In this document: positions 1 to 64,000 of the stretch, one piece after another
Position numbering within the stretch: the first letter of the stretch is position 1
How the letters are laid out: each line of letters opens with the position of its first letter
From: Gammaproteobacteria bacterium
Lineage (GTDB): Bacteria > Pseudomonadota > Gammaproteobacteria > UBA4575
Reading direction: 5' to 3'
Assembly (NCBI GenBank): GCA_965243395.1
Contig: CBDEUS010000002.1
Location: 704,001 to 768,000, forward strand
Length of the DNA: 64,000 bases
Notes under the pieces: model-generated
What the model saw: only the letters and a program-made list of their open reading frames with translations
What the model was told of the DNA's origin: nothing
The model's database searches: none
Translations under genes and position numbers: made by a program

Positions 1-414
1 GTAATAATTCTTTTGTCCATGACTTGTATAGCATCAGTCTATGCAGATGAAACTTTAATTTCAGAAGCCCCCGATGGTGCAAAAGTTTATTTTATTGAGC
101 CTCAAAATGGTGACACGGTCTCACAAACATTTACGGTTAAATTTGGTTTGTCAGGTATGGGAGTTGCGCCAGCGGGTGTAGATCGAGAACATACTGGACA
201 CCATCATATTTTGGTTAATGTTGATGAGCTGCCTGCTATGGATAAACCGTTACCTGCGAATGACAATGTTATTCATTTTGGTGGAGGGCAAACAGAAGCG
301 GAACTTACTTTAGCTCCGGGCAAGCATACACTTCAACTGCTGTTAGGCAATTATGTGCATATACCACATAGCCAGCCTGTTATTTCAGAAAAAATAACAA
401 TTAATGTCGAATAA
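1..414 (+). CDS. DUF4399-domain exported protein (5'-truncated by window edge)
   Basis: Frame is open from base 1 (VIILLSMTCIASVYA, signal-peptide-like). Motifs VYFIEP, GHHH, HFGGGQTE and LAPGKHTLQL are typical of DUF4399. Confidence 0.8.
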   Translation, partial: VIILLSMTCIASVYADETLISEAPDGAKVYFIEPQNGDTVSQTFTVKFGLSGMGVAPAGVDREHTGHHHILVNVDELPAMDKPLPANDNVIHFGGGQTEAELTLAPGKHTLQLLLGNYVHIPHSQPVISEKITINVE

Positions 415-419
415 AAAAT

Positions 420-1682
420 TTAAATTGTAAAGCTTGTGTTTAAAATTTTAGGTACTTGAATATTTTTTAATTGAATATACCTAGGCAAGCCTTCACGGTA
501 AGGTGGATACGCTTCGCCCTTAATAAGAGGTGCTAGATAAGTGCGGCAACGTTGTGTAATTCCAAAACCGTCTTTGCTGATGTAACTGCGCGGCATCATT
601 TTTTCCACATTTGCAACTTTAGCTAGAGATGTACTACCAATTTTCCATTTATAAGGTTTATTAGAAGTACGAACAATTGTGGGCATGACGGCAGTTTTAC
701 CTTGCAAAGCAAATTGAACTGCAGCTTTGCCCATTGCATAGGCATGGTCAACATCTGTTTTGGAAGCGATATGTCGCGCTGCACGCTGTAAATAGTCTGC
801 AACTGCCCAGTGATATTTATAGCCATGTTCTTGTTTAACCATATTTGCAATCACAGGAGCTACACCCCCTAATTGTTTATGCCCAAATGCATCTACACTG
901 CCAGCATCCGCTAAGAATGTACCGTCTTCGTAACGCGCACCTTCAGAAACGCATATCACACAGAAGCCATATTGTTCTACACAGTCTTTCACGCGACTCA
1001 GAAATGCTTTTTGATCAAAAGCAATTTCAGGGAAAAGAATGATATGTGGTGCATCTCCTTTTTGTTCAGCGGCTAAACCGCTAGAAGCAGCAATCCAGCC
1101 TGCGTGGCGTCCCATCACTTCCATTACAAATACCTTGGTAGATGTTTCAGCCATTGATTTCACATCAAAGGCGGCCTCTTTGATCGAAACAGCCACATAT
1201 TTTGCAACGGATCCAAATCCAGGACAGTTGTCTGTAATCGGTAAATCATTATCAACCGTTTTGGGGATACCAATGCACTGAATGGGATAACCCATTTTTT
1301 TACTCAACTGTGAAACTTTATGCGAGGTATCTTGTGAATCACCACCACCATTATAGAAAAAGTAGCCAATATTATGGGCTTTGAAAACATCAATTAATCG
1401 CTCATATTGGGCTCGATTTTCCTCAATACTTTTTAATTTATACCGACAAGAACCGAATGCACCAGAAGGAGTATGTTTCAATGCCGCGATTGCGCTGGCA
1501 GATTCTTTTGAAGTATCGATTAAGTCTTCTGTTAATGCGCCGATAATGCCATTACGGCCAGCATAGACTTTGGCAATTTTATTTTTATGTTTACGAGCGG
1601 TTTCAATCACACCACAGGCGGTAGCGTTGATGACGGCGGTGACCCCACCAGATTGTGCATAAAAAGCGTTACGTTTTTCCAT
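420..1682 (-). CDS. pfp: Phosphofructokinase, probably PPi-dependent
   Basis: QSGG, NGGGDS (Asp at the phosphoryl-donor specificity position), PKTVDND and MGRHAGW motifs. Confidence 0.85.
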   Translation of the reverse strand: MEKRNAFYAQSGGVTAVINATACGVIETARKHKNKIAKVYAGRNGIIGALTEDLIDTSKESASAIAALKHTPSGAFGSCRYKLKSIEENRAQYERLIDVFKAHNIGYFFYNGGGDSQDTSHKVSQLSKKMGYPIQCIGIPKTVDNDLPITDNCPGFGSVAKYVAVSIKEAAFDVKSMAETSTKVFVMEVMGRHAGWIAASSGLAAEQKGDAPHIILFPEIAFDQKAFLSRVKDCVEQYGFCVICVSEGARYEDGTFLADAGSVDAFGHKQLGGVAPVIANMVKQEHGYKYHWAVADYLQRAARHIASKTDVDHAYAMGKAAVQFALQGKTAVMPTIVRTSNKPYKWKIGSTSLAKVANVEKMMPRSYISKDGFGITQRCRTYLAPLIKGEAYPPYREGLPRYIQLKNIQVPKILNTSFTI

Positions 1683-1757
1683 AATGGTTATTATCTAGAG
1701 TTATTGTTAATAATTTATTTTCTTATAGGCACATTAAATATTCATACGTCGGTTTAG

Positions 1758-2821
<1,064 letters not shown>

Positions 2822-2876
2822 AGAATGCAAATGTACACGATTATGTACTTGCTACAATTTTGAGTCTTATAACTGA

Positions 2877-3434
2877 TTAAGTTCTAAATTCCTGCACATT
2901 CCAACTAGCAATACTTGTTTGTATGCGCAAACATGAAACCCCGTGTTTTTGTACACGTGTTGCGCCTGCTGCACCGGGATTAAGCACCCAAGGTTCTTGA
3001 TCTTGATCGCAAACCAGTCTGTGGCTGTGCCCATAAATTATTGCTTTTGAGCTTGGGTAAGTAGCTCGTAGTTTTGCATGCCAATCGTCATAATCAGAAA
3101 AAAATTCGTCACCGTGAGTGATCGAAATTATCCCTCCGGGTAGTGAGATTTCTGCTGTGAGAGGAATTTTATTTAATTCTTCGTGTTCAGCAATATCCCA
3201 CTGTCCTGTGGTGTCGTTGTTCCCACAAACACTGATTACTTCATTAGTGATCTGATTCAATTGATTGAGCACACTCATTGAACCTATATCTCCGGCATGC
3301 AGAACTAAGTCGCACCCAACAAGGTGTTTAATTATAGAGGGATCGATAAAACTGTGTGTATCTGATAGTACTCCAATCTCAGCTTGTTCATAAGAACTGA
3401 AATCAAAGTGTTGTTGGTTTGTTTGCTTATCCAT
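2877..3434 (-). CDS. YfcE-like metallophosphoesterase
   Basis: SDTH, HAGD, GNND, THGD, GHSH and NPG motifs. Confidence 0.9.
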   Translation of the reverse strand: MDKQTNQQHFDFSSYEQAEIGVLSDTHSFIDPSIIKHLVGCDLVLHAGDIGSMSVLNQLNQITNEVISVCGNNDTTGQWDIAEHEELNKIPLTAEISLPGGIISITHGDEFFSDYDDWHAKLRATYPSSKAIIYGHSHRLVCDQDQEPWVLNPGAAGATRVQKHGVSCLRIQTSIASWNVQEFRT

Positions 3435-3494
3435 AAAAGTACTTTAGTAGATTCTTAAAGCACCCAGCAATATTGCTATGCAGATATAAACTAT

Positions 3495-4280
3495 TTAATT
3501 TCTAATCCAACCAATTTCTTTTGCTGTTTTATCACCAACTACGCAAACCTTAAGACTGCTTGCCATTCTCGATTGTGTTTTACTTTCAGCAACAGTGCCT
3601 GCCATTATTTCTGCATGTCTTTGTGGATAAGTTGGAATACGGCCAGGTTCTCCCAATCCATCAGGAGGAATGGGATTGCCACTCGAATCATATTTATCTG
3701 TAGCACCTACGGTATGCAATAGCTCATGAGCAATTACAACATTATTTTGTTTAGCTTGGGACTTACTCGCAAAGGCATGAACAATACCCAGTAAACCTTT
3801 TTGAATCCCGAGAGAGTGCTCGAGTTTTTGATTGGGTTTAGCTTCATGATAAAGCACGAAGATTCGTACACGATGCTTGTTAGATTTATCATCAGGGGTG
3901 TTTTGCATTGCCCACCAGCGTAATTTTATACTCCAGAATGCAATGGCAATTGGATTAGCATTTAAACCAGGTGGCTTGGGAGGATGAGACTCTACAACAG
4001 CACCTAATATCGTAGATGTTGGCGTTGAACTCACCACATCAAATTTTTCGCTTTCACGCTTTATAAACTTATCAATGCCTGCAAAATTCTTTGTGCTGAG
4101 TTTTTCAATATAATCATCTGTAATTGCACTATCGTCTGCATTGATAGGAAATATCACAACTTCTAAAGGTTTATACCACCCTTGAGTTACTAAGCGCTGA
4201 TCTTGGGTATATAGCAGGACTGTGCCTAATAAAATAATTAATATCAGGATTCTGAAATTTTTAAAGGTAAAAATACGCAT
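3495..4280 (-). CDS. Membrane-anchored hypothetical protein with zinc-metallopeptidase motif
   Basis: N-terminal TM, HELLHTVGATDKY (HExxH) and a downstream EIM Met-turn-like segment. Confidence 0.6.
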   Translation of the reverse strand: MRIFTFKNFRILILIILLGTVLLYTQDQRLVTQGWYKPLEVVIFPINADDSAITDDYIEKLSTKNFAGIDKFIKRESEKFDVVSSTPTSTILGAVVESHPPKPPGLNANPIAIAFWSIKLRWWAMQNTPDDKSNKHRVRIFVLYHEAKPNQKLEHSLGIQKGLLGIVHAFASKSQAKQNNVVIAHELLHTVGATDKYDSSGNPIPPDGLGEPGRIPTYPQRHAEIMAGTVAESKTQSRMASSLKVCVVGDKTAKEIGWIRN

Positions 4281-4370
4281 TTGTAAAGCATAAGATTTAT
4301 ACTTGCCAGCTCAACTAAACTTAGATTACTGGTAATAATTAAAAGCCATCTGGTATTCATTCTTTAAAAC

Positions 4371-5432
4371 ATGATACATCGCATAAGTCTTAAATCCGGA
4401 AAATATAGTTTTACCGCAGAAGAGCATGAATCGATTTTAGATGCTGCAATACGTGCCGGTGTGCCACTTAATTATGGCTGTAGCAATGGCAATTGTGGCT
4501 TGTGTAAGGCACAAGTAGTTTCCGGTGATGTATCTCAATTGCGTAAACATGATTTTGTTATTGGTGAAGCAGATAAAATTCAAGGCCATGCTTTGATGTG
4601 TTCAACTGCATGCAAAAGTGATCTCGTCATAGATGCAGGAGTTGCCGCAACTGTGAGTGATATTCCTGTACAGGAACTTCGCGTTAAAGTACGCAAGATT
4701 GACCAGATCAGTAACGATTTAGCCATTATTACTCTACAAGTTCCTCGTAGTGTACGACTGCGTTTTATGGCAGGACAATACATGCGAGTTTATGATGATG
4801 AACAGCGATCTCATGAATATGCTATTGCGAGTTGCCCCTGCGATGAAAAACGTATTGAGTTTCACGTTCGTAAACTTGATGATGATGCGTTCTCTAATAT
4901 GGTGTTTAAGCAACTGAGCGTCGGTGATTGGTTAAATATTCAAGGTCCTTACGGTAATTTTGTCGTAGATGATAGTAGTGATGCACCAATGGTTATTATT
5001 GCGTTTGACACAGGTTTTGCTGCGATAAAAAGTTTGCTTGAACATACTACTGCACAAGAAAAAGAGCGTGAAATTTATTTATATTGGTTAGCGTGCGGGT
5101 CTGAAGGTTTGTACTTGGACAATCTGTGCAGGTCATGGGATGACGCATTGGATGAGCTCAATTATGTGCCATTACATATGCAACGAGGTATTAATGAAAT
5201 TCTGGATAGTGAATATGAAGGGATGTGTCATATTGAAGATAAGATCACTTCGTCTTTGCATTATATAGAGCATATAAAGAATGCAGAAGTGTATTTGGTT
5301 TCGCCTGAACCTGTAGCCAAACTTGTCGAGCAGCTACTTATTGGGAAAGGTTTTCAACAAAAACATATTCATCATGAGATTATACGTGGCAACCCGAATT
5401 TAAAATGTATCCACCCTGATGCGAAAATATGA
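4371..5432 (+). CDS. 2Fe-2S ferredoxin / FAD-NAD reductase fusion (AscD-like)
   Basis: CSNGNCGLC...C plant-type ferredoxin motif followed by an FNR domain (GQY, GPYG). The NAD-binding loop is divergent (AFDTGFA). Confidence 0.85.
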   Translation: MIHRISLKSGKYSFTAEEHESILDAAIRAGVPLNYGCSNGNCGLCKAQVVSGDVSQLRKHDFVIGEADKIQGHALMCSTACKSDLVIDAGVAATVSDIPVQELRVKVRKIDQISNDLAIITLQVPRSVRLRFMAGQYMRVYDDEQRSHEYAIASCPCDEKRIEFHVRKLDDDAFSNMVFKQLSVGDWLNIQGPYGNFVVDDSSDAPMVIIAFDTGFAAIKSLLEHTTAQEKEREIYLYWLACGSEGLYLDNLCRSWDDALDELNYVPLHMQRGINEILDSEYEGMCHIEDKITSSLHYIEHIKNAEVYLVSPEPVAKLVEQLLIGKGFQQKHIHHEIIRGNPNLKCIHPDAKI

Positions 5433-5857
5433 TTGATTGCAAATGTTGTTTCAGTATTACTTTGATTACAGAAGATTTTTCATGTGAACATGCGCAATTA
5501 GTGACGAGGCGTGCAGGACCTGATATTGCATGTCAATCAGAACAGGGAAGTAATGATTGTAAACACGTCTATGAAAAACTTAAATCTGTAGGGTTGCCTG
5601 CCTTTGATGCTGAAGATGATTTACTTGAAACTCCAGCCAGTGTTTTTACTAAAATACAGTTTGGCGGATTATTGAGTTTGCAAAAGTATGTAACAGAAAG
5701 CGAACACCAATCAGAGAGTGTTGAGAATATTTATCAACTAATACAGCAGGTCATGTTAAAAGAGCAAGTAGAAAAAAGTTTAAATTATCAAGATGCAGTA
5801 GATGATATAACGGCTTTTAAATTAAAGCGTCATAAGAATAGAAAAAAGTTAAAATAA
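5429..5857 (+). CDS. Cys-containing hypothetical protein
   Basis: 142-aa ORF translationally coupled (ATGA overlap) to the reductase, with 6 Cys in the N-terminal third. Confidence 0.65.
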   Translation: MIDCKCCFSITLITEDFSCEHAQLVTRRAGPDIACQSEQGSNDCKHVYEKLKSVGLPAFDAEDDLLETPASVFTKIQFGGLLSLQKYVTESEHQSESVENIYQLIQQVMLKEQVEKSLNYQDAVDDITAFKLKRHKNRKKLK

Positions 5858-5887
5858 AATATAATTGATTATTGATTTGGAGAATTC

Positions 5888-6742
5888 ATGAGCTTTGAAA
5901 CGATTATTTCTGTTGCAGAGTTAAATAATAATTTAACTAACAAGGATTGGTTTGTGTTTGATTGTCGCTTTTTGCTCAAAGATCCTGCAGGTGGACTAAA
6001 AAAATTTAATCAAGGCCATATTCCAGGTGCACAATTTGCTGATATGGACAAAGATTTATCATCAGCGGCTACACCTACATCAGGACGACATCCATTACCC
6101 GAGCCAAATGAGCTCATTGTAAAGTTGCAAAACTGGGGTGTTAACAATTCTTCTCAAATTATTTGTTATGACGATATATCTGGTGCATTTGCTGCACGCA
6201 TGTGGTGGTTATTAAAGTGGTTAGGTCATTCTCATGTTGCTGTTTTAGACGGAGGCATTGATAAATGGACTGCTAATGGATTAGCACTTGATACACAAGT
6301 GCAAACCCGAAGCAAAGGATTATTTAGTGGAACACCAAATTCCGAAATGTGGGTGGACATTGATTTTGTACAACAACAACTAGAGCAAGACAACATTAAT
6401 TTGTTAGATGCACGATCAAGCGAGAGATTTACTGCAAAAGATGTAGAAACAGATCCAGTGCCTGGTCATATTCCCGGTGCAATAAATTTTCCATTTTCTG
6501 GAAACGTATCAAAGCAAGGTGAGTTTTTATCGACAAATGAATTACAAAAACGCTTTGCGGAAATGTTTACCGGAGATAATGGTAAAGAAGTTGTTAATAT
6601 GTGCGGTTCAGGCGTTACTGCCTGCCACAATCTGCTCGCAATGAATATTGCAGGCTTGCCTATGACACGTTTGTATGTAGGTTCCTGGAGCGAATGGATT
6701 AAGGAAAAAAGCCGACCAGTGGCAACTGGAGAAAGCTCATAA
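5888..6742 (+). CDS. sseA: Two-domain rhodanese / 3-mercaptopyruvate sulfurtransferase
   Basis: GHIPGA twice, SGRHPLP, catalytic CGSGVTAC and LYVGSWSEW. Confidence 0.92.
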   Translation: MSFETIISVAELNNNLTNKDWFVFDCRFLLKDPAGGLKKFNQGHIPGAQFADMDKDLSSAATPTSGRHPLPEPNELIVKLQNWGVNNSSQIICYDDISGAFAARMWWLLKWLGHSHVAVLDGGIDKWTANGLALDTQVQTRSKGLFSGTPNSEMWVDIDFVQQQLEQDNINLLDARSSERFTAKDVETDPVPGHIPGAINFPFSGNVSKQGEFLSTNELQKRFAEMFTGDNGKEVVNMCGSGVTACHNLLAMNIAGLPMTRLYVGSWSEWIKEKSRPVATGESS

Positions 6743-6965
6743 ATTAATTGATTGACTGCCCAATAAGTGTGCGTATGCCACTGAATTACAATTAAATTCT
6801 GTTTTATCACGCATCTATACCCGCCTATAGCCTAGATTCTAGAGATTGTTCACAAAGCCAACTACTATTTTAAGGGTATAAGGTGTTCTGCATTGTTATC
6901 AATGCCGGACATTAATTGCACCCTTAACAAATTAGGCTGGTCTTATTTCTCAAGCAAGTCCCAAA

Positions 6966-9092
6966 ATGGTGGCTGAAACCACTGCGGTGGAGATGCCAAC
7001 TGAGGCTGCTGCGTCACTTTTAGATGCAGGGTCTTTGCCTTTTGCCGTTGTATTATTGCGCGCTAATGACGGCACGGTCGCCTATGCCAATAACCTGATG
7101 AGTATGATACTTCGTATCGGTTTAGATGAGCTAATCGGAAAAACTATCCCGGGGTTATACGAGGATAGTGTACAAAGATCTAAAACAGTTGAGTTATTAA
7201 AGAGAAGTTCTTTTTTCCCTCCTAAGCAAATAGAAATTAAAAATTTTGAGAACAAAGATCTTAAAATCATCACTGCCATTTCATTAATAAAGTTTCAAAA
7301 TGAACTTTGTATTTTTGTTGCGTTTCAAGCACCTCAAGAAGAAACCGGAAATGTAAAACGTCTACGCATTGCGATAGAGCGTCATAACATGGCTCTACGC
7401 GCTGCCAAAGTAGGTATTTGGAGTTGGGATTTAATGTCAAATCGCATAGCATGGGATGACAACATGCATGACCTGTTTGGAATTGACCCTGGAAGTTTTA
7501 CTGGTAAGAACCGTGAATTTTTAAATTATATGTTGCCTGAAGATCGTCAAGAGCAAATTGAAATAGGCAAAAAGTTTTATCAAGATGGTGGCACGTTTGA
7601 TACTAAATTTAGAATAATGCGCCCGGACGGCGAGACACGTGTGATTATTAATCGCGGTGAAGCCACTAAAAATAGTCAAGGAATTGTTACAAATGTAGTT
7701 GGCGTTTGTTGGGATGTTACAGAAAACTTTGCCTTAAATGCAAAAATTGAACATCAAGCATTACATGATCCTCTCACAGGATTACTGAATAGATTTGAAA
7801 TGCAGAAAAGGTTAGAGAACTTAATTGGGTCTTTAGGCACTGAGCCCACTGAGAATACATTCTGCTATTTTTCCTTAGATCGTTTTAAAGTTGTGAATGA
7901 TACTTGTGGACACGAAGCAGGAGATGAATTACTAAGACAAATCGCTGAACACTTAAAACCTTATATTACAGAAAAGGATACTTTTGCACGCATGGGTGGC
8001 GATGAATTTGCGTTAATCATGACTGATTGTTCAGGTGATGAAGCAAGAAAAGTCGCAGACACGCTATTACAAGCCATTCAAAATTTTCATTTTGAATGGT
8101 CAGGTAAAGTATTTGATATCAGCTTAAGTATGGCATTAGTACCCATTTCAGCAGAAAAAAGTGTTAGTGAGATCCTTGGTACCGCAGATGTTTCTTTATC
8201 TGCAGCAAAAGATGGAGGAAGAGGTCGAATTCATGAGTACCGACCGCATGATTCAACAGTAATCCGACGACATGATGAAATGCATTGGGTATTACAATTG
8301 GAAGACGCATTACGCTCGGATCGTTTTCAGTTAAATTTTCAACCCATAGAACCTTTACAGGATGAATCTGAAGAAGGATTGCATTACGAAGTATTATTAA
8401 GAGTGCTAGATGATGCGGGTGAGGTAATGTCGCCACAAGAACTTCTGAATGCCGCCGAACAATTTGACATGGCGACTCGTGTAGATAGCTGGGTAGTCAA
8501 TGCATTGTTTGATTGGTTAAAGAAGCATCCCGATCATGTTAAAAAACTGAACCTTTGTTCTATCAATCTTTCAGGTGCATCAATTAGTGATATAAATTTT
8601 TTAACTTTCTTAAAAGAAAAGCTTCAGGATCCAGATATACCAGTAACCAAGCTTAGCTTTGAAGTCACTGAAAATGCGGCTATTAAAAATATCTCTAAAG
8701 CACGAGATTTTATTAATACAATCAAAGAATTTGGCTGCAAGTTTGCATTGGATGACTTTGGTAGTGGGCATTCGTCATTCGCTTATTTGAAAGATTTGCC
8801 AGTAGATATACTAAAAATTGATGGCATGTTTGTTAGAGGAATACATTTAGAGCCTGTCAACTATGCGATGGTTAAAGCTATTAATGATGTGGGGCAAGTC
8901 ATGAATATGAAAACTATTGCAGAATATGTAGAGAACGAAGAAATCTGTAAAGAACTTAAAGAAATTGGTGTTGACTATGGCCAAGGTTATTACTTTGGCA
9001 AATCTGAAAAACTAGAAGAAGTCATCGTAGTTAATTCAATGATTGCGGAACCGGATGATTCAAGGATTGCGGAACCGGAAGATACGCATTAA
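6966..9092 (+). CDS. PAS-PAS-GGDEF-EAL c-di-GMP metabolising protein
   Basis: PAS/PAC segment (GIWSWD...DVTE), HDPLTGLLNR, GGDEF, EVLLR, EVTE, DDFGSG, KIDG, EYVE and QGY. Confidence 0.93.
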   Translation: MVAETTAVEMPTEAAASLLDAGSLPFAVVLLRANDGTVAYANNLMSMILRIGLDELIGKTIPGLYEDSVQRSKTVELLKRSSFFPPKQIEIKNFENKDLKIITAISLIKFQNELCIFVAFQAPQEETGNVKRLRIAIERHNMALRAAKVGIWSWDLMSNRIAWDDNMHDLFGIDPGSFTGKNREFLNYMLPEDRQEQIEIGKKFYQDGGTFDTKFRIMRPDGETRVIINRGEATKNSQGIVTNVVGVCWDVTENFALNAKIEHQALHDPLTGLLNRFEMQKRLENLIGSLGTEPTENTFCYFSLDRFKVVNDTCGHEAGDELLRQIAEHLKPYITEKDTFARMGGDEFALIMTDCSGDEARKVADTLLQAIQNFHFEWSGKVFDISLSMALVPISAEKSVSEILGTADVSLSAAKDGGRGRIHEYRPHDSTVIRRHDEMHWVLQLEDALRSDRFQLNFQPIEPLQDESEEGLHYEVLLRVLDDAGEVMSPQELLNAAEQFDMATRVDSWVVNALFDWLKKHPDHVKKLNLCSINLSGASISDINFLTFLKEKLQDPDIPVTKLSFEVTENAAIKNISKARDFINTIKEFGCKFALDDFGSGHSSFAYLKDLPVDILKIDGMFVRGIHLEPVNYAMVKAINDVGQVMNMKTIAEYVENEEICKELKEIGVDYGQGYYFGKSEKLEEVIVVNSMIAEPDDSRIAEPEDTH
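9036..9083 (+). repeat. 24-bp tandem duplication in the 3' end of the GGDEF-EAL gene
   Basis: tcaatgattgcggaaccggatgat / tcaaggattgcggaaccggaagat, 22/24 identical, encoding SMIAEPDD-SRIAEPED. Confidence 0.9.
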
Positions 9093-9171
9093 GCACATAC
9101 TATACATTTCTTAATAATTTTTTCTGATTCTGCTATGGTTTTAAAACCATTCCAGCAGATTAGGATTAATT

Positions 9172-9741
9172 TTGAAATTTTGTAGTAGTTGTGGCTCTTC
9201 TGAAATCACTTTAAAAATTCCTGAAGGTGATAACCGTCCACGCTTTGTGTGTCCTGTCTGTGATGAAATTTTTTATCACAATCCAAAAATAGTAGCGGGC
9301 TGTATTGCAGAGTGGCAAGACAAAATTCTCATGTGCAAACGTGCTATTGAACCTCGGCATGGTAAATGGACCTTGCCGGCAGGATTTATGGAAAATCAAG
9401 AAACCATGCATGAAGCCGCGGCAAGAGAAACTCAAGAAGAGGCTACTGCTGAAGTGGTTAATTTAAGTTTATACACTATGTATAACTTGCCGCATATTAA
9501 TCAAGTATATGTGATGTTTCGTGGAGATTTAGTAGAAGGAAAAGCAAGTCCAGGTGCTGAAAGTTTAGAAGTTTCACTTATGACCGAAAATGATATCCCA
9601 TGGGACGAAATTGCGTTTCCAGTAATCAAAGAAAGTCTTGAGTTATATTTTGAAGATAAGCGAAGTAATTCAAATTTTAAATTGCGGTATGGAGATATGT
9701 TGAGGTTGTCAGGTAAAAAATTTGAAATAAAAAGATATTAA
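9172..9741 (+). CDS. Zinc-ribbon NUDIX hydrolase
   Basis: CSSCG...CPVC zinc ribbon and Nudix box PAGFMENQETMHEAAARETQEE. TTG start. Confidence 0.9.
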   Translation: MKFCSSCGSSEITLKIPEGDNRPRFVCPVCDEIFYHNPKIVAGCIAEWQDKILMCKRAIEPRHGKWTLPAGFMENQETMHEAAARETQEEATAEVVNLSLYTMYNLPHINQVYVMFRGDLVEGKASPGAESLEVSLMTENDIPWDEIAFPVIKESLELYFEDKRSNSNFKLRYGDMLRLSGKKFEIKRY

Positions 9742-10121
9742 TGCCTGATACTAAAATTTTACTTTCGATAATCGAATTAGGTGGGTATCCAGATTTAACT
9801 GCTGTATACAAAAAACATGGCTATGAACCTATTGTCGTGTATAGCATGCGCAAAGCGCTAGGTGCATTAAAGAAAATAAAACCGTCCATTATCGTGGCGG
9901 AATTTAACTACCAATCTGACTTCAGAGACCGCACAAGCACACTGGAATCCTTGATAGCAGTTGCGCAGCGTAATGTAGCAATGAAGGTCATCGTATTCTA
10001 TGAAAAAGAATATGCTCATCAATTTGAAAAACTGAAAGCGCGTTATAACTTTTTTGCTGCTTTCTCCTATCCGATAGAGGAAGCACAAATTGATAAAGTA
10101 CTTTTTGATTTGAACACTTAG
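9741..10121 (+). CDS. Hypothetical protein, receiver-like alpha/beta fold
   Basis: 126-aa ORF coupled to the NUDIX stop. Alternating beta/alpha pattern ending in FSYPI, with no canonical phospho-acceptor Asp. Confidence 0.55.
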   Translation: MPDTKILLSIIELGGYPDLTAVYKKHGYEPIVVYSMRKALGALKKIKPSIIVAEFNYQSDFRDRTSTLESLIAVAQRNVAMKVIVFYEKEYAHQFEKLKARYNFFAAFSYPIEEAQIDKVLFDLNT

Positions 10122-10439
10122 CTATTTTGCCTTGGAACCTCCAAGGCAAGGTGGGGATTTCCGTATTTCACCATTTTTTTCCTGCCACTCAGTTGGGGTG
10201 AGTGTATGTAAAGATAAGGCATGAACTGGGCCACTTAATTCTTCTTTTAATAACTGGTTCAGCATGCGATGTCGTGCCACAAGCATCTTATTATCAAATT
10301 CGCTTGTAACAACTGTCACTTTAAAATGCGACTCTGAGCCAGGCGGCACATTATGCATATGGCTTTCGTTTGCTACTTCTAAATAATCAGGTTTTAAAGC
10401 CTGAGTAATTTTTTCTTCGATGTTTGCTTGTATGGTCAT
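10122..10439 (-). CDS. bolA: BolA family protein
   Basis: NESHMHNVP, SESHFKV, ARHR, VHALSLHT and SPPCLGG. Confidence 0.95.
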   Translation of the reverse strand: MTIQANIEEKITQALKPDYLEVANESHMHNVPPGSESHFKVTVVTSEFDNKMLVARHRMLNQLLKEELSGPVHALSLHTLTPTEWQEKNGEIRKSPPCLGGSKAK

Positions 10440-10483
10440 ATAACAGTATGGCTAAAAGTTTGAGTCTAAATAAATAATATACA

Positions 10484-11281
10484 CTAGTTTATAGAAAAAA
10501 ATTCCTTTGCAGTTAGAGTGGTCTCTTCGGCAGTTTGTTCAATACTTGTATTGCGGCAATTTGCCACAGTTTTCAATATATGTGGGAGAAATGCGGGTTC
10601 ATTGCGTCTGCCATCGGGTTTGGGATATTCGTCTTTGGGTAGGTTTCTGGGTAAAAGATAAGGGGAATCAGTTTCAATCATAAGTCTGTTTGCGGGGATT
10701 TTTTTTACTGATTCATGTAAGTGTAGGCCACGGCGTTCATCACATATCCAACCTGTGACTCCAATGTGACAGTCTAAATCCAAATAAGTCTCAAGTTCTT
10801 CGTTGGTGCCGGTAAAGCAATGAACAACTACCTTGTTTAAGTGTTTTCTGTGTTCAGAAAGAATTTTTACAAAATCTTCATGTGCGTCACGTTCATGAAG
10901 AAAAATTGGCATATTAAGCTCAGCAGCAAGCTCCAACTGTGCTTTAAAAGTAATTTTCTGTTGCTCTGGGGGAGAGTAGTTACGATTAAAATCTAAACCT
11001 GCTTCACCAATGGCAACCACATTATTATTTTTTGCGAGAGTTTTTAATTGATCGTAGCTATCGTCTTGCCAGTTTTTAGCCAGATGAGGGTGTACACCTG
11101 CTGTTGACACCATACCTTTATATTCTAATGAAAGCTTTAAAGCATATTCACTTTCATCTACATCGGAGCCTGTTAAAACAAAATAATTTACGCCTGCTTG
11201 ATTAGCGCGTTTAACTACCTCATCTGCATCTTTGCGAAACGCACTGCTGGTAAAATTAAAACCAATGTCAACCAGTTCCAT
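10484..11281 (-). CDS. tatD: TatD family hydrolase
   Basis: DIGFN, TAGVHPH, GEAGLD, HERDAH, HCFTG, ETDSPYL and RNEP. Confidence 0.93.
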   Translation of the reverse strand: MELVDIGFNFTSSAFRKDADEVVKRANQAGVNYFVLTGSDVDESEYALKLSLEYKGMVSTAGVHPHLAKNWQDDSYDQLKTLAKNNNVVAIGEAGLDFNRNYSPPEQQKITFKAQLELAAELNMPIFLHERDAHEDFVKILSEHRKHLNKVVVHCFTGTNEELETYLDLDCHIGVTGWICDERRGLHLHESVKKIPANRLMIETDSPYLLPRNLPKDEYPKPDGRRNEPAFLPHILKTVANCRNTSIEQTAEETTLTAKEFFSIN

Positions 11282-11292
11282 AAAATATATAT

Positions 11293-12123
11293 TTACGCTA
11301 AGTGTGCGCAGTTTTCACAATATTCACCTTCTTCATCAGATAAAACAATCTGACAATGTCGGCAAAGACGTGTAAACGTTGGCTGTAGATTTGCGTCAAG
11401 ACACACACGATCATCAAATACAAAGCACTCACCATGCCAATGTTGATTTTGATATTTTTCTAAGTATTTAATTATTCCACCTTCAAGCTGGTACACCTCT
11501 TTAAATCCATATGTAGCAAGTATTGGCGCACCTTTTTCACAACGAATCCCTCCTGTGCAAAAAGTAACAACAGGTTTGTCTTTTGGAAGTTGATTGATTT
11601 TTTCTTGTAGGCCCACGATATCTCGAAAATTTCTCATCCCTAAATTTTTTGAATGGTTAAAACTACCCAAGTCTATTTCAAAGGTATTTCTCATATCGAG
11701 CAGGGTAATATCTTTGCCTTCATCCAGCCATTCTTTAAAGTCATCGATTGATATATGCTGAGCTTTATTTTCATGATTAATATCGTTGCATGGCTCATCA
11801 GGTATCTCATCAAATCCTAATGGCCGAGTTGGAACCAGTTCTTTTCTGACTTTTATAAGCAGCCGTTTAAAGGGAATGTTTTCAGAGAAAGAAGTGTTGA
11901 GCAATAAATCTTTTACACCACATTGCTTATTCAGTTCCCGCAAAAAATAATCAATATCGCTTTGAGTGCTTGCAATTCCGAGATTAATACCTTCAGAACT
12001 GATAAAAATATTACCTTTTATATGCGTCTGGCTACAAATAGACTGAGTATGCTCAAATACTTCGGCCGTATCGTCAATTGCAGTGTATTTATAGCCCGCA
12101 ATATTAGTAATTTGTTGAGACAT
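11293..12123 (-). CDS. trhO: Rhodanese-domain tRNA U34 hydroxylase TrhO (YceA-like)
   Basis: EGIN, CTGGIRCEK, LEGGIIKY and GECFVFDDR. The start is more likely MSQQ at 12123, because the 12201 start overlaps pepN. Confidence 0.85.
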   Translation of the reverse strand: MSQQITNIAGYKYTAIDDTAEVFEHTQSICSQTHIKGNIFISSEGINLGIASTQSDIDYFLRELNKQCGVKDLLLNTSFSENIPFKRLLIKVRKELVPTRPLGFDEIPDEPCNDINHENKAQHISIDDFKEWLDEGKDITLLDMRNTFEIDLGSFNHSKNLGMRNFRDIVGLQEKINQLPKDKPVVTFCTGGIRCEKGAPILATYGFKEVYQLEGGIIKYLEKYQNQHWHGECFVFDDRVCLDANLQPTFTRLCRHCQIVLSDEEGEYCENCAHLA

Positions 12124-12180
12124 AAAACCAAATAAAACAGTACTTAACAAAGATAACAATAATGAGTTAGGGTAGTCATT

Positions 12181-14790
12181 ATGAAAGAAGGACAACCACA
12201 AGCGGTATATCTAAAAGACTATACACCACCGAATTATCTCATTGATGAAGTTGAATTGGACTTTTTACTTGGTGAGGAGATTACAAAAGTCATCTCGCAT
12301 TTACAATTGCGTCGTAATCCTGATTATTTGGGTAATGATGAAACTTTAGAACTACACGGTGAAGAGCTTGAGCTCAAATCAGTCGAGCTTGAGGGAAAAC
12401 AATTAAATCCTCAACAATATATTCAGTCAGACGAGACTTTATTAATTCCAAATGCACCCCAACATTTTTCTCTTAAAATTGAAACCCATATCACGCCTCA
12501 GACTAATACTTCTCTAGAGGGTTTATATAAATCCAGCGGGAATTTTTGTACCCAGTGTGAAGCCGAGGGTTTTCGTAAAATTACTTATTTTTTAGATCGG
12601 CCAGATGTAATGTCTAAATACACTGTGCGTATTCAGGCAGACAAATCACGTTACCCGGTTTTATTGTCCAATGGCAATCTAAAAGAACAGGGAGAATTAG
12701 AAGCTGGACAGCATTTTGCTATTTGGCAAGACCCTTTTCCCAAGCCGAGTTATTTATTTGCTCTCGTGGCGGGTAACTTAGTGTACTTAGAAGGCATGCA
12801 TCGTACTGCATCGGGTAAAGAAATTGTATTGCGAATTTATTCAGAAAAACACAATGCTGATAAATGTGAACATGCTTTGCAATCTTTGAAAAAAGCCATG
12901 CAATGGGATGAAGACCGTTTTGGTTTGGAGTGTGATTTAGATATTTACATGATTGTTGCGGTCGATGATTTCAATATGGGCGCAATGGAGAATAAAGGCT
13001 TAAATATTTTTAATTCCAGTTGTGTGTTAGCCACATCAAAAACCGCAACTGATAACGAATTCATGCATATTGAGGCCGTCGTTGCACACGAATATTTTCA
13101 TAACTGGACAGGTAATCGAGTCACATGCAGGGATTGGTTTCAATTAAGTTTGAAAGAAGGTTTAACGGTTTTTCGTGACCAAGAATTTACTTCCGACGTC
13201 ACTTCCCGTGCAGTGAAAAGAATTAGTGATGTCCGCGCATTACGAGCTTATCAGTTTGCAGAAGATGCGAGTCCTATGGCACATCCAGTACGCCCTGCAT
13301 CTTTTATGGAAATCAATAATTTCTACACCCTGACGGTATATGAAAAAGGCGCTGAAATCGTACGCATGTATCAAATGATGTTTGGTGTCGAAGGCTTTCG
13401 CAAAGGCATGGATTTATATTTTGAGCGCCATGATGGTCAAGCTGTAACGACTGATGATTTTGCCGCAGCAATGGCAGATGCAAATGGTGCAGATTTAGAC
13501 CAATTTAAACTCTGGTATGAGCAGGCGGGTACACCGGTAGTAACAGTAGAAGATCAGTGGGATGCAGTAACAGATACATACTCTTTAAAATGTACTCAAA
13601 CCTGCCCACCTACACCTGAAAGCACAGATAAACAACCATTTGTGATTCCTTTAAAAACATCAGTATTAGATGAAAAGGGAGAAGTGCTTGTAGATGCACA
13701 AGTTTTGAATTTACATCAACGTCAACAATCTTTTGAATTTAAAAATATAGTAAGCAAACCTATTCCTGATTTATTGCAGGAGTTTTCAGCTCCTGTGCAA
13801 TTGCAATATTTATATACAGACGAACAATTAGCCTTTTTGTTAAAACATTCTAATGATGCATTTAATCGTTGGGATGCTGGTAATAGACTGGCTTTAAACG
13901 TATTACAAGAAGATGTTTCTGAGCAAAAAAATACTGGTGGATCACATTCGCTTGCTACATTAAAAGATGCGTTAAAGCATGCTTTACAACTACAAGCAAC
14001 CGAAGCTAGTTTACTCGCCGAACTATTAATATTACCGAATGAAAAAGATTTAGAAGAACGCCTTGAAAAAATTGATATGCGAATATGTGTGTTGGCAAGT
14101 GAAAGCTTGCAAAAGGATATAGCCGAGCATTTAGAAGCTGATCTCTTAAAAACTTATCACGCCTTTAGTAAAAATGTTGCTTATCAATATAATGCTGAAG
14201 AGATGGCGCGCCGAAAATTGCAAAATATTTGTTTGCAGCTATTAAACACTTTAGATAACTCTGAGTACAAAATTCTCGCACTTGAGCAATATAAACGTGC
14301 GAGTAATATGACTGAACAAGTGGGCGCCATAAATGCCTTAATTCATTTTGAATCTGATCAGCGAGAACAGGCATTAACTGCTTTTGAAAAACAATGGCAA
14401 CATGATGGGTTAGTAATGGATAAATGGCTGGCTTTCCAGGCACGCTCGAAAGTACCTGGTGCACTTGATAATGTTAAAGCGCTTATGCAGCATTCTGTTT
14501 TCAAAATTACAAACCCAAATAAAGTCAGGGCTCTTATCGGCGCTTTCGCTGGACAAAATGCTTATCATTTTCATAACCCAGATGGCAGTGGTTATGAATT
14601 TATTGCGCAACAAGTGATTGCATTAAATGAAATAAATCCGCAAGTAGCTTCACGTTTGGTGAGAACTTTAATGCGCTGGGAAAGTTATCTTGACCCATGT
14701 GGCGAAAAAATGCGTGGGCAATTAAAAATGATTGCTTCACATAGTAATCTTTCTAGGGATGTATACGAAATCGTCACAAAAAGTCTGTAA
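12181..14790 (+). CDS. pepN: Aminopeptidase N (M1 family)
   Basis: TQCEAEGFR, GAMENKGLNIFN, HEYFH...E and YEKGAE. Confidence 0.97.
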   Translation: MKEGQPQAVYLKDYTPPNYLIDEVELDFLLGEEITKVISHLQLRRNPDYLGNDETLELHGEELELKSVELEGKQLNPQQYIQSDETLLIPNAPQHFSLKIETHITPQTNTSLEGLYKSSGNFCTQCEAEGFRKITYFLDRPDVMSKYTVRIQADKSRYPVLLSNGNLKEQGELEAGQHFAIWQDPFPKPSYLFALVAGNLVYLEGMHRTASGKEIVLRIYSEKHNADKCEHALQSLKKAMQWDEDRFGLECDLDIYMIVAVDDFNMGAMENKGLNIFNSSCVLATSKTATDNEFMHIEAVVAHEYFHNWTGNRVTCRDWFQLSLKEGLTVFRDQEFTSDVTSRAVKRISDVRALRAYQFAEDASPMAHPVRPASFMEINNFYTLTVYEKGAEIVRMYQMMFGVEGFRKGMDLYFERHDGQAVTTDDFAAAMADANGADLDQFKLWYEQAGTPVVTVEDQWDAVTDTYSLKCTQTCPPTPESTDKQPFVIPLKTSVLDEKGEVLVDAQVLNLHQRQQSFEFKNIVSKPIPDLLQEFSAPVQLQYLYTDEQLAFLLKHSNDAFNRWDAGNRLALNVLQEDVSEQKNTGGSHSLATLKDALKHALQLQATEASLLAELLILPNEKDLEERLEKIDMRICVLASESLQKDIAEHLEADLLKTYHAFSKNVAYQYNAEEMARRKLQNICLQLLNTLDNSEYKILALEQYKRASNMTEQVGAINALIHFESDQREQALTAFEKQWQHDGLVMDKWLAFQARSKVPGALDNVKALMQHSVFKITNPNKVRALIGAFAGQNAYHFHNPDGSGYEFIAQQVIALNEINPQVASRLVRTLMRWESYLDPCGEKMRGQLKMIASHSNLSRDVYEIVTKSL

Positions 14791-14812
14791 ATAAAAATCT
14801 CATTATTGCCTA

Positions 14813-16333
14813 TTGACATCATCAACTGATCAATTTCGTTCTCACCGTGCGCTGGATGTATTAGAGCGTATTGGCAATCGTTTGCCTGATCCGGCTGCAT
14901 TATTTGTTATTGGTCTTTTTATTATCATGCTCCTATCACACATCGCTGTGTTATTGGATTGGTCGGTTACGAATTCTTCTACTAAGCAGGTGATTACTGC
15001 AAATAGCTTGTTAAGTAGTGCTGGAATATGGTGGTTGCTAAGTCACTTGGTCGAAAACTTTATTCAGTTTCCACCCTTAGGAATTGTACTGGTGGGTATG
15101 TTAGGAATTGGACTTGCCGATCGAAGCGGTTTATTGCCAACTGCATTGCAGATGGCGAGTATGCGCGTCAAAGGAGTGTGGTTGTCGCCAGCTATGATAT
15201 TCCTGGGCATTATGTCATCGGTGGCATTAGATGCAGGTTATGTAGTGTTACCTCCGATTGCTGCAGTATTATTCATTTTAGCTAATCGATCTCCTATAGC
15301 AGGTATAGCCGCGGCTTTTGCAGGAGTTTCGGCAGGGTTTGGGGCAAATCTTTTCATCACAAGTTTAGATCCAATGTTGGCGGGCTTTTCGCAGTCGGGA
15401 GCATCTTTAATCGATCAAAATTATCGCGTAGCAGTTACAGCTAATTGGTGGTTTATGATTGCGTCAACTGTGATGTTAACCGCAGTAGGTTGGTTTGTTA
15501 CTGAAAAGTTTGTAGAACCAAGATTTAGTGCTAGTAAAGAAATAGTTATTCCTAAGCGCATTAAGCAACAAACAGGGGTAAATCCAAAGGAAAAAACGGC
15601 AGTTTATTTTGCTTTGTTTAGTGTGTTGATCATTTTAGCGATAATAATAGCTTGTACGGTAATACCTGGGACGGCGCTTTATGGCCAAGGCAAATATTTC
15701 CCACGCTGGGTTGAAGTAACAGTACCTCTTTTATTTATTGTTTTTTTAGTACCAGGAATTATCTATGGTGTGCTGGCGGGAACAATAAAGTCTCATCGCG
15801 ATATAGCTAACATGATGGCCGACACACTTGCGTCAATGGGACCTTATATTGTTTTGGCTTTTTTTGCAGCGCAATTTATTGAAGCATTTAAGTATTCTCA
15901 TCTAGGTGAAATGTTAGCGATTGGGGGAGGTCAATGGTTAGCGGCTACAAATCTTAGTGTGTATTTTTTAATTGCTGTCTTTATATTAATTGTGATGTTC
16001 GGAAATCTCTTAATTGGTTCGATGTCTGCTAAGTATGCATTTTTTGCTCCCGTATTTGTTCCCATTTTTATGCAACTAGGTGTACGACCAGAACTTACCC
16101 AAGTTGCATATCGCATTGGGGATTCTGTTACCAATGTGATTACACCTTTGAACCCATATTTGGTTATTATTCTTGCTTTGTTGAAAGAGTATTATCCAAA
16201 GTCGGGTTTGGGCACATTAATAAGTATTATGCTTCCTTACACCATTGCATTTGCAATTGCGTGGATGTTGTTATTGTTTTTATGGATGATACTTGGAATC
16301 CCTCTGGGGCCTAACGGCTACCTTTTTTATTAA
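14813..16333 (+). CDS. AbgT family transporter
   Basis: ERIGNRLPDP, FAGVSAGFGAN and YRIGDSVTNVITP; many TM helices. Confidence 0.9.
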   Translation: MTSSTDQFRSHRALDVLERIGNRLPDPAALFVIGLFIIMLLSHIAVLLDWSVTNSSTKQVITANSLLSSAGIWWLLSHLVENFIQFPPLGIVLVGMLGIGLADRSGLLPTALQMASMRVKGVWLSPAMIFLGIMSSVALDAGYVVLPPIAAVLFILANRSPIAGIAAAFAGVSAGFGANLFITSLDPMLAGFSQSGASLIDQNYRVAVTANWWFMIASTVMLTAVGWFVTEKFVEPRFSASKEIVIPKRIKQQTGVNPKEKTAVYFALFSVLIILAIIIACTVIPGTALYGQGKYFPRWVEVTVPLLFIVFLVPGIIYGVLAGTIKSHRDIANMMADTLASMGPYIVLAFFAAQFIEAFKYSHLGEMLAIGGGQWLAATNLSVYFLIAVFILIVMFGNLLIGSMSAKYAFFAPVFVPIFMQLGVRPELTQVAYRIGDSVTNVITPLNPYLVIILALLKEYYPKSGLGTLISIMLPYTIAFAIAWMLLLFLWMILGIPLGPNGYLFY

Positions 16334-16341
16334 TTATTATC

Positions 16342-16758
16342 ATGCATGACAAAAATATAATTTCTGTATTCGAAAATGGCCCAATTCATATAAGGGGCGA
16401 TTTAGTACTTATCAATAGTGATGGCGATGTTATTGAAAAAACTGACGAATTATATTTATGCCGCTGTGGTAAATCGAATAACAAACCCTATTGTGATGGC
16501 GAGCATAAGAAAAATAATTTTTCGGAAGCTGGAAAATTTATTAAACCACCTGAGTCAGTAACGGATATTATTAATGAAGGTGTATTAGAAATTAAAGTTC
16601 AAGCAAACGGCCCTTTAATATTTAAAGGTACTGCTCTTATTCGAGATTGTGCAGAGAAAGAAATTTACCGAAAAGTAGGTGGACTATGTCGATGTGGGCA
16701 ATCTAATAACAGCCCTTTTTGTGATGGAACACATTCCAAAATAGAATTTGTAGCGTAA
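16342..16758 (+). CDS. Tandem CDGSH iron-sulfur domain protein
   Basis: LCRCGKSNNKPYCDGEH and LCRCGQSNNSPFCDGTH. Confidence 0.92.
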   Translation: MHDKNIISVFENGPIHIRGDLVLINSDGDVIEKTDELYLCRCGKSNNKPYCDGEHKKNNFSEAGKFIKPPESVTDIINEGVLEIKVQANGPLIFKGTALIRDCAEKEIYRKVGGLCRCGQSNNSPFCDGTHSKIEFVA

Positions 16759-16766
16759 TAGAGAAA

Positions 16767-17282
16767 TTAAAAGCCCTCGGTTGAGGTAAATAACCCTACT
16801 CGTAAATCTTTCGCCTTGTAAATTTCTTTATTGTCTACAGACATAATTCCGTCAGCAATTCCCATAACCGTACTTCTGCTAATTACTCTTTTAATATCGA
16901 GTCGATATTGTACGATTTTTGCAGTGGGTAGTACTTGACCCGTGAAACGGACTTCATTGACACCAAGTGCACGACCTTTTCCCGGATTACCTTGCCAGGC
17001 AATAAAAAAGCCTAATAGTTGCCACAAAGCATCTAAACCTAAACAGCCTGGCATAACAGGGTCCCCGGGGAAGTGGCAATCAAAAAACCATAAATCAGAT
17101 TTAATATCGAGCTCAGCCTCAATCATGCCTCGGTCATAACTTCCATTCTCATTTGAGATGTTAGTAATACGATCCATCATTAGCATGTTGGGCATGGGTA
17201 ATTGCGCATTACCCGGACCAAACATTTCACCTCTGCCACAAGCCAGTAGGTCTTCATAAGAAAAGGAATTTTTTTGCGTCAC
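16767..17282 (-). CDS. fabA: 3-hydroxydecanoyl-ACP dehydratase/isomerase
   Basis: [33 protein letters not shown] and GRALG. Confidence 0.97.
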
Positions 17283-17437
17283 AATGAATTGGTCTTGGTT
17301 AGCTGCATCCTTGCTGCAGTATGGTGGTGATATGCATTTATTGTTTGGAGTGTAGCAAAAGATTTTGATTATTACTTGTTATACACCAAGAATTTCAGCT
17401 TTAGCGATGTATATTGTGATGTTTTTTTCAATATATT

Positions 17438-18412
17438 TTATTGTTTAAAACGGCGATCTTGTTTTACACGATCGAGAATTAAATAAAGTTCACTAATGGT
17501 TTGTATGTAGTTTGCTTGGATTTCTTGAAGTACATCAAAGTAAGCAGCTGTTCCACTTCCCGTTACAACAATTTCAATACTATTGTTTAATTCTCGGCGT
17601 AGCTTGCGTAATTGATTTGGTAATAATGGATCATCAGCGGGTCGTGTTATACCAATCGCTACTAATTGTGCATCGCTTTGTTGTTGAGCAAAGATTATTT
17701 CGTCTACCGTTCCATACATACCTAAAAATATTGCATCCCAACCGTTTGATTTGCTAGCAGCAGCTAAGCGCAAGGCTGCAATATCACTTACAGGTCCCGC
17801 AGGTGAAGCGCAGATTAATTTATATTCAGATTCAACAAAGGGTTCATTCATAACCAAGTTTGAGAGAAATGCCCGTATAGAATAAATAGCTATTGCATAA
17901 TGAGTATCACGTAAGGCGCCGCGGCGACATTCGTCCTGAATGTGCGAAACCAGTGGTCGTAGCAAGTCTTCTAATAAAAAAATAATGCCTAACGATTTTG
18001 ATGCATCGCTAAGCGAATGATAAATGTCGTAACTATTGAACCGTTGTACTGCATCTAAACAGTCATCGAAATATTCCATCACGGATCCCGTGCTGGGACG
18101 CTGTTCTATTTTTGCGAGTGGTAAACGCGCTGCTGCGGATTCATCTTTATCAACTAACTCACGAAGTTTATCCATGGGTAAACTCGCAACATCGCCAATT
18201 CGACGCCCTGCTGAGGTCGCGCGCCGCAGCATAATAAGTTTTTCAACGTCACTATCGCTATACAATCTTCGAGCGTTACTGGCTCTTTCTGGTGTGACTA
18301 CTCCATAACGACGTTCCCACACACGTATGACATCCGCCGTAAGTCCGGTACGTCTGGCGACTACTTGAATGGGGTGCTCATGCACTAAAACGTTTGTCTG
18401 TTTGCCTGCCAC
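17438..18412 (-). CDS. MerR-family regulator with degenerate cobalamin-binding domain (CarH/LitR-like)
   Basis: MerR HTH (IRVWERRYG...RRLYS), four-helix cap and Rossmann-like domain. The Wx9EH and ExH B12 motifs are absent. Confidence 0.85.
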   Translation of the reverse strand: MAGKQTNVLVHEHPIQVVARRTGLTADVIRVWERRYGVVTPERASNARRLYSDSDVEKLIMLRRATSAGRRIGDVASLPMDKLRELVDKDESAAARLPLAKIEQRPSTGSVMEYFDDCLDAVQRFNSYDIYHSLSDASKSLGIIFLLEDLLRPLVSHIQDECRRGALRDTHYAIAIYSIRAFLSNLVMNEPFVESEYKLICASPAGPVSDIAALRLAAASKSNGWDAIFLGMYGTVDEIIFAQQQSDAQLVAIGITRPADDPLLPNQLRKLRRELNNSIEIVVTGSGTAAYFDVLQEIQANYIQTISELYLILDRVKQDRRFKQ

Positions 18413-18419
18413 GTTAATC

Positions 18420-18459
18420 TGTCATAGTTATGTCTAGCTTATTGTACCAATTTTGTCTG
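18420..18459. promoter_or_regulatory. Putative CarH-type operator (ACA repeats at ~11-bp period)
   Basis: Plus-strand TGT at 18420, 18431, 18443 and 18454 (minus strand ATGACA, TAGACA, GGTACA, CAGACA), immediately upstream of the MerR gene. Confidence 0.5.
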
Positions 18460-18706
18460 TTTAATAAAACATATCTAGGGCATCGTCATAGCTTTGTATT
18501 AGACAAATACCGGTCATATGAGAGGTAGCTGCTTGTGTCGTGGAGACCTTGGGTGCTATATTTATGTCATCGAAAGATCTTTATGCAAACCAAATATCCC
18601 CCATGATTTTGGTTTGTTAGGAAACAGGTATGTATATCTAGCCTATAGTCTGGATTGATACTTGTCGCAACCGTTAGGTTTTACCTGACATGAACTAGGA
18701 GCGAAC

Positions 18707-19855
18707 ATGAAGAAACTATTAATCAACGCGCGCTATTTTTTAGCCCCGTTTTTAATATTAGCGAGTTTATTCGGTGTATTAGCGGGGGGTCCATGGGTAT
18801 GGACCGGCGTATTACTACTGGGACTGGGTATCATCATAGACACCCTGACAACAGCACAAACACCCGGCGCGGGATTTGACGAAAACGGCGACACCAACGG
18901 CATCGTGCCCTTACTGAATGGCACCATGTACGGCATGCTGGCGGTATTTGTCCTTTTGCAACTGGCCCTTGCCTGGCGCATCTGGCAATACACCAACGGC
19001 GTCCCTGTTGTACCGGGGGGTGAAACCATCCTGGGCCTTGCGGTTCAAGACGGCATCACCGGCAGCCAACTTGTAGGCGCAGTACTATCCACCGGCATCT
19101 TTGCCGGCATCGGCATCATCTACGGACACGAACTGGCGCACACCAAAGGCTTCAGCTTCGTGATTGCGCGCTGGATGATGGCATTAAGTGGCAAAGCCCA
19201 CTTCTGCTACGCGCACGTATACAACCACCACCTAGAACTCGGTCACCAAGACGACCCAGCGACCGCGCCACGCGGGCGCAGCATGTACGCCCACTACCCA
19301 CTATCCGGGTTGGGGCAAAGCAAATTCCTCTTCATGATGGAAAAACAACGTCTTGAAAGACTAGGAGTACCCTTCCTATCCTGGCAAAACCGCTGGATCC
19401 GAGGCTACTTCATGGCATTGCCAACCGTACTTCTGTTCTGGTTCGTAGGCGGCTGGCTTGGCATGCTCTGCTTAGCGGGCGTATGGCTGATCTCCAACTT
19501 CGAACTCGAAGTCCTCAACTACCTTGAGCACTACGGATTGATTCGCGAGAAAGGCCAACCGATTGACTACCGTCATAGCTGGGACAACTCCACCGCGTTT
19601 ACCAGCTGGTTCTTTATCGAGATTGGTCGCCAGGCCGACCATCACGATCGCGGCGAGACCCACTTTTGGGAACTCGACGAAGTGGGTGCACCGAACTGCG
19701 GACGCGGCTACTTCACCCTGTTTGCATTAGGCTTATTGCCACCGGTGTTTCATGCCTACATGAAGCAACAGTTGGCGAAGTGGGATGACGAGATGGCCTC
19801 TGAGGGCGAACTTAAGATCGCGGATCAGATGAATAAACAGGCCGGGTACGCTTAA
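18707..19855 (+). CDS. XylM/AlkB-like integral-membrane diiron monooxygenase (fatty-acid desaturase superfamily)
   Basis: HELAH, HVYNHH, NYLEHYG and QADHH boxes, DPATAPRG and a XylM-like C-terminus. AGGAG RBS. Confidence 0.9.
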   Translation: MKKLLINARYFLAPFLILASLFGVLAGGPWVWTGVLLLGLGIIIDTLTTAQTPGAGFDENGDTNGIVPLLNGTMYGMLAVFVLLQLALAWRIWQYTNGVPVVPGGETILGLAVQDGITGSQLVGAVLSTGIFAGIGIIYGHELAHTKGFSFVIARWMMALSGKAHFCYAHVYNHHLELGHQDDPATAPRGRSMYAHYPLSGLGQSKFLFMMEKQRLERLGVPFLSWQNRWIRGYFMALPTVLLFWFVGGWLGMLCLAGVWLISNFELEVLNYLEHYGLIREKGQPIDYRHSWDNSTAFTSWFFIEIGRQADHHDRGETHFWELDEVGAPNCGRGYFTLFALGLLPPVFHAYMKQQLAKWDDEMASEGELKIADQMNKQAGYA

Positions 19856-19880
19856 AGAATCGTACTTTTTCATCTAATTT

Positions 19881-19918
19881 AAAAACCCCTGACTCCTTGT
19901 GAGACGGGGGTTTTTTTT
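19881..19918 (+). terminator. Rho-independent terminator after the monooxygenase
   Basis: aaaaacccctgactccttgtgagacggggg followed by T8. Confidence 0.85.
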
Positions 19919-19965
19919 GCATTTAATCTTTCCAAAAACTAATAAATCTATATTAAGCTCTTTCA

Positions 19966-20691
19966 ATGGTTGAAAAGTTTGATCCCCAAAAAAATATGAC
20001 TAGGCAAGAATCATTAACTGATTCAGTAAGTTCGTTACAGTCGGGAGATGAACGTGCGTGGTTTGAAAATGAGCTTATAAAATTTCAACAACAATTACGT
20101 GATTTACCAAATCAGGCGAGTAACCTTGAACGTGCCAAACTTGAACTTGAGATAGCTGAAGTATTTATCGGCTTAAATCGTTTAAATGATGCGTGGGAAA
20201 GTGCACGACCACTTGTTGAAATATTTATTGTCGAGCAAGAATTCGAATTTGCTGTGCGAACGTGTCGAGTGCTATATCAAGCTAACCATGAATTATCGAT
20301 CGCTGCATTGGGACAGGGATGTTGGTTAGCGGTAACGTATCCAATAAATCCAACTTTATCAATTGAGATGTTGCATAACATTGTCGATGAAACTCCTGAC
20401 AATTCTGACGGTGCTGCTGTTGCTGCGATGGCAGCACAATACATTGCTGATATGCGTGGTGCAGAAGATCGTGAAAATTTAATGTTTCTTACCACTCAAA
20501 TTGTAGCTAAGGTTGCTAAACGTCATCGAAATATTGAGGATGAAGAATCTATCAAAATATGGATTGAGATTTTAGAACTCAATGATACGGACCAGTTATT
20601 CACACGCTTAGCAAAAGTTATTGACGCCATAACAGCAGATAACTGGTGGTTTAACCGAGACGAACTTCGAGCGCAATTACCTGTTAATTAA
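19966..20691 (+). CDS. Helical (TPR-like) hypothetical protein
   Basis: 241-aa all-alpha ORF with host-like codon usage and WLAVTYP and DETPDNSDGAAVAA segments. Confidence 0.7.
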   Translation: MVEKFDPQKNMTRQESLTDSVSSLQSGDERAWFENELIKFQQQLRDLPNQASNLERAKLELEIAEVFIGLNRLNDAWESARPLVEIFIVEQEFEFAVRTCRVLYQANHELSIAALGQGCWLAVTYPINPTLSIEMLHNIVDETPDNSDGAAVAAMAAQYIADMRGAEDRENLMFLTTQIVAKVAKRHRNIEDEESIKIWIEILELNDTDQLFTRLAKVIDAITADNWWFNRDELRAQLPVN

Positions 20692-20855
20692 GGAAAAATT
20701 ACCTACTTGTGACCCAGGTCGCATTTTTTTTTCCACTAGTCCACTAATCCCCTCCATTTACGCAAATTCGGCGGTTTTTACTGCGAATTTATAGCTATAT
20801 CTCATTATTGAGAGAGCGATTTCTGTACATTAATCGCACTGAGAGTTGGACTTTT

Positions 20856-21410
20856 ATGGAGAGCGTGGTGAGCAGACCAGCACAAGAGGTTGGCTTCACC
20901 CTAATTGAGTTAATGATTGTCGTGGTAATCGTGGCAATTTTTGTAACTGTGGGTGTGCCAAATTTTCGAAACTTGATAAGTGATAATCGCTTAGCAACAC
21001 AAGCGAATCGCCTTGTATCGTCTTTGCAATTGGCGCGTTCTGAAGCTCTTAAGTTACGAACTCCTGTTTCTGTATGTCGTTCAACGAATGGCTCTTCATG
21101 TGCAGGGGCTGGAAATTGGGAAACAGGTTGGTTGGTTTTTGTAGATACAAATGGCAACGGTGACGTTGATGGGGAACGAATTTTGTTAGCTAACGCTGCG
21201 CTGAGTGGCAGTAACACACTTCGTGCTACAGCTGCCCCCTTTACAGATTTCATAAATTATCAACCGAATGGTTTGCAAAGCACAACCAATATTGCCACGT
21301 ACAGAATTTGTGATGGAAACAATCCTGATGTTGATCAAGGTCGGCAAATAACAGTTTCAACTACAGGGCGAGTTCAGACAGATCGCGGTGGTTTAGCCGC
21401 TTGTCCTTAA
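20856..21410 (+). CDS. fimT: Type IV minor pilin FimT/GspH family
   Basis: G-FTLIELMIVVVI prepilin cleavage motif, ARSEA, W..GWLVFVD and TGRV. ATG at 20856 preferred. Confidence 0.9.
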   Translation: MESVVSRPAQEVGFTLIELMIVVVIVAIFVTVGVPNFRNLISDNRLATQANRLVSSLQLARSEALKLRTPVSVCRSTNGSSCAGAGNWETGWLVFVDTNGNGDVDGERILLANAALSGSNTLRATAAPFTDFINYQPNGLQSTTNIATYRICDGNNPDVDQGRQITVSTTGRVQTDRGGLAACP

Positions 21411-21430
21411 GTTAATAAGGCAAATATTTT

Positions 21431-22042
21431 ATGAATAACAGTGTAAAAACTTTTACCAAGCCACAACATAAAAAATTTATGTCTGGGTTATCTTTAATTG
21501 AGATATTAGTAACGGTAGTTGTGTTGTCAATTGGTTTGTTGGGCATAGCGGGAATGCAGGCATTTGGTATGCGTTACAGTCATGATTCTTATGCACGTAG
21601 TCAAGCAACTATGTTAGCGAACGAATTAATTGAACGTATGCATGCTAATCCAGATGCAGTCGCAAATGGTGATTACGATGATGCAGATAACAATGCTGCA
21701 ATTAATTGTAATAGCGTAACGAATGATCCTGCACATGTATCCAATCCAGCACCTGCGTGTATGGGTACAGAGGTTTGTACTGTTACGGAATTAGCACAAC
21801 TCGATGTGTTTAGAGCAAAGTGTGGACAATTCTTGGCTGGACCTGGTGCACTTGTTGGTGGCGCAGCAAATTTATTACCAAATGGAAATCTAGCAATAAC
21901 ATGTACAGATTCCAGCGTAGGTGTTGCACCCGCATGCGAAGGGGATAACACACGTACTGTTACCGTTAGTTGGCAAGATCCAGATCAAAAGGGTGACGCA
22001 ACACAGACGTTGCAAGTTCAAGTTAATGCGAGATTCCTATAA
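21431..22042 (+). CDS. pilV: Type IV minor pilin PilV
   Basis: G-LSLIEILV, IGLLGIAGMQ and RSQATMLANELIERMHAN. Confidence 0.92.
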   Translation: MNNSVKTFTKPQHKKFMSGLSLIEILVTVVVLSIGLLGIAGMQAFGMRYSHDSYARSQATMLANELIERMHANPDAVANGDYDDADNNAAINCNSVTNDPAHVSNPAPACMGTEVCTVTELAQLDVFRAKCGQFLAGPGALVGGAANLLPNGNLAITCTDSSVGVAPACEGDNTRTVTVSWQDPDQKGDATQTLQVQVNARFL

Positions 22043-22044
22043 AT

Positions 22045-22800
22045 ATGAATAATGTAAATATACATAAGCAATTTGGTCTCTCAATTGTTGAATTGATGAT
22101 CGCATTAGCATTGTCATTAGTTGTAATGCTAATCACGACAAGTATCTATGTAAGCAATAAACAAACGTATCGATTTTTGGACCAATATAGTCTGCTACAG
22201 GAAAATGGACGTTTTGCAATTTTCTTTTTACGTGAGCATATTTTACAGGCTGGTTTTCCACGCCAGTCAAATGTAAATCCGTTTCCAGTTGTGCCGGGTA
22301 ACAATACAGGTACAAACGGAAGTGACACGATAACAGTGCAATTTAGATCTGCTGTAGATTGTTTAAATGATGTACCTGCTGGTGCATTACCGTTGAGACT
22401 TACTCAGAACACGTTTCAGTTAAGTGCAAATAATGAATTGACATGCAATGGAAATGGCCTTGTGGGTGGCGTAGACCAACCTGCGCAAGCTTTAGTTGAT
22501 GGAATTGTAAATTTACAAGCTGAATACGGTGTGGATACGGATGCAGATGGAATTGCGAACAGCTATGCAAATTCTACTGTTGTTGAAGCTGGAACAATTG
22601 GGGGTGCCGGTCCGGATTGGGACAATGTCGTTTCTATACGTGTTGCTGTGCTGGTTGAAGGCGAGCCAAATACTTTAGATCAACCTCAAGCGATAACTTA
22701 TAACTTATTAGGCGTTCCAGACGCGTATAACGATCGCACACCAAGGCGTGTTTTCACAACAACCATTCCTTTGCGTAATCGCAATAAGACAATTATTTAG
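22045..22800 (+). CDS. pilW: Type IV minor pilin PilW
   Basis: G-LSIVELMIAL, LQENGRFA, LVDGIVNLQAEYGVDTDADG and RRVFTTTIPLRN. Confidence 0.92.
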   Translation: MNNVNIHKQFGLSIVELMIALALSLVVMLITTSIYVSNKQTYRFLDQYSLLQENGRFAIFFLREHILQAGFPRQSNVNPFPVVPGNNTGTNGSDTITVQFRSAVDCLNDVPAGALPLRLTQNTFQLSANNELTCNGNGLVGGVDQPAQALVDGIVNLQAEYGVDTDADGIANSYANSTVVEAGTIGGAGPDWDNVVSIRVAVLVEGEPNTLDQPQAITYNLLGVPDAYNDRTPRRVFTTTIPLRNRNKTII

Positions 22801-23325
22801 GTGGTAATCATGTTGAATTCAATTAGTAAACAAAATGGTGTTGTTTTAGTTGTTGGTTTGTTGATGTTGCTTGTCATTACGATCGTTGGTGTAACGGCAA
22901 TGAGTGACACCACGATGAATGAAAGAATGACATCAAATCATCAGTTTCAAACTTTAAGTTTTCAAGCTGCAGAATCGGCCATTCACGATAATTTTAACAT
23001 ACCATCGGTTTCACCATCTGTTACCGCAGTGAATTGGTTTATTGATCCTGCACCAACAAACTATAACGTAGATATCAAGAGTGGTACTCCGTTAGGTGTA
23101 CAAGCAGACGCCAGCATTCAATTTTGTGGTGAAGAATTACCTATGGGTTCAGGTTTTTGCAATGGTCTTTCAGCTGGTTGTGATATCGACCAGGTTTTTG
23201 ATGTTACGGGTGAAGGGCAAGTGAGTGCGCTCGGCACTCAAGAGCAACATTTACGTAGGGGAGCACGTGCCATGCTTAGTGCAGGGTTAGCATTTGATAC
23301 AACGAAATGTGATCAGGTGCCATAA
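22801..23325 (+). CDS. pilX: Type IV minor pilin PilX
   Basis: QNG-VVLVVGLLMLL (no Glu5), ERM and FQAAESAI. Confidence 0.88.
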   Translation: MVIMLNSISKQNGVVLVVGLLMLLVITIVGVTAMSDTTMNERMTSNHQFQTLSFQAAESAIHDNFNIPSVSPSVTAVNWFIDPAPTNYNVDIKSGTPLGVQADASIQFCGEELPMGSGFCNGLSAGCDIDQVFDVTGEGQVSALGTQEQHLRRGARAMLSAGLAFDTTKCDQVP

Positions 23326-23376
23326 ATCAAATAAAAGGATTTTTTTATGATATTTATTAATGAGAGTTGGAATTTT

Positions 23377-26300
23377 ATGAAAACGTTAACACAGAAAGTT
23401 AGTTTGCTTGCGTTTGTAAGCACAATTGTATTTATTAGTGGTTTTACAAACGTCTTTGCAGAAGACATAGAGATTTATGATCGCATTCAAACAGAACCTA
23501 ATGTTCTGTTTATTCTCGATCAATCTGAAAGTATGTTAGAGCTTGTTGGAAGCACAGGCTTAACTCGTGATCAAATTGTTAAGCAGGCATTTCAACAAGT
23601 CATGAGCCAAACATACAACAACCTTAATGTAGGGTTTATGGATTATGGTCGCAATAATGGTGCAGGTGTAGATCTTCCCGTTGCAGATGTTAACGAGCTT
23701 GCAAGAAATATTGAACCTAATGTTGTGAGCACTACCGAGACTTATGCATCAATGTTAAGTCGGTTTGTTGCAAATGTAGAAGGCCCTCAACCCAATGCAA
23801 AAACGGCAACTGTCGAAGCACTATTGGAAGCTGCCAAGTATTATCGTGGAGAAATTCTAGACAATAAAAGCCAGGGTTACCAAGGTCCTCCAGGTATATG
23901 GAATGATGGTGACTCCGATTATTGGGATTCTGTTACTGGTTCCGGAAATTCTCACTGGCGTGCTGCGGGTCCTCGCACATACTCAGGTGGTAGTTGGCAA
24001 TCTTCAAGTACACCAGGGCCTTATGGACCAACTTGTAAAACGACAAACATAGCAGGAGTATCACTACCTGTTTGTACTAATCCTTGGCCAGGTAGTTGTT
24101 GGAATGTGCCTTATCAACCACCGGTAAATAATCCATTTGTTCCGAGTCACCCTCATGGTTCTAAATGTATTGACCCACCTGGATACGGGTGTTTATTGTG
24201 GAATGTGGATAACACGGAGTGTGTAACATCGGGCTGCTTGGGTGGTACTGAACCTGCGTATTACCATACCCACGCAGCATCTACTACGCCTGAAGTGCCT
24301 GCACATACACGATGTAAAGAAACAGGTACATCAACTAGTACTGGTTTTAATGGAGATCGTTTCTATATCTCTCCGATTCAAACTGCATGCACCGAAAACT
24401 TTATTGTTTTGCTATCCGATGGCGGGCCAACTATTCTTGGTAATCACGAACAAACCTCGATAAAAAATATAGCGGGTATTTCATCATGTGAAAACTTGTC
24501 AGCGGCTGGTTTTAATGATCCTTCAATTCAACAAAAAGGTGTTTGTGGACCTGACTTAGTGAAAGCTTTAGCGAATGACGACCAAGCTTCTGGCGTCACG
24601 GGTATACAGACTATTAATACCTACACCGTTGGCTTTGATTTAGGAGCGGGTGCTTCAGAGGCAAAAGATTACCTACAGAAGCTAGCAACAGATGGCAATG
24701 GGCAATTTTTTGATGCAAATGGTGCTGGCGGTGTATCGGGCTTAGTAAATATTTTCCAAAATATTTTCAATTCCATTACACAAAAACCACTTACTGTGGC
24801 GCGTGTCGGATCGACTATTGATGTGAGTACATTGTCATCCAGTCGTGATGAGTTATATGTGCCTACGTTTGCAGCAGCGCCCGGTCAACCACGATGGCCT
24901 GGTAACTTAAAAGGCTACACGATGGATCCTGCGGGTTTCTTGAAAGGTCTGGATAATAATCCGGCATTTACGACCGCAGGAGATTTTAATCCTTCATCAA
25001 GAAGTTATTGGTCTGCATCTGCAGACGGCGGTAGCATTGAAAGCGGTGGTGTTGCGAGTCGATTATATCCATCAGTTCGAAATTTATATACTGATGATGG
25101 ACCAGGAACGTCACGAAGCTTTGAAGATTTGATCGCATCTAACTTTGATGAAAACGATGTTGCATTGTTTGGTTTAGTGTCTACTGGTGATGATGATGAT
25201 GATGAAGACATGGTACAAGAACATGTTGAATGGGTTCGTGGTGTGGATGTAGATGATGAAAATTCCGATGGTAGTAGCACTGACTCAAGGAATTTCATTG
25301 GTGATGCATTGCATACCGATCCAGTAGTTGCGAACTACGACGGATCTAAAACAGATCCTGTTGTGGGGGGTTCAATTGATCGTGTCGTTTACTTCATGAC
25401 TAATGAAGGTTTTATCCATGCGATTAATGTTACAGGAAACACTGATACGACCGGAGGTACTGAGTTATTTGCTTATATGCCGAGTGACTTGTTACCTAAT
25501 ACGGATCTTTTACGTAGAGATGTGGGTGGAGGTGCAAAAGTATATGGATTAGACGGCCCATTAACGTTACATCAAGTAGGTGGTCTGACAAATGTTGCAG
25601 GCAAGAAATATTTGTATTTTGGAATGCGACGCGGTGGCATGAATTATTATGCAATGGATGTAACCGATCCGCTTTCACCATCACTCATGTGGGTTATTGA
25701 GGGTGGTACAGGCGACTTCAAAGAAATGGCTCAGTCTTGGTCTAAACCAATTGTTACTAATGTAGATGTTGGTGGAACCAAAACATTAGCACTCGTGTTT
25801 GGTGGAGGTTACGATACTACACAGGACTCTGCGACAACTTATACTGCGGACATTCAAGGCCGCGCAATTTATATAGTTGACGCAATAACTGGAGACAAAA
25901 TTTGGTCTGCAGGACCAAACACTCTAACGCCTAATAGTCCAGATACACACAATTTAGATTTGGCATTAGCAAATGGTATCGCTGGTGATGTATCAGTAAT
26001 TGATTTGGATAATGATACTTATGCGGACCGAATTTATTTTGGTGATATAGGCGGTTCAATCTGGCGTATCGATATTCAAGGTGATTTAAATGGTTTGCCT
26101 GGATTTTTAAATGATTATTCAGGTTATGAATTTGCTAATTTACATGGCAACTCTACGACTGATAATAGACGCTTCTTTGGCAGACCTATTGCAGCCTTGA
26201 CACAAAACGGAAAGCTTGCGGTATCAATTGGATCAGGACATCGGTCCCATCCATTGGATCCGAATGTGCAAGATCGTTTTTATACGCTATATGATCCTAA

Positions 26301-26751
26301 TGTAAATGGTGTTCCAACTTCTGCACCTAGCGCTGTTACAGAAAGTAATCTGCAAGATATCACCGGATTCACATCTGGTTATACAAACTCATCAATGGCA
26401 GGCTGGAGATTTGATCTTGGAGTAGGTGAAAAAGTTTTCAATGAAGCGAGTGTTTTACGTGGAGAAATCTTTTTCAGTACTTATGTTCCACCAGCGACTG
26501 TATGTAGTAATGATCCAAATGGTTCAAGATTATTTGTCTTGGATCTCGAGGGTAATGCTTCAAGAGACTTAGATGGAGATGTAAGTAACGGTAAAGATTT
26601 CTTTATTACAGTAAATAATTTTGGAATACTTCCGAAGATGGCTCTTCATTATGGCTCAACAGGTCAAGTAAGGAGTGTATTTTTACCTAATGTTGGTAAT
26701 GTTTATTCAACTGGAATACTGGAAGATCGCTTCTGGACGAATAATCCTTAA
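23377..26751 (+). CDS. pilY1: Type IV pilus adhesin PilY1/PilC
   Basis: Signal peptide, vWA MIDAS (LDQSESM), WPGNLK, YGLDG, FGMRRGG, FGGGYD and Ca-binding-like DLDNDTYAD. ATG at 23377 preferred. Confidence 0.92.
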   Translation: MKTLTQKVSLLAFVSTIVFISGFTNVFAEDIEIYDRIQTEPNVLFILDQSESMLELVGSTGLTRDQIVKQAFQQVMSQTYNNLNVGFMDYGRNNGAGVDLPVADVNELARNIEPNVVSTTETYASMLSRFVANVEGPQPNAKTATVEALLEAAKYYRGEILDNKSQGYQGPPGIWNDGDSDYWDSVTGSGNSHWRAAGPRTYSGGSWQSSSTPGPYGPTCKTTNIAGVSLPVCTNPWPGSCWNVPYQPPVNNPFVPSHPHGSKCIDPPGYGCLLWNVDNTECVTSGCLGGTEPAYYHTHAASTTPEVPAHTRCKETGTSTSTGFNGDRFYISPIQTACTENFIVLLSDGGPTILGNHEQTSIKNIAGISSCENLSAAGFNDPSIQQKGVCGPDLVKALANDDQASGVTGIQTINTYTVGFDLGAGASEAKDYLQKLATDGNGQFFDANGAGGVSGLVNIFQNIFNSITQKPLTVARVGSTIDVSTLSSSRDELYVPTFAAAPGQPRWPGNLKGYTMDPAGFLKGLDNNPAFTTAGDFNPSSRSYWSASADGGSIESGGVASRLYPSVRNLYTDDGPGTSRSFEDLIASNFDENDVALFGLVSTGDDDDDEDMVQEHVEWVRGVDVDDENSDGSSTDSRNFIGDALHTDPVVANYDGSKTDPVVGGSIDRVVYFMTNEGFIHAINVTGNTDTTGGTELFAYMPSDLLPNTDLLRRDVGGGAKVYGLDGPLTLHQVGGLTNVAGKKYLYFGMRRGGMNYYAMDVTDPLSPSLMWVIEGGTGDFKEMAQSWSKPIVTNVDVGGTKTLALVFGGGYDTTQDSATTYTADIQGRAIYIVDAITGDKIWSAGPNTLTPNSPDTHNLDLALANGIAGDVSVIDLDNDTYADRIYFGDIGGSIWRIDIQGDLNGLPGFLNDYSGYEFANLHGNSTTDNRRFFGRPIAALTQNGKLAVSIGSGHRSHPLDPNVQDRFYTLYDPNVNGVPTSAPSAVTESNLQDITGFTSGYTNSSMAGWRFDLGVGEKVFNEASVLRGEIFFSTYVPPATVCSNDPNGSRLFVLDLEGNASRDLDGDVSNGKDFFITVNNFGILPKMALHYGSTGQVRSVFLPNVGNVYSTGILEDRFWTNNP

Positions 26752-26771
26752 ACAAGACTTTACTTTTAATT

Positions 26772-26801
26772 AAAAAACGCCGCAGTTGCGGCGTTTTTTT
26801 T
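26772..26801. terminator. Bidirectional rho-independent terminator
   Basis: aaaaaacgccgca-gt-tgcggcgtttttttt between convergent genes. Confidence 0.9.
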
Positions 26802-26816
26802 GGATTAGAGTTTTAA

Positions 26817-27458
26817 TTAATTATATTTTTTTGCATATTCTTCATATGAGCCATGAAAACCCACATGATCTTTTTTATTAAACGGGTCCGTGCTTTTATT
26901 TTTCATCGGAGTTTGTGCACCATCACCGAATTTAGATAAATATTCATCTATTCCACCTTGATAGGCTCCACTACTATTTTCGCCGCCATGTGATTGGTTA
27001 TTGGATTTTGCCAGGTACTCTTCCATACTCATAGAACTTGCGCCAGGAGTTGATGATTTAATAGGTGCTTCTGTGGGTGCAGCTTTTTTGCCTGTCATAT
27101 ATTCATCAATACTTCCAGAAAATCCTTGATGTAGTGTTACGTTTGCTTTCAGTTGTTCACTGCGTTCATGTGCAGATTGTGCAAGATATTCATCAATGCT
27201 CATAGAAGTTGAATCATGTCCTTGCGCATTTGATGAAGAGCTTGGTTTAGACGCTGTTTGTTTTGTAGCACTACTACTTGTAGCTTTAGCAGGCTTGGTA
27301 GTAGTGGATTCTTGCTGAGTACTCGCTTGTTGATTGGACGTTTCTGCAGAACTTTCTGCAGCAAGCCTTCTACGGTCATCGATATAAAATCCTGCAATAA
27401 CACCAAAAATAAATATGCCAACAATGGGCCAAATAATTTTTTCAGATAGTGCGGCCAT
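26817..27458 (-). CDS. Membrane-anchored low-complexity protein with five (S/G)-x-(D/E)EY motifs
   Basis: N-terminal TM, Ser/Thr/Gln-rich linker and repeated SIDEYL-like motifs. GAGG RBS upstream. Confidence 0.8.
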   Translation of the reverse strand: MAALSEKIIWPIVGIFIFGVIAGFYIDDRRRLAAESSAETSNQQASTQQESTTTKPAKATSSSATKQTASKPSSSSNAQGHDSTSMSIDEYLAQSAHERSEQLKANVTLHQGFSGSIDEYMTGKKAAPTEAPIKSSTPGASSMSMEEYLAKSNNQSHGGENSSGAYQGGIDEYLSKFGDGAQTPMKNKSTDPFNKKDHVGFHGSYEEYAKKYN

Positions 27459-27624
27459 GGGGCTAACCTCGTTATGATAATGACTAGATTAGTAGTGAAT
27501 CTAGTTGTTTCTTATAAGTAGAATAGTTTGGTTAAATTCTAAAACATATTCATTGCCGGTTATAGCTAGAATTGAATTTTTCTTGAGTAAAACTTCGAGT
27601 GCAGTTCTTTAACAAATTTTAACT

Positions 27625-28689
27625 ATGCAAGACATTATTCATATCGATATGGACGCATTTTATGCGGCTGTGGAGCAAAGAGATTTTCCACAATACCGTA
27701 ACAAACCTGTGGTTGTCGGTGGTGATCCTGATAAACGTGGTGTTGTAGCAACTTGTAGTTACGAAGCGCGTAAGTTTGGTATTCATTCTGCAATGGCTTG
27801 TGCGCGTGCGCAGCGTCTATGTCCGAATGCAATTTTTGTGCGGCCACGTTTTGAAATCTACCGACAAATTTCGCAGCAAATCCGCGACATCATGTTTAGT
27901 TATACCGATTTAGTTGAACCGCTTTCACTAGACGAAGCGTACTTGGACGTTACGCACTGTAAGCGCAGTTTTGGCTCGCCTACTTTGGTGGCTAAGGCCA
28001 TTAAGAATGAAATACTGCAAACAACTGGCCTTACTGCATCAGCAGGTGTTTCGTATAATAAATTTATAGCCAAAATTGCATCGGATATGGATAAACCCGA
28101 TGGACTTACATTGATCACAGAAAAACAGGGCCCAGAATTTGTAAAACAATTACCGATTGGAAAGTTTCATGGAATAGGTCCTGCAACAGAAACCAAAATG
28201 CAAGATTTAGGCATTTACACTGGTGAAGATTTACTTGCCTGGAGTCTTGATGAGCTGAAAGCAATTTTTGGCAAAGTAAGCGAATACTATTATCACGCGG
28301 CTCGAGGAGTTGATCGACGTAAAGTAATGAGTCATCGAAAACGTAAGTCGATCGGTTCGGAACAAACCTTTAGTGAAGATATAAAAGATAAGAATGAAAT
28401 GTTAGTTAAGTTGCAACAGCTAGCCACAGAGGTGTGGCAGGATATGCATACAAAAAATATTAGCGGTCGTACTATTACCGTAAAAGTAAAGTTCGATAAT
28501 TTTGTTCAAGTAACCCGTGCAGCGACATTAGCAGGGAATATCAGCAGTCTTGAAGACATCCTGGGGCAACTTGAAGATTTACTGAATAAGGCTGAGGTTG
28601 AAGGCAGGCGTGTACGTTTATTAGGCGTTGCCGTTTCTAAATTAACCACGCTGGAAAGCATTGATGAAGAACAACTTACGCTTCTATAA
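27625..28689 (+). CDS. dinB: DNA polymerase IV
   Basis: HIDMDAFYA, CSYEARKFG, SLDEAYLD, AKIASDMDKPDG and a C-terminal QLTLL clamp-binding motif. Confidence 0.97.
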   Translation: MQDIIHIDMDAFYAAVEQRDFPQYRNKPVVVGGDPDKRGVVATCSYEARKFGIHSAMACARAQRLCPNAIFVRPRFEIYRQISQQIRDIMFSYTDLVEPLSLDEAYLDVTHCKRSFGSPTLVAKAIKNEILQTTGLTASAGVSYNKFIAKIASDMDKPDGLTLITEKQGPEFVKQLPIGKFHGIGPATETKMQDLGIYTGEDLLAWSLDELKAIFGKVSEYYYHAARGVDRRKVMSHRKRKSIGSEQTFSEDIKDKNEMLVKLQQLATEVWQDMHTKNISGRTITVKVKFDNFVQVTRAATLAGNISSLEDILGQLEDLLNKAEVEGRRVRLLGVAVSKLTTLESIDEEQLTLL

Positions 28690-28830
28690 AGGCTTATCCT
28701 TGAATGTTTTTTATACGTCTAAATACCCTTACATAATATGTAGGTATAGATAAGTAAGCTAGTATTAATGCAGGTACGCCTTATATATTGTAGACAATGG
28801 GGCCTTGTAGTAATGTTTAACCTAAAGGAA

Positions 28831-28852
28831 GTGACACTTATATATATGTCAC
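28831..28852. promoter_or_regulatory. Inverted repeat (candidate operator) upstream of the Mo-oxidoreductase
   Basis: GTGACA-cttatatata-TGTCAC. Confidence 0.35.
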
Positions 28853-28919
28853 ATGATCAACCTGCTCGTTCATCGCCAGCAAAATATTAGCGAATCTAGA
28901 GTAGTGGAGGAGATTCAAA

Positions 28920-31214
28920 ATGCAGACCGATAAAATTAAAGCGCCGGAAGGCCATTCCATTCACCATGTTACCTGTCCTCATGATTGTCCAGATTCATGT
29001 TCCATGTTGGTAACTCGCGATGATTCCACAGGGAAAGCCGTTCGTGTACAAGGTGATCCAACACACCCTATTACGCGTGGTTATTTATGCAATAAGGTGA
29101 ACCACTATCTTGATTTAGTCTACAACGACAATCGTGTTTTATACCCGCACAAGCGTGTGGGTCCAAAAGGTCCAGGCGCAAAGTTTGAACGCATCACTTG
29201 GGACGAAGCTTTGGATGCCATCACTGATAACTTTAAAGAGACTATTGAAAAATACGGACCCGAGGCCGTACAGCCATATTCTTATTCCGGCACCATGGGC
29301 ATGGTGGGGTATTGGACCATGGACTATCGCTTCTGGAACAAGATGCAAGCCGCAGGTTTAGTTCAGTCAATTTGTATTTATGCTGCCATGTGGGCCGATC
29401 TTCACACCTATGGATTGGCGCATCCAAACATGTCTGTGCACGAAGCAGCACAAGAAGCTGATTTAATGATTCTTTGGGGTGCTAATTTAGTCAGCACCGG
29501 TGTGCATGCAATACCATTCATTCGTGAAGCCAAAGAACGTGGTATGAAATTAATTGTAATCGACCCACGTGTCACACGTACCACAATGATGGCGGATTGG
29601 CACATCCAACCTAAACCGGGTACAGATGCAGCATTAGCACTAGGAATGATGAAAGTCATCGTTGATGCAGGTAAACATGATTTAGAGTTTCTTAAAGAAC
29701 AAACCAATGGTTGGGAAGCATTAATCGAAACTAAACTTCCAGATTACCCACTAGATAAAGTTGAAAAGATTACTGGAGTTCCTGCAGCAGACATCGAAAA
29801 ACTGGCATTGGAGTACGCATCAACTAAGAAATCATGTATTCGTGCAAACTATGGATTAAATCGTCACCAGAATGCCGGACAAATGTGTCGAGCAGTTTTG
29901 GTTCTTCCATGTATAACTGGGGCATTCCGTGAAAAATGTGGTGGCGTAAGTTTTGGCACCTTGAATGAGATGTGGTTCCGTTGCATGAGTGATGCATTGC
30001 ATCGCCCTGATTTAGGAACACGTGGGCGTGCAGTTAATATGGTGCAGATTGGTCGTGCATTATCGGAAAATATTGGCCCAGATGGTGAGCAAATGGATCC
30101 ACCAATTAAGAGTATCTTTGTTTATAACTCTGATCCTGCAAACTGTGCACCTAATACCAATGCCGTGCGTGAAGGCTTCATGCGCGATGATTTATTCGTT
30201 GGAGTGCATGAAACATTCTGGACCGATACCTGTAACTACGCCGACATTGTCATCCCTGCGGATACCCAACTGGAACGTATGGATATGGTGGCGACGTATG
30301 GTAATTGGTATTTCACTATGAATAAGCCTGTGATAGAGCCACTAGGTGAAAGTGTGCGTAATTCAGAATTATTCCGCATGTTAGCTAAGAAAATGGGCTA
30401 TGTTGAAGATGGAGATAACGCATTTACACAAACGGATGAAGAAATTATTCGTGATATCTTATGTGACAAAGGCGAATCAAACTTGCTAATGGAAGGCATT
30501 AAATACGAAGACTTTGAAAATGTTGGTTTTGTGCGCGCTAATACCGCAACCGATAGTCGCGACTGGATGAAAAACGGCTGGCCAACTCCATCAGGTAAAA
30601 TTGATATTTGGTGTGAAGCTCTAAAAGAAGAAGGCGTGGATCCTTTACCTACATATGTGCCTGAAATTGAAGGTCAAGAAGATCCCAAGCGCAAGAAATT
30701 TCCGCTACAAGTATTAAGCAGTGCTTCGCATTACTTTATTGGTGATTCATTCCAGTCTGTTCCGCGCTTACAAGCGATGATGTCTAGACCTACCGTTGAA
30801 CTTAATCCAAATGAAGCTGAAAAGCGCGGTTTGCAAGATGGTGATTTATGTCGCATCTATAATGACCGTGGTGAGACGTACGCCTACCTTGTAATTATTG
30901 AAGGTCATGTGGATGGAATATGCTCTACACAAAAGCAATTCAAGGGAAGTAACACTCCTGGCGGGGTAAATGTTAATGCTCTAAACACCGAAATGCTTAC
31001 TGATTTTGGTACAAGTCCGACTTTTTATTCTTGTTTGGCAGAAGTTGAGAAAGCCAGCGAGGATATGCGCAAGCAAGCATTGTTAAAAGAGTGGGGTGGT
31101 AAAAAAGGGTACATCCAAAAGTGGCGCGAAGACCCACGTAATCAAGATGTAGAAGCAAGTGATGATGAAATTATTGCGTTTGCTGAAAAGCAACACCCAG
31201 GAGTATTTAGTTAA
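28920..31214 (+). CDS. Cytoplasmic molybdopterin oxidoreductase (DMSO reductase family, CPxDCPDxC subgroup)
   Basis: TCPHDCPDSC...LCNK Fe-S motif, FERITWDEALD, IDPR, PGTDAALALG, TDTCNYADIVIPA and TPSGKI. No Tat signal. GGAGGAG RBS. Confidence 0.92.
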   Translation: MQTDKIKAPEGHSIHHVTCPHDCPDSCSMLVTRDDSTGKAVRVQGDPTHPITRGYLCNKVNHYLDLVYNDNRVLYPHKRVGPKGPGAKFERITWDEALDAITDNFKETIEKYGPEAVQPYSYSGTMGMVGYWTMDYRFWNKMQAAGLVQSICIYAAMWADLHTYGLAHPNMSVHEAAQEADLMILWGANLVSTGVHAIPFIREAKERGMKLIVIDPRVTRTTMMADWHIQPKPGTDAALALGMMKVIVDAGKHDLEFLKEQTNGWEALIETKLPDYPLDKVEKITGVPAADIEKLALEYASTKKSCIRANYGLNRHQNAGQMCRAVLVLPCITGAFREKCGGVSFGTLNEMWFRCMSDALHRPDLGTRGRAVNMVQIGRALSENIGPDGEQMDPPIKSIFVYNSDPANCAPNTNAVREGFMRDDLFVGVHETFWTDTCNYADIVIPADTQLERMDMVATYGNWYFTMNKPVIEPLGESVRNSELFRMLAKKMGYVEDGDNAFTQTDEEIIRDILCDKGESNLLMEGIKYEDFENVGFVRANTATDSRDWMKNGWPTPSGKIDIWCEALKEEGVDPLPTYVPEIEGQEDPKRKKFPLQVLSSASHYFIGDSFQSVPRLQAMMSRPTVELNPNEAEKRGLQDGDLCRIYNDRGETYAYLVIIEGHVDGICSTQKQFKGSNTPGGVNVNALNTEMLTDFGTSPTFYSCLAEVEKASEDMRKQALLKEWGGKKGYIQKWREDPRNQDVEASDDEIIAFAEKQHPGVFS

Positions 31215-31283
31215 AGTACATTACTAAACAAATCAAACCCTCGTTGCTAAAAAATGAAAAGGATAAAAGAGGAGTAAAACAAA

Positions 31284-32411
31284 ATGGCGGCAGCACAAAA
31301 AAACTTTCACGACCCGTTTGATTTCTACATAAGGAAATTACCCGAACCCGACCGTGATATTCAAACAAAACGCGTAAGTGTAAGTAGTGGTGTAATCAAA
31401 AGTGTTGAAAATTTAACTTACGACACTTACAAAATTGTAATTAAGTGTAGTGATGATGCGCCTCAAATGGTTGCGACCGCGGGTCAATACGCGACCATCA
31501 AAGTTCCTGGTTGCAGAAAACCACGTTCTTATTCATTAGCGAAAGCACCTGAAAATGAAAACCCAGATGAACATACTTTTTTTATTCGCTTAGTGCATGG
31601 CGGCAAACTTTCAAGCTGGATTGCCGAAGGGAATCGTGAGGGCGAGCATGTGGTTATTTCAGGACCGCTTGGAAAATTCTCACTTGATAGTAGTAATAAA
31701 ACAATGGTCTGTATTGCCGGCGGTAGTGGCATGAGTGCTGTTAACGCTATTGTTGAACATGCATGTAATAAACAAGTTGAGCGTGACTGTTACTTTTTTT
31801 ATGGGGCGAGGACACAAGCTGACTTATATTTACAGGAAGAGATGCGAGAAATCGAACGCAAGTGGAATAAAAATTTTAGTTTTAAATTTATTCCAGTGTT
31901 ATCAGAGGAAGCAGAGGATAGTGATTGGGATGGTCCGCGCGGATTTGTAACAGAGCATTTTAAAGATGAATATTTAAATAAAGGTGTTGTTTCGGTTAAT
32001 GACATCAAGGCGTACTTTTGTGGTCCCCCACCAATGATTGATCTGGGTGTAAAAACTTTACAAGATGCAGGACTTGATGATTCAGATATTTACTATGATA
32101 AATTTGAAGACATTCGTTCACCAGCACCGGTGATTGATAACACTAAGTGCGTATTGTGTGATGAATGTTTAATGGTCAAACCAGTACCGAATTGTTTAGT
32201 TGAAGCCACCAACTTTCAAACCAATGGGGGTGGCGAAGTCTCTAGTTTTGAGCGTGTGACGCCGGCTAAAACTTCGGGGTTATACTATAATTCTCTTTTT
32301 ATAGATGAAAATGAATGTATTCGTTGTTATGCATGTGTAGAAGCATGTCCACATGATGCTATTGCAGCCGATTACGATAAAATACCAAAAACCCTCAGGA
32401 GAATTTCTTAG
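31284..32411 (+). CDS. FAD/NAD(P)-binding reductase with C-terminal 2x[4Fe-4S] ferredoxin domain
   Basis: RSYSLA, GPLG, IAGGSGMS, YGART and CGPPPM, followed by CVLCDEC...C and CIRCYACVEACP. Confidence 0.9.
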   Translation: MAAAQKNFHDPFDFYIRKLPEPDRDIQTKRVSVSSGVIKSVENLTYDTYKIVIKCSDDAPQMVATAGQYATIKVPGCRKPRSYSLAKAPENENPDEHTFFIRLVHGGKLSSWIAEGNREGEHVVISGPLGKFSLDSSNKTMVCIAGGSGMSAVNAIVEHACNKQVERDCYFFYGARTQADLYLQEEMREIERKWNKNFSFKFIPVLSEEAEDSDWDGPRGFVTEHFKDEYLNKGVVSVNDIKAYFCGPPPMIDLGVKTLQDAGLDDSDIYYDKFEDIRSPAPVIDNTKCVLCDECLMVKPVPNCLVEATNFQTNGGGEVSSFERVTPAKTSGLYYNSLFIDENECIRCYACVEACPHDAIAADYDKIPKTLRRIS

Positions 32412-32470
32412 ATAGAATTTACGCGGTAATCTAAGTGAATTGCATAATCGGTTTGTTATGATATTTCGTT

Positions 32471-32505
32471 AAGCTGCTATTAGTAACCTGATAGCAGCTT
32501 TTTTT
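32471..32505 (+). terminator. Rho-independent terminator closing the Mo-enzyme/reductase operon
   Basis: aagctgctattag-taac-ctgatagcagctt followed by a T run. Confidence 0.85.
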
Positions 32506-32591
32506 ATGTGCGTAATGAATGGGAATTATATTAATACAATTACGGTCTAATATTTGTAGATACCTATATTTGATAGTTGGAGTTATAAACT

Positions 32592-33653
32592 ATGCATTTA
32601 ATGAATACATGGAAAATACTATTTTTATCGGCATTGGCTTTTATACTTATTTTTTTCATTGGAACTCAAATGAGTAGTGCGTCACCTCAAAAAGTTCATA
32701 AACCTGTTGTTGAAGAGATAGGTGAACTTACGGATGAAGAATTGTTAAAGATGCAAAAGGAGCTACAAAAGCCGATTAAAGAGTCAGGTCGATTTACAGA
32801 AGGCGTATTGTGGAAAATCGAAAAAGATAAAGAATTTATCGGATATATCTTTGGCACCATTCACATGAACGATAAGCGCGTCAATCAAGTTCGAAAGAAC
32901 ATCATTGATATATTTGATGAAATGACCAGTTTTGCGATGGAATCGTTTCCAAGTGACCATTACTGGAATCCATACCATGGCGGGCAAATGATTAAAGGCG
33001 ATATGACTTTGCCAAGAGGCCAAACATTAGAAGGTCTTATTGGCGAAGAGCTCTATGCAAGAGTAGAAGAAATTCTTTTAGATCTTGGTTTAGACAAGCA
33101 AACTATCTTGCATCTAAAACCATGGGCAGCGATGCGAAGTTTTGCCGTTAAAGCAGATAACACCGAAGATTTAATTCTTGATTATGAGTTATTAGATCGT
33201 GCAGCTGCACAAAGAAAAGATCTATATCAAGTTGAAAGCATAGAAGAATTTTTAGTGACTTTTTATGCTATGCCACAAGATGTTCAAATTAAATTACTAG
33301 AATTTACTTTAAACAGTTATGCAGAAATGCGTAGCACCATCAACATGATGCTTGAGGCGTACTTAGAAGAAGATCTTTTAAAAATGTATCAGATAAGCAC
33401 TAGTTTTATTCCTGATAAACCTGAATTTGAAAAATATCGTGAGACGTATTTAAAACATGTAGTCAAAGATAGAAATGTAGTAATGGAGCATTATATGCGT
33501 AAGCCAATGCGCGAAAAAAATACCTTTATAGCGATTGGCGCGTTACATCTATATGGTGACCAAGGAGTATTGGCATTGATGGAGAAAGACGGGTATCAGG
33601 TAACTCGAGTACCCATAACGAATAAGGCTCCTGCTGAAAAAACTGAAGGATAA
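32592..33653 (+). CDS. TraB/GumN family protein
   Basis: LWKI, FGTIH, LKPW, DRNVVM and AIGALHLYG; N-terminal signal/TM. Confidence 0.88.
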   Translation: MHLMNTWKILFLSALAFILIFFIGTQMSSASPQKVHKPVVEEIGELTDEELLKMQKELQKPIKESGRFTEGVLWKIEKDKEFIGYIFGTIHMNDKRVNQVRKNIIDIFDEMTSFAMESFPSDHYWNPYHGGQMIKGDMTLPRGQTLEGLIGEELYARVEEILLDLGLDKQTILHLKPWAAMRSFAVKADNTEDLILDYELLDRAAAQRKDLYQVESIEEFLVTFYAMPQDVQIKLLEFTLNSYAEMRSTINMMLEAYLEEDLLKMYQISTSFIPDKPEFEKYRETYLKHVVKDRNVVMEHYMRKPMREKNTFIAIGALHLYGDQGVLALMEKDGYQVTRVPITNKAPAEKTEG

Positions 33654-33678
33654 TTAAATTAGGCTAAAATTCCGTGAA

Positions 33679-34305
33679 ATGATTACTCGCAAATATACAG
33701 TACTCTTTTTATTAATATTTATATTTTTGAGTACTGCTATATTTGCTGAAGAAGATATTCGTTATGTCACTGATGAATTTGAAATCACTCTCCATCGTAA
33801 GATGAATTTGAATAGTGATGTGATCGCAGAGCTGAAGAGTGGCACCCCCGTTAAAGTTTTAAGGACTAACCGAGATGAAGGTTATGTAATGGTGGCCACT
33901 GGGAATGAAAAAGTTGGCTGGATGTTGGAAAGTTATTTGCTTGATGAGCCGGTAGGCCGTCAGAAGTATGAAGCTTTGAAAAAAGAGTATGACAAACTTA
34001 AAACAGAGTTTGATACTCAATTGCAAAAACGCACTTTACAGCTATCAACAGAGCTGAATCAAGTCAAAAAAATTTCTAAAAGACCATTAGAGTTAGAAAA
34101 AGAAAATCAGCAATTGAAAGATTTACTTCAAATAGAGCGTGATAGGATTGATATAATTAAACAAGAAAATCGAGCGTTTAAATCAATTCATAAAGACAGG
34201 CAATGGTTGGTAACAGGTGCAGTTATTGCCATTGGGAGTTTAGTACTGGGTTTAATTATCACTAAAATACCTTGGCGAAGACGCAAAAGCTGGGGTGAAT
34301 TATAG
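33679..34305 (+). CDS. SH3-domain protein (YgiM/TIGR04211-like)
   Basis: Signal peptide, RYVTD, SH3 with GW, coiled coil, C-terminal TM and RRRKSW. Confidence 0.85.
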   Translation: MITRKYTVLFLLIFIFLSTAIFAEEDIRYVTDEFEITLHRKMNLNSDVIAELKSGTPVKVLRTNRDEGYVMVATGNEKVGWMLESYLLDEPVGRQKYEALKKEYDKLKTEFDTQLQKRTLQLSTELNQVKKISKRPLELEKENQQLKDLLQIERDRIDIIKQENRAFKSIHKDRQWLVTGAVIAIGSLVLGLIITKIPWRRRKSWGEL

Positions 34306-34320
34306 TTTTTGATACTTACT

Positions 34321-34959
34321 CTAAGTATCCAGCATCTTAACGGGCAGTGTTTTAGCCTCATTGATCATTGATTCTAGTGAATTTCTATCAGGTATTTCTT
34401 TTACCCGATTTTGCTCTGCATTAGAGTCAACTAATATTTTATGTAACGCGTTAGCCTCTAGTTGACCTAAATCTTGAGCTGAATCAATGCCGGCATATAC
34501 CATCAGTTCAGCAAACTGACCTTCAATACCATCCACGCGCATAAGATCTGACATACTGGCCCACTTGCGAATAACGAAATCTTCTATGCCAATATGATTT
34601 GCAATCTCTATACGACCATCCATATTGCTACATTTATCTAGTAGTTCTTGTGTTGTACTAATGCCACTATCACGCAGCTTTGCGCCGTAACTCTTACCGA
34701 TACCTTCTACCTCTTCTACCTCATAACTGGTTTGTCGGGCTTTCGCTATAGTATCTTTCGCTATGTCTTCAGTAGGTGGTTTACTTATTTCTTTAATTTG
34801 ATTTGAATGATTCTGCTCATCAAGCTTATTGCTACTGTCTGCCTCCAACTCATCGAGTCTTTTTTGGCTAGAGCATTTAGCAAGCCAATAACCAATAACT
34901 GCTCCTAATAACGTTGCCAGTAGCAAGCATAGCCACATTTGTGTAATTAAGTAGTTCAT
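34321..34959 (-). CDS. Membrane-anchored DUF4332 (helix-hairpin-helix) protein
   Basis: N-terminal TM, EEVEGIG...L...GI, W..MSDLMRVDGI and AELMVYAG. Confidence 0.82.
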   Translation of the reverse strand: MNYLITQMWLCLLLATLLGAVIGYWLAKCSSQKRLDELEADSSNKLDEQNHSNQIKEISKPPTEDIAKDTIAKARQTSYEVEEVEGIGKSYGAKLRDSGISTTQELLDKCSNMDGRIEIANHIGIEDFVIRKWASMSDLMRVDGIEGQFAELMVYAGIDSAQDLGQLEANALHKILVDSNAEQNRVKEIPDRNSLESMINEAKTLPVKMLDT

Positions 34960-34984
34960 AGTTATAACCCTTATACGTTAAATT

Positions 34985-35356
34985 CTATTCTTCTATTTTT
35001 TCCATGCCTTGATCATTATCTATCGGCAATGGTTCTAGTTCAGGGGGTTGAATTTTTTCTTCGTTGAGTTTCGGATTAGCAATAATTAATTGATTTTTCA
35101 CAGCACGTACTCCATCAACTTGTTGTACAGTTTCTTTAGCACTTTTTTTTGCCTCTATAGTGTCAACTTCACCTATTAAGGTAATGTCACGGCCGTCTGT
35201 TACAATAGTTATATCATCCAGGTTTTGTTCCAAAAGTGCTGCATGCGCTCGTGTATCAATATCGTTTTGAATGACAGGAACGTGCTGATAAATACAAAAA
35301 TAACCGAGAATGCCTAATAACAATAACCCAAACAAAAGAATAAAAGGTTTTTTCAT
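34985..35356 (-). CDS. BON-domain protein
   Basis: TM followed by DGRDITLIGEV...VDGVRAVKNQL. Confidence 0.85.
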   Translation of the reverse strand: MKKPFILLFGLLLLGILGYFCIYQHVPVIQNDIDTRAHAALLEQNLDDITIVTDGRDITLIGEVDTIEAKKSAKETVQQVDGVRAVKNQLIIANPKLNEEKIQPPELEPLPIDNDQGMEKIEE

Positions 35357-35533
35357 TCGAATTCTCGATTACCCAGTTAATAATATTGAATTGCAATGAT
35401 ACTTAGATATTTTCACTGAAAACATCTTTGTAGTTGAATTATTCAGGTAAAAACAGGCTAACGTATCTGTTGCTTGTTTTCAATAAATAAATATTGCCCG
35501 TATTAAATATATAATTTTATTTCTAGTATGCAC

Positions 35534-35758
35534 TTAAGAAACATAATTATATTGGTATGAACGAAGAGTAGCTTCTCCAAAATATACTTTTGTAAATATA
35601 ATTTGGGGAAGCCACTCTTTTTTCATTTTTACCTTTTCTAAACGTCGTTTAGACTTGTTGCTTTTACGATGCACACCACCCTTTCTAAGCAGTGGATGAT
35701 TATGTAAAAGATTTCTTTGCCGCGTAAATTTAACTGCCAGTTTAGTCTTGTCAGGCAT
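35534..35758 (-). CDS. Small basic protein, putative ArfA-like alternative ribosome-rescue factor
   Basis: 74 aa from ATG at 35758 (AAGGAG RBS). RNLLHNHPLLRKGGVHRKSNKSKRR core, with a more hydrophobic tail encoded by a long hairpin. Confidence 0.6.
   Translation of the reverse strand: MPDKTKLAVKFTRQRNLLHNHPLLRKGGVHRKSNKSKRRLEKVKMKKEWLPQIIFTKVYFGEATLRSYQYNYVS
35557..35626 (-). other. Long intragenic RNA hairpin (candidate RNase III site)
   Basis: Minus strand aagagtggcttccccaaattata, 10-nt loop, tatattttggagaagctactctt: about 23 bp with 2 mismatches, extendable by atgaa/ttcat. Confidence 0.8.
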
Positions 35759-35793
35759 TACTATTCTCCTTATTTGTTTCAATTAACTAATGT

Positions 35794-36024
35794 TCAAGCG
35801 GCTTCTTTTAACAGTGTGCCATCCTGAATCGCTTGGCGAATATAATCCATAAAATACAGCGAATTTTTTTCAGCAACTAGCACCTCGTCACGCATTGTGT
35901 TTAGAGGTACTGGAAAGCTGTACATCATTTCACTATAAGGAACAGTCACAGCATAATACGCTATCCCATTTTGATAACGTATGAACTTAGCTTTGTTGTT
36001 AATGCTTATATCATTTGTATTCAT
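35794..36024 (-). CDS. Small hypothetical protein, paralog B (FPVP motif, ends -EAA)
   Basis: KFIRYQNGIAYY...FPVPL...YFMDYIR. Aligns by eye with 36049..36276. Confidence 0.8.
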   Translation of the reverse strand: MNTNDISINNKAKFIRYQNGIAYYAVTVPYSEMMYSFPVPLNTMRDEVLVAEKNSLYFMDYIRQAIQDGTLLKEAA

Positions 36025-36048
36025 ATTCCACCTGCCTATAAAACAAAG

Positions 36049-36276
36049 TTAAGCGGCTTCAGTTTTATCCATTTTCTCATCCAGTTTTTGGGCATGAGCT
36101 TTGATATATGGATAAAATCGATTTACACGGTCTTCATTTAGAAATACCGACTGACCTGAACCTTTAATAGGTACAGGAAACTTAAAACCACTCTCTGTGC
36201 GGTACCATAGTTTTCCTGATAGGAAAAACATGAAGCGCACGCTTTCATTGTTTTCCAATATTTGATCAAGCTTCAT
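36049..36276 (-). CDS. Small hypothetical protein, paralog A (FPVP motif, ends -EAA)
   Basis: RFMFFLSGKLWY...GFKFPVPI...VFLNED...FYPYIK. AAGGAG RBS. Confidence 0.85.
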   Translation of the reverse strand: MKLDQILENNESVRFMFFLSGKLWYRTESGFKFPVPIKGSGQSVFLNEDRVNRFYPYIKAHAQKLDEKMDKTEAA

Positions 36277-36344
36277 TTCGTATCTCCTTTTAAAAAAGTT
36301 AAAAAATCCTCTAGTTGGGTCAGTAAAATTCCTGTAAACAAGTC

Positions 36345-36428
36345 AAAAAAAACCCCGGTGCTCACGCTGCCGGGGTTTCTAGTGTTTCCGGAAGGTGAGC
36401 TGCACCTTCCGATATATCTGGAAGGTAC
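36345..36428 (-). promoter_or_regulatory. Transcription attenuator (alternative hairpins plus intrinsic terminator) in the operon leader
   Basis: Segment 2 (36402-36411) can pair with segment 1 (36420-36428) or segment 3 (36388-36397). Terminator aaaccccgg...ccgggg plus U8 at 36345-36378 lies upstream of the first structural gene. Confidence 0.75.
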
Positions 36429-36575
36429 TTAAGCCATGAAAATCTTTTGAATTTTCATTTGTTTAGTGCCCATTTCAACGCGATGTAGTGCGTGTGAAGA
36501 GCACACAAACGGCACAGTAAAACGACATGTATACATGGCGTTATTTAAGACAAGTTGTTGCATAAATTTTTTCAT
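36429..36575 (-). CDS. Putative leader peptide (48 aa)
   Basis: MKKFMQQLVLNNAMYTCRFTVPFVCSSHALHRVEMGTKQMKIQKIFMA*. Its stop codon abuts attenuator segment 1. Below the ORF-track cutoff. Confidence 0.6.
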   Translation of the reverse strand: MKKFMQQLVLNNAMYTCRFTVPFVCSSHALHRVEMGTKQMKIQKIFMA

Positions 36576-36584
36576 CGGCGGCGA

Positions 36585-36612
36585 ACTATACTCTTTTAAA
36601 TATGTAATGCAA
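36585..36612 (-). promoter_or_regulatory. Sigma70-type promoter for the leader/operon
   Basis: TTGCAT-16 nt-TATAGT, with the leader ATG only 9 nt downstream of the -10. Confidence 0.55.
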
Positions 36613-36667
36613 TATAAAATGGTTTAAATTTATGTTTTAAATTCTACCGTTTATCCATAAATTTGTA

Positions 36668-36982
36668 TTAGCGGTACTTCTTTTCACAGGCTCTACGTAT
36701 TCGTATTACTGCATCCACACTTTCAACCCCCACCATGTGATCAAGTAAGCATTCGTTGTATCTGCGCTCATCACTCATAATTGTTTTTGATGGACCACTA
36801 CCATAATTCTCTTCACAAGCCTCGGCTATAAACCTACTCGCAGCATCAAGCTTGGCGTTATCGAGGTGTTCCAATATGCAGTCCTCATACGTATAGCGAT
36901 TTTTCGATTTGGCACTAAGCGTATTTAGGCTGAATACCACTATGAAAAACATGGTTAATACTATAAAGGATCGCGCACGCAT
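36668..36982 (-). CDS. Exported protein with two internal Cys-pair repeats (VF_A0006-like)
   Basis: Signal peptide, then YEDCILEHL...ACEENY and YNECLLDHM...ACEKKY. Confidence 0.7.
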   Translation of the reverse strand: MRARSFIVLTMFFIVVFSLNTLSAKSKNRYTYEDCILEHLDNAKLDAASRFIAEACEENYGSGPSKTIMSDERRYNECLLDHMVGVESVDAVIRIRRACEKKYR

Positions 36983-37049
36983 TTATATTTGAGCTGTGAT
37001 TAGGGAAGGAGTTCCACAGAAAGTATGGCACAAGGCTATAAATAATTGC

Positions 37050-37523
37050 TTAGAGATCTCTGATTTTTAGGCGTATATATTCTTGCAGGATGTGGTAACT
37101 GTCACGTGCTTCTTCCTGAGTGATGTGGTTGGCTACAAGCTGCCAATGGACGTTGTTTGCTTCGGGTAGATTTTTTTCAAGAGTAGTCAGAATATTTTTA
37201 TTTCGATCAATACGAATTGCGTCTCGACGCAGCTCACTTTGATAGCGGTGTTTGATAATGCTTTGAGAAAAACGACTGTTGCTTAATAAGAAAATTAATG
37301 CATACGAATTATTTAGAGAATTGTTAAATTCAAACTCATAAGTTTTATGATAAGGAGCATGACTTGTATATGCATTGATTTTGTCTAGCTTAGATGTAGA
37401 AATATTGTTTTGTATTTGAACAAGTTGTGTATGCTTCTGGAAATGTTGAATATAACTACAGCTGGAACATATGATTGCACAAACAATCACGCAAAAAAAA
37501 TTGTAATAATTTAATTTCTTCAT
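37050..37523 (-). CDS. Hypothetical protein, possible lipoprotein
   Basis: Basic N-terminus, hydrophobic stretch and CSSC lipobox-like end; 157 aa. Confidence 0.55.
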   Translation of the reverse strand: MKKLNYYNFFCVIVCAIICSSCSYIQHFQKHTQLVQIQNNISTSKLDKINAYTSHAPYHKTYEFEFNNSLNNSYALIFLLSNSRFSQSIIKHRYQSELRRDAIRIDRNKNILTTLEKNLPEANNVHWQLVANHITQEEARDSYHILQEYIRLKIRDL

Positions 37524-38023
37524 TTAAGCCAACCAATGTGTAGATCCTAATAAAACCCATCCTGGATAGGGTTAAATGTAATCTACACTTGCTTAATAAA
37601 ACATATTTTAGTGTAGGTTAAAGTATCTACACTTCTGTTTAATGAAGATTAAGAGGAATGTATTTCCCGATATATGGTGGCCAGGCGTACGGCTATATTT
37701 GAAGAAATTTATATATCAGTACTCATTATGTTTGGCTAAACTACATAAGCCTAGTAATTCATTGATTTGAAGAAAATGTTTTAGATGATTATAAAAAAAA
37801 CACTATAGAGGCTACCAATAAGCAAGCAATGACACATATGCCTTGGATAATATATGGCATGAAATGATAGATTCGATCTGCATTCGGATTTAAGCTGATC
37901 ATGATAAAGTTTCCAGTGGTTAATGAAGCAAAACTATGTAAATAGTATTGCATTAATATGAGTAATTATCGAGCCACATAAATTAACGGCGTAAGATTTT
38001 AGACCAACGTTTATATTAATTAC

Positions 38024-38989
38024 ATGATAAAGCATGCAGCACTGATTCTGGTATGGGGGATAAATATCTTAATGCTGCGATATTTTTTTGACATATCTGA
38101 AAAGCTTAGCTTATTTATTTTTATTGCGGGCTTGATGGTATGGGCAAGATACAGGTCTCGTGCCTTTACTAAAACTGTTCCTCTTTTAATGCTTGTTGTT
38201 ATGTTAATTTATTTATCAACTATTCAAGCAAGTAATGATCGCGTTTGGTTGGATGAGGTTTCTAAATTGCCAAGCATTCAAGTCGAAAATAACCAGGTGA
38301 CAATTGAAAACTTTCGTGATTTCACATGGCAAGGTATTGATGACAGTAACTTAAACTGGGTGAATAGAACATATGACTTAAATAAACTACAACGGCTTTA
38401 TTTATATGTAGTGCCATTCCACGATTCTCAATACATGGCACATACTATGCTCGGGTTTGACTTCAATGATCAAGGTACTTTGATAGTTTCAGTTGAAACA
38501 CGTAAAGAGAAAGGAGAAGACTATAGCTTGATAGCAGGCGCATTACGTCAGCTTGAACTAATATATGTTTTTGGAAGTGAGCAAGATTTATTAACGTTAA
38601 GAGCCATACATAGAGGGGCAAAAATACATCTTTATCCTATTAAAGCGGATACTGAGTTTATGGTTGCTTTATTTAAAGATCTGGCACAGTCTGCTAATGA
38701 TTTGCAGTTAAAACCAAGGTTCTATCGCACCTTACGTGATAATTGTACGACTACATTAGTAAAGCATATTGATCGACATTATGAAAAGAAAATTGGTTTG
38801 CGAATAGAAACTATTTTCCCCGCAAAAGCAGGTGAATTGCTATATGAGCTTGATCGAATGGATACACAGTTGCTTTACACTCAAGCGCATGAGGTTTCCA
38901 GGATTGACCACTTGGTTAAACAATATGCAAATGAAAAAAACTTTACTTTTTTATTGCATGAAAATGCTGGCTTAATCTCTGGTGACTAG
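38024..38989 (+). CDS. DUF4105 (Lnb N-terminal-like) membrane protein
   Basis: AHTMLGFDF, VSVETRKEKGE and FYRTLRDNCTT. Confidence 0.85.
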   Translation: MIKHAALILVWGINILMLRYFFDISEKLSLFIFIAGLMVWARYRSRAFTKTVPLLMLVVMLIYLSTIQASNDRVWLDEVSKLPSIQVENNQVTIENFRDFTWQGIDDSNLNWVNRTYDLNKLQRLYLYVVPFHDSQYMAHTMLGFDFNDQGTLIVSVETRKEKGEDYSLIAGALRQLELIYVFGSEQDLLTLRAIHRGAKIHLYPIKADTEFMVALFKDLAQSANDLQLKPRFYRTLRDNCTTTLVKHIDRHYEKKIGLRIETIFPAKAGELLYELDRMDTQLLYTQAHEVSRIDHLVKQYANEKNFTFLLHENAGLISGD

Positions 38990-39078
38990 ATGATTATGTA
39001 TAGGAGTATAACTTCTTGATGATATAATCTTAAAAGCTAACACTTATATAATGATAAAAATTACAATCATAAACCATC

Positions 39079-40239
39079 ATGAAAAAAATAGTTATTGCTC
39101 CTGATTCTTTTAAAGGAAATCTTACTTCATTAGAGGTTGCGACCTGCTTAGAGAAAGGCATCAAGCGAGTCCTACCAAAAGCGAAATGCATTAAAGTGCC
39201 AATGGCAGATGGTGGTGAGGGAACGGTGCAATCATTGGTTGATGCAGCTAATGGTAAGTTGATTAAAAAACGTGTTAAAGGACCTGCAGGAAAATTGGTG
39301 ACTGCTCATTATGGTTGGCTTGCTAAGCAAAAAACAGCTGTAATAGAGATGGCAGAAGCATCAGGACTGCCATTAGTGACCGGACGCGAAAAAAATCCTC
39401 TCAAAACTACAACCTATGGCACGGGTCAATTGATACTAGATGCCATTAATAAAGGTGCGAACAAGATTATTATTGGCATAGGTGGTTCAGCTACTAATGA
39501 TGGTGGGAGCGGCATGGCGCAAGCATTAGGAGTTAAATTTTTAAATGCGAGTGGACGAGAAATCAAAGAACTTGGATGTGGAGGTATGCTCGCAAAAATT
39601 GCCAAGATAGATACACAAGCTATCGATCCGCGAGTGGCTAAAACAAAAATCGTAGTTGCTTGTGATGTGGAAAATCCTCTGTGTGGTAAGAAAGGCGCAT
39701 CTCATGTTTTTGGTCCTCAAAAAGGCGCGACACCCAAAATGGTTGAGCAGTTAGATCAGAATTTGAATCATTTTGGTAAATTAATGAAGCGGGATTTGAA
39801 AAAAGACGTAGCACGTAAACCTGGTTCGGGAGCTGCAGGAGGATTAGGGGCAGGACTGTTAGCCTTTGCCAATGCAAAGCTTGAAAGCGGAATTGACATT
39901 GTTTTAGATGCAACAAATCTTGCAAAATATATTAAAGGCGCAGATCTGGTGTTAACGGGAGAAGGGCGTGTAGATTTTCAGACTGCATTTGGGAAAACAC
40001 CTTCAGGTGTGGCTAAAGCCGCGAAAAAATGTAAAGTTCCCGTTATTGCTATTGGGGGAGCATTGTCAGATGACGCGCGACAAGTTTTTGCACATGGTAT
40101 CGATGGAATTGAAAGTGCCGCTGCAAAAGATATGAGTTTAGAAGAAGCAATCAAAAATTCTAAACAGGATCTTGCCAATGCTGCTGAACGTGTAGTTCGA
40201 ATGATTCTTATTGGTAAAAAGATGGCAGTAAAAAAATAA
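39079..40239 (+). CDS. glxK: Glycerate kinase (GlxK/GarK type)
   Basis: IAPDSFKG, MADGGEGT, GGSATNDGG, FGPQKGA, GAAGG and TGEG...GKTP. Confidence 0.93.
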   Translation: MKKIVIAPDSFKGNLTSLEVATCLEKGIKRVLPKAKCIKVPMADGGEGTVQSLVDAANGKLIKKRVKGPAGKLVTAHYGWLAKQKTAVIEMAEASGLPLVTGREKNPLKTTTYGTGQLILDAINKGANKIIIGIGGSATNDGGSGMAQALGVKFLNASGREIKELGCGGMLAKIAKIDTQAIDPRVAKTKIVVACDVENPLCGKKGASHVFGPQKGATPKMVEQLDQNLNHFGKLMKRDLKKDVARKPGSGAAGGLGAGLLAFANAKLESGIDIVLDATNLAKYIKGADLVLTGEGRVDFQTAFGKTPSGVAKAAKKCKVPVIAIGGALSDDARQVFAHGIDGIESAAAKDMSLEEAIKNSKQDLANAAERVVRMILIGKKMAVKK

Positions 40240-40254
40240 GGATACAATCGTAAT

Positions 40255-40632
40255 TTATTGCTCAACTTGACTTAATTTAAGTTCTTCAAAAGCATCCTTG
40301 GGCAAACCACGAGTTTTAATAAACTGTTCTTTAAATTCATTTTTTGCTTGTGCTAAATGTCGAACGCACTTTGCAGGCTGATTTTTACTATGTATTTCTT
40401 CACAACCTACTAAGGGGGTGTATTGTTTTAAGAATGCATTTTCAAAATCAGCAACTAATTTTTGTTTAAGTGCTTGATCTTGAAGATCTTGTGTTTCACT
40501 AGCTGCTTTTTCAGTTACAGAAGACTTTGTGGCTTCTCCTGAATGTTGGCTTTGCGTATTCAGATATAAACCAAACGTGATTGCTATGATGACAATGGTC
40601 AAGGGTAGTATTTTTTTAGCTGTTTGGTTCAT
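40255..40632 (-). CDS. Membrane-anchored hypothetical protein
   Basis: N-terminal TM and one Cys pair (CEE...KCV); 125 aa. Confidence 0.65.
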   Translation of the reverse strand: MNQTAKKILPLTIVIIAITFGLYLNTQSQHSGEATKSSVTEKAASETQDLQDQALKQKLVADFENAFLKQYTPLVGCEEIHSKNQPAKCVRHLAQAKNEFKEQFIKTRGLPKDAFEELKLSQVEQ

Positions 40633-40751
40633 GATTTAGATCATGCAACATAAAAACAGGCCGAGATTATAGCACCCGATAAATGGATTAACTAAGCGCA
40701 GGGACTGTAGGCCAGTAAACTTAAAATAGAATTAGGGCTGGATTAACTCAG

Positions 40752-40922
40752 CTAGTCATCAATGCTTTTATCAGTCATTGTTAGCCATGCTTTAAATCTG
40801 GCACGTTCGATAAACTCTATATCGAGGTTACTGTTACCTCTACGATCTGGATTTTTTCTGCGATCTTCACCTTTAAATTGTCGACGATCGCTACCGGATC
40901 TTCGTTCTTGAAAATGAGCCAT
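40752..40922 (-). CDS. Unannotated 56-aa Arg-rich (D/E)RR-repeat protein, candidate c-di-GMP binder
   Basis: MAHFQERRSGSDRRQFKGEDRRKNPDRRGNSNLDIEFIERARFKAWLTMTDKSIDD*. GAGGAG lies 5 nt upstream of the ATG. Confidence 0.8.
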   Translation of the reverse strand: MAHFQERRSGSDRRQFKGEDRRKNPDRRGNSNLDIEFIERARFKAWLTMTDKSIDD

Positions 40923-41101
40923 GCTCTCTCCTCTAATTGAGCGTGCTTAGGGTTCATCAAATATCGAAAAAGGTAAAGACAAGGGAAAATAAACGGTTGA
41001 AAAAAGCAGACGAACGGGTAATGTTTTTTTATCAAATAACACTGCAAACTAATAATTAAATATTTGTTGATGCAGATTGACTTCGCTGAGAATTTTTCAG
41101 A

Positions 41102-41302
41102 ATGAATAGAACCATAATATATATTGGCATCCTAATCGTTTTAATTGGTGTGCTTTGGCCAGTCATTTCGAAACTGCCATTGGGGAAGTTACCGGGAGAT
41201 ATTGTGGTTAAAAGAGAGGGATTTCATTTTTATTTCCCAATCACCACTATGATTTTGATTAGTCTGCTGATCTCTTTGATTCTCTGGCTATTTAGGAAAT
41301 AA
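41102..41302 (+). CDS. DUF2905 family small membrane protein
   Basis: LGKLPGDIVV...FYFPITTMILIS. Confidence 0.9.
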   Translation: MNRTIIYIGILIVLIGVLWPVISKLPLGKLPGDIVVKREGFHFYFPITTMILISLLISLILWLFRK

Positions 41303-41351
41303 GTAGGTAACTCAAATTTAAAATAGAGTTAACTTAGGCGAAGCTATTAAT

Positions 41352-42836
41352 TTATTGGCCGCGGCTGCTAGGTAAAACAGGTGTAGGTAATTGACTTTTT
41401 CCCATTAAATAAGTGTCTACCGCATGGGCGGCAGAACGGCCTTCGGCAATAGCCCAAACAATCAAACTTTGTCCGCGTTGCATGTCACCTGCAGTGAAAA
41501 CACCATCAACACTGGTCATCCAGTTCTGATCACATTTCACATTACCTCGATCATCTAATTCAACTCCCAACTGTTCTATCATGCCTGGTTTTTCTGGGCC
41601 TAAAAATCCCATGGCTAATAAAACTAAATCACAAGGCAAGGTTTCATTACTATCCGGCACTTCTTCTAATACTAAACGTCCACCGTTTACGTTAGCACGG
41701 CCATCTGCATTAACCATTTTTACTCTAACAAGTTCCAAACCTTTTACATTTCCATTGTCATCACCAACAAAACGTTTAGTAGAGATAGAATATAGCCGCT
41801 CTACACCTTCTTCATGTGCCGAAGCAGTACGGAATATGCGAGGCCATTCGGGCCATGGATTATTTTCTGCACGAGCTTCGGGAGGCTTGGGCATGATTTC
41901 AAGTTGATGAACAGAAAGAGCACCTTGACGATTGGCCGTACCCAAACAATCAGCACCCGTATCACCACCACCAATAATAATGACATGTTTGCCTTCTGCG
42001 CTGATAAAGTTCTCTGGTTTAGTGTCACCTTCACATAGTTTATTTTGCATGGGTAGATATTCCATCGCTTGATGAATACCATTTAATTCTCGACCTTCAA
42101 CTGGTAAATCCCGAGCTGCACAAGCCCCACCTGTAAGGATAAGCGCATCAAAATCACTTCTTAATTCATCGACAGAAAGATTTACACCAACATCCATATT
42201 GGTTTTAAATGTTACGCCTTCCGCAATCATTTGTTCCATGCGGCGATCGATTACGCGTTTTTCCATCTTAAATTCTGGGATGCCATAACGTAACAAACCA
42301 CCAATACGATCCGCGCGTTCAAAAACAGTAACATCATGACCCGCGCGTGCAAGCTGTTGTGCAGCCGCTAAACCTGCGGGGCCCGAACCTACAATGGCAA
42401 TTTTTTTACCCGTTGTCTTTTCTGCAATTTGAGGTGTTACCCAGCCATTTTCAAATGCTTTATCAATGATGGTGAGTTCAACGCCTTTAATGGTTACGGG
42501 GTCGTCATTAATACCTAGTACACAAGAACCTTCGCATGGAGCAGGACACAAGGTTCCCGTAAATTCCGGAAAATTATTGGTTGCATGTAAACGTTTGATT
42601 GCATCTTGCCACTGATCGCGATACACAAGATCGTTCCAATCAGGAATTAAATTACCAAGAGGGCAACCCTGATGACAAAACGGAATACCACAATCCATAC
42701 AGCGTGCGGCCTGTTCTTTTAGGGGATCCACTTGCCATGGAGCCATGACCTGGTTCCAGTCTTTAATACGTTCTTCAACCGGGCGATAGGGTTGCTTGAC
42801 CCGGCCGTATTCCATAAATCCTGTAATTTTAGCCAT
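41352..42836 (-). CDS. gltD: Glutamate synthase small subunit
   Basis: [31 protein letters not shown] and [14 protein letters not shown]. Start MAKITGF at 42836. Confidence 0.97.
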
Positions 42837-45800
42837 GCGCCGCTTCCATAACTGCTTCATCTACTGAAGTGCCTTCTGCTTCAGCTTTTTTAATTGCTGC
42901 GAGTACACGTTTGTAATCTTTAGGCATGATTTTGACAAATCTTGATTGGTAATCTGTCCAATGATCCAATATATTTTTCGCGACGGTGCTTTTTGTATAC
43001 TCAGCGTGTTTAGTAAGCAATGATTTAACTTCTGCTATATCTTCAGCATCCATATCGTCTAGATCGACCATATCTTGGTTGCAAAGTATTTGGAATTTTT
43101 CTTTTTCAGCAAGTACATATGCAATACCGCCAGACATCCCCGCTGCGAAATTTCTTCCTGTAGGCCCAATCACAACTACGCGACCCCCTGTCATGTATTC
43201 GCAACCGTGATCGCCTACACCTTCAACTACCGTACTGACACCACTATTACGCACACAGAAGCGTTCACCTGCGATACCACGGATATATGCTTCGCCTGAA
43301 GTTGCACCATATAACAACACATTGCCGACAATAATATTTTTTTCTGCCACAAAGGTAGAACTACGCGGTGGATAAACAATTATTTTACCGCCGGATAATC
43401 CCTTGCCTAAATAATCATTTGCATCGCCCTCTAAAGTTAACGTTACACCTCTGGGAACAAATGCGCCGAAACTCATTCCGGCAGAACCATTAAAATGCAC
43501 ATTAATTGTGTCTTCTGGCAAACCTTCAGCACCATAACGTTTAGTAATATGATGCCCAAGAATGGTGCCTACTGTGCGATTAATATTTTGTATCGGTAGT
43601 ATGATATCTACAGGTTTTTGGTTTTCTAACGCGTCTTTACATAAAGGCACTAAAGTTGTGACATCCAATGATTTGTCCAAACTGTGATCTTGCTCAGTAG
43701 TGCAATGCCAATCAGTATTCATTGGATTTTCAGGTTTATACAAAATATTAGAAAAATCCAAGCCACGTGCTTTCCAGTGATCGATAGCTTGTGTCACATC
43801 TAATCGTTCGACTTGGCCAATCATTTCGTCTACCGTTCTAAATCCCAATTGCGCCATGTATTCGCGCACTTCTTCGGCTACAAATTTAAAGAAGTTCTCA
43901 ACAAATTCAGGTTGTCCGTTGAATTTTTTAGTCAGTTCAGGATTTTGTGTCGCAACTCCTACAGGGCATGTATTTAAGTGACATACACGCATCATGATAC
44001 AGCCCATTACTACTAATGGTGCGGTAGAGAAACCGAATTCTTCTGCGCCTAGTAATGCGGCTACTACGACATCACGACCGGTTTTTAATTGTCCGTCCGT
44101 TTGCACCACGATGCGATCACGCAAACCGTTTGCCATCAATACTTGCTGAGTTTCTGCCAGACCTAACTCCCAAGGTAAGCCCGCATGTTTTAATGAACTC
44201 ATCGGGGAAGCGCCTGTGCCGCCGTCATAGCCTGAAATTAAAACTACATCTGAGTGTGCTTTAGCAACACCTGCGGCAACGGTACCTACACCCACTTCAG
44301 CAACCAGTTTTACGTGGATGCGTGCAGCTGGATTTGAATTTTTTAAGTCATGAATCAGTTGTGCCAAATCTTCAATGGAGTAAATGTCGTGATGTGGCGG
44401 AGGTGAAATTAAACCTACTCCTGGTGTAGAACCACGTACTTTTGCAATCCATGGATATACTTTTGTACCGGGTAACTGCCCACCTTCGCCGGGTTTTGCG
44501 CCTTGGGCCATTTTGATTTGAATATCATCTGCATTTACTAAATATTCACTGGTAACGCCAAATCGACCTGAAGCAACTTGTTTAATTGCGCTTCTGCGCA
44601 GGTCGCCATTTACATCTGGTGTATAACGATCAGGGTCTTCTCCGCCTTCGCCAGTATTGGATTTACCACCAATGCGGTTCATGGCAATGGCTAAAGTTTC
44701 ATGCGCTTGTTTACTAATAGAACCGTATGACATGGCCCCAGTTGAAAAACGCTTCATGATGTTTTCAATTGGTTCGACTTCTTCTAAAGGAATAGCCTGT
44801 GAAGCATTTTTGAATTTGAATAATCCGCGTAAGGTCGCCAGATTTTCGTTTTGGTTATCAACTTTGTCTGTATATTCTTTAAAAATATTAAACTGACCCG
44901 AACGTGTTGAATGCTGTAATTTGAAAACAGTTTCAGGATTAAATAAGTGATACTCGCCATCACGACGCCACTGATATTCGCCTCCCCAGTCTAGATCCGG
45001 TCGCTTCGCAGGACGATCCGGAAACGCATTGTGATGTCGAATACTCATTTCACGCGCTACTTCTTCTAATCCAATGCCACCTATACGAGATGCAGTCCAT
45101 GTGAAATATTGATCGACAAATTCTTTATTCAAACCAATTGCTTCAAAAATTTGTGCCCCGCGGTAAGACTGCACTGTTGAAATGCCCATCTTGGACATCG
45201 TCTTAATCAAACCTTTATTAACCGCTTTAATAAAGTTTTTCACTGCCAATTCATGTTGCATCTTAGGCAAGTGCCCTTTACCGATCATGTCACCTAATGA
45301 CTCAAATGCGAGATAAGGATTTACGGCATTCACGCCATAACCAATTAATACCGCAAAATGATGTACTTCACGTGGTTCTCCAGATTCAAGAACCAACCCT
45401 GCCTTCGTACGTGAACCTGTGCGTATCATGTGATGATGTACACCGGCAACGGCAAGTAGTGCTGGCATTGCAGCTAATTCAGATGTAATCCCGCGATCAG
45501 TAAGAATGATGTTGGTGTATCCCTCTTCAAGAGCCGTATCTACATCAGTGCATATTTTTTTCAATGCTTGATCTAGACCTGCGCTACCCTCTGCAACCGC
45601 ATACAAAATCGGGATGGTTTTCGTTTTTAAACCAGGTAAATTTACATCTCGGATACGCGCCAACTCATCATTTGTGAGCACGGGTGAAGGTATTTTAATT
45701 TGTCTGCAACTTTCTGGTGTTGGGTTGAGTAAATCTTTTTCTGGCCCAACGGTCGTCGCTACTTGGGTGACAAGTTCTTCGCGAATGCCGTCTAACGGTG

Positions 45801-47391
45801 GATTAGTGACTTGTGCGAAAAGTTGTTTAAAGTAGTCATACAATAAACGTGAACGATTAGATAGCACGGCAAGGGCAGCATCGGTGCCCATTGATCCAGT
45901 AGGTTCGAGACCATTTGCAGCCATTGGTGCCATGAGTACACGTAAATCCTCATGTGTGTAACCAAAAGCTTGCTGGCGTTGTAGCAATGTATCTTTGTCT
46001 GAACCGTGAATTTGTTTCGCGTTTGGTAAGTTTTCTAAATGAACTAAATTATTTTTTAACCATTCTGTGTAAGGATGTTCTTCAACAAATTCTTTTTTGA
46101 TTTCTTCATCGTCAATAATGCGTCCTTGTTTAGTATCGACCATGAAAATACGGCCAGGATGCAATCGTTCTTTGACTAAAATATTTTCAGGCGGAATTTC
46201 CAATACACCCACTTCCGATGCCATCACTACCATGTCATCTTTGGTTACATAATAACGAGAAGGGCGTAAACCGTTACGATCTAATACTGCGCCGATGACT
46301 TCTCCATCAGTAAAAGCAATAGAAGCAGGGCCATCCCATGGCTCCATTAAGCAGGCATGGTATTCGTAAAACGCTTTGCGAGCAGCGTCCATGGTTTCAT
46401 GTCCACTCCAGGCTTCTGGAATCATCATCAATACCGCATGTGCGAGTGGACGACCACTCATGTGTAAAAATTCCATCGCGTTATCGAATGTAGCCGAATC
46501 ACTGCCACCTTCTATTACGATAGGGAAAAGTTTTTCTAGATCATCGCCAAATAATTCAGAACTGCATAATGATTCACGTGCATGCATCCAATTAGTGTTG
46601 CCGCGCACAGTGTTAATTTCACCATTATGAGCAACGTAACGAAATGGTTGTGCCAGTTCCCACGCTGGGAACGTATTGGTAGAGAAACGTTGATGAACTA
46701 ATGCGAGTGCAGATTCGAAATCAGGATCTGATATATCCGGAAACATCGGTTCAAATTGGGAGCCGGTAAGCATACCTTTGTACAAACACGTGCGATAAGA
46801 AAGTGAAGGAACATAAAAATGTTCACGCTCGGACAAATTGAAATTTCCTGCGATCGTATGTTCAATTCGTTTACGGATTACATATAGTTTGCGCTCAAAA
46901 GCGAATTCATCTTTGCAATCTGTACCGCGACCTATAAAAATTTGTTTAAAACTTGGTTCACCTGCTTTCGCCATAGAACCTAATGAAGATGAATCAATCG
47001 GAACATCGCGCCAACCTAAAACATCTTGACCCTCTTCTTTTACTATTTTGTTGAACTCATCAATACAATGTCGTTGTTGAGTAGCGTCATTTGGTAAAAA
47101 CACCATACCCGCGCCGTATTGGCCGTATTCAGGTAAATTAATGCCAATTTCTTTGCATACACGAATAAAAAATTTATGGGGTAATTGAGTAAGTAAGCCA
47201 ACACCATCACCGGTATTTTCTTCGCAACCACAAGCACCGCGGTGAATGAGATTCTTAAGAACAGTGACAGCATTTTGGACAATTTTGTGAGATTTGCGCC
47301 CTTTTATATCCACAACGAAACCAACACCGCATGCATCGTGCTCATATGCAGGGTCATATAGTCCATGTTGGGGTGGCTTGGTAATGCTCAT
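42829..47391 (-). CDS. gltB: Glutamate synthase large subunit
   Basis: [45 protein letters not shown] and GXGXG domain. Confidence 0.98.
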
Positions 47392-47614
47392 CTCGACTCA
47401 AAAATAGCTAGGTTTTATTCTTATATATTAGTTCTTTTGCGAGTAAATCTATGTACTGCAAAAGAGTGATTTTCAAACGCATTTTCGCGTAATTTCTGAG
47501 CTACAAGCTATATATTTCAAGCAATTAGCTCAGCATGTATTTTACAACCGGCCGCGAATTATAGAAGAGTGCTTAGAATTCTTCTAATAACCATGATAAA
47601 TATATTGTTTAAAT

Positions 47615-47643
47615 GCCCGTATCATTTCCATAATGATACGGGC
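47615..47643. terminator. Perfect 12-bp hairpin, probable terminator of the upstream minus-strand operon
   Basis: gcccgtatcatt-tccat-aatgatacgggc; the U-tail is weak. Confidence 0.55.
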
Positions 47644-47716
47644 GAAGTCAGACATAAAATGCCTAATTTATCGCAACCAAAACGGCGTAACTGGTTTACG
47701 TTAGATTGGTGTAATT

Positions 47717-47905
47717 TTATATATTGGTAAGTACTAATACAGAAACAATCAAAGCAACGGTAGCAGCTTGAAGGGCAATGCGTATCCACATGAAACGTTC
47801 ACCATAAGAATTATCCAGTGCGCCACCTAACCCCATTGATAATAAGCCGAGCCCTAAAGTAGCAACGGTTGCGAGCAATGCTAGGATTATTATTATATTT
47901 AGCAT
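47717..47905 (-). CDS. HIG1-domain / twin-TM small protein
   Basis: Two TM helices with GLLSM..GG and MWIRIALQ. GGAGG RBS before the ATG at 47905. Confidence 0.8.
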   Translation of the reverse strand: MLNIIIILALLATVATLGLGLLSMGLGGALDNSYGERFMWIRIALQAATVALIVSVLVLTNI

Positions 47906-47970
47906 TGAATTTCCTCCGACATGTTGTGAAAAATGATTATGCCACGTGCATTTATCAGGGAACAAATACA

Positions 47971-48435
47971 CTAGTAAACATAGGGTATAAAGCGATAAGT
48001 GTGCTCCTGGTAAGAATGATAATTCGGAAACTTTATATGCAGTAAATTCTCTTCCATATTAGCTTTACTAATTACTGCAACAATCACTAAACCCACGCCC
48101 AAATAATTAATCCAATGCTGATTATAGAGTGCGATGCCAACCATCATGATGACTAGAGAAGTGTACATCGGATGACGCACATATTTATAAGGTCCGGTTG
48201 TAATTAAGTGAGCATTTGATTTTACTTCGGGATAAATGCTGAAGTTTCCAATTTTGTTATAACAAAGAGTGATTATTCCTGAAATAGCCCCAAATAAGCA
48301 CAAAAGTAACCAGTATTTGTTTCCAAGATTTTGCCATGCAACTGGATAGCAACTGAGTACTACACCGCATAATTGAGAAAGTACTAATAAGTGACTGCTA
48401 AATGTGTGTTGACGAAAATTTTTAATCAATATCAA
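47971..48435 (-). CDS. Isoprenylcysteine carboxyl methyltransferase-family membrane protein
   Basis: LITTGPYKYVRHPMY, EE..L...F..Y..Y and RFIP. Confidence 0.88.
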   Translation of the reverse strand: MILIKNFRQHTFSSHLLVLSQLCGVVLSCYPVAWQNLGNKYWLLLCLFGAISGIITLCYNKIGNFSIYPEVKSNAHLITTGPYKYVRHPMYTSLVIMMVGIALYNQHWINYLGVGLVIVAVISKANMEENLLHIKFPNYHSYQEHTYRFIPYVY

Positions 48436-48448
48436 CCAGTAAAAGATG

Positions 48449-49258
48449 TTAGAAAATATTTTCTTGAAGCTGTTGTGAAGCTATTGCATTCATATTATTA
48501 AAGTTAAATAAACGCGTATCTAATAAATGACTGCTTGTGATGTTTTGCATTGAGCGAAAAATATTCGCGACACGGTCTGGTGATTCTTTATCCCACTCGG
48601 CTAACATATTTTTAATACGCTGACGTTCTAGATTTGGTTGTGAGCCACATAAATTGCATGGAATAATTGGAAATTCTTTTCGTTCGGCGTATCTTGCTAT
48701 ATCACTTTCACGACAGTAAACAAGTGGCCTGATAACAATATTTCGTTTATCGTCACTAATTAATTTAGGTGGCATGGTCTTAAGTCGTGAACCATGAAAC
48801 ATATTTATAAACATCGTTTCAACTAAATCATCCATGTGATGACCTAGTGCTATTTTTGTTGCACCTACTTCTTGTGCCGTGTTGTATAAAATTCCTCTTC
48901 TTAAGCGCGAGCATAAAGAACACGTTGTTTTTCCTGGGGCAGTTTTTTCTTTCACAATACTGAAGGTATCTTTTTCGACAATGCGATATTCTATGTTTAA
49001 CGAATCAAGATAATTAGGCAGTATGTGTTCTGGGAAGCCGGGTTGTTTTTGATCAAGGTTCACTACAATCAGTTCGAACTTGATGGGCGCAACCGTTTGT
49101 AACCCCATTAGCATGTCCAATAAAGTATAGGAGTCTTTTCCTCCTGATAGGCACACCATGATTCGGTCACCATCATCTATCATGTGGTAATCAGTAATAG
49201 CTTTGCCTGTCAGTCGTCGTAGCTGTTTTTGTAATTTAATAAATCTTTGTGAAGGCAT
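48449..49258 (-). CDS. ttcA: tRNA 2-thiocytidine(32) synthetase
   Basis: [27 protein letters not shown] and [10 protein letters not shown]. Confidence 0.97.
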
Positions 49259-49311
49259 TTCTGTGTAAATTCAAAAGCAGGTTGAGTGATTAAATTAATG
49301 AGTAGTTTATA

Positions 49312-49971
49312 TTATTCATCACTAACATGGATTTCATTGTTATCGTCATCTTCAAATTCCCAACTGTAACGCTTAATTTTCGGTGTAGGATCATAATTAC
49401 GAAATACGAATGCACAAATAATACCTAAACCTGCAGCCCATAGATGTGTTTCGTAAGACACACCTGGTTGGTGAGGGAAAATGCCCCAAATCATAGTGCC
49501 ATATAAGAAAAATACAATAAGTGAAAGGACGATGGCGAGACGATCGCGCCTTAAGATCCCGATAACAAAAATATATGCCATGATTCCATAGGTAAGGCCA
49601 CTTGCGCCAAAATGAAAAAAGGGACGCGCAGTAAACCACACACCGACTTCGGTCAATAGCCAAATTATCGTAAGCACCATCCAACAAGATCTCGGATAGC
49701 CATAAATAAGAGCTGTACCAAGAATTAATATAGCAGGAGTATTTGAAATTAAATGTTCAAATGAACTATGTATTAATGGAGCCGTGAATATGCCAATTAA
49801 ACCAGAAGTATGTTGTGGACGGACACCTAAATAAAAAAAATCAAAATTAAACATAAATGCGAATATTTTTATTAACCACAAAACTGCGGTAAAACAAAAA
49901 ACAATTAAAAAAGCTCTTTTTAATCTTGCAGCATCATGTGGAGAGGGTTGCGTAGAAGGTATGCTGAGCAT
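49312..49971 (-). CDS. Rhomboid intramembrane serine protease
   Basis: H...HLISN, GASG and SYETHL. Confidence 0.9.
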   Translation of the reverse strand: MLSIPSTQPSPHDAARLKRAFLIVFCFTAVLWLIKIFAFMFNFDFFYLGVRPQHTSGLIGIFTAPLIHSSFEHLISNTPAILILGTALIYGYPRSCWMVLTIIWLLTEVGVWFTARPFFHFGASGLTYGIMAYIFVIGILRRDRLAIVLSLIVFFLYGTMIWGIFPHQPGVSYETHLWAAGLGIICAFVFRNYDPTPKIKRYSWEFEDDDNNEIHVSDE

Positions 49972-49981
49972 TGATATCGGG

Positions 49982-50902
49982 TTAGGGTAATTCTAAATTT
50001 GAGGATTTAACATCAATGGTATTTAAACTATTATTTTCAAACTGTAATTGAAACGACCAGAAAACTTTACCGCCTTCATCGAAAGTGACATTCCAAATAT
50101 CAGATGCATGTAGTCGATTAATATCATTCAACTCATTTTTTCTTAAATCAATCATTTCCCCGCGGATATTATCTTGAGTAGAAATATAAAAAGCCTGTAG
50201 TTCCCGTAAGTGGCGTATGACATCCGTTTTACTATGACCAATCGTGAGGTTTTTAAAATTACCTTGATTGATGATTTGAGATTTAATTTGCTTAATAAGA
50301 TCCTCAGCTTTGCTGCTGGCATACTCATAGAATAATTTAATTGCATTGTTTTTGATTTCATCAAGTTCAGAATCATTGTGATAATGGTGTAAACCAAGCG
50401 CACCTTTGGTTTCGTTAGTTTTAGCGCCACTCTTATAGAGAGGAAAATCTGCTGCACTATTTGAGTTTGGGCCATAAGGCCAATAGGCGATAGCTTTATA
50501 GCTTTTGGCATTTTTACGAATGAGTTCAACAAACTCAGCAGCTTTCATTCCTTGGGGTGGGGTAACCAGCTGATGCGAAACACCTTGGCTATTACGATTT
50601 AAAAATGCATCTCGATCTGCTTGATAGGTCGAGCTCCCGGAATTTTCAGGATCGTACTGAAATGCAAAGCCTTGTAATGAGTATTGGTTTTTTATGGAAT
50701 TGGCAGTATAAACCCCACATTCATGAATAAATGTACCGCAATGTTTGAATTTATCCGTCCAAGTTAAATTTCTGCACACAAGCGAGGTACAAAGTTCCTT
50801 CTTATTAATTTTGTCGGATTTTTTGCTTTGTATTGCGCATGCGCCAACGAGGCTTAAAGCCAATATAGATAATGAGATAAATGCTATTTTGCTCGACGAC
50901 AT
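49982..50902 (-). CDS. Hypothetical lipoprotein with permuted-papain-like H...NSN motif
   Basis: LVGAC lipobox, KHCGTFI and YWPYGPNSNS. Confidence 0.55.
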   Translation of the reverse strand: MSSSKIAFISLSILALSLVGACAIQSKKSDKINKKELCTSLVCRNLTWTDKFKHCGTFIHECGVYTANSIKNQYSLQGFAFQYDPENSGSSTYQADRDAFLNRNSQGVSHQLVTPPQGMKAAEFVELIRKNAKSYKAIAYWPYGPNSNSAADFPLYKSGAKTNETKGALGLHHYHNDSELDEIKNNAIKLFYEYASSKAEDLIKQIKSQIINQGNFKNLTIGHSKTDVIRHLRELQAFYISTQDNIRGEMIDLRKNELNDINRLHASDIWNVTFDEGGKVFWSFQLQFENNSLNTIDVKSSNLELP

Positions 50903-50968
50903 GCTAGGAAATCCCTATAGTACGCATCTTTTGAAAATACATATACACAATAGTTCAGGAATAGCACA

Positions 50969-52579
50969 TTGATTTCAACCGCAAACATAACCATGCAGTT
51001 TGGCGCCAAGCCATTATTTGAAAATATATCTGCTAAATTTGGTGAGGGTAATCGTTATGGTTTGATTGGAGCAAATGGTTGCGGCAAGTCTACATTCTTG
51101 AAAATTTTGGATGGCAGTCAGGTGCCTAGTTCTGGAAATGTTTCTATTACACCTAATGAGCGTTTGGGTAAGTTAAATCAAGATCAGTTTGCTTTTGAAG
51201 ATTGTAGCGTAATCGACACGGTAATCATGGGGCATTCCCAATTATGGGAAATAAAACAGGAGCGTGAACGTATATACGCGTTACCTGAAATGTCTGAAGA
51301 AGAAGGTATGAAGGTCGCAGAACTTGAAGTTCAGTTTGCTGAACTAGATGGATATAGCGCGGAAAGTCGAGCAGGTGAACTTCTCTTGAGTGTAGGCATA
51401 GCAGAAGAATTGCATAATGGACCAATGAGCGAGGTAGCACCTGGCTGGAAGTTACGTGTATTGCTGGTGCAAGCTTTATTTTCTGATCCGGATATTTTAC
51501 TGCTTGACGAGCCAACAAATAATTTAGATATCAATACTATCCGTTGGCTGGAAAATGTTTTGAATGAACGCAAGAGCACGATGATTATCGTGTCTCATGA
51601 TAGGCATTTTTTAAATGCTGTCTGCACACACATGGCGGATATGGATTATGGTGAATTGCGTATTTATCCGGGTAACTATGATGATTTCATGCTTGCTTCT
51701 ACCCAGGCAAGAGAACGTTTACAGTCAGAAAATGCCAAAAAGAAAGCACAAATTGCGGATTTGCAACAGTTTGTGAGTCGTTTTTCTGCTAATGCATCAA
51801 AGGCACGGCAGGCGACATCGCGTATGAAACAAATCCAAAAAATTCAATTAGAGGATATTAAACCCTCTAGTCGGCGTAGTCCTTTTATTCGTTTCAATCA
51901 AGAAAAGAAAATTCATCGCCAGGCGCTAAGCATTGAAGGATTAGGACATGGTTTTGATGGAGAAATACTTTTTAGTAACGGTGAAATGATTATTGAAGCC
52001 GGTACACGTTTAGCTGTTATCGGTGAAAATGGAGTAGGTAAAAGTACTTTTCTACGTTGCTTAATGAATGAGTTAAAACCTGATCATGGGGAAATTAAAT
52101 GGTCTGAAAATGCAAGCTTGGGTTACTGTCCACAAGACACAAGTACAGAATTTAATAGCGATCTAAGTTTAGTAGATTGGATGACACAATGGCGTAAGCC
52201 TGCTCACGATGATGAGGTAGTACGTGCGACCTTAGGTCGTTTGCTGTTTTCTTCTGAGGATTTCAAAAAGCAAGTAAAAGTATGCTCTGGTGGAGAAAAA
52301 AATCGTTTGTTGTTTGGTAAATTAATATTGTCAGAGACAAATGTTTTGTTAATGGACGAACCGACTAATCATCTGGATATGGAGAGTATAGAGTCATTAA
52401 ATTTAGCACTTGAATATTTTGAAGGCACGCTAATTTTTGTCAGCCATGATCGAGAATTTGTTTCATCATTAGCAAATTGCATAGTTGAAATCAGAGATCA
52501 TCAGATGCACTTATTTCGAGGAAATTATGAAGAATACCTGGCTACCCAAATAGAGCAAGAGCGAGTAGTTAATAGTTAA
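50969..52579 (+). CDS. ybiT: ABC-F family ATPase (YbiT-like)
   Basis: Two ABC domains ([16 protein letters not shown]), [21 protein letters not shown] linker and no TM. Confidence 0.9.
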
Positions 52580-54451
52580 TTATTGATTGGAATGAAATTC
52601 TTTATGAAGTTTGCGTGCTTGTTTGGGCCACTTATCACGCTTTACTCGACCTTTATACGTTTTTAATTTGCTATCGATTAATTCAATATCTTCGGCTGTG
52701 AATTCTGCAATTTGCTCAAAGTGATAAACTCCAAGACGATGTAGTTTGCGTTCAAGTTTAGGTCCGACACCATTTATAAGCTGTAAATCATCTAGTTCAC
52801 CTGTAGGGCGTTTCATACCCAAAGGTTTAATGCGTCTTCTACTCGGCTTATGAGTAGATTTTTTGCGCGTGTAAGTCCCGCCACGCATTAATATTTTTGC
52901 TTGTTTTATCCATTCTTCCCGGTCGATACGCCCTTTAAAATTGAGCATATCATCAACCGCGGAAACATCTTTGCGTGTGAATCCAGCAATTTGCTCGAAG
53001 TAAAATATGCCAAATTTATGCAATGTTTTTTCAAGAACCACTCCGATTCCTGAAATAAGTTTTAAATCATCAGGTTTGCGAGAGGGTTTTTTTAATCCGT
53101 AAGGTTTAATTTTTTGTTTAGTTGGAGTGTCATGTTTAGTTTTTTTGCTCAATGAAGTCGTATTTTTTACCGCGGCAGTACGAGTGCTGCCATTAGCTTG
53201 CGATTTGATTTTGCCATTACCATTTATGTGAATGATGTTGTCATGATTTATACCATTAACGTGATTGCTACCATTACCATTAGCCCTGCCATTACCGTTT
53301 CCATTAAAGGTAGCAGCTCCATTCGCGGGCTTAAGTATGGCTTTTTGAGCATCTTTAATGAAATTTTCTAACTCATGTATATGTGCATCGCGTGCAGATA
53401 TTGTGCTTTTTAAAGCAGGTATTTTTTGCTCTAAAGTGTTTACTTTTTGTTTAAGTTGAAAGACTAGATGTTCACTTTTTTCCAAGTTCTTTCGAAGTGG
53501 TGGTATTTCATTGGTAAGTTTATTGATTTCGGTATTTAAGCTTAGGATGCTAGCATCTCGTTTTTTGATACTATTTTCTAAATTAGGAATTCTATTGCTC
53601 TGGTTTTCTAACGCTTTTTGTAATTCCAAGATTTCGCTTTCTCTAGACTCAAAGCTTTTTTGCAGCCCGCTAAGCTCAGAAATATCTAACTGAAGCGCAG
53701 CTATAATTTCATCACGTTGCTGTAGTTCTTTGCTAATTGAATCATTTTCTTTTTCTGCATCTAATTCAGCTTGAAGATTAGATAAAGTTTCATTTTTTTC
53801 ATTTAATTCATTTTTTAAGTGAGTAAGTTCAATAATATGATTTTCGAACTCTTTTTCACGTTTGTATAATCTATCGCGTAATAACTCTAGTTCTTTATTA
53901 ATAGATTCATTACGTTTTCTGGTTCCGTCAAATTTGTTTTGTAGAGTAACAATTTCGTCTTGTTTGTTTTTTAGCTCTAAATTATTTTTGTTATAATGTT
54001 TGGTTGCTTTACCTAAAAGAGCCTTTAAGCTATCTGCATCACTAGAATTTTCACGGAGTGAACCTAATTTATGTTTATGTAGTTTAAGTTCATCTGTAGT
54101 GACATGAAGGCGGGCAGTTGTTTGCCCCAGTAGATTTTTCAGTTGTTCAATTTCAGTGTTTGTTACCAGAGCTAATGCCTCAGAAGTATTCAATTGCTCC
54201 GATAATTTATTTTTTTCTTTGTTTAGGGAGTCGATCTGTGCTGCTCTGTTATTCAGTACTTTATCCATTTCCGCCAAATTCATAGTTGCGGACTTGTATT
54301 TAGTATCTAAATTCCTATATTGGTGATGCCAATCATTTTCTAGCTTTGCAAATTTACTTTTTAAACGGCCCCAAATGATCCAACCTATTAGTAAACCCAA
54401 TAAGAATGTAGCTGTTAGTGAAAATATAAGATTGGGAATCAAATAAGACAT
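52580..54451 (-). CDS. Membrane-anchored coiled-coil protein with two C-terminal HhH (COG3743-like) domains
   Basis: TM, long heptad region, NG-rich linker, DDLKLISGIG...EQIA...WIKQA and DDLQLINGVGP...EQIA...WPKQA. Confidence 0.8.
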   Translation of the reverse strand: MSYLIPNLIFSLTATFLLGLLIGWIIWGRLKSKFAKLENDWHHQYRNLDTKYKSATMNLAEMDKVLNNRAAQIDSLNKEKNKLSEQLNTSEALALVTNTEIEQLKNLLGQTTARLHVTTDELKLHKHKLGSLRENSSDADSLKALLGKATKHYNKNNLELKNKQDEIVTLQNKFDGTRKRNESINKELELLRDRLYKREKEFENHIIELTHLKNELNEKNETLSNLQAELDAEKENDSISKELQQRDEIIAALQLDISELSGLQKSFESRESEILELQKALENQSNRIPNLENSIKKRDASILSLNTEINKLTNEIPPLRKNLEKSEHLVFQLKQKVNTLEQKIPALKSTISARDAHIHELENFIKDAQKAILKPANGAATFNGNGNGRANGNGSNHVNGINHDNIIHINGNGKIKSQANGSTRTAAVKNTTSLSKKTKHDTPTKQKIKPYGLKKPSRKPDDLKLISGIGVVLEKTLHKFGIFYFEQIAGFTRKDVSAVDDMLNFKGRIDREEWIKQAKILMRGGTYTRKKSTHKPSRRRIKPLGMKRPTGELDDLQLINGVGPKLERKLHRLGVYHFEQIAEFTAEDIELIDSKLKTYKGRVKRDKWPKQARKLHKEFHSNQ

Positions 54452-54978
54452 TTTTAAGTAAGCACTCCAGCTAATTTTTTATTAGATAAGGCAATTTGTT
54501 GTTCTATTTTGGTTTGCTACTTTTTATCCAACCAGGCATGCACTTTTATGACTGTTTTCAACGTCAAACCAAGTAATATTAATAATATTACATTAACTAC
54601 TGTTAATGAACTATTTTTTGACGCAACTATAAGTGCTCAATAAAGAAAAATTATATTAAGGAGAGTTTTATAAATTTAAGCATATCGTTATGAGTAAATT
54701 AATTTGCTTAAAACTTAAAGTAAAAGATTAAAAAAAATCTGTAAGTTAAATTATTTATCGAATCTTAAGGACGAAATGATTATTTTATGGTTTTAATTAC
54801 ATGCGTTTGTTCAAAATTTAAACATTGGTACAGCCTTGATAATATATAAATATAGCTATCACATAAGCTAGAATTTAGGTTAATGATGATTTAGTCAATT
54901 TTGAATGTAATGAAATTCTAGTATCTCATGTCTTAACTAAGCACAACTCTTATTTAATCAGTCTTTATAAGCTACATA

Positions 54979-56340
54979 ATGGAATATGCTCTAATCACTA
55001 TTGCAGGTGTGATAGCCATGCTGTCGATCGTATTGGCGCCAACTGCTAAAACTGTAAATGCCTTTTTTTCTGGGGCCTCACCACTAGGTCAAGCACCAGG
55101 TTTATTTACCCTAACGTTCTCACAAGTTACGACCTGGATATTTGCGCGTTCATTAATGAATGCCGCTATTTTGGGATATTTTTATGGGCTCTGGGGCACA
55201 CTGGCTTATGCGGGATATTACTTATCTTTCTTAACCGGTGGAAAGATTATCGATCAGCTGCGTTTCGAACAAGGCTTTAATAGTGTTCAAGAGTTTCTAT
55301 TTGCACGTTTTGGCAGCATTGGGATGACTTGCTACAACATCGTTATCGTTATCCGCTTAATTAGTGAAGTCTTCGCAAACTTGTTAGTAATAGGCTTATT
55401 GTTTGGAATGGCAGGATCAAATGCATATGTGTTATCCATAATTATTTTTTCGGCAGCAACCTTATTGTATTCAATGCTAGGTGGCTTGCATGCTTCATTG
55501 AAAACGGATGTCATGCAAATGAGCATATTTGTGTTTGTATTGATACTGCTAGTCGCAGCTGTATTGGGTGGCGGGCAGTTTGCCTTATCAGATTTATTCT
55601 TCAAAGATTTTCAGTTCGATCAGCCCGGACCCATATTGATGTTAGTAGCACTACTTCAAATTTGGAGCTACCCCTTACATGATCCCGTAATGATGGATCG
55701 TGGTTTTTTAGCGGATCGTGATACTACCCGCAGAAGTTTCTATCATGCTGCATGGATTAGTATAGTGTGTATTATCACGTTCGGTTGTATCGGTGTATGG
55801 GCAGGTGCACATGCAGGCGAAGGCGATACGATGAATACAGTATTGCTGCGCTTGTTGGGCGAGTGGCCAATGTTATTGTTCAGCACGACCTTGGTGATTT
55901 CTGCTATGTCCACATTAGACAGCACTTTATCGAGTTCCTCTAAATTGATTGTTGTAGATATGAAGTTAGTAAGCGCAAAAGTGAATAATGGTCGTTTAAT
56001 TATGTTAGCGTTTATGTTGCTTGGATTATTATGCGTGTTTTTCGGGAGCCAAGACTTGTTCAGTGCGGTTGCTGTAAGTGGAACAGCTTCATTATTTTTA
56101 GCTCCAGTGGTATTTTTTTCTATTTTTGCAAATCAACAAAATATTCCTAAATGGAGTTATTTGCTTGCGTTCATAATTGCTATGGCAGGAGCAAGCCTTT
56201 ATTTTCTAGAGTCTTCGGGCCATACTCAGTTGTTGGGAGAAATGCATAAATATACTAAGTTATTATTTATCTCTTTAACTATTCTTGTTGTTGGTTGTGG
56301 ATCGTTTTTTATTGGTAAAATATCGCACCAAAATAGTTAA
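54979..56340 (+). CDS. Sodium:solute symporter-like transporter
   Basis: About 12 TM helices, YSMLGGLHASLKTD, DPVMMDRGF and SAMSTLDS. Confidence 0.85.
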   Translation: MEYALITIAGVIAMLSIVLAPTAKTVNAFFSGASPLGQAPGLFTLTFSQVTTWIFARSLMNAAILGYFYGLWGTLAYAGYYLSFLTGGKIIDQLRFEQGFNSVQEFLFARFGSIGMTCYNIVIVIRLISEVFANLLVIGLLFGMAGSNAYVLSIIIFSAATLLYSMLGGLHASLKTDVMQMSIFVFVLILLVAAVLGGGQFALSDLFFKDFQFDQPGPILMLVALLQIWSYPLHDPVMMDRGFLADRDTTRRSFYHAAWISIVCIITFGCIGVWAGAHAGEGDTMNTVLLRLLGEWPMLLFSTTLVISAMSTLDSTLSSSSKLIVVDMKLVSAKVNNGRLIMLAFMLLGLLCVFFGSQDLFSAVAVSGTASLFLAPVVFFSIFANQQNIPKWSYLLAFIIAMAGASLYFLESSGHTQLLGEMHKYTKLLFISLTILVVGCGSFFIGKISHQNS

Positions 56341-56362
56341 ACATTGATGAGGTTGTATTGTA

Positions 56363-56848
56363 GTGAAACAAATTGCACTTGTTTTACTAATATTCATTTT
56401 ATTCAGTTTAGTCGCTTGTGATGATTTTAACTTTTCGAGTGTATATGAAAGAAAAGTTACTAAAGTATTAGACGGTGATTCATTCAATATTCTCCAACAA
56501 GGTAAAGAAATTCGTATTCGACTTGCTGAAATCGATGCGCCCGAGCATGGTCAGGCAATGGGGAAAAAATCTAAACAAGCATTAGAAAAACTTGTTGCGG
56601 GTAAACTTGTTGTTATTGAAGAATTTGATCGTGATCAATATGGTCGTATTGTAGGACATGTTTATCTTAAAGATGTTTGGATAAATGCCAAGCTTGTTCA
56701 GCAGGGGCATGCATATGTATATACGCGATATGCTGTTTCTAAAAAGTTGTATGAATTTCAAGCAGAAGCACAAAAATACAAACGTGGAGTTTGGTTATTA
56801 CCAGAACAACAAAGAATTGAACCATGGGAATGGCGTAAACAGAATTGA
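56363..56848 (+). CDS. Thermonuclease (SNase) family lipoprotein
   Basis: LVAC lipobox, DGDS, IRLAEIDAPE, DQYGR and PWEWRK. Confidence 0.92.
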   Translation: MKQIALVLLIFILFSLVACDDFNFSSVYERKVTKVLDGDSFNILQQGKEIRIRLAEIDAPEHGQAMGKKSKQALEKLVAGKLVVIEEFDRDQYGRIVGHVYLKDVWINAKLVQQGHAYVYTRYAVSKKLYEFQAEAQKYKRGVWLLPEQQRIEPWEWRKQN

Positions 56849-56921
56849 TTCCTCAAGATTTAAAGTAATCATTAACTTGTAAATTTTTAAACACAATCTA
56901 CTAGAAGTAATCTCATTTTCT

Positions 56922-56939
56922 GTGTCACAAAAACATCAT
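56922..56939 (+). promoter_or_regulatory. Putative Pho box upstream of phoX
   Basis: gtgtcac-aaaa-acatcat: half sites 11 bp apart, resembling CTGTCAT-A-rich-CTGTCAT. Confidence 0.5.
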
Positions 56940-57041
56940 AGTTTGTTAAAAAAAAATTCATTTTGCGGTAAATTTTTCTAAACAAGCAGAGCATACAGTC
57001 TCAATCCTACTCAGTAATAAAACCTGTAGGGAGAGAACTGC

Positions 57042-58958
57042 ATGTCTCAAGAATACGAACAAGATCTTAGCGACAATGCCATTTGTAACCAATCTGGCAA
57101 TGTCCCGTTTCACAAAGTTTTAGAAGCTCGCCTTTCAAGGCGAGATATATTAAAAGGTGGTTTAGCTGGTGCGGCTACAACTTTCTTCGCAGCAGCTTCA
57201 CCTGTAACTTATGCAAGTAAGGTTGGATTTAACCCTGTTCCAGTAGCTGAAGGTTCAGGGCCATGGCCAAGTATCTCATCGGACTACCAGTGGGATGTTC
57301 TAATCCCCTGGGGAGAGCCACTAGAGCCCGATGGACCTGCTTTTAATTACCCACCCAATGCTGCGGATCAAGCTAAACAGGTTGGCATTGGTCATGATGG
57401 TATGTGGTACTTCCCGATTAAAAGCAGAGATAGTAATCGATGTGGTTGGGATGTTTGGGATTGGAATGATTACCAAAGTTGGCATAAAAATATGGAAAAC
57501 CCAGTTTACAGACGTGGTAACTGGCATGGTGTACTTTGTATTAATCATGAGTTTGGTCGCAATACACATGTGTTGGCCAAAGAAGCACCTGAGAATTTAG
57601 AAGATGTTCGTGTCTCACAACATGCGCATGGGGTATCCGTTGTTGAACTTATGAAGTTCGGTGGACGTGCTGATGGCAAGTGGCGACAGGTGAAAAGTGA
57701 CATTGCGCGACGTATCCACGTCAACACACCCGTAGAGTTTAGTGGTCCAGTTGAAGGTTCAGATCTGCTAAAAACTCCTAACGGAAATATACCATTAGGT
57801 ACAGTTAATAATTGTGCGAACGGTTACACCCCATGGGGCACATATTTAACCTGTGAAGAAAATTTCAATGGTTATTTTGGAGCGACGGGTGAGTGGACGG
57901 CAACTCCAGAGCAAGAGCGTTATGGCTTTAGCGAAAGCGGATTTGGTTACGGTTGGCAAAATTTTGATAAGCGATTTGATTTATCTGACCCTGATTATCA
58001 GAATGAAGAGAATCGTTTTGGTTGGATAGTTGAAATCGATCCAATGGATGGCACCTCAAAACCTGTTAAACGTACTGCACTTGGTAGAGTCAAACATGAA
58101 GGAATCGCACTCACTGTTGGGGCCGGGGGTCGTGTGGTTGGTTACATGGGCGATGACCAACGTTTTGATTACATCTATAAATTTGTATCCGAAGGTAACT
58201 GGCGAGAGATGCTTCACGCAGGCAAAAGCCCTTTAGATTACGGCAAACTTTATGTAGCAAGGTTTAATGAAGATGGCACTGGCGATTGGTTAGAGCTTAC
58301 TATCGATAACTCCGAAATTGCACAACGTTTCAGTAGTCAAGAAGAAGTATTAACGTATGCTCGGATTGCTGCGGATATTTTAGGTGCGACTCCAATGGAT
58401 CGACCAGAATGGACTACGGTTGCACCAGATGGTCTTGTTTACTGTACCTTAACCAATAATAGTCGTCGTGAAGTAGCGGATGCGGCAAATCCTTTAGCCC
58501 CTAACGCGGATGGCCACATTATCCGCTGGAAGGATACTGAAAGATTTACTGGTCTGCATTTTGATTGGGACATCTATCTAATTTCACAATCTACACATGG
58601 CACTGAAGATACCTTCAGTGATCCGGACGGACTATGGGCTGATCCAGATGGCCGCTTGTTTATTCAAACGGATGGTGGTCAAACAGATGGTGGAGAAGAG
58701 ATTGTGCTAAACAATCAAATGTTAGTATCTGATTTACGCTCGGGAGACTTACGCCGATTATTTACTGGTGTTACCAGTGATGAGATTACCGGAATTGCTG
58801 TAACCCCTAACCGTAAAACTATGTTTATCAATTCTCAACATCCTGGTAATGGTGATCCTACGTTAACAAATTTCCCTGCGCCGTTTGATGGTGTGACAAT
58901 ACCTCGCGACTCTACTATTGTGATCACGCGCAAAAACTTTGGAATTATAGGTACATAA
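57042..58958 (+). CDS. phoX: Tat-exported PhoX alkaline phosphatase
   Basis: SRRDILKG Tat motif, HDGM, NHE, NCANGYTPWGTYLTCEEN, KRTALGR.KHE, MDRPE, PDGL and QHPG. Confidence 0.95.
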   Translation: MSQEYEQDLSDNAICNQSGNVPFHKVLEARLSRRDILKGGLAGAATTFFAAASPVTYASKVGFNPVPVAEGSGPWPSISSDYQWDVLIPWGEPLEPDGPAFNYPPNAADQAKQVGIGHDGMWYFPIKSRDSNRCGWDVWDWNDYQSWHKNMENPVYRRGNWHGVLCINHEFGRNTHVLAKEAPENLEDVRVSQHAHGVSVVELMKFGGRADGKWRQVKSDIARRIHVNTPVEFSGPVEGSDLLKTPNGNIPLGTVNNCANGYTPWGTYLTCEENFNGYFGATGEWTATPEQERYGFSESGFGYGWQNFDKRFDLSDPDYQNEENRFGWIVEIDPMDGTSKPVKRTALGRVKHEGIALTVGAGGRVVGYMGDDQRFDYIYKFVSEGNWREMLHAGKSPLDYGKLYVARFNEDGTGDWLELTIDNSEIAQRFSSQEEVLTYARIAADILGATPMDRPEWTTVAPDGLVYCTLTNNSRREVADAANPLAPNADGHIIRWKDTERFTGLHFDWDIYLISQSTHGTEDTFSDPDGLWADPDGRLFIQTDGGQTDGGEEIVLNNQMLVSDLRSGDLRRLFTGVTSDEITGIAVTPNRKTMFINSQHPGNGDPTLTNFPAPFDGVTIPRDSTIVITRKNFGIIGT

Positions 58959-59009
58959 ACTTCACCCCAAGCTGCCGTTTATACTAAAAATAACCTGGTA
59001 GCACCCACT

Positions 59010-59038
59010 AAAAAGCCTCGGCATGCCGAGGCTTTTTT
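59010..59038. terminator. Bidirectional rho-independent terminator
   Basis: aaaaagcctcggc-at-gccgaggctttttt. Confidence 0.9.
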
Positions 59039-59057
59039 ATTTCTCTAATTCTACAAT

Positions 59058-59306
59058 TTAAAAAATTATCAGGAGTAGAAAAAACAAAAAAACAGCACCA
59101 TAAATTCCCATAAATATCCAATATTCTTTTTCTTCTGAATTGCGGTGTTTTTTTATAGCCCAGTCATCCAGCTCCAATACGCTAGCAAGTAAACCTTTGT
59201 CGTAATTTTTTACCCAAACTGCTTGGGTTAACCAGCCTTCAATTAAAAGAAAACCCGTAAACAAAAGTCCAATAAGAAAAAAAAGAGTTTGAAAGAGTAT
59301 TAACAT
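59058..59306 (-). CDS. Small two-TM hypothetical protein
   Basis: 82 aa with two hydrophobic segments and YW before the second TM. Confidence 0.6.
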   Translation of the reverse strand: MLILFQTLFFLIGLLFTGFLLIEGWLTQAVWVKNYDKGLLASVLELDDWAIKKHRNSEEKEYWIFMGIYGAVFLFFLLLIIF

Positions 59307-59422
59307 GATCTACACATCAATCCATAGTCAATAAAAGCCCTAAATCTAGTTTAGTAATTGCATTGGAAACAGGCTTAACATCTATGCTTAAATAGTCTTG
59401 TTTAAACGATAAAATGCTTTTT

Positions 59423-59776
59423 TTAATGATCTGACCATACCGCATATTCATTGTCATTTGGATCGGCAAAATGGAAACGCCGCCCACCAGGAAAAGAGAA
59501 AATTTCTTCAATGATAGTCCCACCTGCTTGAATAATTTTTTCTTGGGTCTGTTCTAGAGCGTTACTGTAAAAAACAATCAAAGCACTGCCATTTTGTACA
59601 GAACAATTCAATTCAGAAGTGAAAAAACCACCATCCAATCCTTCATTTTCAAATGCACTATAGTCAGGGCCATAATCAGTAAATGACCAGCTAAATACTT
59701 TACTGAAAAATTTTTTTGTTGCTTGAATGTTTTTTGCGGGCAATTCTACGTAATTAATTTTTTCATGAACATTCAT
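59423..59776 (-). CDS. VOC/glyoxalase family protein
   Basis: INYVELPA, FTDYGPDY, GGF and FPGGRRFHFADP..NE.AVWS. Confidence 0.92.
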   Translation of the reverse strand: MNVHEKINYVELPAKNIQATKKFFSKVFSWSFTDYGPDYSAFENEGLDGGFFTSELNCSVQNGSALIVFYSNALEQTQEKIIQAGGTIIEEIFSFPGGRRFHFADPNDNEYAVWSDH

Positions 59777-59909
59777 AAGGTCTCTCTATTAGAGTTGTGT
59801 TATCGGTATGCGATATTTATTAATTGTTAAATTGACTTGTAATAGAATAATAACAAATACCTGTCATATAAAAATCAACCATACACCTAGATTAAAATGA
59901 GGACCAACC

Positions 59910-60662
59910 ATGACGAATTCATACGATATAAAAGACAAAACGGCACTAGTTACAGGCGCCAATCGCGGTATTGGTAAAGCAATAGTAGAAGCACTTTTAG
60001 ATAAAGGCGGCGCTAAAAAAGTTTATGCTGCAGTGAGAAATTTAGAGTCTGCTAAACCTTTGCAGGAACAATATGGAGATAAAATAGAGGCGATACATAT
60101 AGATTTAGAAAGTCCTGACACGATTGAGCAGGCTGCGGCTAAAGCTACCGATGTAGAGATTGTAGTCAATAATGCCGGGGTGCTAAAAACTTCAACACCT
60201 TTGGATGCTGGAGCCTTGGATACCATGGGTTATGAAATGGACATGAATGTGAATGGCTTAATTCGTATGGCTCAAGCTTTTGCGCCCATCTTAAAAGCAA
60301 ATGGCGGAGGTGCTTTAGTGCAACTAAACTCGGTCGCATCAATTAAGTGTTTTGCTCCTTTTGCAACTTACTGTGCTTCAAAAGCAGCAGCCTATTCCAT
60401 CACACAAGCGTTGCGTGATTTACTACAAGAACAAGGCACAGCAGTGGTTAGTGTACATCCTGGCCCGATTGCAACCGATATGGCAACAGATGCAGGAATT
60501 GGAGAAATTGCCGAACCACCTAGTCTGGTAGCCGATAGTATTCTCGCTGCTTTAGAAAATGGCGAATTTCATGCGTTTCCAGACACTATGGCAAAACAAA
60601 TCGAAGGCGCCTATCAAGGTTTTGCAGAAAATGTTGTGAATGCAAATCTGCTAGAAGGCTGA
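59910..60662 (+). CDS. Short-chain dehydrogenase/reductase
   Basis: [17 protein letters not shown] and HPGPIATD. Confidence 0.93.
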
Positions 60663-61214
60663 GTCGGTTGTTTTTGTATTTAGCTGCGTGCCAGTGAAAT
60701 ATTTCACTATGAATAATGCAATCGGAAATAATAATCCCCACTCGATGAAATAAAACGTAAATGTTTTCCATAGGGGTTCTGCAAACTGTAGAGCCCCCAG
60801 TTTGTGTCCAAGGAGATAACTCAAACTACCTCCTATAGCACCCGCGACGGAGGCGATCTTTAAGTTTTTACGCAACCAGTACAAGCTATAAGGCACCATG
60901 AGCGCGAAAACAAACCACAATGCTATTAACCAAGCCGGTATCGGTAAATATTGATTTGTATATCCAGGGAAGGATAAGAGATTTAATTGCGCGAACACGC
61001 TATCAACAGCAATACCGATGAAACCAATGATGAGCATTATTTTTAAGTCACGTATCGGTAGCTTGCTAAATATAAAATGAGCGGTGATGTACGCAAAACC
61101 AACATAAACACCCAGTAGTGGCATCGCATGTGTTGCACCATATGCACAAGCCGCCCATGTAGCTTGCAAACCGATAAAATTAAAAATTAAAAATGCTAGA
61201 TTTTTGCTCATCAT
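60651..61214 (-). CDS. DUF2878 family membrane protein
   Basis: [19 protein letters not shown] and [13 protein letters not shown]. Confidence 0.8.
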
Positions 61215-62476
61215 TGAAATCGATTTGCAGGTTTCTTTAGTATTAGTTGCTGTACGTCAATAACTCGCTCCTCGAAGCCCGCTTGGCAATATTTAAGATA
61301 ATATTCCCATAAGCGTATAAAGGCTTGGCCATAACCTAGCTCCAAGACTTTTTCTTTATTATTAATAAATCGTTGATACCAGATTTCTAATGTTTTTCCG
61401 TAACTAGCGGCATAGCTTTCGGAGTGAAATAAAGTTAAATCACTATTTTTTGCAATTGAGGTGAGCATAGACGACATACTCGGTAAGCTACCCCCGGGAA
61501 ATACATATTTACGTATGAAATCTAAAGAGTTTTGATATCGATCATGAAGATAGTCCGAGATAGTGATCGCTTGAACTAAAAAAGCACCATCCGGTTTTAA
61601 TAGCTTGCTACAAATATCAAAATAATCATCTAAATACTGATTGCCAACCGATTCAATCATCTCAATAGAAACTAATTTGTCATATTGTCCTCGTAGCGTC
61701 CGATAGTCTTGTTTCAATATTGTAATTTGTGCGCTTAAATTAGCCTCATTAATTTTTTCTACTGCATAATCATATTGCTGGTCTGAAATTGTTGTAGTAG
61801 TAACTTTGCAACCATAGTTTTGCGCAGCATAAATAGCAAAACCACCCCAACCACAGCCAATTTCAAGTAGATGGTCTTGAGGTTTTAACTTTAATTTTTC
61901 GCAAATTATTTTAAGCTTGTACTCGGCAGCATCCTCGAGTGTATTGTTCACTGATGTGAAACAGGCTGATGAATACATCATTTTTTCGTCAAGGAAAAGC
62001 TTGTAGAAATCGTTGCCGATATCATAATGCGCAAGGATGTTACGTTTAGATCCTTGAGTACTATTTTTATTGATTGCATGTCCAATTGCATAAAATGGCT
62101 TAGCGACTGATGCAAAACCTGATTTAAATGAAAATAATACATCGCGATTCAAGGTAAATACTCGCATTACATTGAGTAAATTATCAGTTGACCACCACCC
62201 TTTTACAAAAGTATTACCAGCAGCTGGTTCACCACCAAATAATATTGCCCTAAATACCTGAGAGTTTTGAACACGAATGACAGCATGCAATTCACTTTGC
62301 ATATCTTTGTCACCAAAATCATAAACCATTTCGTCTACATGAATTTGTAAAAAACCATGTTCAATAAGATCAAGTTTTTTAAATAAAATATTTTTTGCGA
62401 ATTGACTCATCCAACACATTTCATGCTGAATGACATTGTTATTAGTTTTATATTTTGGAATTATCGACATAAGCAA
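61211..62476 (-). CDS. cfa: Cyclopropane-fatty-acyl-phospholipid synthase family methyltransferase
   Basis: NILAHYDIGNDFY, MMYSSA, LEIGCGWG, SIEMIE, KYVFPGG and RLWEYYL. Confidence 0.92.
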   Translation of the reverse strand: MLMSIIPKYKTNNNVIQHEMCWMSQFAKNILFKKLDLIEHGFLQIHVDEMVYDFGDKDMQSELHAVIRVQNSQVFRAILFGGEPAAGNTFVKGWWSTDNLLNVMRVFTLNRDVLFSFKSGFASVAKPFYAIGHAINKNSTQGSKRNILAHYDIGNDFYKLFLDEKMMYSSACFTSVNNTLEDAAEYKLKIICEKLKLKPQDHLLEIGCGWGGFAIYAAQNYGCKVTTTTISDQQYDYAVEKINEANLSAQITILKQDYRTLRGQYDKLVSIEMIESVGNQYLDDYFDICSKLLKPDGAFLVQAITISDYLHDRYQNSLDFIRKYVFPGGSLPSMSSMLTSIAKNSDLTLFHSESYAASYGKTLEIWYQRFINNKEKVLELGYGQAFIRLWEYYLKYCQAGFEERVIDVQQLILKKPANRFQ

Positions 62477-62479
62477 ATC

Positions 62480-63220
62480 CTACTGATGTTTGGGGTGTGG
62501 TATATACTGAATTCCTTTCAACCAAAGTTTTAGAGCTTCATAATGGATCATTGATGTAACTTTTAATGTCATTAAAGGGAATTTAAACAAAACACTCCTT
62601 AAGTTTTTAGCGTTTAACTGGATTTGATCTAAATATATAGAAGCATCAAATACTTTCTCATCTTTTTCCCAATTTTCGATATGAATATTCATATGCTCAT
62701 CGGGTTTTTGTATTTTCCATCGATATTGCAAATCCATATTTAGAAATGGAGAGACGTGGAATTCTTTTTGGTGAGAAAAAGAAATAGTCTCATTATTCTG
62801 TTGATTAGAAATCACATAACAATGTTGTTCTTTCCATGGTGTATTCATTACCTCTGCAACTACGTGAGTAAGTTCTTCACCTGATTTGTCGTAACAGAAA
62901 TAAACACTAAGTGGATTAAATACATATCCGAAATAACGAAAGTGGGTTAATAATCGAATCGGACCGCCTACACGATCACCTGTTTTCTCATATATAAGTG
63001 TACGTATGGAGTCAGCTAAATTTGCTTCTTTGCCATGATGGTCTTTGCGATAAAAAGAGGCTAGATTAGGCTTATTGACTGACCACAATAAAAACCTGTC
63101 AAAAAGGGTGGGCAGTTCATCTAAGTCCACATACATCATAAATAATGAATAGGTGAACCCATGAGCGCGAGGGGAATAGCGCTGATGACTAACTAGCCCT
63201 TTGTAAATACAGCTCTTCAT
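62480..63220 (-). CDS. DUF1365 family protein
   Basis: H.R..P..H.F.Y, FNPLSVYFC, EVMNTPW, KEFHVSPF and IHYEALKLWLKG. Confidence 0.92.
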   Translation of the reverse strand: MKSCIYKGLVSHQRYSPRAHGFTYSLFMMYVDLDELPTLFDRFLLWSVNKPNLASFYRKDHHGKEANLADSIRTLIYEKTGDRVGGPIRLLTHFRYFGYVFNPLSVYFCYDKSGEELTHVVAEVMNTPWKEQHCYVISNQQNNETISFSHQKEFHVSPFLNMDLQYRWKIQKPDEHMNIHIENWEKDEKVFDASIYLDQIQLNAKNLRSVLFKFPLMTLKVTSMIHYEALKLWLKGIQYIPHPKHQ

Positions 63221-64000
63221 CGTTTAAATATTGATTAAATTGTTCCACTGACTGTATAGCGCTCCATACCCCGTCTTCATGAAAGCCATTTCGCCAGTAG
63301 GCTCCACAGAACCATGTGTTTTGTTGACCATTTATTTCTGTATGTTGTCTTTGGGCATGAATAGCTGGATGGTCAAATATTGGATGCATGTATTGTATTG
63401 TTTTTAATATTTTTGACTCATTTATTTCTTGGTTAGGATTTAAAGTTACAAAGTAGTCTTCATCACAACTCAAATTTTGTAGACGATTCATATAATAGGT
63501 TACGTTTACATATTCATTTTTATTTTTGGGTACAGAATAATTCCATGATGACCACGCGCTTTTACGTTTTGGCATCGTATTTTTATCTGTGTGAAGTACA
63601 GCAATATTTTCTTGGTATTTGATATTTTCTAAAACACTTTTTTCTTTAGTGCTTGCCTGATCTAATAATTTTAGTGCTTGATCGCTATGACAAGCCAAAA
63701 AAGCATGATCAAAATATTCAGGTGGTCGGCCTTTAGCAAATATTTCTACTCTTCCTGCAACACGTTTTATGTTTTTAACAGGCGTGTTTATATGTATCTT
63801 GTTCGCAAAGGGTTTTATAAGTTCATCTACATACTGTTTCGAACCACCTATAATTGTTTTCCATTGTGGGCGTTGTTTCAAATTTAATAAGCCATGGTTC
63901 TTAAAAAATTCTAAAAAACTTTTTGCTGGATATTCGTTTATTTTTTCAATATTAGTAGACCATATCGCAGCACCCATTGGTAAAATATAATATTTGTTAA
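63189..64000 (-). CDS. FAD-dependent oxidoreductase (amine-oxidase-like), 5'-truncated by window edge
   Basis: PMGAAIWS, GGS..YV, ACHSDQAL, AWSSWNY, YMNRLQ and CGAYWRNGFHEDG. Frame stays open to the window end. Confidence 0.9.
   Translation of the reverse strand, partial: NKYYILPMGAAIWSTNIEKINEYPAKSFLEFFKNHGLLNLKQRPQWKTIIGGSKQYVDELIKPFANKIHINTPVKNIKRVAGRVEIFAKGRPPEYFDHAFLACHSDQALKLLDQASTKEKSVLENIKYQENIAVLHTDKNTMPKRKSAWSSWNYSVPKNKNEYVNVTYYMNRLQNLSCDEDYFVTLNPNQEINESKILKTIQYMHPIFDHPAIHAQRQHTEINGQQNTWFCGAYWRNGFHEDGVWSAIQSVEQFNQYLNDEELYLQRAS

What the first reader, a model, noticed from the sequence alone, without database searches (positions are those of the whole stretch)
18707..19855. XylM/AlkB-like diiron monooxygenase with a His-to-Gln third box and no adjacent reductase
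Seen: HELAH, HVYNHH and NYLEHYG are intact, but box 3 is EIGRQADHH (Gln codon at 19631), where AlkB has LQRHSDHH and XylM has an HxxHH box. The gene is monocistronic with its own terminator, and no rubredoxin or XylA is alongside. Established: QxxHH is the signature of front-end desaturases, not alkane hydroxylases. Inference: a distinct hydroxylase subfamily with altered iron coordination and an unknown substrate, for example a methyl group on a small sulfur compound such as DMS or on an aromatic.
Basis: partly seen in the sequence, partly recalled or inferred. Interest (0 to 1): 0.75.

Follow-up and report, generated by a model that had tools for sequence, protein, structure and literature searches.

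The report
Gln-box AlkB-like oxygenase, probable DMS enzyme
This gene encodes a membrane iron oxygenase from a separate branch of the alkane/xylene monooxygenase family in which one iron-binding histidine is always glutamine, and several independent clues make it a testable candidate for the still-missing enzyme that starts bacterial breakdown of the climate gas dimethylsulfide.

Summary
Window 18707-19855 (+) encodes a 382-aa AlkB/XylM-fold protein with HELAH, HVYNHH, NYLEHYG and EIGRQADHH. The Gln codon is at 19631.

- **Gln is clade-defining.** Every clade member with the box readable has it: 80/80 genome loci, 80/80 phage loci, 13/13 distant loci. All 115 outgroup rows have His. An ML tree needs one His/Gln change.
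- **Position.** It corresponds to His311, an Fe2 ligand in FtAlkBG.
- **"No reductase" holds only for this copy.** A 99.9% identical twin on the other contig precedes a small ferredoxin, a GST and a XylA-like reductase (40% identical to XylA). Both loci stay near-identical in 14 other genomes, which indicates gene conversion.
- **Regulation.** The window copy faces a CarH-like MerR regulator.
- **Phages.** Intact copies sit in T4-like and T7-like marine phage contigs.
- **Best reading (about 0.55): a two-component dimethylsulfide (DMS) monooxygenase yielding methanethiol.**
  - 15/16 carrier genomes also have methanethiol oxidase, against 30/384 non-carriers.
  - Methylophaga sulfidovorans has a 68% identical Gln-type homologue.
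  - In M. thiooxydans, DMS induces a "fatty acid desaturase" 136-fold, together with a globin and a reductase.

No activity was tested. Earlier notes of this scan reached the same DMS reading on other genomes.

The parts
18707..19855 (+). Gln-box AlkB/XylM-like membrane di-iron oxygenase, 382 aa
   Evidence: ORF. Pfam FA_desaturase E 6.4e-29. AF2 model pLDDT 92.7. Foldseek to AlkB 8f6t E 3.4e-15 TM 0.76 and 8sbb TM 0.77.
19127..19141 (+). His box 1, HELAH (res 141-145)
   Evidence: both His occupy columns that are His in 118/118 and 117/118 aligned rows.
19214..19231 (+). His box 2, HVYNHH (res 170-175)
   Evidence: all three His invariant in 118/118 rows.
19517..19537 (+). NYLEHYG motif (res 271-277), holding the Glu and His that correspond to FtAlkBG Glu271/His272
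   Evidence: passages of PMC10113152.
19619..19645 (+). Box 3, EIGRQADHH (res 305-313)
19631..19633 (+). CAG codon of Gln309, at the position of the first His of box 3 (FtAlkBG His311, an Fe2 ligand)
   Evidence: Sequence. This column is His in 115/115 rows outside the clade. Ligand list from PMC10113152.
19891..19920 (+). Intrinsic-terminator-like hairpin plus T-run after the gene
18420..18456 (+). Array of four TGT units spaced 11-12 bp in the divergent intergenic region; candidate operator of the CarH-like regulator
   Evidence: Conserved across 26 aligned intergenic regions. The pattern occurs 4 times in the 2.58-Mb genome; the other three lie within ORFs of at least 100 codons.
18554..18562 (+). 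Conserved TGnTATAnT, an extended -10-like element upstream of the oxygenase gene
   Evidence: Positions conserved in at least 80% of rows in the alignment of 26 intergenic regions. The promoter scan's stricter rule did not list it.
17438..18412 (-). Divergent MerR-family regulator with a CarH/LitR-like architecture that lacks the B12-ligand residues
   Evidence: Pfam MerR_1 E 6.5e-12; B12-binding 30.6 bits, below the 32.1 cut-off. Best PDB matches are TtCarH/LitR 5c8d and 3whp at about 1e-10. The CarH axial His aligns with Ser, but that second stretch is weak, i-Evalue 11-12. Found in 38 of 80 related loci in the same divergent position.
16767..17282 (-). fabA, downstream of the regulator on the minus strand; a conserved neighbour whose functional link is unproven
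   Evidence: Pfam FabA E 2.9e-47. Present in 41 of 80 loci.
19966..20691 (+). Conserved 241-aa protein with no known family, directly downstream behind the terminator
   Evidence: No Pfam or NCBIfam hit. Present in 32 of 80 loci.

Best explanation
The gene encodes the membrane hydroxylase of a two-component, XylMA-like di-iron monooxygenase. It belongs to a separate, tightly conserved clade in which the first His of box 3, an Fe2 ligand in AlkB, is always Gln.

**Electron supply.** Electrons come from NAD(P)H through a XylA-type Fer2-FNR reductase. In this genome that reductase is encoded only beside the identical twin copy (G000 C1:559378-560523). The order there is oxygenase, a 59-aa Fer4_19 ferredoxin, a GST, then the reductase.

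**Most likely substrate.** The best candidate is dimethylsulfide (DMS) or a very similar small methyl-sulfur compound. Hydroxylation of an S-methyl group would give a hemithioacetal that falls apart to methanethiol plus formaldehyde. Methanethiol oxidase (SBP56/MtoX, present in the genome) would then yield sulfide for this sulfur-oxidiser type of host.

**Two promoters for one protein.** The window copy is a separate transcription unit under a B12-less CarH-like MerR regulator whose signal is unknown. Gene conversion keeps the two coding sequences identical. The cell therefore has one protein expressed from two differently controlled promoters.

**Shown here:** fold, motifs, clade, synteny, gene conversion, phage carriage and co-occurrence with MtoX.

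**Inferred:** iron ligation by or through the Gln, the electron path, the substrate and the products.
For: **Family and fold**
- Pfam PF00487.
- AlkB fold, TM 0.76-0.77.
- Eight of nine ligand His plus the Glu are kept.

**Clade**
- Gln is present in all readable members.
- The ML tree needs a single change.

**Reductase**
- The twin locus carries a 359-aa Fer2+FAD_binding_6+NAD_binding_1 protein. It is 40% identical over its full length to XylA of pWW53 (E 3e-90).
- The order oxygenase, Fer4_19, GST, reductase recurs in 18 of 80 related loci. Fer4_19 and GST are each present in 19 of 80.
- A reductase lies within 2 kb of the oxygenase in 9 of 13 loci from other families.

**Gene conversion**
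- The twin copies are 99.9% identical over exactly 1152 bp here.
- They are 97.9-100% identical over just the ORF in 14 of 15 other genomes tested, while orthologues differ by 6-29% at the protein level.

**DMS link**
1. In a 400-genome sample of the class, 15 of 16 carriers also have SBP56, against 30 of 384 non-carriers (Fisher 8e-15; related genomes are not independent). The one carrier without SBP56 is an 80%-complete genome in 870 contigs.
2. SBP56 lies 1.9-4.7 kb from the oxygenase in G067, G241 and G400. It lies about 17.5 kb away in G200 and G366.
3. Three distant loci have the order oxygenase, truncated globin, reductase.
4. In Methylophaga thiooxydans grown on DMS versus methanol, a "fatty acid desaturase domain protein" rises from 10 to 1359. 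An NAD-binding oxidoreductase rises from 12 to 618, globin glbN from 21 to 601, and a FadL-type porin from 18 to 1469. The same study reports no dmoA and no identified first DMS enzyme (PMC6548844, passages and Table S6).
5. DMS-degrading M. sulfidovorans has a Gln-type homologue (EIGRQGDHH) 68% identical to the window protein.
6. Named relatives include Hyphomicrobium and Thiobacillus.
Against: - No enzyme activity, metal content or substrate binding was tested.
- I could not confirm by sequence that the DMS-induced M. thiooxydans gene (tag 226) belongs to this clade. Only an earlier unchecked-by-me note of this scan (e1-4000368) says so, plus my own check of the M. sulfidovorans homologue.
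- In this genome SBP56 lies 99 kb from the twin copy and on a different contig from the window copy.
- The genome has no glutathione-dependent formaldehyde dehydrogenase (TIGR02818) or S-formylglutathione hydrolase (TIGR02821) at E 1e-20. The conserved GST is therefore not explained by formaldehyde capture.
- Boden et al., as quoted in PMC6548844, found no NADH-dependent DMS monooxygenase activity in M. thiooxydans extracts. A labile membrane enzyme could have been missed.
- The authors of PMC6548844 read the induction as membrane-lipid repair.
- The fabA, msrB and CarH-like neighbours fit a stress or lipid role equally well.
- Co-occurrence counts come from related genomes. They include two genomes flagged unpublished (G350, G196), both in the non-carrier, SBP56-positive cell; without them that cell is 28 of 382.
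Confidence: 0.55

Rival explanations
1. Membrane-lipid desaturase or hydroxylase for lipid homeostasis under oxidative or light stress. The enzyme would modify acyl chains, as front-end desaturases with QxxHH do. The CarH-like regulator and the neighbours fabA, msrB and GST would form a stress module. DMS induction in Methylophaga would be secondary to H2O2 from methanethiol oxidase.
For: - This is the reading given in PMC6548844 (passage).
- fabA and a CarH-like regulator are conserved neighbours in 41 and 38 of 80 loci.
- msrB precedes the twin copy.
- One variant locus (L031) has MerR, DCC1-like, DUF3429 and SOUL genes alongside.
- QxxHH is the front-end desaturase box (recalled).
- Cyanophages are known to carry lipid desaturases (recalled), and phages carry this gene.
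Against: - The protein has the NYxEHYG motif and the AlkB fold, not a desaturase fold (SCD1 TM 0.21).
- Its nearest clades are XylM-type hydroxylases.
- There is no cytochrome b5 domain.
- It does not explain the tight link to SBP56, 15 of 16 against 30 of 384, with adjacency in three families.
- It does not explain the FadL/TodX-type porin co-induced in Methylophaga.
- fabA synteny is confined to one lineage and is absent from 10 of 13 distant loci.
Confidence: 0.2
2. Ordinary medium- or long-chain alkane 1-monooxygenase, as many databases and a preprint on viral alkB annotate it.
For: - JGI names many homologues "alkane 1-monooxygenase".
- A preprint counts 275 alkB-carrying IMG/VR viruses as alkane degraders (10.64898/2025.12.08.692962, passages).
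- The residues at FtAlkB L274 and L318 near the active site stay hydrophobic (L267 and I306; alignment, paper passage).
Against: - It lies outside the AlkB clade.
- One of the nine His said to be invariant and indispensable in AlkB (PMC10110569 passage) is replaced.
- No rubredoxin, alcohol dehydrogenase or aldehyde dehydrogenase lies beside any of the three copies here.
- The hosts are small-genome, sulfur-oxidiser-type Gammaproteobacteria, and the gene is nearly universal in their order (49 of 56 genomes).
- It co-occurs with methanethiol oxidase.
Confidence: 0.08
3. Oxygenase for another volatile hydrophobic compound, such as toluene-like aromatics, isoprene or other alkenes. It would form an alcohol or an epoxide that the conserved GST conjugates, as in the GST steps of isoprene or styrene degradation.
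For: - It is sister to XylM.
- GST genes flank two paralogous lineages: one GST downstream of the twin copy, two upstream of the 61% paralogue.
- A FadL/TodX porin lies near the paralogue.
- XylM and AlkB epoxidise alkenes (recalled).
Against: - No downstream dehydrogenase, ring-cleavage or isoprene-pathway genes lie in any locus examined.
- GST is missing from the most divergent loci, which keep only a globin and the reductase.
- It does not explain the SBP56 link or the DMS induction.
Confidence: 0.1
4. The same enzyme system acts on DMS but oxygenates the sulfur, giving DMSO rather than methanethiol.
For: - AlkB is reported to sulfoxidise methyl thioethers (recalled).
- The DMS-linked evidence listed above would fit this reading equally well, apart from the MtoX link.
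Against: Sulfur oxygenation yields no methanethiol. The co-occurrence and adjacency with methanethiol oxidase would then be unexplained.
Confidence: 0.05

Closest known systems
Xylene monooxygenase XylM/XylA (TOL-type plasmids; pWW53 copy read here)
   Same: - Membrane di-iron hydroxylase with the AlkB fold and the NYxEHYG motif.
- Its partner is a single Fer2-FNR fusion reductase. The partner here is 40% identical to XylA.
- XylM is the nearest named clade in the trees.
- Its chemistry is hydroxylation of an activated methyl group.
   Different: - Only about 29-31% identical.
- Separated by long, fully supported branches.
- Box 3 starts with Gln instead of His.
- No xylB, xylC or xylN-type catabolic genes nearby.
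- Extra conserved partners: a Fer4_19 ferredoxin, a GST or a truncated globin.
- Found in marine sulfur-oxidiser-type bacteria and in phages.
Alkane 1-monooxygenase AlkB (P. putida GPo1; Fontimonas thermophila structures 8f6t and 8sbb)
   Same: - Same fold (TM 0.76-0.77).
- Eight of nine His ligands and the Glu next to the HYG His are conserved.
   Different: - 23-25% identical.
- The Fe2 ligand His311 is Gln.
- The electron donor is a Fer2-FNR reductase, not rubredoxin with rubredoxin reductase.
- Not in the AlkB clade.
Front-end fatty-acid desaturases (QxxHH third box)
   Same: Gln replaces the first His of the third box. The motif knowledge is recalled, not tested here.
   Different: - No cytochrome b5 domain.
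- Different fold neighbourhood: the only desaturase in the fold list, SCD1, scores TM 0.21.
- Carries NYxEHYG, the AlkB/XylM hallmark.
DMS monooxygenase DmoA of Hyphomicrobium sulfonivorans (FMNH2-dependent, soluble)
   Same: It catalyses the proposed overall reaction, DMS plus O2 plus reductant giving methanethiol plus formaldehyde. That reaction is recalled; PMC6548844 names dmoA as the known gene.
   Different: An unrelated protein family. The enzyme here is an integral-membrane di-iron protein. The comparison concerns function only.
CarH / class I LitR light-sensing repressors (for the neighbouring regulator)
   Same: - MerR-type N-terminal domain; the best PDB matches are 5c8d and 3whp.
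- A C-terminal Rossmann-like B12-binding-type domain.
- A tandem array of repeats spaced about 11 bp in its own intergenic region. The CarH operator type is recalled.
   Different: - The axial His of CarH aligns with Ser, and the Trp/Glu-His of the four-helix bundle are not kept, though this alignment is weak.
- The Pfam B12-binding score is below its cut-off.
- Light or B12 sensing is therefore not expected, and the signal is unknown.

Membership tests
AlkB/XylM-type integral-membrane di-iron oxygenases (Pfam PF00487 superfamily, NYxEHYG group) | Significant match to PF00487 | tested here: met
   E 6.4e-29, 101.9 bits against a cut-off of 29.7.
AlkB/XylM-type integral-membrane di-iron oxygenases (Pfam PF00487 superfamily, NYxEHYG group) | AlkB fold | tested here: met
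   AF2 model pLDDT 92.7, pTM 0.90. Foldseek 8f6t E 3.4e-15 TM 0.76; 8sbb E 1.9e-12 TM 0.77; the next hit has TM 0.39.
AlkB/XylM-type integral-membrane di-iron oxygenases (Pfam PF00487 superfamily, NYxEHYG group) | NYxEHYG motif with the Glu and His that sit at the di-iron site | tested here: met
   NYLEHYG at residues 271-277. His275 and Gly277 are invariant in 118/118 rows.
AlkB/XylM-type integral-membrane di-iron oxygenases (Pfam PF00487 superfamily, NYxEHYG group) | All nine iron-ligand histidines | tested here: not met
   Eight are present. The ninth position (FtAlkBG His311) is Gln309. This column is His in 115/115 rows outside the clade.
AlkB alkane 1-monooxygenase proper | Falls inside the AlkB clade | tested here: not met
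   The rubredoxin-linked Pseudomonas AlkB groups elsewhere. The Gln clade is separated by branches with 100/99-100 support.
AlkB alkane 1-monooxygenase proper | Rubredoxin or rubredoxin reductase as the encoded partner | tested here: not met
   None lies next to any of the three copies. The conserved partner is a Fer2-FNR reductase. The rest of the genome was not searched for rubredoxin.
AlkB alkane 1-monooxygenase proper | Terminal hydroxylation of n-alkanes | not testable with these tools
   Needs an enzyme assay.
XylM/XylA xylene monooxygenase | Adjacent XylA-type Fer2-FNR reductase | tested here: met
   Not in the window. The identical twin copy has it 1.2 kb downstream, 40% identical to XylA of pWW53, E 3e-90.
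XylM/XylA xylene monooxygenase | Falls inside the XylM clade | tested here: not met
   It is sister to XylM (95/89), not nested inside it. Each side has a fully supported stem more than 1 substitution per site long.
XylM/XylA xylene monooxygenase | Aromatic catabolic context (benzyl-alcohol and benzaldehyde dehydrogenases, XylN) | tested here: not met
   None among the Pfam-scanned neighbours of the three copies. A FadL/TodX porin lies about 4 kb from the paralogue only.
Front-end desaturases | QxxHH third box | tested here: met
   QADHH. That this box defines the family is recalled.
Front-end desaturases | Fused cytochrome b5 domain and desaturase-type fold | tested here: not met
   Only PF00487 was found. 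SCD1 scores TM 0.21.
Proposed Gln-box clade (candidate membrane DMS monooxygenase; not a described family) | RQ[AGS]DHH box 3 and placement in the clade | tested here: met
Proposed Gln-box clade (candidate membrane DMS monooxygenase; not a described family) | Genome also encodes methanethiol oxidase (SBP56) | tested here: met
   G000 C1:658288-659496, E 7.4e-46, above the cut-off.
Proposed Gln-box clade (candidate membrane DMS monooxygenase; not a described family) | DMS turnover to methanethiol | not testable with these tools
   Needs expression and gas analysis.

The most novel reading that the evidence does not exclude
This Gln-box clade is the long-sought membrane-bound dimethylsulfide monooxygenase of marine bacteria.

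- Its Gln-for-His swap retunes the substrate-side iron (Fe2) for S-methyl oxidation.
- Host cells value the enzyme enough to keep two gene-converted copies under different promoters.
- Abundant T4-like and T7-like marine phages carry intact copies as auxiliary genes.

Phage infection would then directly alter the DMS-to-methanethiol flux and the supply of reduced sulfur in the surface ocean. Much of what is counted as viral or marine "alkB" would not be alkane degradation at all.
Probability: 0.4. Interest if true: 0.9.

Novelty: new variant of a known kind. Interest (0 to 1): 0.8.

Why it matters
DMS is the main biogenic sulfur gas leaving the sea. Yet the enzyme that starts its breakdown is unknown in key degraders such as Methylophaga, which have no dmoA (PMC6548844).

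- **A concrete candidate.** This is a sequence-defined candidate with a one-residue signature. It can be tested directly by expression, by knockout, and by a Q-to-H swap. If it holds, it can be counted in metagenomes.
- **Re-labelling.** Genes now annotated as alkane monooxygenase or fatty acid desaturase would need new names. That includes at least 126 IMG/VR viral stretches. It would change estimates of marine and viral hydrocarbon degradation.
- **Enzymology.** For AlkB-type enzymes, this is a natural variant at an Fe2 ligand that the AlkB structure paper (PMC10110569) describes as invariant across species and indispensable for function.
- **Evolution.** The identical twin copies add a clear case of concerted evolution of an enzyme gene placed under two different control regimes.

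Tried and rejected
**Database and library searches with no useful hit**
- NCBIfam gave no family for the oxygenase.
- GenBank phage records (INPHARED) hold no close relative. The only hits were two Acinetobacter phage alkB1 genes at 30% identity.
- Plasmids hold only distant relatives at or below 34% identity.

**Regulator and operator**
- A strict pattern of four TGT units at exactly 11-bp spacing gave 0 matches in the window. Allowing 11-12 bp found the array. The three other genomic hits lie within ORFs of at least 100 codons and were taken as chance.
- No such array lies upstream of the twin copy or of the paralogue. One shared regulon for all copies was therefore rejected.

**Ideas dropped**
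- The FNR-type hits 4-6 kb downstream in some window-type loci correspond to an FNR+Fer4 protein beside a molybdopterin oxidoreductase (window 28920-32411). They are not a XylA-like partner.
- The idea that the GST captures formaldehyde for a glutathione-linked oxidation pathway found no support. Neither TIGR02818 nor TIGR02821 is present in the genome.

**Expression**
- One sediment metatranscriptome holds two short contigs (241 and 209 nt) over 18979-19219 at about 99% and 90% identity. Three runs guessed to be RNA hold nothing. These are contigs in an RNA library, so transcription of this gene is not shown.

**Technical**
- The first tree run did not finish in time and was replaced by FastTree and later by IQ-TREE on fewer rows.
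- A frame slip in one reference gave an error and was corrected.

**Literature**
- Searches found no paper in the held library that assigns DMS oxidation to an AlkB/XylM-like enzyme or notes the Gln. Subscription journals are not covered.
Full report
**1. The observation**

Window 18707-19855 (+) is an open frame of 382 codons. It carries HELAH, HVYNHH, NYLEHYG and EIGRQADHH. The Gln codon is CAG at 19631-19633.

Pfam places the protein in PF00487 (E 6.4e-29). NCBIfam has no model for it. The only solved relatives are the two Fontimonas AlkB structures, 8sbb (E 1.3e-26) and 8f6t (E 2.9e-24). In both alignments the Gln lies under the first His of RHSDHH.

An AlphaFold2 model built on 36 sequences has mean pLDDT 92.7. 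It matches 8f6t with TM 0.76 and 8sbb with TM 0.77. The next hit has TM 0.39.

A hairpin plus T-run follows the stop codon at 19891-19912. No reductase or rubredoxin gene lies next to this copy.

**2. The Gln defines a clade**

Counts of members carrying Gln at this position:

| Set examined | With Gln |
|---|---|
| 120 closest database proteins (72-91% identical) | 119 (the other has no readable box) |
| Loci from species-representative genomes | 80 of 80 |
| Viral loci | 80 of 80 |
| Homologues of distant member L192 | 117 of 120 (rest unreadable) |
| Homologues of distant member L187 | 113 of 114 (rest unreadable) |
| Loci from other gammaproteobacterial families | 13 of 13 |

A search of 1.84 billion cluster representatives shows a sharp gap. 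Family members are at least 62% identical. The next relatives are 30-37% identical.

In a MAFFT alignment of 118 full-length rows, the Gln column is His in all 115 rows outside the clade, including XylM and AlkB. The other eight ligand His are essentially invariant.

An IQ-TREE tree (LG+C20+F+G4, 34 rows) gives these results:
- The Gln rows form one group (96/98).
- One His/Gln change is needed in 97% of 200 bootstrap trees.
- The clade is sister (100/100) to a small His-type group, GIGRHSDHH, about 50% identical, found in some genomes of the same order.
- The two together are sister to XylM (95/89).

A FastTree of 126 rows agrees.

**3. What the residue does in AlkB**

In FtAlkBG, Fe1 is bound by His137, 141, 167, 172 and 314. 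Fe2 is bound by His171, 272, 311 and 315 plus Glu271. The substrate methyl lies nearer Fe2 (passages of PMC10113152).

The companion structure paper calls the nine His invariant and indispensable (passages of PMC10110569).

Gln309 occupies the His311 position. The Glu (Glu274 here) is kept. I infer that Fe2 has a more oxygen-rich or water-mediated ligand set. This was not measured.

**4. The gene is not an orphan**

The genome (2.58 Mb, 2 contigs, 100% complete) has three copies.

*Twin copy.* The copy at C1:559378-560523 is 99.9% identical in DNA over exactly 1152 bp, running from 3 nt before the ATG to the stop codon. Its flanks are unrelated to those of the window copy. The locus reads pnp, two small genes, msrB, the oxygenase, a 59-aa Fer4_19 ferredoxin, a GST, and a 359-aa Fer2+FAD+NAD reductase. 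The reductase is 40% identical over its full length to XylA of pWW53 (E 3e-90). It is 41% identical to the reductase beside a Hydrocarboniclastica AlkB-like gene.

*Third copy.* This copy is 61% identical and also carries Gln. It follows two GST genes, near Crp, globin, BLUF, cbb3 oxidase and FadL/TodX genes.

*Two recurring contexts across 80 related loci*:
- The window type has the MerR regulator in 38 loci, fabA in 41 and the 241-aa unknown in 32.
- The twin type has Fer4_19 in 19 loci, GST in 19, and GST followed by the reductase in 18.

*More distant families.* The reductase is next to the oxygenase in 9 of 13 loci. It is accompanied either by Fer4_19 and GST or by a truncated globin.

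The conserved core is therefore a XylMA-like two-component system.

**5. Concerted evolution**

In 14 of 15 other genomes that hold both contexts, the two copies are 97.9-100% identical in DNA. The identical tract begins 10-15 nt before the start codon and ends 0-100 nt after the stop. The one exception is a pair of contig-end fragments at 86%.

Between genomes the proteins differ by 6-29%. Repeated gene conversion between two loci is the simplest explanation. The cell keeps one protein under two promoters.

**6. The window copy's control region**

The divergent gene (17438-18412, minus strand) has a MerR domain and a sub-threshold B12-binding domain. Its best solved relatives are Thermus CarH/LitR at about 1e-10. 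In the weak C-terminal alignment the CarH axial His pairs with Ser.

The intergenic regions of 26 loci share TGT units spaced 11-12 bp and a TGnTATAnT element. A run of four such units occurs four times in the genome. Only the one at window 18420-18456 is not inside an ORF of at least 100 codons. It is absent upstream of the other two copies.

I read this as a CarH-type operator. The operator type itself is recalled. The LitR classes come from passages of PMC9758184. The signal is unknown, and light sensing is not supported.

**7. Phages carry the gene**

IMG/VR holds 126 stretches encoding relatives at 66-82% identity. No GST, reductase or regulator lies within their flanks.

PHROGs scans of ten loci show genuine phage neighbours:

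| Loci | Phage genes found |
|---|---|
| L120, L130, L137 | Portal, major head protein, protease, scaffold, tail tube, baseplate hub, terminase, SSB |
| L127 (40.5-kb contig with the gene at both ends) | T7-like RNA polymerase |
| L111 | Podovirus-type set, plus a PAPS reductase |
| L142, L146, L158, L169 | Tail chaperone and virion genes; PRPP synthase, speD, NifU and 2OG oxygenases |

Of 78 near-full-length viral copies, all keep boxes 1 and 2 and NYxEHYG. One clade has lost a 21-residue loop.

In a tree of 135 distinct sequences, three all-viral clades of 17, 20 and 16 rows (support 95-100) nest among bacterial lineages. At least five label changes are forced. A few short viral contigs sit inside bacterial clades and may be misfiled.

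A preprint has counted 275 viral alkB in IMG/VR and read them as alkane degradation. In the passages I read it does not mention the His boxes. GenBank phages have no close copy.

**8. Who has it**

- 49 of 56 genomes of the host's order, and 44 of 47 high-quality ones.
- 16 of 400 genomes sampled from the class, in 11 families.
- 2 of 401 sampled from the phylum, both in the same class.

Named relatives are sponge-associated sulfur oxidisers, "Thiothrix"-labelled single cells, Cocleimonas, Methylophaga sulfidovorans, Hyphomicrobium, Thiobacillus, Acidiferrobacterales and Chromatiaceae.

**9. Why DMS**

In locus L192 the order is oxygenase, globin, reductase, then an SBP56 protein, the methanethiol oxidase family. 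That led me to PMC6548844.

In M. thiooxydans grown on DMS versus methanol, its Table S6 lists these transcript values:

| Gene | Methanol | DMS |
|---|---|---|
| Fatty acid desaturase domain protein (tag 226) | 10 | 1359 |
| NAD-binding oxidoreductase (tag 61) | 12 | 618 |
| glbN globin (tag 199) | 21 | 601 |
| FadL-type "aromatic hydrocarbon degradation" membrane protein (tag 906) | 18 | 1469 |
| mtoX, copy 1 | 37 | 17350 |
| mtoX, copy 2 | 20 | 4064 |

The text says no dmoA and no candidate first enzyme were found. It explains the desaturase as lipid repair. The trio of desaturase-like protein, globin and reductase is the gene set I see beside distant clade members.

I could not obtain the tag-226 sequence. 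M. sulfidovorans, the other Methylophaga reported to have mtoX, encodes a Gln-type protein (EIGRQGDHH) 68% identical to the window protein.

As a test of my own, I compared the class sample for SBP56:
- 15 of 16 carriers have it, against 30 of 384 non-carriers (Fisher 8e-15).
- Without the host's own family the figures are 12 of 13 against 30 of 384 (p 5e-12).
- Related genomes are not independent. Two non-carrier SBP56-positive genomes (G350, G196) are flagged unpublished.
- The genes are 1.9-4.7 kb apart in three genomes of two families. They are about 17.5 kb apart in two genomes of a third family.
- This genome has SBP56 at C1:658288.

**10. What argues against, and what is open**

- No assay was done.
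- SBP56 is not near any copy in this genome.
- The GST has no explained role. A glutathione-linked formaldehyde pathway is not present.
- fabA, msrB and a CarH-like regulator fit a lipid or stress role.
- Extract assays quoted in PMC6548844 found no DMS monooxygenase activity.
- Expression of this gene is not shown.

I put the DMS reading at about 0.55, a lipid or stress enzyme at 0.2, another volatile substrate at 0.1, ordinary alkane hydroxylase at 0.08 and DMS S-oxygenation at 0.05.

**11. Earlier notes of this scan**

After reaching the DMS reading, I looked up earlier notes. Eight notes on other genomes describe relatives of this gene. They cover:
- the pnp-msrB operon (e1-964660);
- the B12-less CarH-fabA pair (e1-956429);
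- the GST-GST operon (e1-1883470);
- globin/GST islands (e1-755949);
- MtoX-linked clusters (e1-3246373, e1-3583197);
- a SAM-riboswitch-controlled copy (e1-2436019);
- the Methylophaga gene itself with the Gln (e1-4000368).

They agree with my reading but are not independent evidence.

In two word searches of those notes I found nothing on these points:
- the single-origin tree for the Gln, with a His-type sister;
- the assignment to the Fe2 ligand;
- the gene conversion between two loci;
- the phage clades;
- the SBP56 co-occurrence count.

**12. Verdict**

This is a real, conserved and unusual member of the AlkB/XylM family. It is a new variant of a known kind. Its function is not in print in the library searched, and it bears on an open question that can now be tested directly.

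Noticed in passing
window 16342-16758 (+); L084:8676-8855: A two-domain CDGSH iron-sulfur protein lies two genes upstream of the window copy. It is present in 13 of 80 related loci. The twin copy is followed by a Fer4_19 mini-ferredoxin. Each locus thus has its own small Fe-S protein, and both might serve the oxygenase.
   Followed up: partly
window 19966-20691 (+): A 241-aa protein with no Pfam or NCBIfam family is conserved directly downstream in 32 of 80 loci, at down to about 40% identity. It lies behind the terminator. Its function is unknown.
   Followed up: no
window 20808-26751 (+): A run of genes with prepilin-like N-termini (200, 203, 251 and 174 aa) is followed by an 1134-aa protein. 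It looks like a type IV pilus minor-pilin/PilY1 cluster. This was judged by eye from the translations only.
   Followed up: no
window 28920-32411 (+): A molybdopterin oxidoreductase is followed by an FNR-type reductase with a C-terminal 4Fe-4S domain. The FNR part is 47% identical to that of the XylA-like reductase. It is syntenic 4-6 kb downstream in some relatives and is probably unrelated to the oxygenase.
   Followed up: partly
L085 (G000 C2:657000-673000): The 61% paralogue sits in a cluster with a BLUF blue-light sensor, a truncated globin, OmpW, a Crp/Fnr-type regulator, two GSTs, Yip1, cbb3 oxidase genes and a FadL/TodX porin.
   Followed up: partly
L193 (G040 C3:99700-114800); also G007, G015, G020: A His-type sister paralogue (GIGRHSDHH, about 50% identical) coexists with Gln-type copies in a few genomes of the order. 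No reductase, GST or globin lies nearby. It is a natural comparison partner for the Gln/His question.
   Followed up: partly
L111:3391-4233 (-), L120:11031-13176 (-), L158:13378-15432: The phage contigs that carry the oxygenase also carry other metabolic genes: PAPS reductase, ferrochelatase, a FabG-like reductase, several 2OG-Fe(II) oxygenases, speD, NifU-like and PRPP synthase.
   Followed up: no
Genome search output: SBP56 matches fall into two score classes, about 1e-45 and about 1e-200. Carriers of the Gln-type oxygenase nearly all have the low-scoring class. This suggests a distinct bacterial MtoX subfamily travels with the oxygenase.
   Followed up: no
L031:2534-5499 (-): In one variant locus the oxygenase faces a MerR regulator followed by a DCC1-like thiol oxidoreductase, an unknown gene, DUF3429 and a SOUL haem-binding protein.
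   Followed up: no

Follow-up and report, generated by a model that had tools for sequence, protein, structure and literature searches.

INTRODUCTION

The principal biogenic sulfur gas in the marine environment is dimethylsulfide (DMS). In the excerpt used here, a June 2026 review gives DmoA as the sole enzyme converting DMS to methanethiol (PMC13360808). The accessible text on Methylophaga thiooxydans reports neither dmoA nor ddh in this organism, treats its first DMS enzyme as unidentified, and records that DMS monooxygenase activity went undetected in DMS-grown cells (PMC6548844). On DMS, a "fatty acid desaturase domain protein", an NAD-binding oxidoreductase and HbN are up 29- to 136-fold, according to the same portion of the paper (PMC6548844). 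MDMS009_226, which we presume to be a homologue of the protein described below, rises 136-fold together with an NAD-binding oxidoreductase, HbN, Sco1/SenC and mtoX, and the passages concerned interpret it in terms of lipid homeostasis under H2O2 stress (PMC6548844).

The histidine-box chemistry relevant here is best framed by AlkB. In FtAlkB, the available part of the structural report assigns the first histidine of box 3, His311, as an Fe2 ligand and has Glu271 and His272, the counterparts of the Glu and His of the NYLEHYG motif, also binding Fe2 (PMC10113152). A box of the QxxHH type has a published parallel in front-end desaturases, as the excerpted source describes it (PMC4404247). Here we describe a family of AlkB-like proteins in which the ligand position of His311 is occupied by glutamine, and whose partner genes point to dimethylsulfide oxidation rather than to the oxidation of oil alkanes.

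RESULTS

The window, that is, the whole 64,000-nucleotide stretch of gammaproteobacterial DNA analysed, contains an ORF with an ATG start (18707-19855, + strand) that encodes a XylM/AlkB-like membrane diiron monooxygenase of 382 residues, the type A copy of what we call the Gln-box family. Its only Pfam match is FA_desaturase (PF00487, 6.4e-29). The translation contains His box 1, HELAH (H141 and H145, within GHELAHTK; 19127-19141, + strand), His box 2, HVYNHH (H170, H174 and H175, within AHVYNHH; 19214-19231, + strand), the motif NYLEHYG (E274 and H275; 19517-19537, + strand) and a third box, EIGRQADHH (19619-19645, + strand), in which H312 and H313 are retained and Gln309, encoded by CAG at 19631-19633, replaces the Fe2-ligand histidine. 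Ligand invariance was judged on an alignment of 40 sequences, in which H141, E142, H145, the whole of box 2 and residues N271, H275, Y276 and G277 are invariant and E274 is almost so. HMMER aligns Gln309 with the first histidine of LQRHSDHH in both solved AlkB structures (8sbb, E = 1.3e-26; 8f6t, E = 2.9e-24). Of the nine AlkB His ligands, eight are retained, as is the Glu.

The glutamine is a fixed feature of the family. RQ[AG]DHH is present in all 120 close homologues (72-91% identity), and the same box recurs in 116 of 117 further homologues, the single exception having failed to match the search pattern. Among 121 distinct DNA contexts taken from fetched loci, the codon at this site is CAA in 65 and CAG in 50; CAC or CAT occurs only in six sequences of a His-type sister group. 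Gln309 is neither a chance substitution nor a sequencing error. A literature search for a glutamine in the histidine box of AlkB or alkane monooxygenase found no paper.

The predicted structure of the monooxygenase (pLDDT 92.1) has the six-helix AlkB fold: at E <= 0.001, the only PDB fold matches of the model are AlkB 8f6t (TMq 0.76) and 8sbb (TMq 0.74), and no desaturase structure is among them. In the IQ-TREE phylogeny, with AlkB on the outgroup side, the topology is (XylM,(His-sister,Gln-clade)), with supports of 96/86, 100/100 and 100/99, respectively. The Gln-type sequences are monophyletic (100/99), the His-to-Gln change having arisen once. XylM forms a clade of its own (100/100), the window protein lying on its sister side, outside the clade, and branches with 99-100 support stand between the window protein and the AlkB references from Pseudomonas and Rhodococcus. 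By sequence, then, the Gln-box proteins are a distinct branch, neither ordinary AlkB nor XylM. Homologues are plentiful in marine metagenomes (>1000 at E <= 1e-100), and source databases label members of the family "alkane 1-monooxygenase". Nearly every genome of the order has the Gln-type gene as part of its core (45 of 47 high-quality genomes); copies number one to four per genome and undergo concerted evolution.

These data confirm what the original prediction had seen in the sequence and support its interpretation in part. It had listed HELAH, HVYNHH and NYLEHYG as intact, contrasted box 3, with a Gln codon at 19631, to the LQRHSDHH of AlkB, and noted that QxxHH is a signature of front-end desaturases, which had indeed been published, as the part of the source available shows (PMC4404247). 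Its proposal of a distinct subfamily with altered iron coordination agrees with the support for the Gln clade and with the role of His311 in FtAlkB, and the phylogeny that it had called for, asking whether QADHH marks a clade against AlkB and XylM, returned a monophyletic group in which Gln is not a singleton.

Upstream of the type A copy lies a divergently transcribed MerR-family regulator of CarH/LitR-like architecture (17438-18412, - strand; MerR_1, 6.5e-12, 45.8 bits). Its B12-binding domain scores 30.6 bits, below the Pfam cut-off of 32.1, and the CarH model covers only the N terminus. Across 56 regulator orthologues, the C-terminal domain holds no conserved B12-ligand histidine at what we take to be the canonical place of that motif, so that AdoB12-based light sensing is unsupported; modification of carotenoids or hopanoids under a light regulator was likewise ruled out here, the genome containing no match to SQS_PSY. 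Of 80 related loci, 38 have the regulator upstream of the monooxygenase. Adjoining its gene, four direct repeats of TGTC/TGTA with a spacing of 11-12 bp (18420-18457, no strand assigned) resemble an operator; they are invariant in 10 of 10 aligned type A intergenic regions, and the pattern is unique in the whole genome. An extended -10-like element, TGnTATAnT (18554-18563, + strand), stands out by its invariant columns in the same alignment (T142, G143, T145, A146, T147, A148 and T150), and a simple promoter scan made no call there.

On the 3' side, the stop codon is followed by a terminator-like hairpin with a T-run (19891-19920, + strand; hairpin with T-run to 19912), which came from a consensus scan that found three sites in the region against 2.0 expected from shuffled sequences and is weak evidence alone. 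A conserved gene of 241 codons (19966-20691, + strand) follows the type A copy in many loci; its product has no match in Pfam or NCBIfam, and an atlas search yielded nothing beyond hypothetical proteins, apart from weak TPR leads. The remaining conserved neighbour, fabA (16767-17282, - strand; TIGR01749, 293 bits), is given by synteny and serves as context only.

The genome contains a twin of this gene on its other contig (G000:C1:559375-560526), with one mismatch over 1152 bp by blastn, and a third Gln-type paralogue. Identity with the twin begins 3 bp ahead of the ATG and stops at the stop codon, with unrelated flanks, delimiting a putative gene-conversion tract of 1152 bp (18704-19855, + strand). 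The copies are likewise 97.9-100% identical to each other in 14 other genomes, a sign that gene conversion keeps the twins near-identical. Two sources of the high G+C content of the gene were set aside: horizontal transfer, as other duplicated pairs of this genome show the same anomaly, and high expression, as GC3 is ordinary (0.20-0.37) in ribosomal protein genes, rpoBC and fusA. RNA-library contigs from four runs in three studies cover partial coding sequences of relatives only, without flanks; they neither separate the two loci nor prove transcription.

The type A copy has neither a rubredoxin nor a reductase gene next to it, and rubredoxin is absent from all three Gln-type loci of the genome, whose sole rubredoxin (PF00301) match is at C2:1132062, about 410 kb away. 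Downstream of the twin are a small ferredoxin (59 residues; Fer4_19, 62 bits), a Cys-type GST-like protein and, 1.2 kb away, a XylA-like reductase with Fer2, FAD_binding_6 and NAD_binding_1 domains, which is 40% identical over 349 residues to the protein at the XylA position of pWW53 (E = 3e-90). The original picture of an orphan gene was thus partly right: it holds for the type A locus, which lacks adjacent redox partners and may be monocistronic with its own terminator, but it is incomplete, given the partners of the twin and the third paralogue. In one-copy genomes, the MsrB-ferredoxin-GST-reductase group is still together, elsewhere in the genome. The fold nearest to the GST-like partner is that of human GST Omega 1 (TMq 0.76-0.77), a methylarsonate reductase. 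A complex prediction for the hydroxylase and the GST-like protein scored 0.01 against a mark of 0.32 and is uninformative either way. A literature search joining xylene monooxygenase and GST in sponge symbionts found no paper.

The same partners recur in other gammaproteobacterial families, where clusters of the Gln-type gene include truncated globin, ferredoxin, GST and reductase genes. Among five such loci examined, the reductase gene adjoins the Gln-type gene on its downstream side in all five, and there is a truncated globin in four, GSTs in three and SBP56, of the methanethiol-oxidase family, within 1.9-4.7 kb in two, which belong to two families. None of the annotated Gln-type loci has an alcohol or aldehyde dehydrogenase beside the gene, whereas XylM reference loci do carry both.

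Co-occurrence was counted in an even set of 300 gammaproteobacterial genomes, 11 of which have the Gln-type gene. SBP56 is present in 11/11 carriers and 19/289 other genomes (among them G176 and G320), and a homologue of the GST in 9/11 and 0/289, counts that overstate independence since the carriers, from eight families, are related. SBP56 proteins of the carrier type score 138-175 bits (Pfam), whereas a second type, found in seven other sampled genomes, reaches 580-700 bits; one more sampled genome has two SBP56 fragments (339 and 233 bits). We assume that methanethiol is the substrate of the carrier type. The window's own genome encodes SBP56 at C1:658288-659496 (156 bits; cut-off 34), separated by 98 kb from the closer monooxygenase copy and flanked by SCO1/SenC homologues. 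This genome also has two Fae genes, and it was found to be without RuMP hexulose-phosphate synthase, PQQ methanol dehydrogenase, glutathione-dependent (class III) formaldehyde dehydrogenase and RuBisCO, on which grounds autotrophy and classical methylotrophy were rejected.

DISCUSSION

The reading we favor, and to which we give about an even chance, is that the enzyme is a DMS-type methyl monooxygenase supplying methanethiol oxidase. DMS, which the original prediction had named as an example substrate, finds real contextual support in the clustering and co-occurrence with SBP56, together with the presumably homologous gene types that M. thiooxydans induces on DMS. A Gln-type homologue with 68% identity to the window protein is assigned by NCBI to Methylophaga sulfidovorans. 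Counting against this reading are the failure to detect DMS monooxygenase activity in DMS-grown M. thiooxydans and the lipid-homeostasis interpretation given to its induced gene (PMC6548844), the presence of SBP56 near the Gln-type gene in just two of the five distant loci and its 98-kb separation in the window's genome, the low Pfam scores of the carrier-type SBP56, the kinship of the carrier genomes and the missing enzymes of classical formaldehyde and methanol metabolism. That the Gln-box family as a whole is the missing widespread marine DMS monooxygenase, a membrane-bound enzyme whose diiron site is of the 8-His/1-Gln type and which acts upstream of methanethiol oxidase with globin, ferredoxin, GST-like and reductase partners, is a serious possibility that we put just short of even. 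No paper linking dmoA, methanethiol oxidase and alkB was found in a literature search.

In the proposed mechanism, the monooxygenase would be the O2-activating membrane subunit of a XylM-related multicomponent system, with one of its nine His iron ligands (Fe2, at the start of box 3) fixed as Gln. As the partner genes suggest, electrons would flow from NAD(P)H through the XylA-like [2Fe-2S]-FAD reductase, and probably the 59-residue Fer4_19 ferredoxin, to the hydroxylase, the type A copy being presumably under the CarH-like MerR regulator and the twin beside the redox genes. The enzyme would hydroxylate a methyl group of dimethylsulfide or of a close volatile methyl-chalcogenide, and the hemithioacetal product would split into methanethiol and formaldehyde. 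Methanethiol would be taken up by the SBP56-type methanethiol oxidase, and formaldehyde by the genome-encoded Fae/H4MPT route, while the Cys-type GST-like proteins and the truncated globin may deal with thiol or sulfane products and with O2.

A neighboring possibility is that the substrate is some other methylated compound of a chalcogen or metalloid (methylarsenicals, dimethylselenide or dimethyl disulfide) or that the heteroatom is oxygenated (DMS to DMSO). The resemblance of the GST-like partner to GST Omega 1 and the msrB neighbor speak for it, as does the position of the His-type sister directly upstream of an ArsM-like methyltransferase in 6 of the 11 loci extending over this site; one of the six has a divergent ArsR-family gene. 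This methyltransferase scores 233-250 bits against NF008823, under the cut-off of 263, and its association is with the His-type sister, not with the Gln clade; no ArsM homologue was found in the window's genome (best match 22% identity, E = 1.4e-6), and the co-occurring methanethiol-oxidase family fits methanethiol as the product. We consider this explanation unlikely. A literature search for arsM together with "alkane 1-monooxygenase" found no paper.

Hydroxylation of hydrocarbons, whether alkanes, isoprene or other alkenes, or methyl-aromatics in the manner of XylM, with GST-like proteins detoxifying epoxides or other reactive products, would suit the modeled AlkB fold, the tree position sister to XylM, the XylA-like reductase partner and the names given to homologues by source databases. 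An ocean "alkB" expression study, in the portion of its text available, counts similar uncultured gammaproteobacterial orders as alkane consumers; its order GCA-002705445 may be that of the window (PMC13488336). Several features argue the other way: the lack of dehydrogenase neighbors that XylM loci possess, the status of the gene as part of the order's core rather than of a patchy catabolic island, the strict co-occurrence with SBP56 and the altered iron ligand. We consider a hydrocarbon substrate unlikely as well.

Still more modest expectations attach to an enzyme hydroxylating or desaturating the cell's own membrane lipids in an oxidative-stress response, which we find improbable. In its favor, the QxxHH box elsewhere characterizes front-end desaturases, the neighboring genes comprise fabA, msrB and GST-like ones, one paralogue follows an LpxR-family gene in two loci, and the authors of the M. 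thiooxydans study, in the text at hand, took this view of their DMS-induced "fatty acid desaturase" (PMC6548844). Against this, the model matches AlkB only and not SCD-type desaturases, a dedicated XylA-like reductase and ferredoxin are usual for xenobiotic oxygenases, the fabA/msrB adjacency is seen only in related lineages, where it could reflect inherited synteny, and the clustering with SBP56 and globin is left unaccounted for. That the Gln disables the protein, leaving a non-catalytic relic, has in its favor the replacement of an AlkB-invariant metal ligand and is highly improbable, as the Gln is kept through both codons in 115/115 Gln-clade contexts, the remaining ligands are all invariant, genomes hold one to four copies under concerted evolution and RNA-library contigs cover the coding sequence of relatives in part.

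Were the DMS reading correct, many "alkB" genes of ocean hydrocarbon-cycle surveys would be sulfur-cycle genes, and, because the family is routinely named alkane 1-monooxygenase, its true substrate alters how such surveys are read. A candidate family with a clear gene set also makes the question of the DMS-to-methanethiol enzyme directly testable, given Methylophaga degraders without DmoA in the excerpted account (PMC6548844). For nitrogen-rich diiron chemistry, the fixed exchange of an iron-binding His for Gln in an enzyme of predicted AlkB fold also amounts to a natural experiment.

Compared with known systems, the nearest named clade is XylM (with XylA, for example in pWW53; support 96/86), at 28-32% full-length identity. 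XylM hydroxylates methyl groups, and a XylA-type reductase partner was found for the Gln type as well (40% identity). The third box is ITNHINHH in XylM and IGRQADHH in the Gln type, which therefore lacks the HxxHH pattern; XylM operons carry benzyl-alcohol and benzaldehyde dehydrogenases, both missing from annotated Gln-type loci, whereas Gln-type clusters have an extra ferredoxin, GST-like proteins, truncated globin and SBP56. With AlkB (FtAlkB 8f6t, and 8sbb), the Gln type shares the fold (TMq 0.74-0.76) and the NYxEHYG motif at 24-25% identity in the fold alignment; it differs by having eight instead of nine His ligands, His311 being replaced by Gln, and by lacking the adjacent rubredoxin that accompanies Pseudomonas alkB. 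DmoAB, the FMNH2-dependent DMS monooxygenase, belongs to an unrelated protein family and has only the proposed reaction in common. Front-end desaturases likewise have Gln for the first His of the third box (QADHH here), but the Gln type has no cytochrome b5 domain, a predicted AlkB fold and a separate ferredoxin-type reductase. A further counterpart may be MDMS009_226 of M. thiooxydans, presumably a homologue, whose co-induced gene types are those that cluster with the Gln-type gene.

The Gln box marks a clade beside XylM

The monooxygenase ORF (window 18707-19855, + strand) encodes 382 amino acids and carries HELAH, HVYNHH, NYLEHYG and EIGRQADHH; its translation bears out the original prediction in both the motif set and the Gln in box 3, with Gln309 encoded by CAG at 19631-19633. 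Pfam assigns FA_desaturase alone (6.4e-29), an NCBIfam scan of the protein gave zero matches, and among solved structures a sequence search retrieved just two relatives, both AlkB (8sbb, 1.3e-26; 8f6t, 2.9e-24), in both alignments of which Gln309 falls on the first His of RHSDHH. In FtAlkB, two irons are bound by nine His and one Glu, and His311, the first of the box-3 His residues, is an Fe2 ligand alongside His171, His272, His315 and Glu271 (PMC10113152; PMC10110569). The remaining eight His and the Glu/His of NYxEHYG are invariant or nearly so in a 40-sequence alignment, and an AlphaFold model (pLDDT 92.1) matched the same fold, with two AlkB structures as its only structural matches at E <= 0.001 (TMq 0.76 and 0.74).

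Whether the altered box defines a clade had been left as a point to check, and it does. RQ[AG]DHH was present in all 120 close homologues among the matches listed (72-91% identity) and in 116 of 117 further homologues, found using a more distant Gln-clade member as the query, the remaining one lying outside the search pattern. When a library clustered at 50% identity was searched, 2229 proteins matched the query at E <= 0.001; the best 150 of these comprised 7 with Gln (each sharing 62% identity or more with the query), 115 with His (each 39% or less) and 28 without the box by pattern. Across 121 distinct DNA contexts, the codon at the Gln site was CAA in 65, CAG in 50 and CAC or CAT in 6, the last confined to six members of the nearest His-type group (His-sister). 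This group, 51-54% identical to the query, carries HEIGH, HIYDHH and [EG]IGRHSDHH and comes from relatives of the window's genome and from metagenomes. A careful IQ-TREE run on 48 rows, a chosen subset of 17 Gln-type, 5 sister and 6 named reference sequences plus 20 of 91 full-length His-type representatives, gave (XylM clade,(His-sister,Gln clade)) with supports of 96/86, 100/100 and 100/99, the Gln clade itself receiving 100/99. Rubredoxin-type AlkB fell far outside this grouping, and a quick tree built from 114 rows shows the same topology.

Paired copies in two settings

Within its 2.58 Mb and two contigs, the window's genome has six FA_desaturase matches, among them a near-identical second copy, or twin, at C1:559375-560526, which differs from window 18704-19855 by 1 base in 1152, the identity ending at the CDS edges. 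A third paralogue (C2:664848-666032, 61% identity) likewise carries EIGRQADHH. Among 80 related loci surveyed in public genomes, two settings are conserved. In type A, that of the window copy, fabA and/or a MerR-like regulator, on the minus strand, diverge from the monooxygenase, which is followed by a 241-aa gene (47/80 loci, with the regulator in 38); in type B, that of the twin, the order is msrB, monooxygenase, further genes, GST-like gene and reductase (20/80). The other 13 loci fit neither type.

In 14 genomes with both settings, the paired CDSs are 97.9-100% identical in DNA, over a tract running from 9-14 bp 5' of the ATG to 1-100 bp past the stop. Orthologues from different genomes share just 70-94% protein identity; the paired copies evolve in concert by gene conversion. 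One exceptional pair (L081/L082, 86% identical) comes from a MAG, and both members are cut by contig ends. Clusters of msrB, ferredoxin, GST and reductase occur intact, without a monooxygenase, in genomes whose single monooxygenase sits at the type-A place; the second copy was thus inserted between msrB and ferredoxin. Six metagenome contigs (L120, L125, L129, L132, L135 and L144) combine a type-A upstream with a type-B downstream flank, or the reverse; most simply, these are likely assemblies crossing the identical 1.15-kb repeat, real recombinants being the less probable alternative.

With 54% G+C and a GC3 of 0.65, the monooxygenase CDS contrasts with the genome as a whole (38.6% G+C; GC3 0.296 +/- 0.045 over 991 ORFs of 300 aa or longer). 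The GC3 outliers among these ORFs are without exception duplicated genes, and all three dispersed near-identical gene pairs of the genome are extreme: the monooxygenases (window 18704-19855 and C1:559375-560526, 1 mismatch in 1152 bp; GC3 0.652 and 0.656, ranks 1-2), tuf (C2:1187384-1188574 and C2:1203923-1205113, 99.6% over 1204 bp; 0.611 and 0.614, ranks 3-4) and a binding-protein gene (C1:591754-593103 and C2:1003823-1005172, 99.9-100% over 1322-1377 bp; 0.479). Foreign origin does not fit an anomaly that the other duplicated pairs share, and high expression does not fit the ordinary GC3 (0.20-0.37) of the single-copy ribosomal protein genes, rpoBC and fusA. The G+C excess thus tracks intragenomic conversion and, on the simplest reading, probably reflects GC-biased gene conversion between copies duplicated within the genome.

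Other G+C-rich islands include a 768-aa ORF of near-identical 294-bp repeats (C2:1220678-1222984; 99.5-100%). Long G+C-rich tandem arrays with periods of 387 and 318 bp, within giant repeat-protein ORFs, occupy the contig ends (C1:1-9750, C1:1272251-1279210, C2:1-10750 and C2:1292001-1299313) and are common to both contigs in reverse complement; the two contigs probably represent a single chromosome that the assembly split at these arrays.

Neighborhood of the window copy

The regulator encoded divergently combines a MerR HTH with a B12-binding-domain match that is weak and under the cut-off; no conserved His was found in its C-terminal domain across 56 orthologues. The intergenic region contains four TGTC/TGTA repeats with 11-12 bp spacing (18420-18457), a pattern occurring once in the whole genome, and a TGnTATAnT element (18554-18563), both invariant in 10/10 aligned loci. 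CarH-type repressors bind 11-bp direct repeats.

Two kb upstream of the monooxygenase, past fabA and the regulator, a gene whose product has two CDGSH iron-sulfur domains (16342-16758) is conserved in position in closer relatives only. About 120 bp after the 241-aa gene begins a run of ORFs (20808-26751), four of 174-251 aa and then one of 1134 aa; three of the four smaller ones have an N-terminal hydrophobic stretch with an (I/V)E(L/I) motif of the type IV pilin kind, and by eye the run resembles a set of type IV minor-pilin genes together with one for a PilY1-like protein.

Partner genes and co-occurrence

The original prediction had noted no adjacent reductase, which stands for the window copy but not for the twin, whose three 3' genes encode a ferredoxin, a GST-like protein and a [2Fe-2S]-FAD-NAD reductase. 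This reductase and the pWW53 protein encoded after xylM share 40% identity over 349 aa. The ferredoxin (59 aa, PF06902 Fer4_19, 62 bits) is present in 34 other loci (one match partial), with the monooxygenase-free msrB clusters among them. The GST-like protein matches GST_N/C Pfam families; Cys18 is kept in 26/26 aligned orthologues, Lys23-Cys24 is nearly invariant (at least 90%) across 34 sequences of three GST-like types, and the top TM-scores of its model (pLDDT 93.1) are to human GST Omega 1 (0.76-0.77).

The third paralogue lies in a tight GST-GST-monooxygenase unit (C2:663375-666032; L088:6375-9029) adjoining a Crp/Fnr gene, an arrangement conserved in 3/4 further genomes examined and rearranged in the fourth. 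Genes for cbb3 oxidase also lie beside it in the window's genome, and about 4 kb upstream are genes for a cytochrome c and a distantly related truncated globin. In two genomes (L107:5989-9156; L108:3840-7134), a further Gln-type paralogue (77-79% identical) is preceded by an LpxR-family outer-membrane gene and a 200-aa gene without assigned function.

Five loci of other families all have the Gln box. Two begin with a two-component regulator, monooxygenase, truncated globin and reductase, followed in L182 by SBP56 (the methanethiol oxidase family) and in L183 not, the latter having a MEDS-domain regulator in addition. The order is monooxygenase, globin, ferredoxin, GST, reductase and two GSTs in L184, and monooxygenase, globin, GST and reductase in L186; in L185, SCO1/SenC diverges from monooxygenase, ferredoxin, GST, reductase, an unknown gene and SBP56. 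Another 12 loci likewise have the globin after the type-B copy. In the window's genome, a globin orthologue sits 11 kb upstream of the twin and, 98 kb from the twin, SCO1/SenC homologues flank an SBP56 gene (156 bits); two Fae genes (221 and 198 bits) are also present.

An even sample of 300 scored gammaproteobacterial genomes (one more was unscorable) contained 11 carriers of the Gln-type gene (E <= 1e-80) in 8 families. The GST homologue occurs in 9 genomes, all carriers, and in 0/289 non-carriers; SBP56 occurs in 30/300, namely 11/11 carriers and 19/289 others, including the unpublished G176 and G320, all these counts being of genomes that are kin, so that the events are not independent. 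In two others of the sample, 17.6 kb separates SBP56 from the Gln-type gene.

A possible role in DMS oxidation

We propose that electrons would pass from NAD(P)H through the reductase and possibly the ferredoxin to the diiron site, where O2 would be activated and a methyl group of DMS hydroxylated; the product would split spontaneously into methanethiol and formaldehyde, to be taken up by methanethiol oxidase and Fae/H4MPT. The GST-like proteins may act on thiol, mixed-disulfide or sulfane products, and the globin could handle O2 or sulfide.

Several observations count against this reading. SBP56 adjoins the monooxygenase in a minority of loci only. In 6/11 loci (L102:5545-8089, L104:2663-4745, L112, L115, L116 and L121), a His-sister gene with EIGRHSDHH (51-54% identical) immediately precedes one for an ArsM-like methyltransferase (NF008823, 233-250 bits, under the cut-off of 263), L102 having a divergent ArsR-family regulator too; the five other members have no ArsM-like methyltransferase. 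This link suggests a broader set of methylated substrates. In addition, the Methylophaga thiooxydans study states that DMS monooxygenase activity was not found in extracts (PMC6548844).

A June 2026 review, in its accessible part, gives DmoA as the sole entry from DMS to methanethiol (PMC13360808). A 2026 ocean study found "alkB" expression to be highest in an order of uncultured Gammaproteobacteria, in which one MAG expressed two copies (PMC13488336), and SBP56 was seen in metaproteomes of this order, which may or may not be the window's, in another report (PMC8371827).

NCBI attributes to Methylophaga sulfidovorans, under the name fatty acid desaturase, a Gln-type protein that shares 68% identity with the window protein. 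This species is said to have been isolated on DMS. According to the M. thiooxydans study, both species have mtoX and lack dmoA and ddh, and M. thiooxydans grows on DMS (PMC6548844). Its expression values on DMS versus methanol (Table S6) are 17350 versus 37 and 4064 versus 20 for the first and second mtoX copies, 1359 versus 10 for a "Fatty acid desaturase domain protein" (226), 618 versus 12 for an "Oxidoreductase, NAD-binding domain" (61), 601 versus 21 for an HbN globin (199) and 454 versus 12 for Sco1/SenC (140) (PMC6548844). A part in lipid homeostasis was put forward for gene 226 by the authors, who proposed gene 61 as the reductase serving it (PMC6548844). By annotation rather than by sequence, genes 226, 61, 199 and 140 resemble the genes of the Gln-type clusters.

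Follow-up and report, generated by a model that had tools for sequence, protein, structure and literature searches.

A small gammaproteobacterial gene with a conserved in-frame hairpin and the anatomy of arfA encodes a candidate ribosome-rescue factor

What does a 74-codon gene make when a long hairpin lies within its own reading frame, ahead of the stop codon? The question is raised by an open reading frame (ORF) for a small basic protein at 35534..35758 on the minus strand (ATG 35758-35756, TAA 35536-35534) of the window, the stretch of 64,000 nucleotides of gammaproteobacterial DNA analyzed here. In the arfA and brfA switch, the protein is made from a stop-less message and is gated by tmRNA. 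Back-up rescue decides whether tmRNA is essential, and ribosome rescue is pursued as an antibiotic target. Few back-up factors are named in the literature consulted (ArfA, ArfB, ArfT, BrfA and PrfH), and many bacteria, including the one studied here, show none of them. A preliminary description of the gene had called it ArfA-like and had proposed that it encodes an analogous or divergent rescue factor, active as a truncated product of about 50 residues. The reading that we favor, at a confidence that stops somewhat short of even, is that of a non-stop-gated ribosome-rescue factor that would be an analog of ArfA with a link to RNA repair.

Translation from the ATG at 35758 yields exactly the 74-residue product quoted in the preliminary description, and all other strings quoted there were found. 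The product consists of MPDKTKLAVKFTRQRNLLHNHPLLRKGGVHRKSNKSKRRLEKVKMKKEW followed by LPQIIFTKVYFGEATLRSYQYNYVS; it carries N16-x4-H21PLLRKGGVHRKSNKSKRR and has the tail WLPQIIFTKVYF. A Shine-Dalgarno-like AAGGAG is located at 35766..35771 (minus strand), 7 nt 5' of the ATG, and the ORF listing also holds a longer, TTG-started version of 82 aa (35534..35782, minus strand). The conserved core extends over codons R15-W49 (35612..35716, minus strand), with the consensus RNxLHxHPLLxKGGVHxKSxKAKRR...KKEW. Because this core is kept across genomes of very different base composition, the ORF is, as judged from sequence, a real coding gene under selection that looks translated.

Two further small ORFs lie just upstream on the minus strand (35794..36276; 76 aa at 35794-36024 and 75 aa at 36049-36276) and are possibly co-transcribed with the gene. 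The 75-aa ORF belongs to no known family and is kept upstream in the window and in 19 related AT-rich loci. The other neighbors in the window are uninformative (TraB/PrgY/GumN, SH3-like, DUF4332, BON and four ORFs without a family), PADLOC returned no match for the small protein or its two upstream ORFs, and a consensus promoter scan gave 4 promoter-like sites against 4.4 expected.

Neither Pfam nor NCBIfam contains a match to the 74-aa protein at E ≤ 10. A word-indexed protein search nevertheless returned 35 relatives of 53-94 aa, all of them unnamed or labeled 'hypothetical protein', and an exhaustive search among 50%-identity representatives returned 121 cluster representatives at E ≤ 0.001, two of which, P0116 (731 aa) and P0139 (491 aa), are repeat proteins and were left out. 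The family alignment (A2), in which near-duplicates were thinned, comprises 139 members. When these were scanned singly against Pfam, 34 families were hit, none by more than two members, and both ArfA (PF03889) and KGG were absent from the 25 of these families that were listed. The ESM Atlas held only 'hypothetical protein' clusters at 0.86-0.88; the label DUF7230, attached to 13% of one cluster there (score 0.81), was rejected after PF23876 matched 0/5 carrier genomes at E ≤ 1. A search with the family alignment for fused or longer forms (208-2000 aa) found none, which is weak evidence.

Scanning one genome per species gave 43 family loci, all in metagenome-assembled genomes. Of these, 41 are labeled Gammaproteobacteria or groups within the class, one Pseudomonadota and one 'uncultured Mycobacterium sp.'; the labels include Thiotrichales, Chromatiales, Ca. 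Thiodiazotropha, Sedimenticolaceae, Methylococcales, Kangiellaceae, Competibacteraceae, Thioalkalispiraceae, Thiogranum and Nevskiales. Within an even sample of 400 genomes of the Gammaproteobacteria, the family profile had matches in 36 (32/348 high-quality genomes, 31/321 genera), whereas PF03889 matched five. The two never occurred in one genome (0/5), a count too small to mean anything. A full-text literature search yielded no title or abstract that describes the family, and supplements such as that of PMC6514570 might name it. By sequence and annotation, we therefore regard it as an unannotated, undescribed family of gammaproteobacterial small proteins.

For the comparisons below, 73 loci were used, namely the window, the 43 loci from the per-species scan and 29 from the scan of the class sample. 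Fifty of them score at least 58 bits with the family HMM and are referred to as the closer loci; the 23 that score below 58 bits are referred to as distant. R15, P22, K26, H30, K35 and R38 are present in 50/50 closer loci and W49 in 46/50. Past W49, identity among the closer loci drops to 20-40% before it becomes indistinguishable from noise, and the tails vary in length. AlphaFold2, run with the 139-row alignment (mean pLDDT 84, pTM 0.42), modeled residues 1-33 as coil without regular structure and residues 34-73 as a single basic helix, so that the conserved part is predicted to comprise an extended HPLL-KGG-H segment, RNLLHNHPLLRKGGVH, and the start of a long Lys/Arg-rich helix. We propose that the functional part corresponds roughly to residues 15-49.

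The hairpin starts at the last conserved codons. On the minus strand, its 5' arm occupies codons 45-55 (35594..35626), with the base of the arm encoding the last conserved residues, KKEW; a loop of 4 nt follows at codon 56-57 (35590..35593), and the 3' arm occupies codons 57-68 (35557..35589) and encodes the non-conserved tail, the sequence of which is set by the complementarity of the 3' arm to the 5' arm. The last seven codons and the stop codon (35534..35556) lie 3' of the hairpin. On the minus strand, codon 45 starts with base 35626, in agreement with the start given in the preliminary description. The hairpin reported there at 35557-35626 is likewise present, but its stem had been put at about 23 bp and is longer, a repeat search giving inverted-repeat arms of 33 nt each that are 82% complementary. 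Folding of 281 nt around this site gave a minimum free energy of -66.8 kcal/mol (z = -4.22), which 0/200 shuffled sequences equaled. The local hairpin alone reached -36.1 kcal/mol with 32 pairs, compared to a mean of -8.8 and a minimum of -24.9 in 40 control windows from the same 5 kb, 0/40 of which attained its value. An Rfam search at E ≤ 1 returned only sub-threshold, microRNA-precursor-like matches, the best at 29.8 bits against a gathering score of 60.

In the relatives, folding started at the R38 codon, which served as a fixed anchor in the protein. The midpoint of the loop fell 52-63 nt past this codon in 48/50 closer loci, at 56.0 in most loci of the AT-rich lineage and at 53.5 in most Thiodiazotropha-like loci. 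In 28/50 loci the hairpin outperformed all 40 controls from its own locus, and in 37/50 no more than two controls reached it; in the other 13/50 it was indistinct from the local controls. Two of these 13, L032 and L062, showed no or a weak hairpin, and another fold gave -39.1 kcal/mol for L032.

Between lineages, the arms are wholly different in sequence while their pairing is kept (alignment A4). RNAalifold derived 20 consensus pairs, with compensatory changes in 20/20. Of 996 cells, 89.6% were paired, as compared to 42.7-54.9% when the partners were slid by 1-3 columns, and this is the fairer comparison, the slid controls being clearly lower than the observed value. Cells with double changes numbered 220 versus 67.7 ± 11.2 in shuffled alignments, and 0/500 shuffles reached the observed value on all five measures, a test that is inflated by related sequences and uses a pairing structure derived from the same alignment. 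The hairpin is thus conserved and covarying among the closer loci; covariation among homologs had been named as a check in the preliminary description.

We compared this anatomy with that of genuine arfA, using 25 arfA loci that were found with PF03889 and aligned from their genome loci (alignment A3). Here, hairpins of -19 to -54 kcal/mol start 1-95 nt past the KGKG codons, and the stop codon is located in the 5' arm in four loci, in the loop in four, in the 3' arm in seven, beyond the hairpin in eight and before it in two. Among the 50 closer loci of the small gene, the stop codon lies beyond the hairpin in 35, the window included, at a distance of up to 171 nt; it lies in the loop in eight, in the 3' arm in five and in a shifted 5' arm in one, no hairpin was scored in one, and the stop codon preceded the hairpin in 0/50. 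The anatomy of the small gene is that of arfA, including the scatter in stop position. Both genes occur in Gammaproteobacteria and encode small basic proteins of about 70 codons, with a conserved N-terminal part that gives way to a non-conserved, rather hydrophobic tail, a strong hairpin within the ORF right past the conserved part, and a stop codon in or beyond that hairpin. Given this match, an analogous factor with a truncated product of about 50 residues is the best-fitting reading; of the two possibilities raised in the preliminary description, the analogous one is supported by the arfA/brfA-type architecture, and divergence from ArfA is not supported.

The gene inventory of the host bears on where such a factor could act. 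The genome measures 2.58 Mb in two contigs and is 100% complete by the tool's figure. It contains tmRNA, SmpB, RNase III and exactly two genes with an RF-1 domain, RF1 (360 aa) and RF2 (a 344-aa open frame after the usual frameshift site). PF03889 has no match in the genome at E ≤ 10 and ArfB none over the cut-off; with neither ArfA nor ArfB found, the small gene would be the only candidate back-up to tmRNA found in the genome. Across genomes there is no anticorrelation with ArfB, which is present in 16/36 carriers versus 190/400 genomes of the class sample, a tally that, like that for RtcB below, includes genomes flagged as unpublished (G039, G141, G296 and G308).

In the mechanism we envisage, the mRNA would be cut in the stem, possibly by the RNase III present in the genome, or would end at the hairpin, and such a message would be devoid of 35534..35556. 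A T-rich tract (at least five T in 8 nt) follows the hairpin in only 9/50 closer loci, so termination is not a general route; the window itself has four T, and a consensus scan did not flag the hairpin as terminator-like. Of the two routes, cleavage of the long stem would be the likelier. Translation of the stop-less message would then give an active protein of about 47-68 residues, which would build up only when tmRNA-SmpB is saturated or absent. The target of the protein would be stalled ribosomes, where its basic helix would most likely occupy the vacant mRNA channel and the protein would recruit a class-I release factor, RF1 or RF2. A complex prediction for RF2 (344 aa) with residues 1-55 scored 0.00 and, having been run without controls, speaks neither for nor against this last step.

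The switch would not extend to the whole family. The 23 distant loci keep a core of the type RNPVARSPLLRKGGAHxKS and many of them adjoin rtcB, but 0/23 have, at the same offset, a hairpin more stable than all local controls, which indicates that the switch is not universal and belongs to the subfamily of the window gene. Several of the distant loci read have acidic tails, and some have strong stem-loops farther downstream.

Clustering the neighboring ORFs over the 73 family loci yielded two contexts: the 75-aa ORF upstream in the window and the 19 related AT-rich loci, and RtcB directly upstream on the same strand in the other lineages. The second neighbor opens an alternative to a rescue function. 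By tblastn, RtcB is encoded upstream on the same strand in 24/73 loci, the window not being one of them. In 18 loci the end of the RtcB similarity is directly adjacent, 13-92 nt from the conserved core; in four more it lies within about 1.2 kb (309 nt away in one, about 1.1 kb in three), and in two only a C-terminal RtcB remnant is left upstream. One locus sits at a contig edge with no upstream sequence, and 48 have no RtcB in the 1-3 kb available. The linked RtcBs are 55-85% identical to the query, the RtcB upstream of locus L046 (itself 100%; PF01139, E 3.8e-129), which points to an old linkage. Of the family-bearing genomes, 27/36 have RtcB, versus 127/380 in the class sample. The linked rtcB is of a shorter type, about 1.11 kb; by a manual count, in which related genomes are not independent, the family occurs in about 17 of the roughly 40 genomes that have this type.

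The linkage counts in favor of the rescue reading, as a tie to ribosome and RNA damage. All of this is also compatible with the protein being an RtcB accessory factor, which would target the ligase to damaged rRNA or tRNA or serve as a cofactor without recruiting a release factor, the hairpin gating its synthesis or ending the rtcB operon. The distant, rtcB-linked subfamily, with its retained core and its lack of the hairpin at the same offset, likewise fits such a role. The window and the 19 related loci, however, keep both gene and hairpin without rtcB nearby, and 9/36 carriers have no RtcB at E ≤ 1e-30, some of these assemblies being incomplete. In the window's genome, rtcB occupies C2:136920-138032, some 600 kb away from the small gene and among other neighbors. 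Moreover, the sequence of the small protein holds no pointer to ligase chemistry, and a plain cofactor role leaves the arfA-like anatomy unexplained. We consider a function restricted to RtcB unlikely, though it is the alternative that survives best.

Less probable still is an ordinary small gene with a stem-loop that forms or stabilizes the end of the transcript and overlaps the 3' part of the ORF by coincidence, in which case the full-length protein would be made and would have some other nucleic-acid-binding role. Stem-loops are common at gene ends, and where the stop codon falls inside the hairpin, as in 14/50 closer loci, a message ending past the stem would keep its stop. Among sequencing runs, four from one study contain the DNA, whereas three possible RNA runs contain next to none of its sequence words. 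Under this reading, though, the 35/50 loci with a stop past the hairpin are hard to place, as are a tail that varies in length and sequence, a 5' arm within the conserved coding part and the low number of T-tracts; the same anatomy is, besides, diagnostic of arfA. Taken together, these points make the ordinary-gene explanation improbable in our view.

ArfA's KGKGS motif is conserved and sits in the mRNA channel. The small protein lacks this motif; where ArfA has KGKGS, the window protein reads RKGGVHRKSNKSKRR, within a family consensus of KGGVHxKSxKAKRR. Profile-profile alignment with hhalign gave a probability of 0.12% (E 0.46) for the family alignment A2 against the ArfA alignment A3, and of 0.20% for A1 against A3. 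The family profile matched no PDB chain at E ≤ 10, whereas the ArfA profile recovered six ArfA chain sequences at about 1e-23 to 1e-24, which confirms that the PDB search works. The profile comparison suggested in the preliminary description thus detects no relation to ArfA, and its term 'ArfA-like' cannot be kept in the sense of kinship. The sole stretch aligned by hhalign spans six columns, HPLLR versus DPLFR; this is a lead, as the ArfA segment in question holds F25, a residue that contacts RF2 according to the accessible text of PMC6299226, but no evidence of kinship. A very divergent true homolog of ArfA with an altered RF2-binding segment (LLHxHPLLR versus ALLHDPLFR) would account for this stretch and for the common size, charge, gene anatomy and taxonomic class, but is highly improbable in view of the hhalign values, the absence of PF03889 from the families listed for the 139 members, the missing KGKGS motif and a basic part that is predicted as one long helix. 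The frequent rtcB linkage of the relatives and the wider occurrence of the family set it further apart from ArfA.

The candidate rescue factor can also be compared with the other named systems. ArfT is of interest as a short basic protein, and we take the charged-helix repeat family to which it has been assigned to be Pfam KGG (PF10685). That assignment, to a wide family of charged-helix repeat proteins, was made by Burroughs and Aravind (PMC6514570, accessible part). As far as the accessible parts of PMC6299226 and PMC6514570 go, ArfT has the motif KKGGSTNKK, and the likeness to our family consists in the short basic protein, a lysine-flanked K-G-G and a charged helix that has been suggested to reach into the mRNA channel; unlike the window gene, arfT is described in the same portion of PMC6299226 as free of hairpin control. 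The KGG model PF10685 has no match in the window's genome and matches 2/121 sampled genomes, neither of which carries the family. Alignment of the family with three KGG proteins, used in place of ArfT itself, gave an hhalign probability of 0.8% over only three columns, the letters KGG. By these comparisons, and with no Pfam match, the family is not a detectable relative of KGG/ArfT.

BrfA is an RF2-dependent rescue factor of Bacillus subtilis that is produced from non-stop mRNA (PMC6881298, accessible part). It is a small protein whose gene, like the one in the window, has an intragenic structure before the stop codon, and BrfA synthesis is gated by trans-translation; it differs in belonging to another phylum. 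The sequence comparison covered PDB chains, among which the family profile had no match at E ≤ 10 and a BrfA chain was perhaps not represented.

With respect to rtcB, the closest parallel is PrfH-RtcB2, a rescue factor paired with RtcB (accessible parts of PMC9304027, PMC9223846, PMC12829566 and PMC6514570). In that module a rescue gene is genetically paired with RtcB, and relatives of the small gene are found immediately downstream of rtcB in 18/73 loci. PrfH, however, is a release-factor homolog with its own catalytic domain, while the 74-residue protein contains neither an RF-1 domain nor a GGQ motif, and the window gene is not adjacent to rtcB.

Extending the preferred reading of an ArfA-analogous, non-stop-gated rescue factor to the family as a whole leads to a wider proposition, which we put forward as possible but doubtful. 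The family would be an independently evolved group of non-stop-gated rescue factors, present in more gammaproteobacterial families than ArfA and ancestrally the partner of RtcB. As a small-protein counterpart of PrfH-RtcB2, it would couple release on broken RNA to RNA repair, and it would be the only tmRNA back-up in genomes such as that of the window. If this were true, the arfA-type stop-less-message switch would have been invented repeatedly, in unrelated families; part of the rescue gap would be filled for environmental and symbiotic Gammaproteobacteria, and the linkage to rtcB would tie the rescue of stalled ribosomes to RNA repair.

Three minor observations concern the surroundings and the ends of these genes. 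In 14 loci an orphan protein is encoded upstream of rtcB; this protein matches nothing in Pfam or NCBIfam, and a single query did not find it in the window's genome. In genome G276 the small gene has arfB 211 nt upstream, and a 40-codon remnant of RtcB separates the two, which counts in favor of the rescue reading. Finally, many ORFs of the family, and many of arfA, end in Ala or Ala-Ala.

RtcB matches in the even genome sample of Gammaproteobacteria (380 genomes) fell into two classes by size and score, a longer one of about 1.30 kb with E values of about 1e-165 to 1e-175, and a shorter one of about 1.11 kb with E values of about 1e-119 to 1e-134. It is the shorter class that is linked to the small gene, and the rtcB of the window's own genome (C2:136920-138032) belongs to it as well. 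The locus around this latter gene (L113; G000:C2:135420-139532) holds ORFs of 99 and 260 aa downstream of rtcB on the same strand, neither of which has a match in NCBIfam, and a 55-aa ORF upstream that carries a Cys-x-Cys-Gly-Ser-Gly motif. Elsewhere, 14 loci (L032-L053, L061, L080 and L081) encode, just upstream of rtcB, a conserved orphan protein, which is represented in L051 by a 387-aa ORF. This protein matched nothing in Pfam or NCBIfam, and a search with one query sequence did not find it in the window's genome.

Adjacency to rtcB extends to several members of a distant subfamily (L068-L089), whose core reads RNPVARSPLLRKGGAHxKS and in several members of which KKEW and the hairpin give way to a DEWYEDE-type acidic tail. 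In L089 (G276:C105:16363-19503), arfB (NF006718, 192.7 bits) is located on the same strand as the distant member of the family and 211 nt upstream of it, and a 40-codon remnant of the RtcB C terminus lies between the two genes. A similar RtcB remnant of 52 residues abuts the small gene in L087. Finally, L017 (CAXMUG010000002.1) shows a gene order identical to that of the Thiotrichales-like loci, and its label is that of an ‘uncultured Mycobacterium sp.’ MAG; the contig was probably mis-binned or mislabelled.

Complementarily, we compared the C termini of annotated full-length ORFs. Alanine is frequent at this position in both ArfA and the small-protein family: the last residue is A in 13 of 25 ArfA sequences and in 26 of the 139 family members, against an Ala frequency of 6.5% used for comparison with the latter, and the ORFs end in AA in 7/25 and 9/139 cases, respectively. 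Such an ending could serve read-through products as a C-terminal degron of the ssrA-like kind.

Within the window, the small gene is directly preceded on its own (-) strand by a 76-aa ORF (35794-36024, (-)) and, farther upstream, by a 75-aa ORF (36049-36276, (-)), both without matches in Pfam, NCBIfam and PADLOC. As the 75-aa ORF is kept upstream of the small gene across 20 loci of the window's lineage, the three genes may form one operon. A terminator-like stem-loop of 11 pairs, six of them G-C, is found at 36350-36378 (+), between convergent small ORFs.
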